The notes: generated by a model from the sequence alone, not told the origin. Shown: positions 1-64,000, numbered from the stretch's first letter. The stretch is 64,000 nt of DNA from Macrostomum lignano (GCA_002269645.1 NIVC01001546.1:62001-126000), one strand, 5' to 3'. Made by a program: numbers and translations.

Positions 1-465
1 ATCCTGGGATTGACAAAACTTGGGATTTTGTATTCCTTAGCAGCTATACGCCTATAATGTATTGTGTATCTATGGTGATTCTTCGGGCAATTGATAACGG
101 AAAGGCGTGATAAAACCAGACAAAACCTCAGTGCGAAGTTTAGCTTTTGAATGGGCTGGTGGCAGCTGCAATTTCGCGCTGCATCTGTCCACGGGCAGAT
201 CCAGCCGTGGCCAAAATATTTGGGTCATACTTTTTATTGGCCTGTCTGTAACATGCAAGCCAGGCCTATTTTTTAATGTCGGGCTGTAGTTCCTTGGTAT
301 AGCTTGTCCCCCCACCCCTAAAAAAATTCTAAATCTGCCCCTGGCCCTGTGTTTTCGTCTCAACTCATATTTCCTTCTCCTTTTCCACTCTCATGGCCCG
401 CACGTCCCGCAGCCAAAAGCTAGACTGCGGCGGCAATGGATCGATAGAAGGCTGCGCATGCTGTG

Positions 466-1136
466 GGTTGACGGTCGTTTCGTCTGCTGCCAGTTCGTCT
501 GCCATTCTTTCGTCTGCAAAAATACGATGCAGTCATTTCGTCTGCCTCAAAATGCTAAGACTAAGTACGATGCCAGTACATATAATATTGAAAATAAATA
601 TCTGTATATCTTAAAAAGTTCTTATAGTGAAGATAACGAACTCATTACGTTAGAAGCACGAACGTACGATCTAACAATATTTTCCCAAGGGACCCATAGG
701 GATAGTATACAAAAATACACGCATACAACTTTTTGTTTGTTATATGAATTTTTTAAGCTGAATAATTGTTCATAATGAAAATGCACCATCATTGGATAGG
801 TCATAACAATGCTCATAACAGCCAGCCGATCGTATTCTACAGCGAACTCTGTCTCTGCCTTCAATATTCATAACTGCAGCTTCTTCCATCCATCCATATT
901 AAGTTCTTTTTTTAACGGATGTTTAAAATTGATATCATATTTCTTTGAAATACTGCAACAAACAAAATTACGCTTAGAAAAACTGACCTCCCACTTTAAC
1001 TTTTTTTGCATGACTCACAATATTTAATTATAAAAAATTAGCTTTGCTAGCTATTTAGCTTTACCTTAATTTTTTCTCAAAAAGTCGTTTCGTCTGCCGG
1101 CAGACGAAAAGGCGGCAGACAAAATGACCGCGCACC
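466..1136. mobile_element. Non-autonomous DNA transposon (MITE) with 8-bp TSD
   Basis: Imperfect TIRs GGTTGACGGTCGTTTCGTCTGC / GCAGACAAAATGACCGCGCACC; ATGCTGTG duplicated at 458-465 and 1137-1144 (could be read as 9 bp); repeated TTCGTCTGC subterminal motifs; no ORF. Confidence 0.6.
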
Positions 1137-2321
1137 ATGCTGTGGGGCCTCCCCTCTCTACTCTTCCAAGTTCCAACAGCGCCATTCCTTCCTTTCTAAA
1201 CCAATAGGCAGCGAGCTATGACTTATTCACCCAATGCCCGTGCATGATAGCTTTGCTACCCCTTCATGCCTTTCTTTCTTACTCGTATTCAGTGGTTCAC
1301 AATTGAAACGAATTGCCATCTTGTCTTGTCCCTTCCCTTAGGCTTAGCTACGGTTATTATTTAGCTGCCTTCAGGCTCCAACACACTAAGCCTCTCTACT
1401 CTTGCTGAAAATTAAATGGCGCTGCCTGCAACACTGCACTGGAACTGCAACACTGCTGCTGCTGTGGCATTAATTCATCCACAAATGACAAATTGTAATA
1501 CCAACACATACATACCTACATACCGACAGACCATTTTTACTTTTTGTAATAGATGGATGTGAGTATTTATTTATTCTATTTCAACTTCAACTAACTAACT
1601 GTTGTCGATGTCGAAAAGTCTTCGCGACTGCTTGAAAATAAACAGAAAGTGTCTATTTGATTTTGATCAATTATTTAAATAATAGGCATATATTTTTTAT
1701 TAGAAGAATGTAAAATTGTAAGTCCTGGATCCTGACTGACTGATTGTCAAAAACTTTCAGATCTAGCTAGAGTAAAAGTGCTACAAATTTTGTAATTTAC
1801 TTAGTCTTATCTTTGACTGGTTTTCCTAAGTCTAAGATTAGGATTGGGATATCTAATTCTAGGACCTTGAAAATCTTGAGATTCTTGGGATTCAGAATTC
1901 AGATATCCCAGACTTTGCCAATGCCAATCCTGGGATCCAAAAAATTGGGCCAAGTGCCTAAGATCCCAAGATCCTAGGATTAAAAAAAGTTTTAATCTTT
2001 GTTGGTACAATTTTGATTTATAAAAATAAAGCCATCTAAAGATTCTAATCTGATTATAAGGGGCTTATAATTTATATTAATAAAATAGTAGAACAAAATA
2101 AAATCTTCTGCTAACAAGAAATTGATCGTTAGCTCTAAACTAAATTGGAGTATAATGAATGGGCTAGCATAATAATACGAGTATATATATTATCTATTTT
2201 ATACTTTGTATCAGCTTAGTAAAATCACATTTGATTATAATGTAACCTAGACTAGAGAATAACTTATGAAAGCTATGGCCTGAGGCCAAGGTACTTATAC
2301 TAAGGTAAAAAGAGATTTACC

Positions 2322-2536
2322 AATCACCTCATCTTTCCAAAGTATCTACTCTAGATCAAGAACTAATAGCTTAGGTTGTAATCTAATAATAGCAAGGTCC
2401 TATTATTCTAATTATTCTAAATCTAATCTATTATTCTTATATTATTCTAATCACCTCATCTTCCCAAAGTATCTACTCTAGATCAAGAACTAATAGCTTA
2501 GGTTGTAATCTAATAGCAAGGTCCTATTATTCTAAT
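2322..2536. repeat. Tandem duplication, about 127-bp period
   Basis: AATCACCTCATCTT...GGTCCTATTATTCTAAT starts at 2322 and again at 2449, nearly identical. Confidence 0.9.
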
Positions 2537-4538
2537 CCCAACTATTGCCCATTTTTTAAGTTAGGCCTATAAACAACTTAAAGTAGGCCTATATATAGTT
2601 TTGTTATTAGTGTTATATTGGACATATAAAAGGATGTTTTAAATGGCCTAAGCATTTTTATATAGCTTGTTTTTGTATGGCAAAATCAATAGGAAGTCCC
2701 AAGTACTAGTTCAATGGAGATATATATATATAGCACTTATCAGTTTTTAGCATATATCAGTATATATTGCAATGTACATAGAATAATAGAAAATTTTTGG
2801 CTTAGATCTAGGGGCGTAAGGAAGGAAGGATAAGGAGGATATATCCCCCTGAAGAGCCTGACCAAAACTTTTTTTGTTGCCCTTTGTTGCTAGGGCCTAT
2901 ACATGCTACCATATGACTATCATAGCACTTTTACCTTGGTATATTTCCCTGTAGGAAATTCCTAGCTATGCATCTGCTTAGATCTATAGTATACCTGCAT
3001 ATATGTTAGTATGAAATAAAATGACTTTAGGTAAAATATATTATGTGCAATACCATCAACACAGATTCAAAAACAAGGAAAAAATAATTTATACTTTGTG
3101 CTCTAAAAACCTATTTTTGTCCTAATTTTTAGCAAACAATATTATAGTATTTCTTTCACATTTGTTTTTTCTCAGTGCACATAGCAAAAGTGCTTAATTT
3201 TTAAGTTTGTTATTCTGCATGAATTATAAATTCAAGAATAAAAAACATAATTTATGATGTACAAAGTTTTTAAACATTTTTTAGTCCTGGTGTACAAATG
3301 CAGTCCTGTATTTCCCCTCCCCCCACTAGACTTAGCATATACTAATATACAATCCAAATTATGGTAAGCAATGCATTCTATCTTGCCTTAGAATATATAT
3401 TGATATTTACAAATTTCCAAATGTTGTCTTTGCTAGATATTTGCTTTTTGCTTAGCTTGTAGCCTCTCTCTTTGCACGGTTAGGCTGGGCACTGATATTG
3501 GAAAAAAAATTGCAACAAGACAGCACCTATGTACCATTAAACTACTCCATTTCTATAGTTCAGAGAGTGCACTCATTAAAATTCATGTGCTTATCTTTGC
3601 TGTGTATGGCATTATTTAGTAATATATGTTTTGGTACACTTTAAAACAAAAAAAATTATTGTTCTAATAGAATTTTTGCTTATAAAATGATAATTATGAA
3701 TATACCACAAAGTACTTTGGGAGTAAATATTGCCTATATCTGCTTGAGCAATAAAATACTGCACAGCAGGTAGTTTATGCCTTCCAATTGCAGCCATAAA
3801 GAGAAATTTATCAATAGTAATTACAAAGTAGTAGTATCTTATCAATACTTGCTTTGTAATATTTCTGCCAGGTGCATTAACTATTTTTTGGTTATCATAC
3901 TGCTCAATTTACTTATAAAGGTCTGATATAGTTCTATATGATCTAAAACAAGCGAGTGCCTGAACTAAATGAGTTATTTGCATAGCTTGTACTGTCTACA
4001 ATGCCAACAACAAAAAATCTCATACCGAGAACAGGCAAAGTTTGTGCCTACTCTGCTTGAGACAAGCTCTCGCTCTGCTTTATTTGACACCGGTAGACAT
4101 GGCCGTAAGCATGAAAAGCTGGCACAGCAAACTAAAGTCGATCTATGGCAAAATGCTTAAGCTTACATGCCAAATCGTATGACACGATTAGAGAAACTGG
4201 CGATGGGACATCTTCAAGAGCTTAAGCCACCATAGTGCATGCATAGTTCAGCCTGTATTTGTTTATATAAAAGAGGAAACATTAGTGCACTCGTAAAAAC
4301 ATTTAGAACTGGGGTTCTTAACCCTAAGTAGTACCCTAATGGAGTATTAGTCAAGTAATTTAAGCTAATACTCAGAACCCATTTTCGACACTTCTGGATC
4401 TTTCAGATTTTTTATTGAATTTTTGAGCTAGTTCTTGTTGCTCCATCTCAAGCTTGGCGCTTAAAAATTTATCAAATTTCCTTGTTCAAAACATGCATAG
4501 CCTTGGCCGTTGAAAGATTCTCAATTTTATCATGATTG

Positions 4539-5804
4539 TGTAACAGGCCTCTAGGTCGCTAGCAAATACTTCACGCTAATCCCAATGTCGGTTCCACCAA
4601 ATGTAAAAGGTCGATATTTATTAAAGTTGATGGTCTGAATAATAAATTGATGCAAACCACGCTACTGCTGACGAGTAATATATCACGACTGTGAAACTCA
4701 GCGCGGGACCGAGACAGGCCTCTTGTCGCGAGTGACCTATAACTCCTTATGGGCCCTATGACTCTCGGAACTAGAGTTTTCCTCTGGGCCTCCTGGTCCT
4801 TAGAGTCTTTGTCTAATCGCAGACAGTGACTCATGCGCACTTTATCACACTATGACTCAGCGTCTGGCCTAGCTCAGACGAGCCTTTTGTCCGCGAACTC
4901 TTAGTGAGCGGCGTGACTAGATTCTCTATTTTGGGATGGAAAAGGTCCCAGATAACTTAAACTTTTGGTAGCTTTCCGAGAAATGGCCTAGGCAGAAACT
5001 GCTTATTTTGCACCAGTTGAAGGGCGGTACCCTGAGATGGTCTGATAGAGCAATGCCAATAATTTCTTGATAGGTTACATTCCCCAATGTATCGATAATC
5101 AATTTCCAAACTAAATACGTCACAAAAGGTAGTTTGCTGCCACCAATCGAAGCTATGATTAAATTGACTGAGCCAAAATCGCTATCAAGGAAGATTTGAA
5201 TAACTTGAATTAGAACTTAGATTGGACAAGAGCTTAATAAACTGTCAACTGTAATTGTAATTATTAAACGATAAAGTAACAAATAATTAACTAGCGCATC
5301 AGCAGAAAATAATAATTAACCTTTACAATAATTAGTCAACAAAACACAAAGATAAGCTCGGCCTCCTGTGTCCTTACCAACACAGTCTGTTAGAGCTAAG
5401 ATTTAGGTTTGACTAACTAACTCAGTACTTTGGAGCTGCGCTCAATCAAGACTCATTTAGTTACTAATAGCTAGTCATGAACTAATAAATTGTCAGGCAC
5501 ACCGGGCCGATCTTATACAAGACAATACTAGACTGGGAGCACACAGTCCGGGCTAATAGGCAACTCTGGGCCTACGAGAACAAGAACGGAAATTCGAATT
5601 GGTGCGCGCAGTATTTATATACCCGCAGAATCAGTGCAGTAAAACAACTGGTAGACCTCTTGTCACATATACGGTAACCTATTCGTTCTCGCATGTGCAT
5701 GAGTTTCCAGTGAATTAATTTCGCACGTTAGTATGATCTCAGAAGTCATTAGTAATTAATAATAATTAGCATAATAAACGATGAATTCTAGGAGCCCTAC
5801 CACA
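4539..5804 (-). mobile_element. Solo LTR-like repeat, copy 1
   Basis: Minus strand begins TGTGGTAGG and ends CCTGTTACA; TATA-like GGTATATAAATA near 5612-5623; about 4700-5612 is a diverged reverse-complement homologue of 10036-10950; no TSD found. Confidence 0.5.
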
Positions 5805-5967
5805 ACTCCTTAGGACTAATAAAAAACATTAAAAAAAATTTGCACCTATTAGCAAGAAAATGTTTTTTTTGGATTTTGAAAGTTTTATTATGAAACAAAC
5901 ACAAGCACTATGTATGGTAATAAGTAAAATATGCAACGCGAGCAGCTATTATCAGGTATGCCCACTC

Positions 5968-6570
5968 CTACAAAGTTACGCCTACAGGCAGACGGATTAG
6001 TTCATGGCACCTGCCATCAACGAATCCCTTAGATGTGGAAGGGCAGCCAGAACGATTCTGGTAATCCCCATCCGATCCAACTGCTGACGAGGGCCAAGCT
6101 CCAAACTCGTAGGGCCAGGGCGCACTCACTCCGATTAGACGGTGACATTGTGGCCACCAATAGACTTTCACGTACTAGATCAACCGCTTCGAGCAGTAGC
6201 CTGGGGCGCAACTCCAGTTCAGGTAATTGGCCACCTCGGCTGGCAATTTCTGGCTATGGCAGAGCCCGAAGGCGATCATCCTCAGGTGGAGCTCCAGTTT
6301 GCGCTTGGCCCGGATGAACAGGGGCGCCAAGACATCCCCGTCCTGGTGCCAGTTCCACTTGCCGCGCCCCAATAGGTGCTTCTCTCGGAAGTACACCGGT
6401 TTCAGGTGGGGGTCGAAGCTGGGATCCTCTTGCAGGAGCTGCGTTTCCTTGGGCCAAAGGCGGTTGCCGGCAGCGTCAACATGCAGGTGCACCGTGGCTT
6501 GCAGCCAGGACCAGTCGATCTTTCGATCCGGCCAATCTAAGCGATCCGCTTCCTCGCGCAGGCGGCACAC
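5968..6570 (-). pseudogene. GC-rich coding-like frame of about 200 codons with one in-frame stop, family unknown
   Basis: ORFs 6175-6570 and 5968-6171 are in the same frame, separated by one TAG; GC-rich island in AT-rich flanks; no motif recognised. Confidence 0.25.
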
Positions 6571-6682
6571 CTTAGTTGGCTAGACCCGCGGTTCTCTGCG
6601 CTGTTCGGCCATCCTGTTAAAAATACAGCGAACTTAAGTCCTTAGAGACGGAAGACTAACAATACATGGTCCCGCTCTGGCA

Positions 6683-7000
6683 CAACATCAAATAAATATT
6701 GACAACCTTCGTGTCTTGTTTGTTTGATGTGTATGGAGGACAAATTTTTTTGAATTTTTATAACATTTTCTAGTGGCTAAGTAATAATTTCTATATTACT
6801 GACCAGGGCTTGGCGAGACAGGGGGCCCACTCAAATTTTAGCAACATCAAATAAATATTGACAACCTTCGTGTCTTGTTTGTTTGATGTGTATGGAGGAC
6901 AAATTTTTTTGAATTTTTATAACATTTTCTAGTGGCTAAGTAATAATTTCTATAATACTGACCGGTGCTTGGCGAGACAGGGGGCCCACTCAAATTTAGG
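6683..7000. repeat. Tandem duplication, 159-bp period
   Basis: CAACATCAAATAAATATTGAC...GGGGGCCCACTCAAATTT starts at 6683 and 6842. Confidence 0.92.
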
Positions 7001-7799
7001 CTTGGCGCGCACGCAAGGCAGCCGTGTCTCATAGTGCCATGAGGCCCATAGCTCACTCTCGCGGGGCTGACTCATTGGACCAAGGGGCCCACACTGTTGT
7101 CACGCCATCCCGCGAATGACTAAAAGAGCCAACGAGGCCTAACTTCACACAATAGCCACAAATTTTCAAGATCAAGAGCTCAAAATAAGCAAGATAAGCA
7201 AATAAAGACATTGATACCAATTTAACTAATTGTAATAGTCAAGTAGCAATGCTGAATAATAGTTAACGGATAAATAGTCTAATAAATATGTTGTGAGGTG
7301 CACGGTGCAAAGGGACCACGAGTTGCCCCGCTTCCCATTCAGTAAGCATCTGTCCAGGATTAGTACCTATGAGTCGAGAGAGTGGCTGGAGTACCACCTC
7401 TAGCACCTCCATCCGGGAGATTGTCAGTAGCTTCAGCTTCTGGTTTAGGCGCAGCTTGATTGGCAGAGTCAGAGCTTGAAGTAGGCGGCATAGCCAGTTT
7501 GGCAGGATCAGTCTGATTGGTCGTTGCCGTTAGAACCGTAGGTGGATGGGCTGATTGGGCGGCGGCGGCAGCCAGCGGCGACAGAGGCCTTGGCGGCTCG
7601 GTTCGAGAACGCGATTGGACCGATAATAGGCTTGACGGGTCCAGGCCGTGATGCGTCAGCGCAGGTCATTTGTCCAGGCAACCCGTAGACCTCCCCCAGG
7701 GGCTGACTACCGAATAAATTCTGACTAATTTGTGAGTTCTTTAGAGAGTGAATTCGATCATGTTATTTTTTAGTAGCAATTGTATTGGCCTCTAACTTT

Positions 7800-8895
7800 G
7801 GGACACCTGAATGAATTTGCGGGGTGATCCCCTCCGCAATTAGCACATCGAAATTTACAGTCTTAAGGGCAGTCAGCGGAAAAATGGTCACCTGCACATT
7901 TGTTACATGTGTAGTTAACAGAGCACCTATTTTCATGGTGCCCTAGCCCTTGACATTTCTGGAATTGTATGGGCTTGATAGGAGGAAGGTTAAAGGATTC
8001 TTCACACTTGTGTCTGTTGTACCCTAGGTAGATTCCGTGTTAAAGACACCTCTCCATCGCCCCTACGCACTTAGTAAACAGGCGTACGTGGGGAGTTGCC
8101 TGGCCCGTCGCCTTTGAGATAATGCGCACGGCACCATCGATCGGTAATTGTTGATCTGAATCGTCCAGATGTTTGACCAACTCATTTGTGTCTACCGCGA
8201 TGGGCACATGTTTCACAATGAACGAATAGACGTTCGGAGACTTAAGAGGCCCGCGAATCTGATCGTTGCCCTGTTTAATTGGACGCTTGGCTGCCATACG
8301 CCTTGTTACCATTTCCGTCACGTCAGATCGTCCTGAAGCACTTGCAACAGGTGATCGTCTTTGTGAAGTTAAAGCGTCATCTTGCACACCAGAGCCTCCA
8401 CTAAATGTTGGAAGTGGATCTTCTTCAAGCAGGCTTTTAAAATTGGCGTTCTCATCACAACGGCGCTCAATAGCCGACTTGAATTTCAGGATGGTATCCA
8501 TGGAGTATGATGAGCAGAGTAGACCACGATATCGCGATGCGAACTTTGCAAAGTTGGCTAGATGTTCGGTGTACTTGACGGCTATCTTGAGTTTGATAGC
8601 GATGGCGGCTAGAGTAAGACCTCTCTTCTGTTGTAGATAGATGATCAGACGTCCTTGGGCAAAGTTGGCTAGACATTTGATGATATCTAAATCCTCAACT
8701 AGTTGAACTAAATCCTTAAACCGGGTCTGAATTTCAGAATCTTCCAAATCCTCGCTGTCATCAATCGGCCGAAGAAGATCCTCAAGTCCATCGAATCGAG
8801 TTTTAACAACAACATTATTGCGAAGATTCTCTATTTTCGCTTGCAGCCGTTGAAGGAATCGGCGAATTTCCTCATTCTTGTCGATTTCTTTCTCT
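7800..8895 (-). pseudogene. Non-LTR retrotransposon ORF1-like protein (RRM-like region plus three CCHC knuckles) fused to an unknown helical N-terminal domain
   Basis: Reading through the stop at 8040 gives QKCQGLGHHENRC / TCNKCAGDHFSADC / RCANCGGDHPANSFRCP (triple knuckle typical of I/Jockey-group ORF1), preceded by FIVKHVPIAVDTNELVKHL; the frame stays open upstream of the listed start to about 8895. Confidence 0.75.
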
Positions 8896-9936
8896 TCCTT
8901 CTTAGCTTTTTCTTCTTTTCACTAACGGCTCGTTCCAGTTTCTCAAAAGATTTCAAAAGGGCGCTCCTCATCAGATAGTTTAGTAGGTTCTATCGTTAAA
9001 GATCTTTGGTGTCGTTTTGATACTTTACTAAATAAGTTAGCAATTTCAATAGCGTTATCCATTTTGTAGTATATTCCTATATTATAGTGTGTCAGTCTGA
9101 TCTTGCGAAATGATAAGACGAGTAAAACATCTTCGCGCCTGGTTATCTAGTAATGCTTTCAATTGTTAGATTCGTGCTGCAGCTTGCGTGCTTGAAAAAG
9201 GGTTTGTGTGGGTGTAGTAATAGCATTGTGCTACCTACTCCACTCAGTCTAAAATTTCGATTCATTGTGGCAGTCTGCGCGGGCTTGGGGTGGTACTGTG
9301 TGTTGTATTGTTTGGTTCTTTGCTACCTCCTCACTGAGGCCACATGGTGACCTACGAAATTTTATGAGGGTATATGAAGTTTTCCTGGGTATTTGCCTGT
9401 GGAGGAGATGGTTAGTAAACGAGTCATTGCTGTCTGAATATCTAATGCTGTTCCTAGAAAAGTGGTTTTTAATGGTCATTTTATGTAGAATAATGGTTTA
9501 CTGAAGGCCATTTTATAAATATAAAATTTACTATCGTTAAATTGGATGACACTTTCATATTGTTTATTCTTGAAAATGGATTATATTAACCCCCAAACCA
9601 CACATTTCTCATGGTTATACTCACGAGATATCGAAAATTGCACTTTTTAAAAATATTTGAAAATCACAAAAAATCGCTGTTTTCAGACCATTTTCACCTG
9701 TTTTTAGTCATTTTTCACCTGTTTTTAGTGATTTTCAAAATGAATGAGGGCATGAGGGCAAGGGCACCCTCCTTTTAAAAAAGTATAAAAACTCTGAAAA
9801 ATCTGTGTTCTGCGAAATATACCACATGCCAATGCCCCCACATGCCCTCACCCCCAACACCATAACACAATATATATCTATATTTTTATATATTTATATA
9901 CTTATCACACACACCTTGCAACACTGACCTCCTGAT

Positions 9937-10035
9937 AGTAGTAGTATGATATAAGGGGCTGAGTCATCAGGCGAGCTGGCGCGCAATGCGCCCGAGCAAT
10001 AAGTGTGGCGCAGCCCCTTATATCATACTACTACT
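9937..10035. repeat. Perfect 25-bp inverted repeat with 49-bp spacer
   Basis: AGTAGTAGTATGATATAAGGGGCTG (9937-9961) / CAGCCCCTTATATCATACTACTACT (10011-10035). Confidence 0.95.
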
Positions 10036-11098
10036 CGCGCGCACCAATTTGAATCTCCGCGCTCTTGCTTTGGCTCACGTTTTGCATTGCATCTTAGCCC
10101 GGACTGTGTGCTCCAATATAGTTCTTATTATCTTGCGTAGGCCCGGCCCGTTGTGCCTGATAATTAACTTAGTTCATGACTAGTGATTAGTACTTGATAT
10201 GAGTCTTAGTTGAGCAAAGCTCCTAAGCATTGAGATTAGTTAGATAGGCCTAAATCTTAGCTCTAACAAACTGTGTTTAGTAAGGACACAGGAGGCCAAG
10301 CTTATATTTGTGTTTTGTTAATCAGATTATCGTTAAGTTTTTTCTTATTTCTGCTTGTGCGCTAGTTTATTGATTTATTCAATTATCGTTCAATAATTAT
10401 AATTACATTGGTCAATTTGTTGTTATTTCGAAATTCAATTTAAGTTATTCGGTTCAATTTAGGCAAATCTTTCTTTGAGGAACGGCTTGGCTTAGTCATT
10501 TAATCATAGCTTCGATTGGTGGCAGTGAAATACCTTTCGTGACGTATATAGCTTTCGGATTGAATTATCGATTTATCGGGAAACTTAATTTATCAAGAAA
10601 TCAGTTGCATTACTCTATCAGACCATCTCAGGGTACCGCTCTTCGGCTGGTACATTATAAACAATATAGCCTTAGGCCTACCGAAATTCTAAGTTATCTG
10701 GGACCTTTGTCACTACCGGAAACAGAGAACCAAGTCACTCCGATCACTAAGAGTTCGCGGACAAGAAGCCCGTCTGAGTTGGGCCAGACGCTGAGTCACC
10801 GCCGTTCTAAAGTACGAGTGATTCATAGTCTGCAACTAGACAAAGAGCCTAGGAGACAGAGAGCCCAGAGGAAATCTATAGTTCCGCGAGACATAGGGCC
10901 CGTAGGAAGTTATAGGTCACTCGCGACAAGGGGCCTGTCTCGCTTCAGCGTTAGATTTAATTTTCGACACAGACTACTTGTTGAAGTAGCAAATTTAGCA
11001 TTAAGTCGTTGTCAAGATCGTCAAGTTTAAATAATTTACAACCTAAAACATATAGATGTAGTGATATATCGATTGTCGAAAATTTAGGTTCTGTGACA
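10036..11098 (+). mobile_element. LTR-like repeat, copy 2 (5' part replaced)
   Basis: Colinear diverged homologue of the reverse complement of 4700-5612; ends CTGTGACA versus CTGTTACA in copy 1. Confidence 0.55.
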
Positions 11099-11229
11099 GC
11101 ACAACTGATCCCTTACATTGCAGAGAGATCATTTAGGGATTGCAAGCTTATTTTTGCGGCCTTGGAGGTTAAATTTCTGCCAAGTGTCAGGCGGAGCAAG
11201 CCGAAGAAAAAAATCAAGATTGGATCGGT

Positions 11230-11900
11230 GAAGGTCCGAGCAGCAGATATAGCGGGCCAGCTGTTTCTAGAATACGAGCGTATTTTGCGGCATAGGAGAA
11301 ACAAAAAATGCACTGATAATTATGTACATCAGAAGAAATCAGATAAAAAAACGAACATACCAGCTGGTAAAATACAGTTTCGTCGCGAATGGCCTCTTCG
11401 CCGAATTCAATAATGGCTTCAGCCGATGACATAGGTAAGCGAGCTCCCAAAGTCGAATGGCCCGTTTCAGCAGCGGATCCAGTCATATTCGGCATTACTT
11501 CCAAAATACGAGACAAAAAATCGTGTATGTTGAATTGCTTCCGCTCAATGTCGTTGATTCGAAACAGCAGTTTGCGAAACCACGCTGAAACAATATTCTG
11601 TTGGAGACTTTACCAGTTCGCTAAGCTTCAGATTCATAAACCAAAATACGAGTACAAGAACTCACATTGTATATTGGTACACTGGCAGGAATTATTGTAG
11701 GTTAAATTTGGCGTTTGACGGACCTCGGACGGCTCCAAGTCAGCGGAAGTGCACCCCAAGCTCATTCTTGAATGTTGTGTTTCTCGAGGCACGACTTCGT
11801 GACGAATAGCTTTGCCAGCTGCACTACTACTGCCCTTAACGACAGCAGTCATTTGAGCATTGGATTCGCTGCATTGGAGCAGTTCTGTAGCATTAGAGCT
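11230..11900 (-). pseudogene. Fragment of an EnSpm/CACTA-associated accessory gene (DUF4806-like)
   Basis: LFRINDIERKQF...LPMSSAEAIIEFGEEAIRDETVFYQL followed by a GT donor; resembles the LP-x-x-x-E-x-L-x-x-FE pattern of these partner proteins. Confidence 0.35.
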
Positions 11901-12196
11901 GCGCGAGCTCATCTGGTTGACCTAAGAGTTAAAAGTAAAACTTATGCTAAATACAGCTAAGGAAAAATTAGCACTTTGTAAATACTAGCTCACGGGATTA
12001 AACTGGCAAGTTTTAGTAGAGACGAGGGTGGATTTGGCATTGTGTGAATAGAAAAATTATTATTAAGTAACAAACGTATATGATAAGGCACTTCACTATA
12101 TATTCAGGGACAAAGCTGATAGCTAAAGACATTCATTAAGTCAAATAGGACAGTAGAAGGCATGAGGGGGCTTTTGGGACAATTTTTAACATCCTC

Positions 12197-12514
12197 CATA
12201 ATCCCATTAAATCCATCCATATTATCTCTGACAGAATCAGAAAAAGGGGGTCGCACTTGCTCCAAAAACTGCGAACATAATTCCATTAAATCCATCCATA
12301 TTATCCCCCGAATTAGAGGGTCGCACTTGCTCCGAAAACTTCGAACATAATCCCATTAAAGCCATCCATATTATCCCTGAATCAGAGCATAACAGGTGTC
12401 CTACTCGCTTACAGAACGTCACCCGTAATCCACCTAAATCCATCCATATTATCCCTGACAGAATCAGAGCATAAAACAGGTGTCCTACATAATCCACTGA
12501 CATCCACCCATAGC
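12197..12514. repeat. Degenerate tandem array, 70-80-bp units
   Basis: Core TAATCCCATTAAATCCATCCATATTATC recurs four times plus one degenerate copy. Confidence 0.85.
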
Positions 12515-12631
12515 ATCTTCGAAACAATCAGAAAATAATCTGCATTCTTCTCCCCACATTCAATTCGCAACGCGAAACCAGATCCCTAAGACTTTAACTC
12601 CTCAGCGCAGGGTCCTTACCCTTTGAAAAAA

Positions 12632-12868
12632 ATGTTTCCAGTTGTCTCTCCAGGTTCTTATTACAAAGCGCACGAGCCTAATTACAAGAGTAAGTACCGA
12701 TGCAAACTAGAATGCAGTGAGTACATGAGAAAATATTGGCCCGGCATTGATATCAATGTCCCTAATATTAATCAAGCACTTAAATCTCACTGGTTTAAAA
12801 AACACGGAGTAGTCATTAACGATTTTGACAGCTACTATAAATTTGCAGAAATCATTAGGCAATCGTAA
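12632..12868 (+). CDS. Small ORF of unknown function, probably part of the Polinton-like virus block
   Basis: 78-aa open frame from the ATG (MFPVVSPGSYYKAHEPNY...); its stop lies 6 bp from the penton stop in a tail-to-tail, virus-like arrangement. Confidence 0.45.
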   Translation: MFPVVSPGSYYKAHEPNYKSKYRCKLECSEYMRKYWPGIDINVPNINQALKSHWFKKHGVVINDFDSYYKFAEIIRQS

Positions 12869-12874
12869 TTTTTC

Positions 12875-13737
12875 TCACATTCTCTCAATGATCAATGTCA
12901 GTACAAACTCTTCACCGTTGAAATCAACACCCACCCCATTTCAGTCTCAAACTGTAGCACAATCTCGCGAATCTCCTTATTACTCAATAGAACTCTTTTC
13001 ACTGGATTTGGTTTCTCTACCAGCATCTGTCCTCCAGCTTTGTACATAGATTTTGTACAAAATATTCGTTCGCTTTCCCTTAAATACCCAATCAAGACTG
13101 AGATTACTTCTGATTAGAATATTCAAACCCTTTACAATGTCTGCAATATTGGGTGCTAAGAACAAACCGCTTACACTTTCCCGGGCCATGCTAACAGCCC
13201 CCGACGTTTGAGTGGCGGTCCGCGCCGCGGATTCTGCCTTAGAAAATTTTTCTTCTCGAATCCCAATTCCCTATACCAAGTGTTATCTTTAAACTCAACA
13301 TCCGCATCTTTGTGAACTTGCATGACTACTCTCATTACAGTGAGATCATAGGCTAGTTTGACAGGGAACAGTTTTTTCTTTGGCTTACTCAGATCAGGTG
13401 TCTCAAAATGGCATCTTTTAGTAAAAACGTTTTCTAGAAAGTAATTGTAGGTATCTACACTTTGCATGCTCACAGGGAATACCACAGGTTCTGCTGCTGC
13501 ACCTTTCCGTTTGTAATAAAACTTATTATTTGCTGCCGTCACATTAGGAACATTTGACCAACCAGTGAAGTCGTTAAGATAGACATGGTAATTAGCACCT
13601 GGATCCAAGAGAATTGCCTGCTCTAATTTTTGAATAAATATCCCGTTTGAGTCATTAATTCGCCCAGTTATTGTAATAGAAATGCTCTCCTTGGAGTGCG
13701 AAATAATATTATTTAGTCTTTCAGCAATCGCTTCCAT
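12875..13737 (-). pseudogene. Polinton/adintovirus minor capsid protein (penton, single jelly roll), three frameshifts
   Basis: AILLDPGANYHVYLNDFTGWSNVPNVTAANNKFYY; then after shifts APNIADIVKGLNILIRSNL, GGQMLVEKPNPVKRVLLSNKEIREIVLQFETE, GVGVDFNGEEFVLTLIIERM*; lies 19 bp downstream of the MCP stop. Confidence 0.85.
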
Positions 13738-13756
13738 TTTTTTCGCATAAAAATAT

Positions 13757-15043
13757 TTAAACTTTTCTGGATAAATTGTTGATCATGTTAAGCTTCACCT
13801 TCCTCTCAAATGCATAGATAATGTACAGGTCCACGGGTGTTGCGACAGTCCTCTCAATGTTAGTCACGATATTCACAGGGTTGTTATCAGTAGGCATTTG
13901 TCTGGCAGACACATCAGCGCCAAACATCGGATATAGAGTTCCATATTGAAGAGCAGTGATAGCAATTCCGTTGTTCTTTTTCACAGCCAAGTCGACCAAC
14001 TCGCTGTAAAATTTGCTAATCTTGTTCTGACTGAAATCTCCATTTTGTGGCAGTGCAGGGTAAAGATTATCACTGATTTCATGCTGAATGGACCGCACGT
14101 CTCCATGCACGTAGCGTATAATGCTATTTGGGTTTCTCATGTTAATAATAATATACCTTGGATTGCTGCATGATCCCTCTTTGATGCAGTTGTTTGTTCT
14201 AGTTTCGTTTCGCTCATCTCGACACATGTAGGCCGTGTATGCAACATCAATGTCCTTCTCTATTGCCTTGAGATAATCCGCTTTTAGTGCGGTCTTTGGC
14301 TCAATGACTTTCAAATACAGCTCGATTCCGGTTAGCTTCACCTCCATCCTTGTGTCGTCCGCCCCAGTCCACAACACTCTACTGCGATCATCTCTAGTCA
14401 TCTTAAAAGTGTAGCTAAAGTTACTAGTCAGTCGATTAAATGTATTACAGAACCCACTCATAAATCTCAGTGGTACAAATACATCAACAGACCGATGCAG
14501 CGGGTTTTTAGCAGCATCATCAGCACCTTGCAATGCATAGTTGTATCTCTTCTTCCTCTTTTTATAGCCACTGTCATTGATATTTCCTTCTTTTTCATCT
14601 GCAATAAAACCCGCACCACTTCCCAACTGAATAAAATCAGGATTCTCGATCAAACAATGAGCGTCATAGACAATTCCAAAGTTGGCGATTCGCTCCAACT
14701 CTGTGCTCCCATTCGATACACTAAACTCCTTGAACATGTACGTCAAAAAGTTACTGATCAGAGCCACATCCGCATCATGCTTGTCAACGTTAGCACGAGC
14801 CGCATCCGCGCAACCCTTTGTCTTGAATTGAAATGTCATATAGAAGCCGCTCTTAAGACTGTGCACACTAACCAAAGACGAACATCCATTGTATGTAAAT
14901 GTCAGTGTTTGGCCAGGACCAAGATCGGTTTCATTCTGATTTTCCTGACTGGGAACTCTTACCTGAGTCGCTTTGATTTTGCTATCATCACTCAAAATAG
15001 GCTTGTTAAGTTTGTAGAAAACTGGTGTCAGTGGGTCGTTCAT
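13757..15043 (-). CDS. Polinton/adintovirus major capsid protein (double jelly roll, PY/hexon-like), 428 aa, uninterrupted
   Basis: Motifs FVPLRFMSGFCNTFNRLTSNFSYTFKMTR, PRYIII, YPMFGADVSARQ match the Polinton MCP pattern (PL..FGFC..Y.K....L.L.R; PRYII; PLF.FDVS.Q); A-rich ATG context; penton adjacent. Confidence 0.9.
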   Translation of the reverse strand: MNDPLTPVFYKLNKPILSDDSKIKATQVRVPSQENQNETDLGPGQTLTFTYNGCSSLVSVHSLKSGFYMTFQFKTKGCADAARANVDKHDADVALISNFLTYMFKEFSVSNGSTELERIANFGIVYDAHCLIENPDFIQLGSGAGFIADEKEGNINDSGYKKRKKRYNYALQGADDAAKNPLHRSVDVFVPLRFMSGFCNTFNRLTSNFSYTFKMTRDDRSRVLWTGADDTRMEVKLTGIELYLKVIEPKTALKADYLKAIEKDIDVAYTAYMCRDERNETRTNNCIKEGSCSNPRYIIINMRNPNSIIRYVHGDVRSIQHEISDNLYPALPQNGDFSQNKISKFYSELVDLAVKKNNGIAITALQYGTLYPMFGADVSARQMPTDNNPVNIVTNIERTVATPVDLYIIYAFERKVKLNMINNLSRKV

Positions 15044-15073
15044 TTTTTAACTAAAAATAAAATAAAATCAGAA

Positions 15074-15180
15074 ATGAAGCGAAAAAGTACACAGCAGATA
15101 TCTGAATTGGAGAAGCTAGCACAAGGAGAGAAACGAGTTACCGGGCTAATAAATAAGGAGCAACAATCCTACAATAAGTT
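15074..15180 (+). pseudogene. 5' stub of an ORF divergent from the MCP, cut by a LINE insertion
   Basis: ATG 30 bp from the MCP ATG across an AT-only spacer; MKRKSTQQISELEKLAQGEKRVTGLINKEQQSYNK then an abrupt switch to GC-rich LINE sequence. Confidence 0.4.
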
Positions 15181-15199
15181 TGTCCAAGCAGCCACCGAA

Positions 15200-15740
15200 T
15201 TAATGGCCCGGATTGGTGGCCCGGAGGAACCGGATGAGCCGTGGGATGTTCTCGGGCCGGCAAACGTCGTCCTGGGACGGGTTGGACCCGAGGTGGTTGA
15301 GCCGGTCTTGGTTGAAGGCCGGGCAGTAGCAGACGAAGTGCTTAGCGTCTTCGTTCTCGAGGTTGCAGAAAGGGCAGAGTTCGCTCCGGCGGGCACTTCG
15401 GAGGAAACAGTGCCTGGCAAAGCAACCGTGACCTGTGAAGGTCATAGTGAGAGCGCGGATATCTTTTCGATTTTGGTTCAAAAGGATTCTCCGCAGCTTG
15501 AGGGACGGATTGGGCACTGCCGCACGAGATTGGCGGCAGTTGGAGATACCATCCCATCTGCGCAAGTGCAGGATGTCCGCCCAGTCGTTAATCTGACGAT
15601 TAATGACTGTGGCGGGGATGGGGGCCAGGGGCACGGGGCCAAGGGGCGAGCCGGAACAGCCCGCCTTAGCGAGGGAGTCGGCGAGCTCGTTACCTTTGAA
15701 GCCGGCGTGTCCTTGGATCCACGTAAGCAAACTCAAAAGT
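15200..15740 (-). pseudogene. 3' end of a non-LTR retrotransposon ORF2 (RNase H C-terminus plus CCHC finger; I/R1/LOA-like group)
   Basis: WIQGHAGFKGNELADSLAK (RNase H), TGHGCFARH, CPFCNLENEDAKHFVCYCPAF. Confidence 0.9.
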
Positions 15741-15747
15741 CAAAACT

Positions 15748-16228
15748 CAAAAGTTACGTGAGTTTCATGCGGTGAGCGCGTGAAACTTCCTTATTTGGGC
15801 ATTGAAATCATGCGAACGACGCGTGATTCAAGGCCAACTTCCAAATAAGGCAACCCGGTCACGCGGCAGTGGCGTGACTTAAGGTCAGTGGCCACGCACA
15901 GTGTGCGTGCACAGTCATGTGCTTTTCTGTGCTAAAAAAAAGAACTTGGGCGGATGAGTCATCCTGTTTACTCCCTCTAGGCAGCCATTACACTCCGCGC
16001 AGGTGATGAGTCATCCTACTACGCCTCGCAGCGCGAGTGGGAATACATTGAGTGTGGCTGCCCACGCCTGCTCAGGCGATGAGTCATCGGGCAGTAAACA
16101 CTTAGGCCCAGCACAGGGTATCTCTCTCACTAGATCAGGTGGACTGAGCTACTGTGCAGCGGACCACAGCACTCTTAGGGAAAGCTAGTAAATGCTGCTG
16201 AAAAGCTAGTTAGCAGCTAGTCACTGCA
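15748..16228 (-). repeat. Truncated copy of the LTR-like repeat at 27289-27766
   Basis: About 480 bp colinear and highly similar to 27289-27766; minus-strand start TGCAGTGAC; three GATGAGTCATC motifs. Confidence 0.9.
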
Positions 16229-16239
16229 CTTGGAAACCA

Positions 16240-17000
16240 TGTTCGATGATGCTCTTCTTGATCACGAGAACGAAATGACTGATCAGTTCGCCTTAATTCA
16301 TTTCTTTCTGGAAATACAATGCTTTTAGATGCTTCACTGTGTTGCCCTCGAGTGGTGCAACGATCACATGAAAAATACCCGGTTACGCCAGTAGTATTTT
16401 TCACAAACTTCTTAGCTAGCATGTCACAAATAATCCATTTTTAGCTATGCTTAGCTGATAACCATCAATGCTAAGTGGCTCATCGCTGATAACAAGTAGT
16501 TCCTGGCAGAGTTGTTTCAAAAATTCATTTGAAGAGTCAGGTTTGTTGCTTCCATAATAAATACCAATAATGAAGACAGAGTTTGGCACTTCATTAATAG
16601 CACCTAAAATAGTCCATAGTCCAGAAACAGAACTTTGGAAAAGGGGTACTCCATCAATGTTTAATGACAGTAAATTCTTGAGCAGTTTGAAAGTTCGATT
16701 GTCCTTTAATAGTTGAAAAAATAGACTTGATTCCTTTGATAACTCCAAAATGGCAATATTTGCCTGGAAGAATGTCAACAAAATTGAAAAGTTCCTTATT
16801 GTCTAAAGAAGGCTTGAGTCATGTTTTTCCAGTAGCAGGCAAACTTGGAATACGTTTCTTCAGAATCTAACAATGAAGTCAAATCATCTAGCTTAATATT
16901 GCATGTTGTAGCCCAATCCTGAATTTCTTTTTGAATAGCCAAGTCTTCACTTAATTGCTCATAGGAAAAGTTTGAAATGCTTGAAAGAGATCCATTACAA
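16240..17000 (-). pseudogene. EnSpm/CACTA-like (Transposase_21-type) transposase fragment
   Basis: LNIDGVPLFQSSVSGLWTILGAI, IYYGSNKP, (C)DMLAKKFVKNTTGVTGYFSCDRC, RTDQSFRSRDQEEHH; frameshifted. Confidence 0.85.
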
Positions 17001-17634
17001 CTACTAGTAATACTAGAATTATTGGAACTATTGCTAGTCTCTGTGGCACAGTCAACAGTTTCAGGCTCCTCTTGATTTTGGCTTGAAACAAAGTGCTGTA
17101 TAGAGTTTAAAGCTTGAATTTAATGGTTGTGGCTTATGTTGAAAGGACAGTTTGTCAAATAATTATTAGAAGCCTCATCAGAAAAAAACACTTTGTGAGG
17201 AATCTTTATTTTGAATTATAAAGAACCGGTTCACCTGGCGAGCTTCCCAACGCCAGGAAGATATTTTTTACTTTAAATTTTCTTCAAGTCAAATATCTAG
17301 CTGAAAAGCATTATTAAATTATATTATCAATTGATCTAATATTCATATTTTATTATTAATTATTAAAAATAAATTTGATTATTTCAATTTTTAAAGATAA
17401 GTCAAAATGAGAAATTAATCAAGACAAAAATTTAATTTAAGTCTAATTATAAGTATAAATGAGTTTTATATTTACAGAATTTATTAGCAATAATAATTAT
17501 GGCTAGAGTTCCGGCACCGGAACCCATTTTCTAATATACTCAGCAACAGTCAAAAGTTCCACCCCACTAAGCGAGATGATTTTTTTCACTTATTGCAAGT
17601 GACGCAACCTACGGCACGCACAAAGCTTATTGCC

Positions 17635-17705
17635 GCTTGGGGGTGGCTTGGGTCTGCTTAATGGTCCAGGCCTGGACATTTAGCAGACCCAAGCCCACAC
17701 CAAGC
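17635..17705. repeat. Near-perfect fold-back palindrome
   Basis: GCTTGGGTCTGCT-TAATG-GTCCAGG|CCTGGAC-ATTTA-GCAGACCCAAGC, with further imperfect outer arms. Confidence 0.85.
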
Positions 17706-17734
17706 TCCGCCACACCAAGCCGATGCTGTTAGTC

Positions 17735-17995
17735 AACTGAAGGAACAGCTACAGCTGCGCACTCTGCGCTGGCCTTCCCGGTCCCCAGACATGAATCCCA
17801 TCGAGCATGTCTGGGACTTCCTAAAACGTAGCATTCGAAAAGAGAATCCACCATAGAATGTTGCGGAGAGCTCTGCGTCATGCCATTGAAAACGCTTCGG
17901 AGCGGCTTCCCCAGGACTTTCTGCGCCGCCTCATCATTGGGATGCCCCGCAGAGTCGTCGCACTTCTGCTTGCGAGGGGATCCCACACGCATACC
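17735..17995 (+). pseudogene. Tc1-family transposase C-terminal fragment
   Basis: LRWPSRSPDMNPIEHVWDFLKRSIR ... LPQDFLRRLIIGMPRRVVAL. Confidence 0.88.
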
Positions 17996-19730
17996 AAACG
18001 CATTTTTGTGGTGCGCATGTAAATGACGCACATCTTAAAAACCTTTTCAAAAAGTATACACGAGCATACTTTGATTGCAAGAGAAGAGAAGATATATGCG
18101 ATCTTGTACTTTCAAGACACTGTGAAAAAAATTTCTGGATCTACAGCTAGTATACTTTCACAATGGATACGCGCTTTGCTTAATCAGCTGAAAACCTTGT
18201 GGAGGGTGACTCTAGAAACAGTGGCCACTTGTGAAGATGATTTTTTAAAATTAAAAAAGTACAATAAACATTGACGCAACTATAGCAATAAAATCACTAC
18301 ACGTATGAGAATGGCTGTAAACGCAACATCACAAAATGCGTGAAACGCAAGAAAAAATCCCTGATTGTGCTCTCATTCTCTCTGGTTTCCCCATTGTTTC
18401 TATTGCTTTTTACTTTCACAGATTTTCACTGACCGCGGTCACCATGAGAATAGCAGTTATGTATATGTAAAGAAGCAAAAATGAAGAACAAAAAACAGCA
18501 AAAACTAAACAAAAAAGCAATTAGTGCGTGGCTAAATTCGTGATAAATTGTAAATTGAGAATTGTAAATTCGTGATAACGATATGAGGCAAAAAGTTGTT
18601 AGTAAAAAATCGATTGTCTCACAATTCTATCATATTGATAAGTTCTCCATCGATTTGGCTAAAGCACGTCGTGAAACTGTCGTTTGTTCGCGTTGGGGAA
18701 CTGCTGCCCATTTGTGTATGCAGCAGTCGAGGATGTTTGGGCTTTGCCGACTCGCAGTAGTTGGCCTGGGCCATCAGGGATGCTGCAGCAGAAGCTCACG
18801 CTGCAGCCTAAAAGCAAAAATATGATTCTTTATTCAAAAAGTTGAGTTGTCATTTTTAAGCTTTTGTAAATAAAATTTAAATTTCCTATTTAAATTCCAA
18901 GAAGTACCTACCAAGGGCCAAGGCTACCATTTTTCCAAAAAGTTCAGTTCGTATTTGTATCGTAGTCATAGTCGTAAACTCATAGTATCGTATTCGTAAT
19001 CATATTCATATAGGTAGGTAGGTGAGCAGGTAGGCAGTTATCAGCTAATTACTTGTATTTCCATTGTCTGTTTGCCTGTTCTGTTGAGTGTTGTGTTGTC
19101 ACTTCACTTGTGTTCTGTTCTGTTGTCTTGTCTTGTTGTCTTACTGAATACTGACTGTGTACATGGCTCTTTACATTGAAGCTATGTAAAGGAACTAAAA
19201 ATTCAAATAAAAGAATCAATTGATTTGGTTCTTAATTCCTTACTGCTTCCAATGCCAAGTGCCTTACACTTAATGCTTCAGCTTTTCTTCTTTTTGCTTA
19301 CTGCCACTGCCAGCCACACTGCCGCAGTGCCTGCTTGCCTACCTCACTGCCTGTTAGTGTCACTGTCACTGGCACACACACAGTACTTGTGCCACAGTGA
19401 CATTGAATTTGAACTATTGAGTATATTGATATTTGAGTATTAAGACTTGTAATGTAACTCTTATCTATTCTTAAGTCTTAGCTAATGTATTAAATAATAA
19501 TAATATTTATTATATATTTAATATATTATTTGATATTTAATATATTTATATATTTATTATATATTTAATAGTAATCGGCATATGCTAAAAGTATTAAGAT
19601 TTATTATGATGATATTTTTCCAATTATTGAGCTGTCCTAAAGATCTTGTCCCGAATTCCCGAGGCCCGACCCGGGCCTTTTGCCGTCCCGGTCGCCCCCT
19701 AGTCGGAAGCGCCTCCCGCATAACGTTTTA

Positions 19731-19791
19731 ACGTATCGGGACGTCACAGAAACGTCTCATATAGGCGTTTTGTGTCACGTTGCCGATACGT
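19731..19791. repeat. Imperfect hairpin
   Basis: ACGTATCGGGACGTCACAGAAACGTCT-CATAT-AGGCGTTTTGTGTCACGTTGCCGATACGT. Confidence 0.7.
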
Positions 19792-20375
19792 AATTTTTTA
19801 CGGCTCGTAGGTGACCATTACGTCCCCGGCAACGTTTTTAAACTACGTTTCTAATTGGTCTAAATTATACGTACCGATAACGTAAGGATTAGACGCTCTG
19901 ACGCATGTATTTGATGTATTAATGTATGCACTTGGGTGCAATCTACCATTCCTGCTTTTTTTCCGACTGCGTAACTGATTAAGAAATCATTCTATATACT
20001 CAATCAACGTAACGTAACCTCGGCTTCTATAGAATATATGGGCCCACTAAAAATATAAAACTCCAATTATAAAATATAATCCACCAGTGCAAATTAATTC
20101 AGAAATAAAAATAACCAATTTGTTTACGTTTAGATTTAATAAGCAGAAAAAAGTTCAACAAAAAGCAGTCAGAAATTTTTTCGGGGGGGGGGGCATCTCA
20201 GCACCCACCTAGAGGAGGGGTATAGGAGAGCAGGTTTTTTAATTCTCCGGAATCTTAGGTGGAGGGGCAATTTTTTCAGGAATTTTTTTCTTTGGGGGGG
20301 GGGGGTAAATTTCATACCCAGGCCCCCTGCCCCCCTGACTGCGCCACTGACAAAAAGACAGTTTACACTTGTATA

Positions 20376-20554
20376 TTAGGACGCATTCACAAGAAATAAT
20401 TAAAAGCATTGGGCCGCATTCACAAAGAAATAAAAGCATTAGGGCGCATTCACAAAGAAATAATTGGAAGCATTAGGGCGCATTCACAAAGAAATATTAA
20501 AAGCATTAGGGCGCATTCACAAAGAAATAATTAGAAGCATTAGGGCGCATTCAC
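20376..20554. repeat. Minisatellite, about 33-bp unit, six copies
   Basis: CATTAGGGCGCATTCACAAAGAAATAATT(A/G)(A/G)AAG repeated head to tail without unique spacers. Confidence 0.92.
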
Positions 20555-21049
20555 CATCAAGTAAAATCAACAAGGAAAGTACGAGTAATTGAGAATATTT
20601 CATTGACGAGATCTTTGTATCCAGAATAGTAATACGTCCCTGACTGATTTTGAATTATGGATTATGCAAATTAAATAATTGTATGTTGTACTTAATTGCA
20701 AGCTTTTTATCTGGATAAAAAATTGGCTTTCAGTTACTCATCGGAATAAATTTTCTGACACCAACAAGTGACAGTAACGAACGCAACGCAAAGGGCATTT
20801 AAATTAATCACTTTCACCGTCGGCATCTAAATCTAAATCTAAATCTAAATTTCATCTAAATCTAAGTTACTCGGCCCAGCTTGATCCTCATCGTGAGTGT
20901 CGCTGTTACTAAGGCTCGCATTGTTGTTAGTACTAGGATCGGCCAAGACTGCCGCAGAATTGGGGTCAGTGATTTGGTTTTGAACCGCTCTATTACTTGT
21001 TGATTGCGCTTTCTTTGTCATCCTTTTAAGAATTTCGCCAATAAAAGAG

Positions 21050-21625
21050 AACGGCCTGTTTCGCTTAGATAAGTTTTTAGGCAACTGACGCTTCAGTCCC
21101 TTGTTGCTGTGAACGACGTCTACAAAAATTCAGCGTATGATATTTAAGAGATATGAAAGTGATAATTTGTGGATTTTTGGTGTGAGTTTATTCCGATGTG
21201 GGTTGTACTCACTAGAGATGCACTGGGCTAAAGATTCAGGAAGCGGCTTCTTTGATCCACGCCCTTCGATGTTAAAATGTTGAAGCGTTTTTGCGTTTGC
21301 TGTCTACAGCAGCATTGCTGTAACAGCCTCGGAAAAGACGATGCAGTTTGCAGATCGCTTGAAGCAGTAGCTCAGCTAAGATATAATTGATGGAGTTTGT
21401 AATGCAAAAGTACAGTAACAAGGTTAAATTACGTAATCTAATCTTACATAGGCCGACTTTAAATCGGTATCGCCTTCCAGCTTTACACCGAATTCTAGCA
21501 GCCCGTCAACGGTCTTTAAAGGGAGAGTGACGAGCAAATCGTCTCTTTCTGTCAAAATTTCACGATGGTTAGCGAGGGCGGCACATGTTTCTTCTAGAGC
21601 AAGGATATGCTCAAGGATAAGCTTC
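21050..21625 (-). pseudogene. Spliced remnant of an EnSpm-associated accessory gene (DUF4806-like)
   Basis: LILEHILALEETCAAL...LPLKTVDGLLEFGVKLEGDTDLKSAY|gtaag; next exon contains LQHFNIEGRGSKKPLP. Confidence 0.45.
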
Positions 21626-21659
21626 GTTCAGTCTAAAATAGCAGCAATTTTTGACGCTA

Positions 21660-21915
21660 GTGTACACTTGGGAGTCTAAAAGTTCATTGATTGAGAGGTT
21701 CAATCGTACTCTCACAAATAAATTCTGGTTTGAATTCGATCTACAGGGTAATCAGAAATGGCTCCATATGATACCAACTATTGTTAATAAGTACCACACA
21801 ATCGATTGTAAGATTCTCATAACTCCTTCAGAGGCTTCATAAACTAAATTTACAAAGTGCTGACCGCAGAGCAACTGGAGGGAACACAAAGCCCAAATTT
21901 TTGCTGCCCGGCAAT
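21660..21915 (+). pseudogene. Polinton/Maverick retroviral-type integrase, C-terminal core fragment
   Basis: SLIERFNRTLTNKFWFEFDLQGNQKWLHMIPTIVNKYH...ITPSEAS followed by KPKF; matches the Maverick INT pattern ERFNRTLK..MW..F......W...L...V..YN...H..I..TP..A...KPKF. Confidence 0.8.
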
Positions 21916-22380
21916 CATCTGAACATTTAGCTGATGCCTAGGTACAAAAGCAAAGGAGCTTTTGGAGTGACCCACTCTGTGTGACCCATTCAGTATACTA
22001 AATGAACAATAAACTTAACCTCACATTCAAACAAGCGTTGTACAATGTATTCCACTTGCAGTAATACTTGCTCCAATTTAAGTAGCACACTCGAAAGCTA
22101 TCCAGATGGTCACGTAGGCCAAAGGCTGTAATTCGGCCATAAGAGAGTTGGACACCTTTAGGAGGCTGCTTACTGTCTCCTTGAGCCAGCCGAATACTTT
22201 TAAAGTCAGCAGCAATCGGTTGGTGTGTTTGGGGTACAATAATAATGTACATTAGGTAAATTTACTTAAGTAAATATGTTTTACATTATAATTTACTGTC
22301 AAATTTTCAAATAATTATCAACAAAGCCCATAAAACCAGTGCAAAAAACTCTTTTAACTATAGCTGCTTAAGTTCTTTGC

Positions 22381-22715
22381 TCTTCTTAGCTAACTGTCTA
22401 TGTCGAAAAGGCATAGCCGTGACAGCATGTGACTAAAAATGGTTACTTGTACATTCAATTCATTTATAATAAAAACTTGAATAATTTGATGATTTGCCTA
22501 CCACGTTTTTCAAAATTTTCTAAACATTCTGTGAAAAGAATTCACAGATTATTTGCTCTTCTTAGGTAACTGTCTGTCGAAAAGGCATAGCCGTGACAGC
22601 ATGTGACTAAAATCGGTTACTTGTACATTCAATTCATTTATAATAAAAACTTGAATAATTGGATGATTTGCCTACCACGGTTTTCAAAATTTTCTAAACA
22701 TTCAGTGAAAAAAAA
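22381..22715. repeat. Tandem duplication, about 176-bp period
   Basis: TCTTCTTAG-TAACTGTC...GAAAAGGCATAGCCGTGACAGCATG...TTTTCTAAACATTC starts at 22381 and 22557. Confidence 0.9.
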
Positions 22716-23569
22716 TTTCCTACCTTCTCTGCGCTCGGTCAATCAGATCCTGCATGTCGTTTTCATCAGCAGGTCGTACCTTGCACTTGTCGGTATTTCG
22801 ACGTGCCTTATGCTTCCTGAAGCTATTGGCAGTACCTGGAATGATAAGGTGGCAAAATGGGCAAACATAGCTACTGGCAACGTTGATGACGCTGCTGTCT
22901 GGCAGGTCTTGCGTGCTGCTGGCGTCTGGCGCGCTGTTAGCTGGCATGGTTGGCAGGCCTTGTGTGCTGCTGGCGTCTGGCGCCCTGTTGGCTGGCAGGT
23001 CTGGTGCGCCACTTTTGAAAGGGTTGATCTTTATAGGAATTTGGCTAATGGCCTGCTTCTCTAGTCGGGAATAATGCGAAAATAACGCACTATTAATGGC
23101 CATTATAATGCCATTTAGTGCGTTATAATGCATTGTAATAAATTAAATGCAAAAATAATGCGGATATAGTGGATGAAATAATGCGACTTGAATGGCAGAT
23201 AACGCATTTTTGTACAATGCATTAAAATGCATGCTCGAGTACATGTATTCTGCCGCCACTTCATTGGTATTACTCCTTTGGCTTTCTTATAATCTTTCTT
23301 ATAAGTCTTCTGATTTTTTATTTCTTTCCTGTTCTTTAGTTGCTGTACTGTTAAAATATAACATGAATATAAAATATTATTATAAGCACGATTTCTTAAT
23401 TGTTCTTTACTAATTTACTGTGACTTCTAATCTAAAAATGCGACCCTAGAATCTAATCTAAATGTCAAAAAATTGGAAAGACTTGAAAGCGATATTAGCA
23501 GTTGAAAAATTTTTTTCTTAGAAACGAAAATTAAAAAAGGTTATCAGTAAGAATTTATTGAAACGATTG

Positions 23570-23700
23570 AGTTACCGAACAAAAACTTAACTTCAATAAA
23601 GGTGAAAATTACACTAATTATAGCATTGAAACAAACAATTAAGTTACCGAACAAAAACGTAACTTCAATAAAGGTGAAAATTACACTAATTATAGCATTA
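23570..23700. repeat. Tandem duplication, 72-bp period
   Basis: AGTTACCGAACAAAAAC...ACACTAATTATAGCATT at 23570 and 23642. Confidence 0.9.
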
Positions 23701-24097
23701 TTTATAATTGCCAGTCTATCATGGAAATCTGATTTATTTCTGGAGTTTAATTTTTGTTTAAAAGTATACATAACAGTTCATAAATATTAGTTCATAAACG
23801 TTAGCCAAACAGTCTGAATGCCCTCTTGCGAGTACTAACCTTTTTAATAGGTGGCAACTATAAACTCTGCAACAGATTAATCATGCTCACACTCCTCCAA
23901 CAATGCAAAGTATGTAAAGTATATAGCTCATAATTGTCATAAGAGGTCATAAGAGGTCCACAAGTCCATAACAACAAAATCCGCTTCATAACTACAAGAC
24001 ACACTAAATACACATTGTCTAATGGAAATGCCAAAATCATATTTACTTTTAGTAAAATTATTAGTGGACTAATACCAGTATGATGATCTTCATCAGT

Positions 24098-24960
24098 TTA
24101 GGCTCGAAAGGATTGGTCTGTTCGAAATGCTGCATTGGTCTCATCTAGAATAACATATTTTTCAAAAAAGCCATGAACTATGCACCTTTCACAAGAAGCA
24201 TAGCCACTATGTCCTCCTATACACTTAATAAAGGCACGAGCTGGTGCATCACAAACGAACATAATATTTACTTTTGACTCAATAATTAGCAAATCATTAA
24301 AAAGTTGCTTTAGGAAATTTTCAATTGGTGGTTTGCTAACTCCATGAAAGATAGCAATAATGAATGGCTCAGAGCCATCTAATGCTCCAAGAATAGGCCA
24401 AAATGCATCTTGAGTACTTTTTGAAATTAGGAGACCATCTATGTTAATTTGAAGCTGTAGCTTAGACGTTGACAACTCAAGGGTTTTACTAATACAATCA
24501 AGTCCAAAATATAGAAAACTACCGGATCCCATTGGTTCAACCTTGATATTACGAGGAATTTGCAAGAGTGTTATAGCACACCGTGGAAGAAAAGTAAAGT
24601 AGCAAACAAGGATCTTTAAAAGAGCAGTTATTGCTGTTAGTGTAATGTTGTAAGCCTTTGCCCAATCTCGTAGCTGTTCAATTAAAGAAGCTCCACTTGC
24701 ACTAACTGAATCAACAGATGATTCATCAGATGATGATTCAAAGTCATCTAGATCAGTAGCAAACATTGAATCAACATCCATTGCTCTACATCATTCATTG
24801 TGAATGGCAGAAGTAGTTATAGAATGAACATGTTCACTAATGACATCCTAATTAGGTTCATCTTCGTCATCAACATCAGATGTTGAAGCTAACTCTTGAA
24901 GCAATTCATCAAACTTTATTTTTGCATGCCGTTGAGACGTTCTTTTGGATATAGTATATC
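24098..24960 (-). pseudogene. EnSpm/CACTA-like transposase, N-terminal half
   Basis: LRDWAKAYNITLTAITALLKIL, LQINIDGLLISKSTQDAFWPILG, FVCDAPARAFIKCIGGHSGYASCERC, RTDQSFR. Confidence 0.9.
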
Positions 24961-25519
24961 TATATCTTGACTAATGCTTTTAAATTTAGTTATATAAGAT
25001 CTGATTTTTAGTATAGGGGATGGATGCCAAAAGCAGAAATATAATCTAAATGTTCTAGAGCCTAATATATACGAGCTTTTACTTAAAAAAGAACAAAAAT
25101 TGTAAAATAGGCCAAGTATCAAAATCAGAGAAATTAGCTCGAATTGGCTTTAGAAGCGTTTTGTGTTTATACTAAAGGAAACAAAATCAAGTGCGCTCAA
25201 CAATTAAGTTGTGAAGCGGAGTGCATGTCTAGACCATGTTCCTGCAGTTCCGTCAAAGCAAAATACATTTCTTAACTTTAATAAATCTGTGTTACTGGAT
25301 TGCACAAAAAGGGTTGTATTATCTTTTGTGCTGCACAATTTCTTTTATTTCTCATTTATAAATGTATGAATACTTATTTTAATGCTGTGATGTTAACACG
25401 AAGTATTTTAAATTATTATTTATTTGGGTGTAGCTTCGGTGTAGTAAAGTGCTTTCAGTTTCTCGTCGGACATTTTTATTATTTACTTTTTATAACAAAT
25501 TAAAAAAGGACACGTTCCA

Positions 25520-25815
25520 AACCACGTTTAGATGCTCATGGTATATTAGAAAAACTCCCTCGCCCAAGTAAAGGTTGGAAAATCCCTGGTTATAGATACT
25601 GCGGATATCTGAACCCGCTGGAAATACAGTTGGATGAAAATAATAAGCCGAGAGAAGGACACGGACCAGTAGATGTGTTGGACTCTATCTGCATGGAACA
25701 TGACATAGGTTATAAATTTTATCCTGATTTGGGAATTTCTGATGGTAGAGTAAGTTTGGGGAGTAGAGAGCAGGGTTTTGTATTGCATGCACCAAATAAA
25801 GAAGTGGGAAGATAA
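25520..25815 (+). pseudogene. Parvovirus-type phospholipase A2 domain (adintovirus/Polinton PLA2X-like)
   Basis: DAHGILEKLPRPSKGWKIPGYRYCGYLNPLEIQL...PVDVLDSICMEHDIGY: Ca-loop YxG and catalytic HD..Y. Confidence 0.85.
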
Positions 25816-25929
25816 TTAAAAGAAATTGGGGTTAAAATACTTTGGTTTTTCTATTCTTTATCTATTTTGGGAGTTGGGTTAGGAGTTTTGATTAATAAAG
25901 TAAGAGGGAGCAATGAACTCGTTAGAAAA

Positions 25930-26460
25930 TCGTTTTAGTCGATCCTGTGGTATCGTTGGGAAGAAGAGTACGAAGTTACAGTTACCTCTAATTGTTTCTT
26001 TGGGCAACTCAAACCAGCTTTGGGCAATGTAACTAAAATTGCAATTGTTGTGCCTACCCCGGGTAAAATAATTTTTATCCGTTTCTGAGGACCGGTCATG
26101 CAGTCATCGTTTCATTGTCTGGGATGTGTTTTGCATATTCGGTAGTCACAAATTCTGGGTTGCTGTTGAGGTCTTTTTGCTGTTTAAAGCACTGAATAAT
26201 ATCTCCCTTGTTGAATTTGTTTTGCAATCCTGCTATTAGCATTTTATATTCATCCTGGTGCTGAGTGAGTGAATAAATATGTAGTGTGTCATAATCGAGG
26301 AATCCAGTCTGCGGAGCATGTTAAAGACTGAAGGTTTCCCCGACCCAGATGAGCCAACAACCACAACAATGCATTTGAAGTACCCTGGAATTAACTTGTT
26401 GTGGGCAAATTTTATCTAACTGCGTGTCCAATGAGGAAAGAAGTCACTTAAAAAGTCCAT
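25930..26460 (-). pseudogene. Polinton/adintovirus FtsK-like packaging ATPase, disrupted
   Basis: Walker A VVGSSGSGK, GFLDYDTLHIYSLTQHQDEY, YFTRGRHNNCNFSYIAQSWFELPKETIRGNCNFVLF; stops and frameshifts; Walker B segment missing. Confidence 0.88.
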
Positions 26461-27000
26461 TTTTATTTCATTATTTATTTTAATGAGCGGGTGTGTATTG
26501 GGGATTTGTCTCTTATTTCTTATATTTTTTCTCTTTTATATTATCTCTTTTCCGTTGGCAAACGATCAGCCGTTCATTCCCTCCTTCAGAATCTGGAGGA
26601 GTCTTGAATTTGTCAGTTTGGCGTCTTCAGATGGCGGGTGGCCCAGAGACGTCACGTTAATTTTTTGTCTCGTGCTGCTCGGGTTTGATTAGTAGAAGAA
26701 CTTCGATTAGTGTCTTTGTGTTGGAAAAAATGGTAAACCTACCTGAGATTCTATTGACCTGCTACCGTACCTGAGATCCTGATGGGTAGCCAATATCCTT
26801 CTGAAATCCTTAATGGAAGTCACCCTCCGTGAGATGCTAATAGTGAAGTACTACTCCTTCTCGGGTTCTTGAAGATGTTCCTAGAAATAGAACCCGCTGC
26901 TCCTGAAGTAGCTAGATAGCACCGCTGTACTACCTATCGATTTGCCTGAAAATGAACCTAAAACGTTAGCCGTGACTTGGTAGGGTTGCTGCCACCTTGG

Positions 27001-27766
27001 TGTGCATACTCGACGCGTCGGCAGAGTTGTCTATCCGTCACCTGAAAGAAAAATAACAAAGTCGCTCGGAGCAAAGGCAAATCTAAAAATGTCTCGACAG
27101 TCGATCGTCTTAGTAGAATGCTGCTCGAACCTGAAAACCTGCAAAACCTGAAATGAGAGAGGAGAGCTCGGAGGCAGAGAGGCAGCTCCGGTCGAGCCCG
27201 GGCAGGACGACGCAATGGTCCGCGCTGCTCCACGAAGTCTGGAGAAAATGGCTCGCAGATGCTCTGTATTTATAGCCGAGCGGACCCCCAAAAGTCACGT
27301 GAGTTTCATGCGGTGAGCGCGTGAAACTTCCTTATTTGGTCACTAAAATCGTGCGAGCGACGCGTGATTCAAGGCCAACTTCCAAATAAGGCAACCCGGT
27401 CACGCGTCAGTGGCGTGACTTAAGGTCAGTGGCCACGCACAGTGTGCGTGCAGTCACGTGCTTTTCTGTGCTAAAAATAGAACTTGGGCGGATGAGTCAT
27501 CCTGTTTACTCCCTCTAGGCAGCCATTACACTCCGCGCAGGTGATGAGTCATCCTACTACGCCTCGCAGCGCGAGTGGGAAGACATTGAGTGTGGCTGCC
27601 CACGCCTGCTCAGGCGATTAGTCATCGGGCAGTAAACACTTAGGCCCAGCACAGGGTAACTCTCTCTTTAGATCAGGTGGACTGAGCCACTGTGCAGCGG
27701 ATCACAGCGCTCTTAGGAAAAGCTAGTGAAAGCTGCTGAATAGCTAGTTAGCAGCCAGTCACTACA
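27001..27766 (-). mobile_element. LTR-like element with bZIP-site enhancer and TATA box
   Basis: Minus strand starts TGTAGTGAC; CTATAAATAC at 27266-27275; candidate end GTATGCACA at 27001; 27289-27766 duplicated at 15748-16228; no TSD confirmed. Confidence 0.5.
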
Positions 27767-28269
27767 ATAGGTTGAGCTGCCTAACTATACTATACTATCA
27801 GCCAATTTGAAGCTAACTCATAAGAACATGCATTGAAAAGAGACAAGTTTGACAAGGCCTAAAATACAACAAAGAAAAAAAACAAAACCGATCTAACCGG
27901 CATAACAAAAAATCACTGCGCATTGATCGAAACCGAAATGTCACGTCACGGTAATGACCTCTGCTTAATGGCCTATTATTAACTGAAAGTCCTGTTTTGA
28001 CTATAGAACGCGCACAAATGGAAATTTGGCCATTAACTTTAATTTTCATTAAGTTCACTACTGCACAGACAATTGCTGTTAAAATTTCAAAATTTAGGGC
28101 AATGCAATAAAAATTCCAATAATTAATAAATTATAATAAAAAGTTCAGCAAAGTTACATTTCTGAATAGATAGTCTGTAATCAAATACGTGAAATCAACC
28201 GTAAAGCCTTTGAATTTCCTTAAGTCAAGTTTTTGCATGCACTGTCTCCTTAAAATTCCAAATAAATGA

Positions 28270-29727
28270 CAACCCGTTCTTTGGCACTTACAGCGCCATT
28301 AGAACAGTTTCGATCACTCGTCAGACGCTTGGCTCAATCTTTCACAGAGTCGACCGCTTTGCCAGTAAATAGTAGATCCTGAAGGATCGGTTGAACAGCA
28401 GAACTGGCTCCGACACCACGAGAAGAGCTCGAGTTTTGTAGAGTTAAGACCAGCAGGTAGACATCGCTCAGTTTTAACGATAGGACGCCGATGGAACTAT
28501 GCATCGAGCGTTGGACGTCTGAAAGTAATTCAACAAACGTACTTCTATTTATCGAACGTACTGGGGCTTCAGTAAAGAAATCACGATATATCTAGATTCT
28601 AGTGGCTTAAATCGATTGCGAGTATCGATAAAATATAATAAAGGCCATAATTAATAAACCCTTTAAGGAAATTCACTTCCTCTAGATGTAAGCATATACA
28701 TGACCGTCCAATTTTACTTTAGTACTCCAAATATGGACCGGGAAAAATTCACAATTTATATGTTTTCAAGTCATGTCTTTGACTTACTTTCAAGGCGTGT
28801 CAAAGTTGTGACGATTGTCTCTAGTGTGTCCTTAAAATCTGCGTTGGAATAGCGCACCGAAGAGGACCAGGCGGTTGCAGAATGCTGCGCCAACGGAGAA
28901 GCAGCCGCAGCGGCGGCGGCGGGAGCGAAACTGCGTGGCAGTAGGCTCTGGTTGCTGCATTGAAGCGAAGGATAAGCTGCGGCGGCAGCGGGAGCGAAAT
29001 TTTGCGTCGGCTGGAGACAATTAGGATTAGGAGACAACGCCAATACTGAACTACTTGTGCTGTTAATCGACAGAGGCTGCTGAAATTGCTGCTGCTGGAC
29101 TTAAAACCTAGGCGGTGCTTCAGATGCATTCTTTGCAACTTTGTTTTTTTCTGCTTCCTATTAGCCTTCTTCCGCACCCTTGGTTTTGAATCATAACTTT
29201 CTTGGTGAAAATTAATCACATCTCGACGCTTTCGAGGATTTTCACTATCCGTGGAATTGACAGCTCCCCCACTTTTCATATCGCTTGCTCGCAGTGGCAG
29301 CAGAGTGATAATTTTCTGCATGGAAAGAAATTAAAGCGGAAAAGTGAATCTTAAATAGTTGTGAAAAGAACGTTGACATTTTAAAAACCATTTTCTTTTG
29401 CCTGAACACACTGTAAGCAATTTTCTCGGAGTTTGCCTGAACTATGCCTGCATGATTGTGTGCAGAAATATTTTGCACCAAAATTGAGCAGTTTAGCTCG
29501 CCTTTGAATGTAATAATACAGCCTTCATATGCTGGCCAACTGTCATCGGGTGGTGACTTCTCCGGATTCGCAATGCAGATTTTGAACTTCTTTACTGGGG
29601 GAAACAGAGCAGTACTCTCGCTCTGCATCCATAAGCGGTGGATGACTTCAACTACATTGGTGTCAACAAAACGAACTGCAACGAATGGGCTCAGATTGCT
29701 GGTCATATCCATGTTTTTAATGCTCAA
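28270..29727 (-). pseudogene. Multi-exon EnSpm-associated accessory gene (DUF4806-like family)
   Basis: N-terminus FVAVRFVDTNVVEVIHRLWMQSESTALFPPVKK...PPDDSWPAYEGCI fits the F.VV.F.....V..V...W......WPP...W..Y pattern; then an AVNSTDSENPRKRR exon and low-complexity exons with GT donors. Confidence 0.55.
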
Positions 29728-30499
29728 CGAGGTCTGCTGAAAAGATAATGATTGCAGCTTTTGCTTTAAAAAGTTTTTTTATAATAATTTAATACTCAAT
29801 GCAATATAGTCTACCCAGCGCAGATCAGTGAGTGAGCCACTTAGTTTTCCAACTTGGAAGATATTGAGAGATATTGAATCGATTGTCTCATTATAGAGGG
29901 CTGTCTGAGTTGTAAACCTGCGTCAAAAAACACTTCCAACATCAGTAGACAAGACATAGGACACAGAAATAGCAAGACCCTCACGGGTTAAATATAACAA
30001 TCTGGGCTATCAATGGAAATAAAAGTGTTCCGTAAGAGAATATGAACTTTTCTGTACATACCAAAAACGTGAATTCCAGGTGGCAGAAATTCTATATCTG
30101 ATAATACAAATTGGTCTGAAAACTCAAATGGTGACTGAGCAGAAGCTAGATATTTAGGGAAAAAGCCGAGAGTCACATCTCTCAGATATTTTCTTGACTG
30201 TTTGCTCAAGTGCAAAGCGAGGACTTCGGCAAAATTGAGTGATAAAGCGAATAAAATTTTCACCCCAAAAGCAACTAGAACTGTCTAATGCGCCCCGACG
30301 CTGCATTTCAAAAGGGATATGAATGATTGAATGTATGGTATACACAATAAACTCTTGTCACCCCAAATAAGTTTACACTCTTCAACAATGTGAGCAGCCA
30401 AAGTTTCAGCATATGCACAACATGCTTGATGCTGAATAAGTGTGACAAAATAAAAACAAAAGTATGTAATTATAGGAAAAGGTTATACGAAGAATCTGG

Positions 30500-31430
30500 G
30501 ACATTTCCTAGAATGTGGATGATGCAAATGAGTGGCAGCAAGTATTGCCTGGGCAGGACCAGCTGCAGGCGTCTCTGGTGGCGACTCTGGCGCCTGTGTG
30601 GCCACTGCTGTGGCGATTAAATGGATGCAGTAAAAGGGACTGATTATATTATTGATTCGTGCTAATGATTTATGTATGAGTGAGTGAACTATTGAATGAA
30701 GAGTTTGATTGGATTCCCGAGCGAGTGAATATTAACTCACCGACATCCTCATCCGGCATTGGCACCAGCTGCGCACGGGTTGAAGCCGGTTGCAGAGGCT
30801 GTAGAAGCCTCTGTGCCGGTAGAGAGAGACGAGACTCGTCAAGACCGTGGTCCGTAGGATGTCCATTCAGGAAGGTGTCAGTGTTGGGCTCCGTCTCCGT
30901 CCTATAGACCTGTAGATTAGAGATTTTGATTGAGTGTTCTGCTTGATTAATGACTCTTTGATTTCAATAAACTGTACTGATCAACAACATTTGTGGGGCG
31001 CTTTAAAAATGAAGGCTAAAGCGCGCAACTTACTCTGGCTTGATATTCTCGCCGTCTCGTGGCTGAAGAACTTCGAAGATCTGCGTCATCTTGAGTCCCT
31101 TCCGTATAAGCCAGCGCAGATACAGGATGCTGGCTTTCGTATAGGCATCCTCGCCGTCTTCACTTTCCAGAGATACGGCTCTTACCTCCATGCGGGATAA
31201 GATTTGTGTGTGGGACAGTGTCAACTAATCAAGCAAGGCAGTCATTGTATTAATTAAAATCCTCTTTAATGTGAAAATTGCATCACTTTATTTAGGAACT
31301 TCTTGAAGTAAAAAGTGTAGCACTAAATAAGAACAGCTAGTATAAATCTCAATAACAACCGCGAGCTAATCTAATCTCATTCCACGTTTTAGGCCTACTC
31401 AGTAGTCAGTACTCACCTGAACGAGATATG
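30500..31430 (-). pseudogene. Spliced low-complexity ORF remnants divergent from the transposase at 31995
   Basis: GT donors near 30695, 31030 and 31415; LAYTEGTQDDADLRSSSATRRR-type segment; weak similarity to the accessory family. Confidence 0.3.
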
Positions 31431-31994
31431 CCGGAAACTCCTCCTCCTCGTACCGAGCTTGGCAGACCCATCGTTCCGTTGTGTCGCTGTTCTAACCATT
31501 CTAACCATTTTTGACCTAGAAAGGTCTTGCAACTCAATTGGGGGGGGGGTGTTAAGCTTTCGATGGGAATTTCGAGAACTTTACGGTTATATTAAAAAAC
31601 TACAATAAACGTCACTGCTACATCAACAGTCATGGAGCGAGCTGAGCTAGTAAAGTGAAGCTTAGAAGAAGTGATAAGTGGAGTTTTGATGTAGAGGCAG
31701 AAAAGTTTAGAGTAGTGTTTGTATAGAAGCTTCGAGGCGGGATCCGGTGAAGCTCTTTCCAATTATTTATCCTACTGGCTGGATTTGTATGCCACCTATG
31801 TGCTCCCTACCAGCCTTCTTCCCCATTCCTTTCATTTCTCACCCCAAACAACCCGCGCAAACCCGCTCTCGCTCCCCTCCCCACCCCACTCCCCACTCCC
31901 CCACGTTCAAGTTCCAACTTCAGAAAAATACCCGTAGCTTAGAAAAACACAAATCCCCCAAAACATCAGTCTTAATCTTCTTTTAGGTACAAAC

Positions 31995-33260
31995 ATGTCG
32001 TGGACCGTCAGGCGGAAGATGAATAGGTTCCTCTAAGAGATTCTCGACGAAGAGCCGCAAGCGAAAAACTGATGAGGAGAGAATGCTGAAGAAGTCCGAA
32101 GAAGAAACAGAAGAGACGCTGCATGTCGACGAACCCATGGGTGCAGAGGACGCCTGCATTGACGAGTTGAGGTCACCATCCGTGAGTGAAAGTAAAGAAG
32201 ATGGGGATGAAGATGAAGACAAGTGAAGTTTTGAGGAAAAGCTGGAAGCTCTTCTCATTCTCTTCTTCATTGTCTACAAGGTCCCGCGTGACGGAGTTAA
32301 ACTTCTCCTTGAAGGGCTACGTAAGCTTGGAGTGTAAGCACCGCGGTCAAAGTACATGATCGACAAAATTTCGAAGGGCGAGAAGTCCAAAGTTGATATT
32401 TCGCTTGAGCCGATGGGTGATGGTCAGTTTCGGTACTTCTCGATTTGCGAGAATCTTCAATTGCTGCTCAAGAAAGGATTATTAAAGCTGAAGAAGACGG
32501 ATGGTTTTTATTCCATCATGGAGTCCCAAGGTTTACAGCTTCAATGCACTTGTAAATGCAGATAGACTTCCGCTTTTCAAATCTTCTCAAATTGGTCTAT
32601 GGCCCATCCTGATGATGATCCCTGACGCATTTCCAAGACCATTTCCTATTGGTGTCTATGCCAGCAAAGGCAAGCCGCCTCTTCGAGATTACCTTCGTGA
32701 CTTCTGCAATGAAGCAACAAAAATTATCACTGGACCAGTGCGAATTAGTGAATCTCTGGAGATTATGCTTTCAACAATAAGATTCGTTTGTGATACTCTG
32801 GCCAGAACGTACATGTGTGGCATTCAAGGACACACCGCGTATGATGGGTGTGGCTATTGCAGAGCTCTTGGCGTTTATTTGAATAATAGAATGACTTTCT
32901 CTACGGTGGTGGGCGACAGCAGATGCGGGAAATTGTACATTATGGAATCGAATCAGCGGCGGAAAATGGAATAATAACCATGTCTCCTTTGTTGCAACTG
33001 CCTAATGTTGACTTCGTTAAGTCTTTTCCTCTTGAATTTCAACACGCAGTGTGCCTCGGAGCTATAAGAAAATTTTTCTTCTACTACTTTGACCCTGAAG
33101 GTGGCCGTAAAGTCAAGAAAGATCAAGTCTCGCAATTGTCCGACAGAATTGCTGCTTTGACGAGGTTTACGACCGCTTGTTTTCAAAGGAGACCTCGAAG
33201 ACTTTCTTATTTAAAGTTTTTCAAGGCCAGTGAGTACCGACAGTTTAATCCCCGCTTTGG
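31995..33260 (+). pseudogene. EnSpm/CACTA-like transposase, 3'-truncated
   Basis: Acidic N-terminus; VNADRLPLFKSSQIGLWPILM, FVCDTLARTYMCGIQGHTAYDGCGYC, FPLEFQHAVCLG, FQRRPRRL...FKASEYRQF. Confidence 0.9.
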
Positions 33261-33699
33261 CCCGGCCAGCTGCCTATCTCCTCTGTGTATTTTCATTTCT
33301 TGGACTCCAAGAAATAATTGTCTATGGCTAAAAAACATTCTTTCAAATGAGTTGAGACTCCCATCAGGCGTTTCTTGGACACCAAGAAATAATTGTCTAT
33401 GGTAGAAACACACAGATGCTGTTATACTTTTGAAACAAGACCGGTTTCACAACACTGAATAGCAACAAATGGGGATCGAAAGTGAAAAATCTAACAACGA
33501 ACAGTTATAAGCAGTCTTGTATCAGAGGGTGTCAGAGGGAGTCAGCGAAGGAGGGAGGATGAAACTAATCAAAGTGGAACACCACTCTGTTGCTGTCTCC
33601 AAAAGCCTCTATGCGCATTTTCTTCGTAGGAGCCTGCACCTCCAGAGGAGGCAATGGCACTTGCACCTGCGCCGCAGTCACCCGAGACTCACTCACCGG

Positions 33700-34460
33700 T
33701 TGGCCGGTTGAGGAACCACTCAACAGTGCACTCGTGCGTTTCTCCATGGTCACCGAGGTACCGATGTACTTCTCCCAGTCACACGGCAGATATCCGCCCG
33801 TTCCATACCAGCCTCGCGGAGGCGGGTTGCGCAACTCTTACGGAGACTCTGATTCGAGTAGCGTCCAGTGTCAGAGAAAGCAACCACGGCCACGGCGTCC
33901 TTGACGACGGTTGCCAATGAATGACGTCCAATCGGTGCCCTTGTCAACCAGGCAGATCCAGGCTGGCCATTCCAGTTTCGATTCCATCCCAGAAACAGCG
34001 CCTCGTTGCACTCATTAAGACGCACAGAGACGTACTGCTTGTAGACGCACACAATACATTTTTGGTGATTCTCAGTGTGGAAAGCACGAACGACTTTGGC
34101 GTCCCTTCGTAGTCCTTGTAAGCCGCCCTGATGAGTTTTGGTCACGGCATCGTCCACATACTTCAGACACTCTTCATCGTCAACCGTCTCAAGCTTGATT
34201 TGGCGATCGAACAGCAGATCTCGTAACTCCTGGCCACCACGCAATGCAAAGTGTTTGCCAGCGAGCCAAACAAGCGTGATCACCAGCATCTTGGGTTCCT
34301 TCACTCCAAGCACACCTTCGATCCAAAGCTTCTCTTCAATAGACTCGTGGATCACATCTGCCTTCCGCGGTTAAGCGAGAGGTTGCCAAACGGAGGCACG
34401 AGAGGCCCGTACTTATAGGATAGCGGATCGATTTCACCATACCGTGCAACTCCCCATTGC
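33700..34460 (-). pseudogene. Crypton-type tyrosine recombinase (DUF3504/ZMYM-like)
   Basis: RKADVIHESIEEKLWIEGVLG, FALRGGQELRDL, CIVCVYKQYVS, PIGRHSLATVVK, YSNQSLRKSCATRL, RVTGRS; both catalytic His positions altered. Confidence 0.9.
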
Positions 34461-35121
34461 GCCAGAGTACGCAAGGCCGCTCTCACTGCGCCCCCTCAAC
34501 CTGGCGTGATTCAGTTCTATTTTTAGAAAAAAGCGCGGAGCCCCGCCAGAGAGGCAAGGACACTGTTCCTTATTTAGAGACTGACACACGAGATTGCACA
34601 AGGCAGCGCAAGAAAAGGACAGAGCGCTTGGGGCACGTGATCCGCTACCGTACAAGCCGGACCGAGAGTACAGCCTGAGCGCTGAACTCGGAATAAACGA
34701 CGCAGCCACACAAGAAAAGGGGGAGAGAGGCCAGACAGACAATGAACCAAGAGCAGGCTGAGCGGAGAAGCTCAGACACTGGGAAGACGGAGGAACCGGA
34801 AAGAGAGGGCAAGGAAGGAAATACAGGCAGCCAAAAGGACAGACGGGCCAAGGAAAAGGAGGGAGAGGAAGGGGGAGAGGGAAAGGGAGAGGGAGAGGGA
34901 GAGCTGCGACCAGCGGCAGTCAACAGCTCAAAGGGCGCAGGGAACTGCTGACAAAAGTGGGACACCTAACACTAAACTAGTGCTCACTTCACTATGAAAT
35001 TCTTATTTAATACAGATGCTCGTATACGGTAGATACTAAAATGAAAAATATTACGTGTTATGTATATATCAGATAGTCTTTCACTCACTCTTCCTTGGGC
35101 TACCGACCCCACAGTCACGTG

Positions 35122-35523
35122 CTACTCGCGACGATCCTCGTCCTCGTCTACTTCTTTCTTCTCTTCTTTTTCCTGGCTGCGAGGTCGTTTAGCAGGTGGC
35201 TTCAAGTCGTTCTCGACGTTGACAAACAACATTTTCTCCTGCTCCTGCACCAGGGCTTCCAGTTGGTCACATTCCTTCTTCTTGCGCTCTAGCTTGGCCT
35301 CTGTTTTGGCCAGTCGCTTCTTGTAGTCGTCCAGTTCTTGCTGTTGCTCTGCTACGACTTCAGCGAGTGATGCCTTGCTCTTTGCTTCATGCAGGGACGT
35401 CTCGTGCTCCTCCCGTATCATTTCCGACGTCAATTTAAAAAATGTATTTAAGTGCTGCTCTATGGCTCTCTTCTGCTTCTCAAACTTTTCTAGGTTGCTG
35501 TCGGATTGTGTTTGATGAGCCAT
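35122..35523 (-). CDS. Intact 133-aa coiled-coil ORF with basic NLS-like motif, function unknown
   Basis: ATG to stop open; heptad-rich EQQQELDDYKKRLAKTEAKLERKKKECDQLEALVQEQE; PPAKRPR; codon-like GC content. Confidence 0.5.
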   Translation of the reverse strand: MAHQTQSDSNLEKFEKQKRAIEQHLNTFFKLTSEMIREEHETSLHEAKSKASLAEVVAEQQQELDDYKKRLAKTEAKLERKKKECDQLEALVQEQEKMLFVNVENDLKPPAKRPRSQEKEEKKEVDEDEDRRE

Positions 35524-35779
35524 ATTAATCGGAAAAATGGAACTCTGGAATGAATGGAATGGAACCAGTTCTTGGAGCTATCTCTGGAAATAGAAGTTTT
35601 TTAGTAAGATATGCATAAATCGAAGCCATATTAACTGCAAGTTCCTACTTTTCCTGTCTGCTAAAATCAATGCACAATGGCGTATATTTGACCACGCCTG
35701 CGGGCATACAGCAGTTCATTAGTTGAATTTTAAAAACTTAGAAACTCAAGAACTCACTATAGAAAGAAATAAAGACAAA

Positions 35780-36425
35780 GACTTCATTGGCGGGTGCGCA
35801 GGATACTCTCGAAAAGTGAGACGCCGATGTCGACAATTCCAGACAAACTTGCATAATCTAGAATGCTGTGTACCCTTAAAATTTTTACTGACAAAGGTAT
35901 GACCTATGACCTAGTCATAGCTGTATTATTCCCTCTCAATCAGTTGGAATCCTGCGCACCCTGAGTAACATGAGGTGTTTTATTTATAAATTAGAAAACT
36001 AAATTAGATTACACAGTGCACAGCAGGGAAACAGGGCAGTTAAAATAATTACCGAACAAAATGGAGGAGAAAAAAGTCTTCCTTGTAAGTTTCAAAGCAG
36101 GTTGTGGATTTTTTTAAATACCGTGGCTTTCCATTAACTCTTCCCAAATAAAGGACAGCTTTTTCCAGGCAAATAGTTGTAAGTCTCAGTAACAAAACTA
36201 AGATTTCTTTTAATTCAAGTGATTTAATTTAAAAAGACATCATTGGGGGTGCGCAGGAAACGACCAAATTAAAGGGATATAGTGCAAGGACAGCTCTTTA
36301 GCTAAGTAGATGTTAATTTGAAACTCATGTGCATTTTTTTATCTTTCCATTGCTTATACTTGTTACCTAATAGCCTATGAATCGACCGGCTCGTTTGTAT
36401 TCTGAATCCTGCGCACCCCGAGTAC
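35780..36425. repeat. Two inverted-repeat pairs GGGTGCGCAGGA...TCCTGCGCACCC
   Basis: Arms at 35792-35803/35950-35961 (146-bp spacer) and 36247-36258/36407-36418 (148-bp spacer). Confidence 0.9.
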
Positions 36426-36721
36426 AGTATGGCATACATTTGTTTGAATACAATGCAATTACATTGTAGGGATAAATTGAACATTTAAATTGGGTTAATA
36501 GTATGGGTAATAAAAATTTAATGCTTAACATAAATAACTTCGAATGGAACTTCGTGCTTTAAAAAGAATCTGAAAAGTAAATATGGGCATGGTAATTTTA
36601 TCCTAATTGCTAAGAGCCTGAGCCTTCTAGAAGCTCCCCTTATGCTAAAATATAACATCTGTAATTCATTCAGCGCAATTCTGTCAGTCGAACAGTTCCT
36701 AGACTAGTCTATAATTTATGT

Positions 36722-36935
36722 TACATAATTATCTCTCATAATTTATCACTCTCATAATTTATCGCTCTCATAATTATCACTCTTATTATAATTTGTCACT
36801 CTCATAATATCACTTTCATATTTTGTCACTCATAATTTATCCAAGGACGACTAAAGTAAGTCCTTGAATTTATCACGCTCATAATTTGTCACTCTCATAA
36901 TATATCTCTCATAATTTGTAATACTGTCACTCTCC
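36722..36935. repeat. AT-rich minisatellite, about 16-bp unit
   Basis: CTCATAATTTATCACT-type units in degenerate tandem. Confidence 0.8.
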
Positions 36936-39900
36936 ATACTAAATTTCTGTCATCCTGCCTAGGATTTTTCTATACCAATTAGTTCAGTAATAATTCAGTT
37001 CAGTCATTACCCCCAATCAATTCTGCTTGCCGATGAGCTGGTGCAGAATAATGTTTCTCGTCCGTCCGTCTGGAGCCCGAACTTGAACGCCATCGGCACT
37101 CCGCGCACGACTCAGAGTCACGTAGAGTTGGCCGTGCTGAAAGCAGGCCGTCGCCAGGTCGACGGCGTAGGTGCTCAGTGTCTGGCCTTGGCTACGGTGG
37201 ATGGTCATGGCGAAGCACAGTCGGATCGGGAACTGCAGGCGGCGGAAGGTGAAGGGCAGCTCGGTTGGACTCGGCTCCTGCGGGATCCGCGGGATGAAAA
37301 CCTGCCGCCCGCGGTAGACGCCCGTGGCGACCTCCGCGAGCAGGACGTTGTCCCGCAGTTCGCGCAGCAGCAGCCGGGTCCCGTTGCACAGCAGCGGAGG
37401 GTCCAAGTTCCTCGTCATCATGACCGGCATGCCGACCTTCAGCTCTAGCCAGTGATGTGGCAGGCCGTTGGGGTCCAGCCGGTTCAGCAGCTCCGGCGGG
37501 AAGTTGGTCGCTGCTGTGTCGGGCAGAATCGAGTCGACTGACAGGTAGACCCGACTCTCACCGGGGAAGAGCGCCAAGTAGGCGGCGTTGGCTTCGTCTA
37601 CGGTCTTGTTGAGCGGTTCCATATTTTATTTTTAGTAGCCGGAAGATTTCTGTAAAGGCAATGTGCATTGACACGGCACATACAAAAGAGCATCAACATA
37701 GTTTTCTCACCTGCATGAGAAAATCTGCGTAGCCCTGGAAAGCAGAACCGCTCTCCAACCGCAGATTTTTTGTCAGCTGGTGCCTTCGGAAGTGCGGCCA
37801 CAACTCTGACCGAGTCAAACAGGCCTCGATGGTGTTGGCATGCGTTCCTCCGGGCACCACAGCCAGCAGCTGGCGAAAGTCGCCAGCCAGCACCAGCAGC
37901 ACTCCTCCGAACGGCCGGTCGTTGCGCAGCAGCTCCCGCAGAGACAGCTCGACCATCTCCAGGTCCTTGCGATGCGTCATTGGCTCTTCGTCCCAAACAA
38001 TGAGCCGCGAATCCCGCAGCATCTCAGCCAGCTTGCTCCGTCGGCCAATGGAACAGAAGGCATTGTCGAGACGCACCGCGCTGACGGGGATCTTGAACCT
38101 GGGCAGTTTTGAACACCATTTTATATGCAGAGACAATATTATAATTTGCAGAAGTACTGCATGTACATACATGTAAGCGTGATCTTAAATGAAAAATACA
38201 GAAAATGGCTTATCCTGTAAAAAAATTGATGTCATTAATCCCAGTTATTTTGACATTTTAATTTCTTAGTAAACAGTTTGAAGACAACTCACATGGAATG
38301 TGCGGTCCTTCCCCCGGGAAGAATGGTTGCCGCAATTCCAGACGACACCACGGCAACAGCGATCTGACGCCTTGCTCGAACGTACTTCAGCAGCAACGTC
38401 AGAAAGAACGTCTTTCCTGTTCCGCCGAGGGCATCGATAAAATGCAGTCCACCGCCGCCGGTCTCCAGATTGGACTGCACGGCCTCAAAAATCATTCGCT
38501 GCTCTTCTGTTTGCATGCCGATCTGGGCCTCGACTTCCGCGTGGAGCTCAGCGGCTTCTTGCGGTGTCTGTAGGCAGTCGAAATGCTGGCGACTCTGAGA
38601 AAAAAATTCAACTTTCAGCGTTCAAGTTAAAGTGCGCTTTCGATTTCTGATAATACTAAATAAAGATTTAATGAAATTCACCTGATCTGGCTGAACATGG
38701 GACTCAGGCAGTCCGTAGGCAGGCAGCTCAGCGCCTCCCATGGTGTCCAGCAGTTTCTGCAGCTCTCGCAGAACCTCCGACTCGGCAGCCTCAGGGCTAT
38801 AGCCTTGGTGCAGCAGATCACCAGCCAACTCGCTGGAAAACTTCTGCCACAGCTTTGCCGGGTCGCTGGAGTCGCCATGCGACAGAATGGCAGCGAAAAG
38901 GCGGCGCAGAGCCGCTGGCAGCCGCGTCTTCGAGGCTTTGCACAGGCATAGCCGCCAGTGCCTGTCGTCCTCCAGGAGTCCGCGAGCCTGGCATGCGGCC
39001 TTGAAAGTCGGCAGCAAGACGCTGTCTACGGTGCGCAACGCCTCGAACGACGTCGTGCCTCGCACATTCACCAGCAGCAGGCGCAGGTAAAAACAGTCTC
39101 CCATTCGAGGGCTGACTGTGTAGACGCGGCCGATGTTGGCAGTCGTCAGCACGCCAGCCGGCTAATCAGCAGCGACTCGGCCGCGACCTGCGCGATGCCA
39201 CTGGTGCGCACTTCTGTCCCAAGTGAAGTGCCGGGGCACCTGGTACAGCAGGCCTCGTGCAACTGCATCCTGGCGGCAGAGCTGCGAGAGATTAGGATTT
39301 TGATTAGAGAAGTAAGAGTCACAGTTGATACATTTTAATGTTAATTTTACCAATATGGGGTCTTAATTTTCAGGAATAACTTACATCAAAAAAGGCGGTC
39401 AATGTCGTGGGCTTAGGCTGAGCAGCAACAGCCTGAGCTGTCTCGGGCGTGAAGCAGACGCGCTGGTCGTCCTTCAGATGAACGGCCAGCCTGATGACAG
39501 CGACTGTGATGATACCGACTGTGCACTTTAAAGCCCAAGATGGTGTTGACCGCCTCCATGGGACCAATGTACCGGCCCAGAAGGTACTCTTTAATCTCAT
39601 CGATCTCCTTGCGCTTCGCCGGCGCCGCCTTGGTCTGAGCTGACTGCTGGGGCTGCTGATCGCCACTGGCCTGAAGAGCCGCCGCATCGCCAGCCGTAGC
39701 AGCATGGCTGTCGGCCTTCGCAGCAGCAGCAGCAGCTAGGTCCTTCCGGATTTGGAATTTCGCCATCTCACTGCCCTTAGTTATGTACTTGACGACGTAC
39801 TTTATCGCCTTGACTGTCGCGCAGATCTCGACGTTCAGGTGACACCTAAACTCGCACAGCAGCGCAGGGCAGTACGGCACCACCCAGCGGTTGTCAAAGG

Positions 39901-41248
39901 TGAAATTCGCCTTGTGCCGCGCAGCTTTGCGACCTTCATCACCGAGAAGCCGCCCATCTCGGTTGATCTGCGACGATAGTGCGGGTAGCCGTCCTCTTGA
40001 ATCATCGTTACTGCCTGGAATTCTCTCGGATAGCACTTGCTGCATGCGCCATTCTCCATGCACGACGCGGCTGGATCCAGCTGCATTCCACAGGGACCAT
40101 GCAGGAGATTCTCAGCGACTAGCTTGTGCAGGTCCGCGTCGGCAACGGGATCTGGGAGTTCTGCACTGATAATGGCGTCATTCTGGTCCGGCTTCAGCTT
40201 GACAGCCAACCAAAGCAGTGCGTGCACGTGGGGAAGACCTGATTAAAGTGGGATTTGGTTCATAAATAAAAAGTTTATTTATTCAGATGATCAGCAAATA
40301 TAAGTATTTTTCAATTGTCTAGATATTTAAAGTATGCCATGAATATTGGTATGATAGTAGTTACCTCGCTTTTGGTAACTCGACAGCGCAGACTCGAGCC
40401 AGCGTGTCCCTAAACAGACTCTTTAGCCTGTCGAGGAAGGTCTTCTTCTTCAGCTCGAACACCCGGGCGGTGATGTCCGGCCGATCCACGGCAGTTTGGC
40501 CAGGCAGCAGCTCAGCAAGGATCTCAGGCCACTTCGGGTTACACGTCATCGCCAGGAACAGGTCTGGGCGGCCGAAGACGTGCACATACGCCATGGCATC
40601 CTGCTGACGTTCCACACGGTACCGACGGCCACCGACGTAGCTAGACGCCAGGATGACGTGGTTCCCGATGTCGATCCGCATCGGGTCGATCTCGCTCGGG
40701 TCCCCGTCGTTCGCATGGAGGGCGTCTCACAATCCGCGCAGGCGCTCTGACAGCAGGTCCTTCTGGTGCAGCCGGATGTAGTTGAGCCTCTCCGACTCAA
40801 TCTTGGCAGCCTGGTCGACCAGATACTGCTGGAACAGCCGGCCTCCGTAGTGCAGGCTGTTGAACTGGCCTGAGCGCACCTGGATCATGAAGGCGTAATA
40901 CTTCATGATAGTGATGGCACGATCCTGCTTGAGTCCGATGCTCCAGCCGTCCTCACCAAATGGGAACAACAGGACGTAATCCAAGGGATCGTAGGAGCGG
41001 TGGGTGTCACAGATGCTCTGGAGGCCTGTGAATCAAAGATGATCGATGGGCGAATTCGTATTTTCTTAATGCAAATACAGCAATTACTACATCAATTAAA
41101 CTGAATACCTGAATAGGCCAATTCACACAAAAGCAAGGGATAATAAATTGCTTCAATATTCAAGGGATGCATGTGGCATTAGCGATATATAATTGTTCAT
41201 CTTATTATCATATGAAGAAGTCTGAGTCTTTTGAAAACATTTGTATTA

Positions 41249-41398
41249 TGTAACGGCTAGCCTAATGACTTTCACTCGTAGTCTATGACACCACTTTTGC
41301 TTTCACGCACCGTGCTACTCTATTTAACCCACGGGCATAATCAAATATAAAACCAACCGTGTTCCTTTAAGATTCGCCTTGATCAGCAAGCCGCCAAA
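41249..41398 (+). repeat. 5' LTR of gypsy element
   Basis: TGTAACGGCTAGCC...GCAAGCCGCCAAA; differs from the 3' LTR by about seven substitutions and two indels. Confidence 0.95.
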
Positions 41399-41399
41399 C

Positions 41400-41413
41400 T
41401 GGTGAGCCCGACT
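41400..41413 (+). promoter_or_regulatory. Primer-binding site, tRNA-Trp-like
   Basis: TGGTGAGCCCGACT, 1 nt after the LTR; one mismatch in the first 13 nt to the tRNA-Trp PBS TGGTGACCCCGAC. Confidence 0.7.
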
Positions 41414-41432
41414 GCTCAAATAGCTTTTGAGT

Positions 41433-42236
41433 ATGCCCGAACACGAAGAAGCTAACGGTAGCACAACTGACGGAGCTGCTGTCAATGCTTCAGAACCTTC
41501 AGAACCTGAAGTCACCTTTGCAGTCGGCGGAACCACAGCTCCCATCAATGCCATGGCACTCAAGCTGCCGCAGTTCTGGACCTCCCAGCCCCGAGCTTGG
41601 TTCATCCAAGCAGAAGCGCAGTTAACATTGCGAGGCATTACACAGGACGAGACCAAATACCACTACCTGGTCGCAGCACTTGACCAACTGTCTGCCGAGC
41701 GAATCCTAGACATGCTTGAGAGCCCTCCCAACACGGGCAAGTACATGCAGCTGAAAGCTCGCCTGCTTGGCACTTTTAGTTTGTTGCGACAACAGCGGGC
41801 CAACCGGTTGCTCAACATAGCTGGCCTCGGCGATAGGCGGCCGGCCGAACTAATGGATGAAATGTTTGCTCTGCTGGGCGACCATTCGCCGTGCCTGCTT
41901 TTTGAAGAGCTTTTCCACCAGCAGCTTCCGGTGGACATCCGCATGGCGTTAGTCTCCGCTGATTTTAAAGAGCCGCGAGCAGTGGCGCTCCTCGCCGACA
42001 AGCTCTGGGCCAGCCGACCGCAGCCAGTGGTTGCAGAAGTTCAGCAGCCCGACCTTCCTGTGATCGCAGTCGAACGTCAGAGCGGCACCAACCGCTTTAG
42101 CAGGACTCAGCCACCCCAAGGTCGCGCCGGGGAAGCCAAAGGCCTTTGTTACTATCACAAGAAGTTCGGCGTGAAGGCTAGACGCTGCGAAGCACTATGC
42201 AAGTTTCAGGGAAACGAGCAGGCCGGCCGTCAGTGA
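41433..42236 (+). CDS. gag: Gypsy Gag (open)
   Basis: LKLPQFWTSQPRAWFIQAEAQ...TKYHYLVAAL, GLGDRRPAELM, C-terminal CYYHKKFGVKARRCEALC. Confidence 0.95.
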   Translation: MPEHEEANGSTTDGAAVNASEPSEPEVTFAVGGTTAPINAMALKLPQFWTSQPRAWFIQAEAQLTLRGITQDETKYHYLVAALDQLSAERILDMLESPPNTGKYMQLKARLLGTFSLLRQQRANRLLNIAGLGDRRPAELMDEMFALLGDHSPCLLFEELFHQQLPVDIRMALVSADFKEPRAVALLADKLWASRPQPVVAEVQQPDLPVIAVERQSGTNRFSRTQPPQGRAGEAKGLCYYHKKFGVKARRCEALCKFQGNEQAGRQ

Positions 42237-42253
42237 ACAGCTCGGCGGCCGGC
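42209..42253 (+). promoter_or_regulatory. -1 programmed ribosomal frameshift signal (gag-pol)
   Basis: Slippery heptamer G GGA AAC (42209-42215) in gag frame, 6-nt spacer, 10-bp stem GCCGGCCGTC (42222-42231) / GGCGGCCGGC (42244-42253); pol is in the -1 frame. Confidence 0.8.
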
Positions 42254-45121
42254 GACAGCAGTCTGCTCCTCATCCCGGATGTACAGTCAGGCCGGCGCTT
42301 CCTAGTGGACACAGGCGCCGAGGTCAGTATTTTCCCGGTCGCCGGAACAGACGCCCGACTGAAGCGCCAAGGACCACCGCTCTATGCAGCCTACGGCAGT
42401 AAAATCCGGACTTTCGGCACACGCCAGCTCACTCTGGATCTTGGCATCCGGCGTTGCTCGTGGCCTTTCGTTCTATCAGCGGTTTCCCGACCACTAATCG
42501 GCGCAGATTTCCTCCGGCACCACGGGTTGCTGGTGGACCTGCCGCAGCGGCGCCTGCTCGACGCCCAATCCCTGGCGAGCATCCACCTTTTGAACGGAGC
42601 TGGTCCTGGCTTGCAGCTCTCTGCAGCCGCTGTTGCGGACCCATATAGCCAGCTGCTAGCAGATTTTTCTGCCCTCACCGAGCCGTGTTTCCGCCGAGCC
42701 CAGCCGCGCCACGGGGTCGAACACTACATCCCGACCAACGGCCCGCCGGTCCATGCCCGCCCCGCCGCCTGCCACCGGACAAGCTGGCGGTGGCCAAAGA
42801 AGAATTCCGACTCATGGAGCAGCTCGGCATCGTGCGCAGGTCAAACAGCCCTTGGTCATCGCCCCTGCACATGGTGCCCAAGTCTTCGGGTGGCTGGCGA
42901 TCTTGTGGCGATTTCAGGCGCCTAAATGATGTCACTGTGCCAGATCGCTATCCAGTGCCGCACATTCAGGATTTCTCAGCGCGACTGGCTGGATGCTCAG
43001 TTTTTTCAAAAATCGACCTCGTCCGTGGATACCATCAGGTGCCAGTGACGCCTACAGATGTTCCAAATACAGCCGTAATCACCCCGTTTGGACTTTTTGA
43101 ATTTCTGCGGATGCCTTTCGGGTTAACAAAACGCGGACTCTGTAAGCAAATACGAAATCCAAGTCTTGGCAAACATTGACGATTTCCTAGTGGCCAGTCA
43201 CAACCCGGACCAGCACTTGAAGCACTTGCGAACGCTGTTCCAACGTATGGCTAGCAATGGTTTTCTAGTCAACCCCGCGCAGTGCCAGTTCGGCCGCAGT
43301 GAAATTGATTTCCTCGGCCATCGAATCAGCGCTCAGGGAGCCGTGCCGCTGCCCTCAAAAGTTGACGCTGTCGTTCGTTTTGCACCGCCCACCACCGTCA
43401 AGAGCCTGCAGGAGTTTGCCGGCATGATAAACTTCTACCACCGCTTTGTGCCGCGAGCCGCCCAGCTACTGCGCCCCATTTATGTGGTAACGGCTGGAAA
43501 AGGCAAACTGGTCCGTTGGACACCCGAGCTGACGGCCGCATTTAATAATGCTAAGCAGGCCCTGGCAGGTGCGGCAATGCTGACGCACCCACTGCCAAAG
43601 GCACCCATCGGCCTGACCGTGGACGCTTCTGACATCGCTATTGATGCCGCTCTGGAGCAGCGAGTTGGCAACCGCTGGCTTTCTTCAGTCGCCAGCTCCG
43701 TGCTCCGGAGCAGAAATACAGTGCTTTCGACCGCGAGTTGCTAGCCTTGTACCTGGCTGTCCGGCACTTTCACTACTTTCTAGAAGGTCGGGTTTTCACT
43801 GCTTTCACAGACCACAAGCCACTGGTCGCAGCTATGTCAAAAATATCGGATATGTGGTCAGCCAGGCAGCAGCGACACTTTGCTTCCATATCCGAGTTCA
43901 CAACGGATATCCAGCACATCGCTTGCAAAGAAAACCCGGCAGCGGACGCGCTTTCTCGGTGTACGGCGGCAGCAGTTCAGTCGCATTGGCTCCCCGGCGT
44001 GAACTTCGAGGAGATGGCGAGGACGCGACAGGCGGTCCCAGTGGCTCACACAAGTAGTAGCCTTCAGCTGGCGCGAGTGAAGATCGGCCCAGGACTGGTG
44101 TTGTTGTGCGACACCTCTACCGGTCGGCCACGCCCACTCGTGCCTCCGGAGTTTCGCCGTGCTGTTTTTGACGCAATTCACGGCCTCGCGCACCCATCGG
44201 TTCGCACCACGCGCCATTTGGTGGCCGAAAAATTTGTGTGGGAAAAAATGAACCAGGACGTCACCCAGTGGGCCTGTGTCGCTTGCCAGAGAGCTAAAGT
44301 CCATCGACACGTCGCCGCATCCATCGAAGGCATCGGGGTCTCCGGACAGCGTTTTGCCCATGTCCACGTGGATCTGGTAGGACCGCTGCCGCAGTCACAG
44401 GGTTTCACTCACTTGTTTACCATCGTGGACCGCTTCACTCGGTGGCCAGAGGCAATTCCCATGACGGATACTTAAGCAGCAGCCTGTGCATCAGCTTTTA
44501 TTTCCCATTGGGTCGCCCGCTTTGGCGTGCCAAGTGACATTACATCGGACAAGGGCTCGCAGTTCACTATACAGCTGTGGACGAACTGCTCCCGGAATGC
44601 AGCTGCACCGGACAACGGCTTTTCACCCGCAGTCGTATGGGCTGGTCCAGCGCTTTCATCGGCATTTAAAGGCTTCATTGATGGCGCGCTTATCTGGACC
44701 GACATGGGTCAACGAGCTGCCCTGGGTGCTTCTCGGCATCCGCACGGCTCCCAAGGAAGATCTGCCAGCATCATCAGCAGAGTTGGTGTACGGGGCACCT
44801 ATCAGCGTACCCGGAGAGTGCCTACTACCCAGCCCACCCGACACTCTGGGCTACGACCAGTTCCCGCTGCAAGTGCGCAGAGCAGTGCAGGCTTTTCGGC
44901 CGGTGCCAACGTCGCACCACGGCAGCCGTCCATCTGCTTGGCCCGCGGCCCTCGGTACCTGCACGTTCGTATTCGTCCGTCGAGACGGCCACCGCGCGGC
45001 GTTGCAAAGACCGTATGATGGGCCATTCAAGGTCATTGAGCGGGAAGCCAAAGCCTTTCTGTTAGATCTAGGCACCCGGAAAGATCGAGTCAGCGTGGAC
45101 AGGTTAAAGCCTGCGCTGTAG
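42209..45121 (+). pseudogene. pol: Gypsy Pol (PR-RT-RNase H-IN), frameshifted
   Basis: FLVDTGAEVS; SPWSSPLHMVPK, DFRRLN, FSKIDLVRGYHQ, IDDFLV (Y of YxDD lost in a deletion/filler); TVDASD, DRELLA, TDHKPL; HGLAHP, HVDLVGP, SDKGSQF, GPFKV. Confidence 0.95.
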
Positions 45122-45347
45122 AACACTGCTGATCCCATTCCACAGCCGGCGCTACGCCCTCGAGGTCGACCCAGGCGGGCACCAGTCAGTATCGTTTTGC
45201 CTCACACCGGTTGGAGAGCTACAGACTCGCTAGTTCGGCAGCCAGTCGAGCACACGGACATGACACAGCCAGCCGCCAATCATTGTTCAGCGTCGCCGAC
45301 AGCCTCATCAGTGTCGGCCAGTACACTTCTGCAAGTAGCTTGGTGCT

Positions 45348-45360
45348 GGGGGGGGGGAGC
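45348..45360 (+). promoter_or_regulatory. Polypurine tract
   Basis: G10-AGC just upstream of the 3' LTR. Confidence 0.8.
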
Positions 45361-45362
45361 TG

Positions 45363-45515
45363 TGTGGCGGCTAGCCTAATGACTTTCACTCGTAGTCTAT
45401 GACACCACTTTTGCTTTTACGCACCGCGCTACTCTATTTATTTAGCCCACAGGCATAATCAAATATAAACCAACCGTGTTCCTTTAAGATTCGCCTTGCT
45501 CAGCAAGCCGCCAAA
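45363..45515 (+). repeat. 3' LTR of gypsy element
   Basis: TGTGGCGGCTAGCC...GCAAGCCGCCAAA followed by TSD ATTA. Confidence 0.95.
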
Positions 45516-48446
45516 ATTAACAAATAAAAATAGTTTTAACATAAAATTTCGGGCCCCAAAACTCACCCCTGCCCCTCAGACGCAAAATCACGTCCCGCCG
45601 TCGCGTCTGGGCTGCGCCTTCGGTATCGTCAAAGTCCGTCAGGATGCCGACTTCACTGCACTCAGGCAAATTGAAGCGCCTGGCATGCTCCCCAGATGGA
45701 CGGGCATCGGGGTTGATGACGACCTTGGCGCTTTGCAGCTGAGGGTCGTTGCGGAGCAAGTCAACGGCGGACTTAAGGCTGCGCACGTAGCCGTTGCACG
45801 CATGCAGCATGGCTTGGAGCTCTTCCAGCACACGACCGTTCAGTCCGGTGGCCCACTGCAGCCGGGTTTGCAGCTCCTGGTCGACGAAAAAGACCTGGCA
45901 GAATCTGGCCTCATCCCATGGATCCGGCAAGAGGCTGCCGATCCGATGGTGCATCTGACCATGGAGGATGAAGCTCGGGTTCCAGCCGGGCTGTTCCTGC
46001 TCCTTGGCACCGAGTGACGTCATGTGGAGCGCGCCGTTGTACTTCCTGATGTCCTTCAGGAACTGCGAGCTGTCGGGGTGCTGGCCAGTCAGAAGCCGTT
46101 TCAGGACATCAGGGAGGTCACGGCGGTGCTCCAGGACGGTCTGAGTTGAATTAAATTAAAAATATTTATCACTTTATGGCATTGGCTTGTCTTTGAACTC
46201 AACTTTCTATTAGCATTTAGTGTATCGCCTTTAGCTTAGATTTCAATGAAATATTGGATTTCTTAGTAGCTGTATCTGCAGTCGGGCTGCAGTAAATCAC
46301 GCAGTTGGTTTTATACAATAATTCATTTTATACAAAGATCGGCAAAAAAGGCATCAATGAGGCACGAAATTAAAGTATACTAAATAAAGAATGTCAACTC
46401 ACCTTTCCAGCACGGCAGCAAATGCCAGCTGACTCGTCCTTCCAGCGTAGCGCGCTGCAGTGCGGACATTGGCGGTCTATGCGACCAAGCACATGTGGCT
46501 GGTGTGCCAGATCAAGCAGCCTGTGGCAATGAAATAAAAAAAGCATTTTAATCAGGACTTATCCTTGAAAATCCAGATCTACATGCAGAAAGTTTAATAG
46601 TCTCAGAGAATGAGCAGCCGCACATAAGGTGACCGGAAATTTCGTCAAATACCTTTTCTTTAAATAGTCATTTTGGTCATTTCGTCAAAAATTGTGGTAA
46701 AGAGAATAGAGATGTGTGCTTGGATAATGGTAGTATAATGGTTGTTTAAAGTGAAATGTTTCTAAGAAAAACATCTTTTAATTTTTTAAAAATTTTCAAA
46801 GCAAACCCATTCTTCTTTTCTTAGAAACCCATCGCTTAAGCAAAAAGTTGTAAAGTCTCTCTTAGAATAGTTAGCTTAAATTAGCAGGACAATATATTAC
46901 TTACTTAGAAAACTATTTTAACTTAAATTTAAAATAGAAATGGGCTCTATTTTATCTACCGTTTGACGAAATGACGAAATGACTTTTTGAATAGCAGAAT
47001 AAAATATAAGAACCCCTTTTACCTGTCTTGGCGCCAATCTGCCTGTGCCTGTAGACGGCCTTCGCGGTCGTCAGCAGACTCAGCCACGCGATGCTGACTC
47101 TGGCGTTGCCGCTGCGCCTCCAGGCGACGCAGATGGACCGTTTCGTCCTCGGATTTACGGCATCCGGCTGTGCGCAGTCGATCCGCCTCAAGGCGAAGCT
47201 GTCGCTCAACTTCGCCTTCAGCCTCACGGCTTTCGGCTGTGCGTAGTCGATCCGCCTCAAGGCGATGCTGGCGCTCAACTTCGCCTTCTGCTTCACGGCT
47301 GTTGGCTGCGCGCAGTCGATTCGCCTCAAGGCGATGCTGGCTCTCATCGGGTGTCTCAGACGCCCTGCGCTTCTTGGCTGCCGATGCAGCGCGCGTTGAA
47401 CGGGAAATATTTCCGCGTTTTCGTGGCATTTTAAACAAATGAGTAAATTATAAATAGAAAAGAAAAAAAGAGCAAAAAAGATCCAAATAGCAAAATTAGC
47501 AAATTGGAGAAAGCTGCTATAGAAAGAAGTAAGCCTGAATTGAAAATTAGTCTCCTTAAGAAGCGCCCAGTGTACACGATATTTCGTCAGTAAAAATCAA
47601 TAAAAAAGAACCTTAAGCCCCAACCAGTCTGCCCCAGCCAATGCAAGGGGCTGACTAAACGCGCCGATAATAAAACCAATTGAATCTCGGCACAGTCCTT
47701 GCTATTTGCTTACACTGTACAACTGCTATGTACACTCAATCCAAGCCCACCCCCCATTCCGGGGGAATCACTAAATTTAACTCAACCCCCAACACGCGGG
47801 GGATTTATTTGCATTGAACACGGAACACGCGCAGTTTTCTGCTTTTTTAGGGATGTTAAAATGTGAAAATTAAAAATTAAAATAGCCTAATACCTGCTCC
47901 GAAAATTTTTGCAGTTTTCCTATATAAGTTTCGACACTGACTTGCCAGTATTGTAAGCGTTATATACAACATACAGACAGACAAACATCGCGTCAGTTTT
48001 AGTATTAGTATAGATGGCTCAACCGATTTTCTTCGAACTTGCACTGTCGATCAGAAATTTTTCTGTGACGGTATTTGCATCGTGGCTGAGAAATTGCTCG
48101 ATGCTAAAGGCATTAAATATTCGAAAAACATGCTTTTTTGCAAAGGTCAAGCAAACTTTTCAACTTAAAATGCATTATAAGAATGCTAGAGAAAAAACTG
48201 ACTAGTTGAATTCTGATTCTGAAATAGATTGCATCACAAAAGGCTTTTTATTTATCGTCTGTGTACTGGCTGAATTTTGACACTGAATTGAACTGCGTCA
48301 CAGCGTTGAGTGTGGAAGCATAGCACACACAGTACTTGATTTATACTGCGTAACCATATTGTTAACTTTAAGACTATTAATTAATTATGTCATAACTGCT
48401 TCGTGTGACTTTTGCTCTAACTGACTTGGTGTGAGCGTTGAATTAT

Positions 48447-48598
48447 AAGTGCTAAAAATTCATTTATAAATTCGATGAGAGCTAGCCTAGAGCTGAACAG
48501 ACTGGACTACTAATGCAGTGACCTGGGTTCGAATATTAGTAGTGTAAAAGTAGTGTAAATTTTTATTGAACTGTGCTTTTAAACGACTCATTAAAAAG
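48447..48598 (+). mobile_element. tRNA-derived SINE-like head, copy 1
   Basis: A-box-like TAGCCTAGAGC (48483-48493), anticodon-arm-like CTGGA-CTACTAA-TGCAG, B-box GGTTCGAAT (48526-48534); homologous to 54620-54740. Confidence 0.55.
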
Positions 48599-48888
48599 AC
48601 CAAGGATTACTGCACTTGATAAACCAAGGATTGGTTAAAGAAAGGAATACTGCGCTTGATACACCAAGGATTACTGCACTTGATAAACCAAGGATTACTG
48701 TGCTTGATAAACCAAGGATTACTGCACTTGATAAACCAAGGATTACTGCGCTTGATAAACCAAGGATTACTGCACTTGATAAACCAAATACTACTGCACT
48801 TGATAAACCAAGGATTACTGCACTTGATAAACCAAGGATTACTGTGCTTGATAATCAAGGATTACTACACTTGATAAACCAAATATTA
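48599..48888 (+). repeat. 24-bp minisatellite, left part
   Basis: ACTGCACTTGATAAACCAAGGATT, about 11 copies. Confidence 0.95.
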
Positions 48889-49169
48889 TACCTAGATTTC
48901 TCGGGCCGAAACATGAATACTCGTACAACCATCAGTATGTGGCCCGGAACATTTTGTCTATGGTCGAACTTAAATGCATTATATTTTGAAAAAAAACAGA
49001 TCGAACGATTGGTGTACCAAGCAAAGAGTGGTATAACATTAATTGTTCTAGTAATTACGTGCAGACGGTTAGGTAGCTACAGTTAAAAGAGTAATTGGAA
49101 TCTGGCTCCGTTCTTCTCCAGAATGACAGTCGGGTTGCCTGATGGAGTAGGTTGACTGGACACAACTTT

Positions 49170-49658
49170 TTAATGCGATACAGTAAACACCTCGGTTTTC
49201 GTAGAATCCTGATGTAGGCCGGCTGTGAGACTATGAGAAACATTGATCTTCCTCTTTTCAGAGATACGTTTGGTGTACCGGCTGACAGAATCGTTGCTGC
49301 GATGGCCTGAAAAAATATTGTTTAATTTTTGTCAATGTATATTCACGGTAATAACACAAATAATAGTAGCAGTGCGCATACATGTATAGCGTTCCACTTA
49401 CCTTTCACCGCCTTGATTTCTTCCATTGTGTGTCCATTATCGATCAGGTTTGTCACTGTCTTCGACCTAATGCAATGGTTGGTGTAGACTCGGCTGAGTC
49501 CAGCTTGATCAGAAATTTTCTTCATCATCTCGTTCAGAGTATTCTTACTCTCGTTCAGAGTAAGAGTACCAATATGTTGACGTCGAATTGATCTTGACAG
49601 CTTTTGGAAAAAGAGCGCTCATCAGCTCCGGAATCTTGGACAGGTACATATCGACAGC
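49170..49658 (-). pseudogene. Crypton tyrosine recombinase, C-terminal two exons
   Basis: Exon 49658-49402 (YLSKIPE..., KNTLNEMMKKISDQAGLSRVYTNHCIR...EEIKAVK) spliced in phase 1 over a 95-bp GT-AG intron to 49306-49170 (GHRSNDSVSRY); HxxR, H and Y intact; one frameshift. Confidence 0.88.
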
Positions 49659-50168
49659 CTTAACAGAATGAAACTTAAGCAATATAGGCTTCTGAATTTT
49701 CTGCTTTACTGCATGTCTTATTAAAAATTATATAAAGACAGAATAATCTATCGTGATAAGTGGGGGCTTTGTCCCACACCCACTGTAGCAGGCCGAAATG
49801 ATAATTTGGCCCGGCACTTTAGCAGTGGTTAATAGAACATTAATACTCATTAACGCTCGCAAAGCATGGGTATTACTATTATTGTGCCATAGACATTTGT
49901 GTCCTTGACAAAGTGGGACAAAATTTGCATTAAAGTAAGTTTGACATAGACAATCGGGCGTTAAATGTCATTAACTGCCCGCTAATTTGCATTAAAGTAA
50001 GTTTGACTCCTGCAAGCGGGCTTAAATGTAGTCTATGGTATTAAAAGGCAAGAATAAGTACCCAGCGGGCACAAAGGTCATGGTACAATAGACAGCAGGC
50101 CGCATCACTTCATTTCAGCCCGCTGTTTTAGACTATGCCTTTAACCCTCGAAATTTAGGAATAATATA

Positions 50169-50277
50169 GATATGTCTATGGTTCCTCGGGACGACATGGC
50201 ATGAATACGAGGGCTGCTGCGCTGCTGCGCAGACCTGGTATTCATGCCATTTCGGCCCTCGGAAACATAGACATATC
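50169..50277. repeat. Fold-back hairpin at the Crypton end
   Basis: GATATGTCTATG / CATAGACATATC and ATGGCATGAATAC / GTATTCATGCCAT nested arms. Confidence 0.85.
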
Positions 50278-50719
50278 CTTCTACACCTTTTTCCATTCTA
50301 TTTTGGCAAACGTGCAATCAAAGTCAAAATCTTTTCATTTAATTCAGACAGTTTATGGTAGTTCTTGGCCGGACGTGCATTCAATTCCGACAAATGTGCT
50401 TTCAAAAGCGACAATTTTCAAACAAAGCAAACAAGCTACCACGAGAAACCGACACTTTGCAATCAATTCAAACAATTTGCAATCAATTCCGACAGTTGGC
50501 AATGAATTGGCTTGTTCTGTCCTCCTATCTATGGCTCATACTGCGAAATTTCCAATCAATTCCGACAAATTTCAATCTATTTAGACAAGCCATTGGAGTA
50601 CATACTACATGTACTGTACATTTACAGTATACTTCAAAATGCAACAGGACAACTATTCAGAATAAAACTGAAACAGTCAGCAGAGTTCATGAGGTTCATA
50701 AAGATTCAGCAGTCAGATT

Positions 50720-51772
50720 TTAGCCATCAATCGGCACTTCCGCAATTCAGCGCGGTACATAAGTCAGACAAAGGTTGTACCAAGCCGTGCAGTTGGCTCC
50801 GGTGATGACGTTTACAGTACTATTCGTTACTCCCTCAAGCATATCACGCCGATATGCTGCTTTGGTTCGTCCAGCAAGAGCTTGCTGGTCGGGGTTCAGA
50901 AAGGCGTCGATGTTTGTGGCTAGCTCGACTTTAATCGCAGCCTTCCAAGCCGATATCGCATTCTCGACGGGTGTCAGGAATGGGCTATAGGGAGGCAGGC
51001 GTCGCATCTCGATAACTCCAGGAAGTTCCTGATCTTCTCCGTCGTTATGATTACTTACGTTGTCATAAATGACAAAGGCTGGCTGGTTGAATGCTTCTTG
51101 TATGTTGCCGACCAAGATGTTAAGAAATTCCGCGAATCTTTCTTTTGACATGCCGGTTGGGTACGTCTGGAAGTGCAGTACTCCGATACCAGGTGTAACT
51201 GCACAACAGACCGTCAGTCGTGGGCCCTTCGATCCTGCAACACGCCGATATGCTCTCTGACCCTGTTGAGCACGGCCCTGCCACTTCAGTGTCCAGCAGT
51301 CGAACCCAAATTCGTCGACGTAAACTTTCGGCCGGTTTCCAACTTAAGCTGAACACCACCATTCGCAATAGGCACGACGCAGTTTCAAATTAGCTGGTGA
51401 GTTTCGCTCTACTGGCTGGTCTCTTAGCAACTTAATGGTGTAGATCATTCCGTCTAGATGACGACTGATTGTAGAAATTGCTACTTCGGGTTTTTCAGGA
51501 AATCGAGCATGAAGGCCAGTCTTCAGTTCGGCTAGAGTAACACAGGGGTTAACTTGAATCGACTCTTCAAGAAAATCCAACATCTCTTGATCCACTCTCA
51601 CATGCTTGGGACCTCCTTTTGGCATTTTAGCTGGCCTTCCGCTTTTCACAATTGTATACGCCGTTGTTCGCTTGATGCCCATTGCTTGAGCAAGATGCAC
51701 AAAATCGTCTCCGTTTGCGTGTGCATCGATGAGCCTCTGCCGATCATTGTCACTCACTTTTGCATTCGGCAT
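50720..51772 (-). pseudogene. Tc1/IS630-family (DDE_3-like) transposase, DD32E, two nonsense codons
   Basis: N-terminal HTH; YVDEFGF (D1), IYDNVSNH (D2), LPPYSPFLTPVEN (E, 32 residues between D2 and E); stops at 51344 and 50747, natural end IAEVPIDG* at 50720. Confidence 0.9.
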
Positions 51773-51829
51773 TACGAGCGTATTCTTGAGGTCTTCTTCT
51801 GTACAATACAATTCGATTCAAAAAGCTAC

Positions 51830-53145
51830 CCAAAAGGCTATCCCAAAAGTAAGTTTCGCTATGCTATAAAAGACAAACTAGTGACCCAACAATCAACAAA
51901 ACTTTGCAACTGCAAAATGAACTCATAGTTACTCTACTAATTTGCCGCCGAGGTCAACGCGCTTCTGCCAGCGGTGCACCCACGCCTCAAAGGCAGGGCT
52001 GCAACCGCCGATGGCCAGATGCCGTAGAGCTGATGAAGCACTGTTATTAATCTGTTCGACCGAGGCAAAACGTTGACCACGAAGACTCTCCTTCATCCTT
52101 GGGAAAACGTAGAAGTCCGCCGGAGCCAAGTCAGGCGAATAGCGCGGCTGAGGCAGAACTTCCCAGTCCCAGGACTCCAGGAACTCTTCCACTCTTCTGG
52201 CGCGGTGCACAGGCGCATTGTCGTGATGAAAAATGACGCCTCTCTCCAGCAAGCCAGTCGCTTCTTTCTGATCGCCGGTCGCAGTTTCTCCTGCAGAATC
52301 CATTTGTAATATTCGGCGTTCACCTTGGTACCGACTGGCACAGGCCAGTCCACCAGAATGCCATGGACGTCGAAGAAGATGATGTGCATCACCTTCGTTG
52401 AACTCTGCTTGCGCTGCACCTTCTCCGGGCTTGCTGATCCCCTTGGAAGCCACTGTGCTGACTGGCGCTTCAGCTCAGGATCCCATTTGTAGACCCAAGT
52501 CTCATCTCCTGTCACAATCCTGCTGAGGAAATCGTTGCCTTCTCGATGAAATCGACGAAGGTGCTCTCTGGACAGCCTCACCCGCTCCTCCATCTGCTCT
52601 TCTGTCAGCAGGTGGGGCACCCATTTGGCGAAGATCTGCATGCCCAAGTTCTCAGTTAGAATGCGATGCACCGTGCTGTGGGGAATGTCTAGAAGTTCCT
52701 CGAGCTCAGCGCAAGTGAGCCTGCTGGCCTCTGTCACCGCATCCTTCACACACTCGGCATTTGCGTCGTTTGTTGCTGTTCTCGGCCTTCCGGAGCGCTC
52801 TTCATCTTCCATGCACAGTCTCCCTCCCTGGACCTCACGAACCCACTTGCGCACTGTCTGAATTGATGGAGCTTCCTCTCTCAAAACGTCTCCAAGCTCT
52901 TCATGAATTACACTTGCCGATTTTCCAGCCAAAACTCCAAACTTGATGATGTTCTGAACCTCAAACCGAGTGAACGAAGCTGACGCGGCCATCTTTGCAA
53001 AAGTCTATTTGATTTAAGTGATGCTCTGCAGCTTGTGAGCAAAGACTACTTAACAACTCAGGACGTTACACTCACGATTGGTAGAAATTCTAGAAAAGGC
53101 CGCTTGCTTTAGCTGTTTCTATGGCTTTTCAATAAGCCTTTTTGA
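51830..53145 (-). mobile_element. Mariner element nested in the TIR element; ends approximate
   Basis: About 1.3 kb; degenerate end motif CAAAAGGCT(T)AT...AAAAG on both sides; transposase inside. Confidence 0.6.
51929..52992 (-). pseudogene. Mariner transposase, DD34D, frameshifted
   Basis: WVPHLL, IVTGDETWV, HHDNAPVH, YSPDLAPADF (34 residues between D2 and D3); frameshift near 52260. Confidence 0.95.
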
Positions 53146-54439
53146 TAAAGAATCAAGTGCTAACCTATCTAGTGATAGGTGCTCATAAACTGTTCGCTAT
53201 ATATATTTTATTTTTACGAATATACAATTAATAAATACAAATATAGTCGTTACAAGAAGTACATTACAACTAAAGAGTAGGATATGCAACTGATGGAACT
53301 CTGTATACAACTGTATGAGGCAAAATAGATTCAGATGAACATAAAGTTGTTTAAAAGAGAGACATTCAGCTAGGTTTCAGTTTGCGAAGTCGGCGAGAGC
53401 AAGCGGTGGTTGATTGCCTGAAAGTCTCGGATTCTCTGCCTGAAGTCTCGGATTCCTTTATAGATGGAGTTGGCCAGCCTTCGAGACACTCGCACACAAA
53501 TTTTTTTCGAATATTTTCTCAAACAAGCACGGAACTGTCAACACAACGCTGCCCAGAATCGCCTAGAAGAAATTGCTGACGTGGATCAGATTATTTTACC
53601 GGTAGACAGATCGACTGAAGCGCAGCTATGTGAGAATGAGCTGCAGGGCTTGCAGAGATTTCATAGCTGCGCCTCCTGTTGAAAATTGCTTCCAGTTGAC
53701 TGCGCTGCAGCCTGTGCTGAAAACCAACTCCCATGTAGATGCTAGCCTTCTACAGATAAAATTGAATAATCACCGCAATACAGTCACTCGCGTATCTTTA
53801 TAGTAGGGACGAGAAATTTGGGTCAAAATTTCGTACAAGCAAACAAGCAAGATTTTCATTTTTAGTATATGACAGTTACATGAATTACCTTAACTTGCAC
53901 AGGCAACGCATTGAGCCATGCCTCAGCTTCAGCTTCTTCCTTTGGAAAGCCGAAAACAGTGCATTTTTCGCCGCTTTTATAATTGCTTCTGCATCCTGGG
54001 ACGCAGCATTCATTGGCATTTTGAACAAAAAGAACGTGTGATAAGAATTTGGACTAAAAACAAAACTTGTTGCTTCACTTTGGATACCTTGCACTGAGAG
54101 TATGAGAGTTTGTATTTCAAAATTGTAATTTGATTTCAATCTTGATTGAAATTTGTCGTAATTGATTGGAAATATCGCAGAATGAGCCATAGATAGGAGG
54201 ACAGAACAAGCCAATTCATTGCCAACTGTCGGAATTGATTGCAAATTGTTTGAATTGATTGCAAAGTGTCGGTTTCTCGTGGTAGCTTGTTTGCTTTGTT
54301 TGAAAATTGTCGCTTTTGAAAGCACATTTGTCGGAATTGAATGCACGTCCGGCCAAGAACTACCATAAACTGTCTGAATTAAATGAAAAGATTTTGACTT
54401 TGATTGCACGTTTGCCAAAATAGAATGGGAAAAGGTGTA

Positions 54440-54617
54440 TTATTGCGCTTGATAAACCAAGGAATTTCGCACTTGATAAACCAAGGATTAGTGCGCTTGA
54501 TAAACCAAGGATTACTGCACTTGATAAACCTAGGATTACTGCACTTGATAAACCTAGGATTACTGCACTTGATAAACCAAAGATTACTGCACTTGTTAAA
54601 CCTAGGATTGCTGCACA
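54440..54617 (+). repeat. 24-bp minisatellite, right part
   Basis: Same unit and orientation as 48599-48888, about seven copies. Confidence 0.95.
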
Positions 54618-54619
54618 AT

Positions 54620-54815
54620 AAGTGCTACAAATTCATTCTATAAATTCGATGAAAGCTAGTCTAGATGTGAACAGACAGAACTGTTATTACAGCGACCCCG
54701 GTGAAAATCTCGGTAGTATAAAATATTTTTTTATTGAAAGGTTTTATCAAAGTAGTATTGGACTTGATGAGAATGGGATTATTGCACTAGCTGAGACATA
54801 GATTATTGCACTTGA
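54620..54815 (+). mobile_element. tRNA-derived SINE-like head, copy 2, with residual 24-bp units
   Basis: AAGTGCTACAAATTCATTCTATAAATTCGATGAAAGCTAGTCTAG... homologous to 48447 onward; GATTATTGCACTTGAT units follow. Confidence 0.55.
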
Positions 54816-54989
54816 TTCCCCTTGCAGAAGCGTTGTTGATAGTTGTTTTAACGTATAACTTTAGTGGTATAAAAATAGATGAGTGTAAATTATAGACTCT
54901 GGGTAGCTATAAATGAGTGTAGTCTCTCAATCTCGCGAGTGACGCAACTTAGCGTACGCCACGCGGCGGACTTGGTTTCAGGAATAAAT

Positions 54990-55071
54990 CTCTCCTATAT
55001 ACTCGTAGGTCCCTAATTTGGGACTCTATATAATTTTAAAAAGTTTCTTTGTGTAAAATTCAAGCAGAAAA
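54990..55071 (+). repeat. Dispersed repeat, copy 1 (partner at 62606-62681)
   Basis: CTCTCCTATATAC...TTTGGGACTCTATATAATTTTAAAAAGTTTCTTTGTG. Confidence 0.7.
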
Positions 55072-55149
55072 GTTTACTGTATATTTATTGTCAGCCATTC
55101 CGATATTTTGGTTAGTTAGATTACTTTAAATGTACATGTTTGTGTGCGT

Positions 55150-55400
55150 GATCAATATGGTAGCAGCCCTAGACACTCGAAATTGCGGGAATTGTCCAAA
55201 ATTGCAATCTGATTGTAAGTGTTGGGCAATTATTGCAAATTGATTGCAAGTCACTTGCAGGTTTTGACAAGCTGATTGCCAATTTAATTGCAATCTTGGC
55301 AATCCGTCTTAAGCAGATTGCAATTGTAACAATTGGGCGTAAGTGAATTGCAATTTTATAAATTTTGATTGCAATCGGATTACAATTGGCATAATTGAGG
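55150..55400. repeat. ATTGCAAT/GATTGCAA motif-rich segment, probable DNA-transposon subterminal array
   Basis: Many ATTGCAA/TTGCAAT motifs in both orientations. Confidence 0.5.
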
Positions 55401-55978
55401 TATCACATTGCTACTAATAGTAAGATGCATGATTTATTTAAGGAATGAAGTTTATACTTCATCCATTTTTATTCAAATTCGGTCAATCAAGTCAAATTTT
55501 GTCATTTGTAATATTTATGTGCCTATTTTTATTCCATTACATCTACCAATAAATGAATGATGACACTTTTAAGAAGTACTCATGCACACAAGTATTGAAG
55601 TCTTTTTATACTAGCTGCATAGCAACAGCAAGAAGCGAATCCACAGCTGACAGATTCATTTCAATTTAAATATATTTGAATCACACAATTGCGCATTAAA
55701 AACATAAATGCGTAGGTATGTAGGCATGCGTAGCTAACGACTGACAACTGGCAATTATTAGTGTTACTAGTCGCTACACGAGTAAGAAGTTTTCGAAGTG
55801 TACTAAGCACAAGAAGTAGAGTTATTAATTCTACATTTTCAGTCAATTAGATAGATATCAAGTAAAAAAAAGTAAAATAAATTTTATTATCTCATACTTC
55901 TGCTCAAATGCAAAAAGCATCTGCTAAATTACCAGCAACCCAGTCGTTAGGAAACTGACCCGTTGGTCGACGATGCAC

Positions 55979-57990
55979 CTAGCCATATTCGTGGCGGGAA
56001 CAGTCCGGAATAACGAGGCACAGCTCATTATTAGGGAAAATACCATCTAAGGTAATGCATTGATGTAGAAAGCTATCAGCTACTGGTATAATGCAGCTGT
56101 AAGTAGATGGGGAGCAGACAAACAAAAACACATTAGCTAATTTTTCTAATTCAGCCGCGATTGGTACATCAGACAGGCTTAAAAAATCATTGAAATTGCA
56201 GACATCTAAAAAATTAACTTGAGCCAAGATGGTATTCTCGTTTGAGAACAGCAATACTTTGAAAAAACTGCCATCCTTCAACTGAACAATGCATGATCGG
56301 TTAGGTGGGAGGCTTAATGAGCTACTGTAGAAAATGCGCTGACCAAAGGATACAGCAAAAGGGGATACATATTTCCAGACAGCTTGAGAATTACTTTTAA
56401 AAGTTTTAAACTTTGAAGCTAGAAAGTGCTAAATGCGCGTATTGCGTGCCGACGCCTCCTCCTTCAAACAGAAGACGCTCCATTTTCGTAAAAGGAGCTT
56501 CTCGCATATCTGCTTGAGATGAAATCGAGGGCCCTGGCAATAATTCTTTAAGGTTGAGAAGTGGCTCTCAAAGGAAAACATTGAGTAGCCTGACAAAGGA
56601 CCGAAATTAAGCAGCTGCTCAGGCAAAAGGCAAAGCAAATGAGAGTTTATGTTTACACATTTTAATCAAATTCAGTTCCTAGAGTTGACAAGAAATATGG
56701 AATGATTTTAGACAGAAGTGGGATATATCGGTCGCAATGTTCGGAATTTGATACAAGACAAGTAAGGGAAAAAGCGAGCAAAGCAACGGCAAATCCTTGG
56801 TTTCTTCTACTAAAAGAATGAAAAGCAAACACAGGGAAAAGATACAAAGCTACGAACATGTAATCTTTTGCTTTCCAAGAGGAGCGCATATCAAAGCAAA
56901 AAGGTACTGTGATTGATTCGGCAACTCTGATCCTCGTTACAAAAGTATTAAAAAGAGGCATGGATCGGCCAAGAAAGCAGCTTAGTTGACGGTACGATCC
57001 GTCGAACATGTATTTTATAAGGGTACCGCAACAATTTTCATGAAAAAAGTGCAAAGAATCGAGCAAAACACATTCCGGAATTCTTAAGTACTTCCTTAAA
57101 ACTGAGTCTCCTTTAATACCATAAAGGCTCTTTACACCCGAGAGAGCAACAAGTTGAACACGCTTTGAATATGTAGCATTTGACACAGAAACGAATGGAT
57201 CGGAGTCAGGATACTTGCGTGCGGATCCATGTCCGACCTTAGCATTGTTACCAGGATGTTCGCAATAGACAACCAAAAAGGCCATTAAATTGTGTGTAGT
57301 TTAGAATGCTGGCCAAAGCAGGAAGGTCGAAAGTCGCAGAAAAGAGCTCAGGTCGCACAAACAGCTTTTATTGGATAGAAAAACAGTATGTTTTTGTAAA
57401 CAGAGATGCCAGATGATCATGCCAGATGAATCAAATTTTCAGATTAAGAAAATTTATCTTAACACTGCCATTTCAGTGTTAAGACAAAATGATGGAAGAG
57501 TGTATTGGAGCATAAGCATACAAGCAACATATATAAAGTACATAGAAAGCAAAATTAATGGAATTACAAACTGACAAAAAAATTGGCCATACAAGCATTG
57601 CGAATGGCAGATGTGGCCCTAGGAGGTGGGACAGAAAGGGTGCATTTTAGTAGTAGGTGACTCATCATACAACTATAAGATTAGGCTGCTTGGTATAGGT
57701 AAGCATATGTATATATCAGAACTTCTGAATGCAAGCCTCAAGTTAGAAAAGTCTATAAATTCTACAATCCACAGAATTTCCACATAAACAAAATTTTTGT
57801 TTTCTCATGCAATCTGAACTGCCACAATGAAGTGCCAAGAAGGCATTTAATATACTAATTTTGTAGGCTAAAAACTGCTGAGCATTAAATGGCCTTGCCC
57901 CCATCCCCAAGGAGACATATAGATCCATATTTACAACAGAACAGTAGTGAAATACACCAAAATTCAGTAACAAAAAGGCTTGCATTTTTT
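55979..57990 (-). pseudogene. EnSpm/CACTA-like transposase, near full-length but degenerate
   Basis: FSATFDLPALASILNYTQFNG, CEHPG, YGIKGDSVL, LLDSLHFFHE, LPEQLLNFGPLSGYSMFSFES, NRSCIVQLKDGSF. Confidence 0.85.
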
Positions 57991-58222
57991 CAGCTGATAG
58001 AAATCAATATAAAATTAGTTGCATTACTTAAATTGCCATTCAATTTTACAACTATTCACACTGAAAAACAATAATTTAACAAATGCTACTTTTCCATAAA
58101 AATGACAAACTATGCACAAATTATGCACTGCACCTACAGCAAAAACAGGACACATAAACAAACAAAAGCACATTAGACACATTATTACTATTTCTTGTTG
58201 CAGTTTGTCAACATGTCAAAAA

Positions 58223-59470
58223 TTACTTTCGCCTACTCACCATGTCACGGAACATCTGGTTAAGTGATGTCCTTACAAGCTTCCAGCAGTAGTTCATTCC
58301 AAACCATTGATTAAGCACAGATCTAATTTGCAATACAGTCTCCTGATCAACAGCAATTCTTTCAGTTTTGGCATGTGGCTCAATGATGACAGTCTTGCAA
58401 AATTCTTCTCCAAATTTGCGAACAACAAATTCACGAGCAAACAGATTAGGTGGTAGAGGCAATTGAGAAAGCTGAAAGTTCTGACCATTGAAACCAATTG
58501 TCACCTGGTCCTCCTTAGTTGTAATCTCAGCATTCAGACCGAAGCCTTGTCGAATCAGTTTATTATGCTCTTCTTGCAGACGAATCATTTTCTTCATCAA
58601 TCCTGTCTGAATTCGAGCTTCAAGCAATAACAGATCTGATACTCTGGGCTCAGCCAAAGCCATAGGTAAAGAGTTGGCAGCTGCTGAAGATTGCCTTCTG
58701 GGATCACTAGTAGGAAGTGACCTCATAGATAAAAGTTCATTGCTTGATCCTTGTGCTTGCAGTGGGCTTGCAGTTGCTGTTGCCCCAATAGAGCTTGAAC
58801 CTTGCTTTTTGTAAAAAATTGGTTCTTGTGGCAATAGCAACCTTGGTGGTGTTGAGACAATTGAACAAGTGCTACCTCTGGCTGCTAGGTCAGCACTAGT
58901 GATTGTAACCTTTTTAGGAGGCTCTAGAAGATTGCCATGTCTTTAGCAAATCCAATTCCTTCTGCTTCTCATTAGAAACACTTAGCTGGGCAATAGTGCT
59001 AAGACGCTTGGCAATGGTTGTCCTGTTTTCCTCATCAGGATCATAATTCTCATCTTTCTCTTCATCATCACCATCATTACCATCTTCAACATCCGATGCC
59101 AAATGCCGATCATCAAGGTCAACTGCCAACTCTTGGTCCAAATTTTCAAGAATAGCATCAGTGCTATAACCAGAGTGAGCAAGGCGATCAATAGTTCGTT
59201 CCGCCTTTTTGATTATAGCATAGGCACCAATCTTGACAATTATAGCATCATGTAATCCATTTTTATCTCGAAGTTGGATTCGTTGGCCTTCCTTGAACTG
59301 CATCTTTTCAGCCTTATCAATATGGCTAAGAAAACTAGAATTGATATAGACTGCACCACTATGAGAATTGGTTTTTGGAAACCAACAAATTATATGGTCA
59401 AAACTTAATGTCGCAAACTTGTCAACATTGCCCCCAAGCCTTTGACGAGAGCTTAGTCTTTTCATAGCAA
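58223..59470 (-). pseudogene. BEN-domain-like partner gene upstream of the transposase
   Basis: C-terminus FAREFVVRKFGEEF...TERIAVDQETVLQIRSVL...WKLVRTSLNQMFRD resembles the BEN pattern; acidic linker; split into two frames. Confidence 0.55.
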
Positions 59471-59606
59471 ACTGAAAAGAGAAAGAGAATTGCATATAAT
59501 GCATTTAATATTTTATTAGATATAAATTTGATTAATAAAACGTAAATGTTATCAATAATATTAAATATTATTGCTTTTGATATACAATTATAATCTTACC
59601 CATAGA

Positions 59607-59773
59607 ATTCTGAGAATTTCAGCTACTGGGCATTCTGAGAATTTCAGCTATTGGGCATTCTGAGAATTTCAGCTACTGGGCATTCTGGGAATTTCAGCTA
59701 TTGGGCATTCTGAGAATTTCAGCTATTGGGCATTATGAAAATTTCAGCTACTGTGCATTCTGAGAATTCCAGC
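59607..59773. repeat. 25-bp minisatellite, about 6.7 copies
   Basis: ATTCTGAGAATTTCAGCTA(C/T)TGGGC at 25-bp intervals. Confidence 0.95.
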
Positions 59774-61159
59774 AAATTGGCAGTCTAAAGATTTTAGCCT
59801 ATGTAATTCAAGAATTTCATTTATCTGACTTCCATCTACTTGTCAGAATCTCATCTACTTTGCCTTCTGAGAATCTCTTACCTTACCTTACATTACCTTA
59901 CCTTCTTACCTACTTTATCTACTTAAGGTCCCTTACCTTAGTGCTTTGTGACTTAGTACCTTAGGGAAGATGCGATACACTTTAAATTTTGCGTTTAGAT
60001 TTCGGAAAAGAAATTACTAGCTTGTGGCGGCCAGACTACGCGACCGGCAGCACCAGTGCAGCCGCACTGGAAACCCCCCCCCGCCAACCTCTGTCTAGCT
60101 GAGGTGGGGTGGTGGTTCACCGCGCTAGCCGGCTCGCTAAGCCAGGGGGTTGGCGTAGCCAATCACGCCACGCCACATGTGCGCACCTCCCTTGGCCCCT
60201 CAATAATCTCGCGCTGCTTTCACTAATATAAATATGTTATAGGAAATGTTTAATTACTCTAAATTATCCTACCGATGTCACCAAGTTGTTACAGGGTGTT
60301 ATTGCTTTCTCTAGTAAATCCCACCGCTAGTACCAAGTGTTGTAGGGGAATTCCTCTGTCTATTCACAATTCTACAGCTGTCACCAAGTTGTTCCAGGGG
60401 GCTTGTAATTATTATAAATTTCAAAGCAATCACCAACTTGTACTAGGGTAAAATTTGGTATAATTCTAGAATTTTATAACTTCTTCTACTAGACTCGTTA
60501 CGGACTACTAAACTATGGCGTTACGGAGTTAAGATTATGGGCTTTCACGTAAGCACGGATTGCCCTGGTAGCGCGCAGTGCCCGAGCGGCAAGACACTGT
60601 TTAGCTAGGGAGAGAAGGGGATGACTAAGTCCTAAAGCAGCGTTCTCCAATGGATCGAGGTTGCCCGGTGAATTTCAATTTCCTCTTACGGATTTGCTCT
60701 TGTCAGGTACGACTTTCTCATTGGTTGTTCAGTTCGAATATTTCTATTGGGATATATCTCCCTTTTCTATTGGCTCTCTACGCCTTTACTATTCGCGGTT
60801 CCGCTATTGGCTTTTAGACTGATCGTCTTGGGCTTTTGATAATTTTTACCTGGCCAATGAGCATTCGCTCTTTATTTTTGGCAAATAAGAAAGGCTTTAG
60901 CAAAATTCGCTTATTCAGTTTGTTAGGCAGATAACCTTGAACCAAAAATCGGTTGCCTCTCTGGGCGCTGAATTCACTTGTATTTATAGTAGAATTGGGG
61001 TGGGGGACCAGATACATATAAACAAAAATTCCTTCCCGGGTTATGTTTCTATAGCGACGCGAAAATTTAAATTGGGCCTGCAGCAAATATACGCGCAAAG
61101 CAGCGCAAAATCTTCGCTGCCATTCCATCTAGTGAAACAAAAAGGCTTTCCGCCTCAAG

Positions 61160-61300
61160 CTTTTGGTCTAGCTTTTGGCCATTAGAACATTAAAGATGAG
61201 TTGTTGCATTATTGCAAAGGATAGCTATTTTTGCCATTGTCAATGTTGATAGCAGGCTGGCTGCAGACGTGCTGGGCCTGACTGAGAGTTGGTTGAAATG
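61160..61300 (+). pseudogene. Possible APE-type endonuclease remnant
   Basis: VNVDSRLAADVLGLTESWL resembles the D(V/I)xxxxETWL motif; the rest is highly degenerate. Confidence 0.3.
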
Positions 61301-61476
61301 GACATTTCGCTGCTTTGTATGTCCCTGGTAGATTTCTTCCACTCTAATACGTGGGCCAATTCAGAAGTTCATGGTAATTACCGGTGCATTTGTGCAGATT
61401 AAAGAAGAAATTTTGTGTTATGTATGCCCGTTGATTAGAAGTTGATTTTTGCTAATACGTGAGTTTGTTAAATTCG

Positions 61477-61665
61477 TGTCCTAAGCAATAGGAAAATTCA
61501 ATGAAGTAAGTGTTCGGATTGAAGGGTTCGGCCAGAGACAGTTTTGATAGTGCGGGGATAAAAGCTTAATAAGAGTCCTGTCCCAAGCGATAATAAAATT
61601 CAATGAATTAATGTTCCGATTGAAAGGTTCAGCCAGACAGTCTTGATAGTGCGGTGATAGAAGCT
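61477..61665. repeat. Diverged tandem duplication, about 102-bp period
   Basis: TGTCC(T/C)AAGC...AAAATTCAATGAA...TTGATAGTGCGG(G/T)GATA(A/G)AAGCT twice. Confidence 0.85.
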
Positions 61666-62605
61666 CAAATTAGCAGCTTTTCGTTGTGAGAGAAAATGAC
61701 TGATTGCATGAACTTTTGGAATGGCCCTCGTAAATGCAAATGCAGCCAGAGGGGGGTTGAAGCAGCCTTTGCAAACCCCAGATAGTCTCTTTTGATGGCT
61801 TTAACTCTGCCGAAGCCCGTCCCAAGGCTGGTTGAATGAAAGAGGAGGGTTGCAAACTGTAATTAAATGCTCATTAGTAATGTCTGAAATTTACATGCCC
61901 CAAGTGAATGCCTCTGTCCAGCTGTGCAGACTAAAGCAAGCCAACAAGTGGTAAAATTGATACCAATTAAAAATTTGTAACAGAATTAGTGCAATGGTAC
62001 TATCTTGTGACGAATTTAGAACGACTATTTACGACGTAGTAATGAACAATGTCGATGTTGCGTCGGATGTCGAAAGTTTATTCTAATCAACTCACAATTG
62101 ATAATAACCTAGTAGGTTTGATACTATAGATAGCAACGAGCGTAGCGTAGTACTAGTAGTATTGTAATAAGACGGTGTGGAGGAAGGCATGGGCGAGAGC
62201 AAGAAAAAGATTTGAATAGGTTTTATACTGCTAACTATTTCTATGAATTATACGGTATAAAAAAATACGTCAACGCTAATAAATTAAATAAGAAGGTTAA
62301 ATTTAAGTGTAATGTACATGTAGAAAGAGATTATATACTGTATGCTTTACACGTACGACGCAGAATAGGAAAGAAGTATGAAGGTGCCATCGTCACAGTC
62401 TTATTGGCGAAGCCTTCTGCAAAAACATCTTAATTCTTATCCTTTAATGACTTTGCAATTGTAAATATACAGAGTAAATAAAAAGGCTACTTGCATTTGA
62501 TTGGGTTTATAAATTTGCAATTGTAATTACAGTGCAGAGCTTTTCTTGTTCTTTGTCTGAGTACACAGAGAAAGGGATTATTTACTACTTATTTATGGGG
62601 GACTT

Positions 62606-62681
62606 CTCTCCTATATACGTTCCCATTTTTGGACTCTAAATTATTTAAAAAGTTGCTTTGTGCGAAGTTTTAAGCCGAAAA
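62606..62681 (+). repeat. Dispersed repeat, copy 2
   Basis: CTCTCCTATATAC...TTTTGGACTCTAAATTATTTAAAAAGTTGCTTTGTG, homologous to 54990-55071. Confidence 0.7.
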
Positions 62682-62914
62682 TGATATGGATTTTAACTGT
62701 GAACTTTTACGCATGCGATTGAACTATCTATGGTCATAATTCTCGAAGACCCAGACAGTTACTAAAGAGCTAGGCGCACTAGGGAAAATGGAATTAACTA
62801 ACTAACGAGCGGAGCGAGACAAGGGCTCCTACGATAACGAATTATTTCCGCTCCTTTTTGCTAACACAAATATACGATTAGACGGAACGAACCGTCTTAC
62901 GAATACACATCAAT

Positions 62915-62927
62915 TGGCGACGAGGAT
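62915..62927 (+). promoter_or_regulatory. Primer-binding site complementary to tRNA-Ser(GCU)-type 3' end
   Basis: TGGCGACGAGGAT, 2 nt after a CA that could end an LTR, directly upstream of gag. Confidence 0.7.
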
Positions 62928-62936
62928 TAACAACTC

Positions 62937-63700
62937 ATAGCCCCACCAACATCGCCCACCTCGAAACCGACATCAGCGGCAGCAGCTACTAATGCCCAGA
63001 ATATTCGCGTGTCGATACCACAACCATCAAAATTTCTGGAGCTACCAGGCGAACCACCAGTCAAGTGGACCATCTGGCAGAAGGAAGTCACCGACTTCTT
63101 TTTCCTCACTGGGACTACGACCGGGGCACTACTAACAGATGACTTCAAAAAGGCATTCCTGCGTACGTCCCTGGGCTCAGAAGGAAGACGTATCCTGTAC
63201 GCGCACAACCTCCAGGACGATAAGGCTAGCAGCCTGGAAGAATACATGGGCAAGCTGAAGTTAATATTCAGCAAAAGCCAAAACCGCAGTACGAAGTCCG
63301 CAAGCGAAAGCAGGAGCACGGTGAGTCCATCAGTGACTATTTCACAGCCCTGCGAACACTAATTACGGACTTTGAGTACGGCGCTGGAGAAGATAGGCAG
63401 CTTGCAATGCACTGGTGATTGGATGTGCGTCTAAAAGCACACAGGAGAAGCTCTTGACCCAATCCACTATCGACCTGCAGTCTTTTCTGACCACCATGCG
63501 AGCTGATGAGTCTGCGTCACTTACTGGCGAAATCATCAGGAGCAATGCAATGGCGCCCATTCAACAAGTACACAAGCGCACATCTGGGAAGTCCGACCAG
63601 CGCAAAAGCACGGCCTCGGCGATCCCTGCAGCTAACCAAAACAAGGGGAACAAGAAACAGCAATGTATGGGCTGCGGTTCAAATTCACATGTGATAAAAA
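62937..63700 (+). pseudogene. gag: Ty3/gypsy (K02A2.6/Mag-like) gag, frameshifted and truncated
   Basis: PGEPPVKWTIWQKEV, LRTSLGSEGRRIL, RKQEHGESISDYFTALR, QEKLL, CMGCGSNSH knuckle start; in-frame ATA at 62937 is probably a mutated start. Confidence 0.88.
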
Positions 63701-64000
63701 GGCAATTAGATAAATAGCATGCACGGTAAGATATGATTTAGGCCCTAGACAAACCTATTTTTGGAGCGTTCGGAGATTTTAAAGCTATTGGCCCTAATTG
63801 CCTATCGCCGGTCGGCGAGTCCTACCAGTCTTTCTCCAATAGTCACAGGTACAGTACAAGAAAAGAAAGAACACGAGGGAACACGAACCGAACAGATTTA
63901 GAGAGTGATAATCCTAATGAGAATAGCTAAACTGATTGACGGTTTAATTTGATTAGTAAAGTTACAAGATTCTCAATACGATTCACGGCGCAGATAAATT

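Follow-up and report, generated by a model that had tools for sequence, protein, structure and literature searches.

Fragments of decayed Polinton-type genes among other broken transposons in a 64-kb stretch of the Macrostomum lignano genome

The DNA analyzed here is a stretch of 64,000 nucleotides from Macrostomum lignano (the window). Its Polinton genes lie in three pieces: a capsid block of 3.1 kb (~12130-15201), a scrap that holds parts of a phospholipase A2 (PLA2) gene and a packaging ATPase gene (25504-26460), and a 230-bp integrase crumb. All five genes that a first-pass annotation had proposed for this region, a major capsid protein (MCP) gene at 13757-15043 and genes for a penton, a PLA2, an integrase and a packaging ATPase, are present and are of the Polinton/adintovirus type according to Pfam, their relatives and matches in two Polinton contigs from IMG/VR, L001 and L002. 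The LINE, LTR-like and Tc1-type pieces between the Polinton fragments were likewise found, with Pfam and self-BLAST. The features are as follows.

~12130-15201, no strand assigned: capsid block, an uninterrupted relic from a Polinton-type family with many copies, bounded by a depth step and loose ends; edges approximate
12161-12488, no strand assigned: array of 70-79-bp imperfect repeats within the capsid block; in one contig, a repeat unit connects with position 12615
12632-12868, plus strand: ORF of 78 aa, function unassigned, tail-to-tail with the penton gene and without a Pfam match
12875-13737, minus strand: penton (minor capsid) pseudogene, split into four frame pieces by three frameshifts at about 13250-13170, 13045 and 12935
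13757-15043, minus strand: double-jelly-roll MCP gene, one open frame of 428 aa
15075-15201, plus strand: start of a divergently oriented gene, cut at 15201, where there are loose ends; a family contig covers 14928-15195
15213-15728, minus strand: piece of a LINE from its RNase H end, truncated on either side, with loose ends at 15213 (RNase_H E-value 9e-5, below the cut-off)
15748-16228, minus strand: truncated member of a family of LTR-like repeats; the loose ends at 15748 look like the continuation of the other copy
16229-17200, minus strand: DNA-transposon piece ("EnSpm-like"), low copy at its left edge
17662-17856, plus strand: Tc1/mariner-type DDE piece (PF13358, DDE_3; E-value 1.5e-9)
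~21612-21839, plus strand: Polinton-type rve integrase crumb, the C-terminal part of the catalytic core; ~75 codons match
24098-24790, minus strand: another "EnSpm-like" piece, distinct from the one at 16229-17200 and corresponding to the same protein region
25504-25880, plus strand: pseudogene of a parvovirus-type PLA2 that abuts the truncated ATPase
25885-26460, minus strand: A32/FtsK packaging ATPase pseudogene with one stop and three frame changes
26844-27766, minus strand: likely solo LTR with TG...CA ends and a 4-bp flanking duplication (weak evidence by itself, given a match of only 4 bp)

The assignment of the gene set to Polintons and adintoviruses is borne out by homologues of each piece, or of its profile, in L001 and L002. 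The MCP scores 23.6 bits against PF21738, under the cut-off of 27, and its structure model, which is of low confidence (pLDDT 52), matches the double-jelly-roll capsids of Sputnik, PBCV-1 and mavirus (best E-value 2.9e-11, TM ~0.38). Nine relatives were found among 4310 candidates, seven at 67-75% and two at 42-43% identity, and 542 matches were obtained when its profile was run against 1.84 billion representatives. For the penton, 10 relatives at 53-65% identity were present among 26 candidates, and its profile matches the gene at the penton position of L001 with an E-value of 3e-15 (among 25 proteins); the fold model is poor (pLDDT 37). The neighboring 78-aa ORF gave a weak lead to RNase T2 in the Atlas (0.83).

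The PLA2 matches PF08398 over 25504-25815 with an E-value of 5e-7, over the cut-off, and the Atlas returned no assignment for it. All seven ATPase relatives, found among 10 candidates, carry a precomputed Pox_A32 annotation. The ATPase, previously placed at 25930-26460, is present and slightly longer than annotated; it has lost an internal part around Walker B as well as its C-terminus. The integrase fragment annotated at 21660-21915 does have a Polinton-type match, which runs from ~21612 to 21839 and not out to 21915. This crumb has no Pfam match and is 30-38% identical to the integrases of L001 and L002, which were retrieved among three loci. The third locus, a 20-residue match in a phage-like contig (L003), was dropped as a chance match. 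PDB sequence searches gave no informative match for the integrase crumb or the ATPase profile. Viral and metagenome contigs contained no related loci for the MCP, penton or ATPase, the PLA2 scan returned two loci with matches of only 13 residues, and scans with the genes of L001 and L002 returned only these two contigs. An Rfam search of 10000-30000 found no group I intron.

We placed the MCP in a tree of 103 proteins, comprising the window MCP, 10 close relatives, 90 of the 146 listed proteins P0036-P0181 (those of 380-520 aa only) and the capsids of L001 and L002. The window MCP falls in a clade of 8 nested in a clade of 11, both with a support of 1.0, and the best identity outside the 11-member clade is 26% in this tree; identity to the L002 MCP is ~21%. 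These sequence comparisons support a divergent capsid lineage, and to this extent the annotation's "divergent lineage" holds for the capsid. We found no description of flatworm Polinton capsid families in the literature searched, most subscription journals and Repbase being outside its coverage.

To follow the capsid block in other data, contigs of four public runs from four studies, one of which is possibly the source of the window itself, were compared over 11800-16400. Contig depth rises at ~12130 in all four runs and drops after ~16265. In run X9, single contigs reach a depth of 1114 on the MCP and 840 on the penton against 17-20 in the flank, a difference of ~50-fold, where depth is not a copy number. 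The capsid block thus belongs to a family with many copies. Low-depth joints skip 375 and 1122 bases in contigs of other copies, which indicates that those copies are internally deleted as well. The array of 70-79-bp repeats is possibly subterminal in the element, and the divergent gene start at 15075-15201 would belong to the same element. Within the flank at 11800-12000, the runs contain both an identical sequence and another version that shows 17 differences and has 3 gaps, which suggests a duplicated or allelic flank.

Over 1052 bases of the MCP region, three contigs of run X5 show 20 differences (~2%), and penton contigs differ from the window at 14 of 234 and 6 of 164 bases (4-6%). Among the best 40 of 175 listed differences, eight of the nine best-supported MCP differences lie on codon positions 1-2 (p 0.29 against neutral expectation), and in the first frame of the penton 6 of 11 lie at position 3, with four near the first break left out. 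The capsid copy therefore appears to be drifting without selection. Because the MCP differs by only ~2% and mostly at codon positions 1-2, we regard the capsid block as a probable young dead copy, in which the frame would be open mainly since the copy is young.

The right end of the capsid block bears directly on whether the fragments belong together. At 15201 the contigs of two runs diverge, and the next 9 letters are absent from both strands of the 64-kb window. The adjoining LINE piece is itself cut at 15213, on its 3' side, beyond which the LINE copies in the contigs extend. The junction at 15201 is a break with loss and not a clean insertion; hence, no evidence assigns what lies past it to the insertion of the capsid block. 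Farther right, the LTR-like repeats at 15748-16228 and 27289-27766 are 94.6% identical by self-BLAST. We considered these two copies as the bounds of one retroelement and rejected this, since there is no PBS or PPT at the inner flank of either copy and the right copy is flanked by a 4-bp duplication of its own; the two look independent. The two DNA-transposon pieces, whose label "EnSpm" we take as an assumption and which have no informative Pfam match, are 42-44% identical over the same protein region and are thus different copies. A 72-nt hairpin (17635-17705) adjoins the Tc1 piece and has two weak Rfam miRNA-model matches below the gathering score.

The two gene blocks also differ in decay. 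Among the columns that are invariant in intact relatives, 19 of 112 are changed in the ATPase (17%), 24 of 245 in the MCP (9.8%) and 11 of 119 in the penton (9.2%), and the comparison of the ATPase with the capsid block (35/364) gives a Fisher p of 0.04. Leave-one-out baselines in the intact relatives are 0-7% for the ATPase (median 1%), 3-9% for the MCP and 2-7% for the penton. Point breaks are likewise denser in the ATPase, at 4 over 576 bp, compared to 3 over the 2150 bp of the capsid genes (p 0.04). These counts suggest about three times as much excess decay in the ATPase scrap as in the capsid block, where the edges of the frame pieces were set by eye from tblastn and could inflate the ATPase mismatches. 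Neither of the two blocks is depleted of GGNCC sites (7 with 4.4 expected, and 3 with 3.2 expected); such background counts do not separate the blocks.

Gene order gives a further indication. In L002 the PLA2 (residues 6-74) is fused ahead of the rve domain (residues 121-208) in one gene (L002:3567-4646), whereas L001 has a separate PLA2 gene; we found no description of such a fusion in the accessible parts of the literature on PLA2 in Polintons. In the window the integrase crumb lies 3.7 kb upstream (5') of the PLA2, and the sequence to the right of the PLA2 gave no integrase match. Insertions alone cannot give this order if the gene was fused. The window PLA2 aligns without gaps to the fused type and with one gap of 6 residues to the stand-alone type, and the two scores are practically equal (67 versus 68), which makes the order argument no more than a lean.

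We consider it somewhat more probable (about 55%) that the fragments stem from at least two separate insertions and not from one provirus. A member of the Polinton family would have integrated via its own rve integrase and then been silenced or cut. A deletion may have removed all of the capsid element beyond 15201, clipping a LINE too, and the capsid copy would since have drifted by ~2%. The PLA2/ATPase scrap would be what is left of an earlier insertion, its two convergent genes having been brought together by a deletion, and the integrase crumb would be a third scrap or one that has been displaced. By themselves, the pieces would not replicate or package DNA.

The annotation had read the fragments as pieces of one divergent provirus that later insertions broke up, which our data do not bear out. 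The somewhat less probable alternative is a single Polinton insertion that was broken by insertions together with several deletions and perhaps a rearrangement. As a single element predicts, the genes are complementary, do not overlap and have no duplicates within 14 kb. The MCP, penton and ATPase all have similar relatives in short ENA and Logan contigs (64-75%), which makes one lineage plausible. Two of the relatives, P0004 and P0025, come from contigs of equal length (2852). GGNCC sites are at background in both blocks, decay is uneven inside the capsid block itself (penton 4-6%, MCP ~2%), and the two p-values for the difference in decay are only 0.04. However, the junction at 15201 is not a clean insertion, the ATPase is more decayed than the capsid block, the integrase lies 5' of the PLA2 in the reverse of the L002 order, no TIR pair was found, and ~10 kb of unrelated broken transposons separates the blocks. 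Taken singly, these arguments are modest, and a single element that deletions have reshaped could also account for the pieces.

Other readings are less probable than this one. The pieces could be the fossil of the capsid/integrase half of a bipartite Polinton that carried no polymerase, from a deep-branching capsid lineage recently expanded to tens of copies; this is improbable, and if it were true, the missing PolB would be original design and not loss. It is still less likely that the juxtaposition or the frameshifts arose in the assembly of a repeat-rich region. Fragmented assemblies may mimic decay, according to the accessible part of PMC11131425, no listed contig covers the whole stretch, and at two of the three breaks in the penton the contigs of the four runs and the window are of unequal length. 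On the other hand, the flank at 11800-12000 is identical to contigs of two runs, the listed differences are mainly substitutions (175 places versus 18 indel rows) and mainly transitions, as in real mutation, and contigs lose rare variants, so that breaks confined to one copy should not be visible in them. We find it very unlikely that selection for a host function kept the capsid gene open while its neighbors decayed. The MCP has no breaks in 1287 bp, compared to three in 863 bp of the penton, and at the penton's own rate a break-free MCP would arise by chance with a probability of 0.011; at the pooled break rate this probability is 0.17. Moreover, eight of nine differences at codon positions 1-2 are hard to reconcile with purifying selection (p 4e-4 against an assumed 30%), and the MCP gene is one of many copies.

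Whichever history applies, several hallmarks of a complete element were not found in the window. Protein-primed PolB gave no match in 156 Pfam-scanned frames, a subset of the frames of the window, or in tblastn with a partial L002 PolB. The adenovirus-like maturation protease (adenain) gave none in Pfam scans or tblastn, which a short decayed copy could escape, and no TIR with a 6-bp target duplication was detected between 11801-13000 and 15201-40000 or in self-BLAST. Because PolB, protease and TIRs were not found, the locus is filed as Polinton-derived fragments and not as a complete element. The region is probably ordinary genomic debris, decayed Polinton-type fragments amid other broken transposons.

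This state is common. Of 3,511 vertebrate Maverick loci, 96% are degraded and 2,166 lack TIRs, as given in the accessible part of PMC8097293; the degraded vertebrate Mavericks/Polintons described there are likewise marked by stop codons, frameshifts and insertions, and TIRs can no longer be made out in them. The window differs from them in its nonvertebrate host, its divergent capsid clade and its capsid frame, which is still open. Adintoviruses are defined by PolB, integrase, FtsK, hexon, penton and adenain, and PLA2X is tied to Alpha adintovirus virion modules, of which degraded endogenized relics have been described (PMC8502044, in the part accessible). The PLA2-bearing (Mayetiola/Alpha-class) adintoviruses of that text share with the window a hexon-like double-jelly-roll MCP, a penton, an FtsK ATPase, an rve integrase (a short fragment in the window) and a parvovirus-type PLA2. 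In contrast to these viruses, neither PolB (OTU-pfam03175 in the Alpha type) nor adenain was found in the window, and the window MCP stays under the PF21738 cut-off. Parvovirus-type PLA2 genes occur in Polintons also according to the accessible parts of PMC4642659 and PMC5803895. The contigs L001 and L002 have homologous integrase, ATPase, PLA2, penton and MCP genes, and the L002 and window ATPases have a long segment after Walker A in common. However, both contigs have open frames with their genes on one strand, and both are distant from the window in sequence. Since decayed Polintons are the common state, the locus itself matters little; its value is as a pointer to a divergent capsid lineage with many near-identical genomic copies.

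The rest of the window is also rich in repeats and mobile elements. An inverted pair of ~920 bp (4702-5613 and 10032-10950, 77% identity) flanks a 292-aa ORF that has no Pfam match. A DUF3504 domain at 33753-34370 (E-value 2e-18) marks a piece that is presumably Crypton-like. PIF1 helicase pieces at 37017-40242 and 45517-46155 likely belong to a broken Helitron, interrupted by a frameshifted element at 41249-45515 that we take to be of the Gypsy type, with LTRs of ~150 bp, RT, RNase H and integrase. Finally, a Tc1-like element at 50282-54439 has 296-nt TIRs (99%) and contains a nested mariner-type transposase at 51929-53004.
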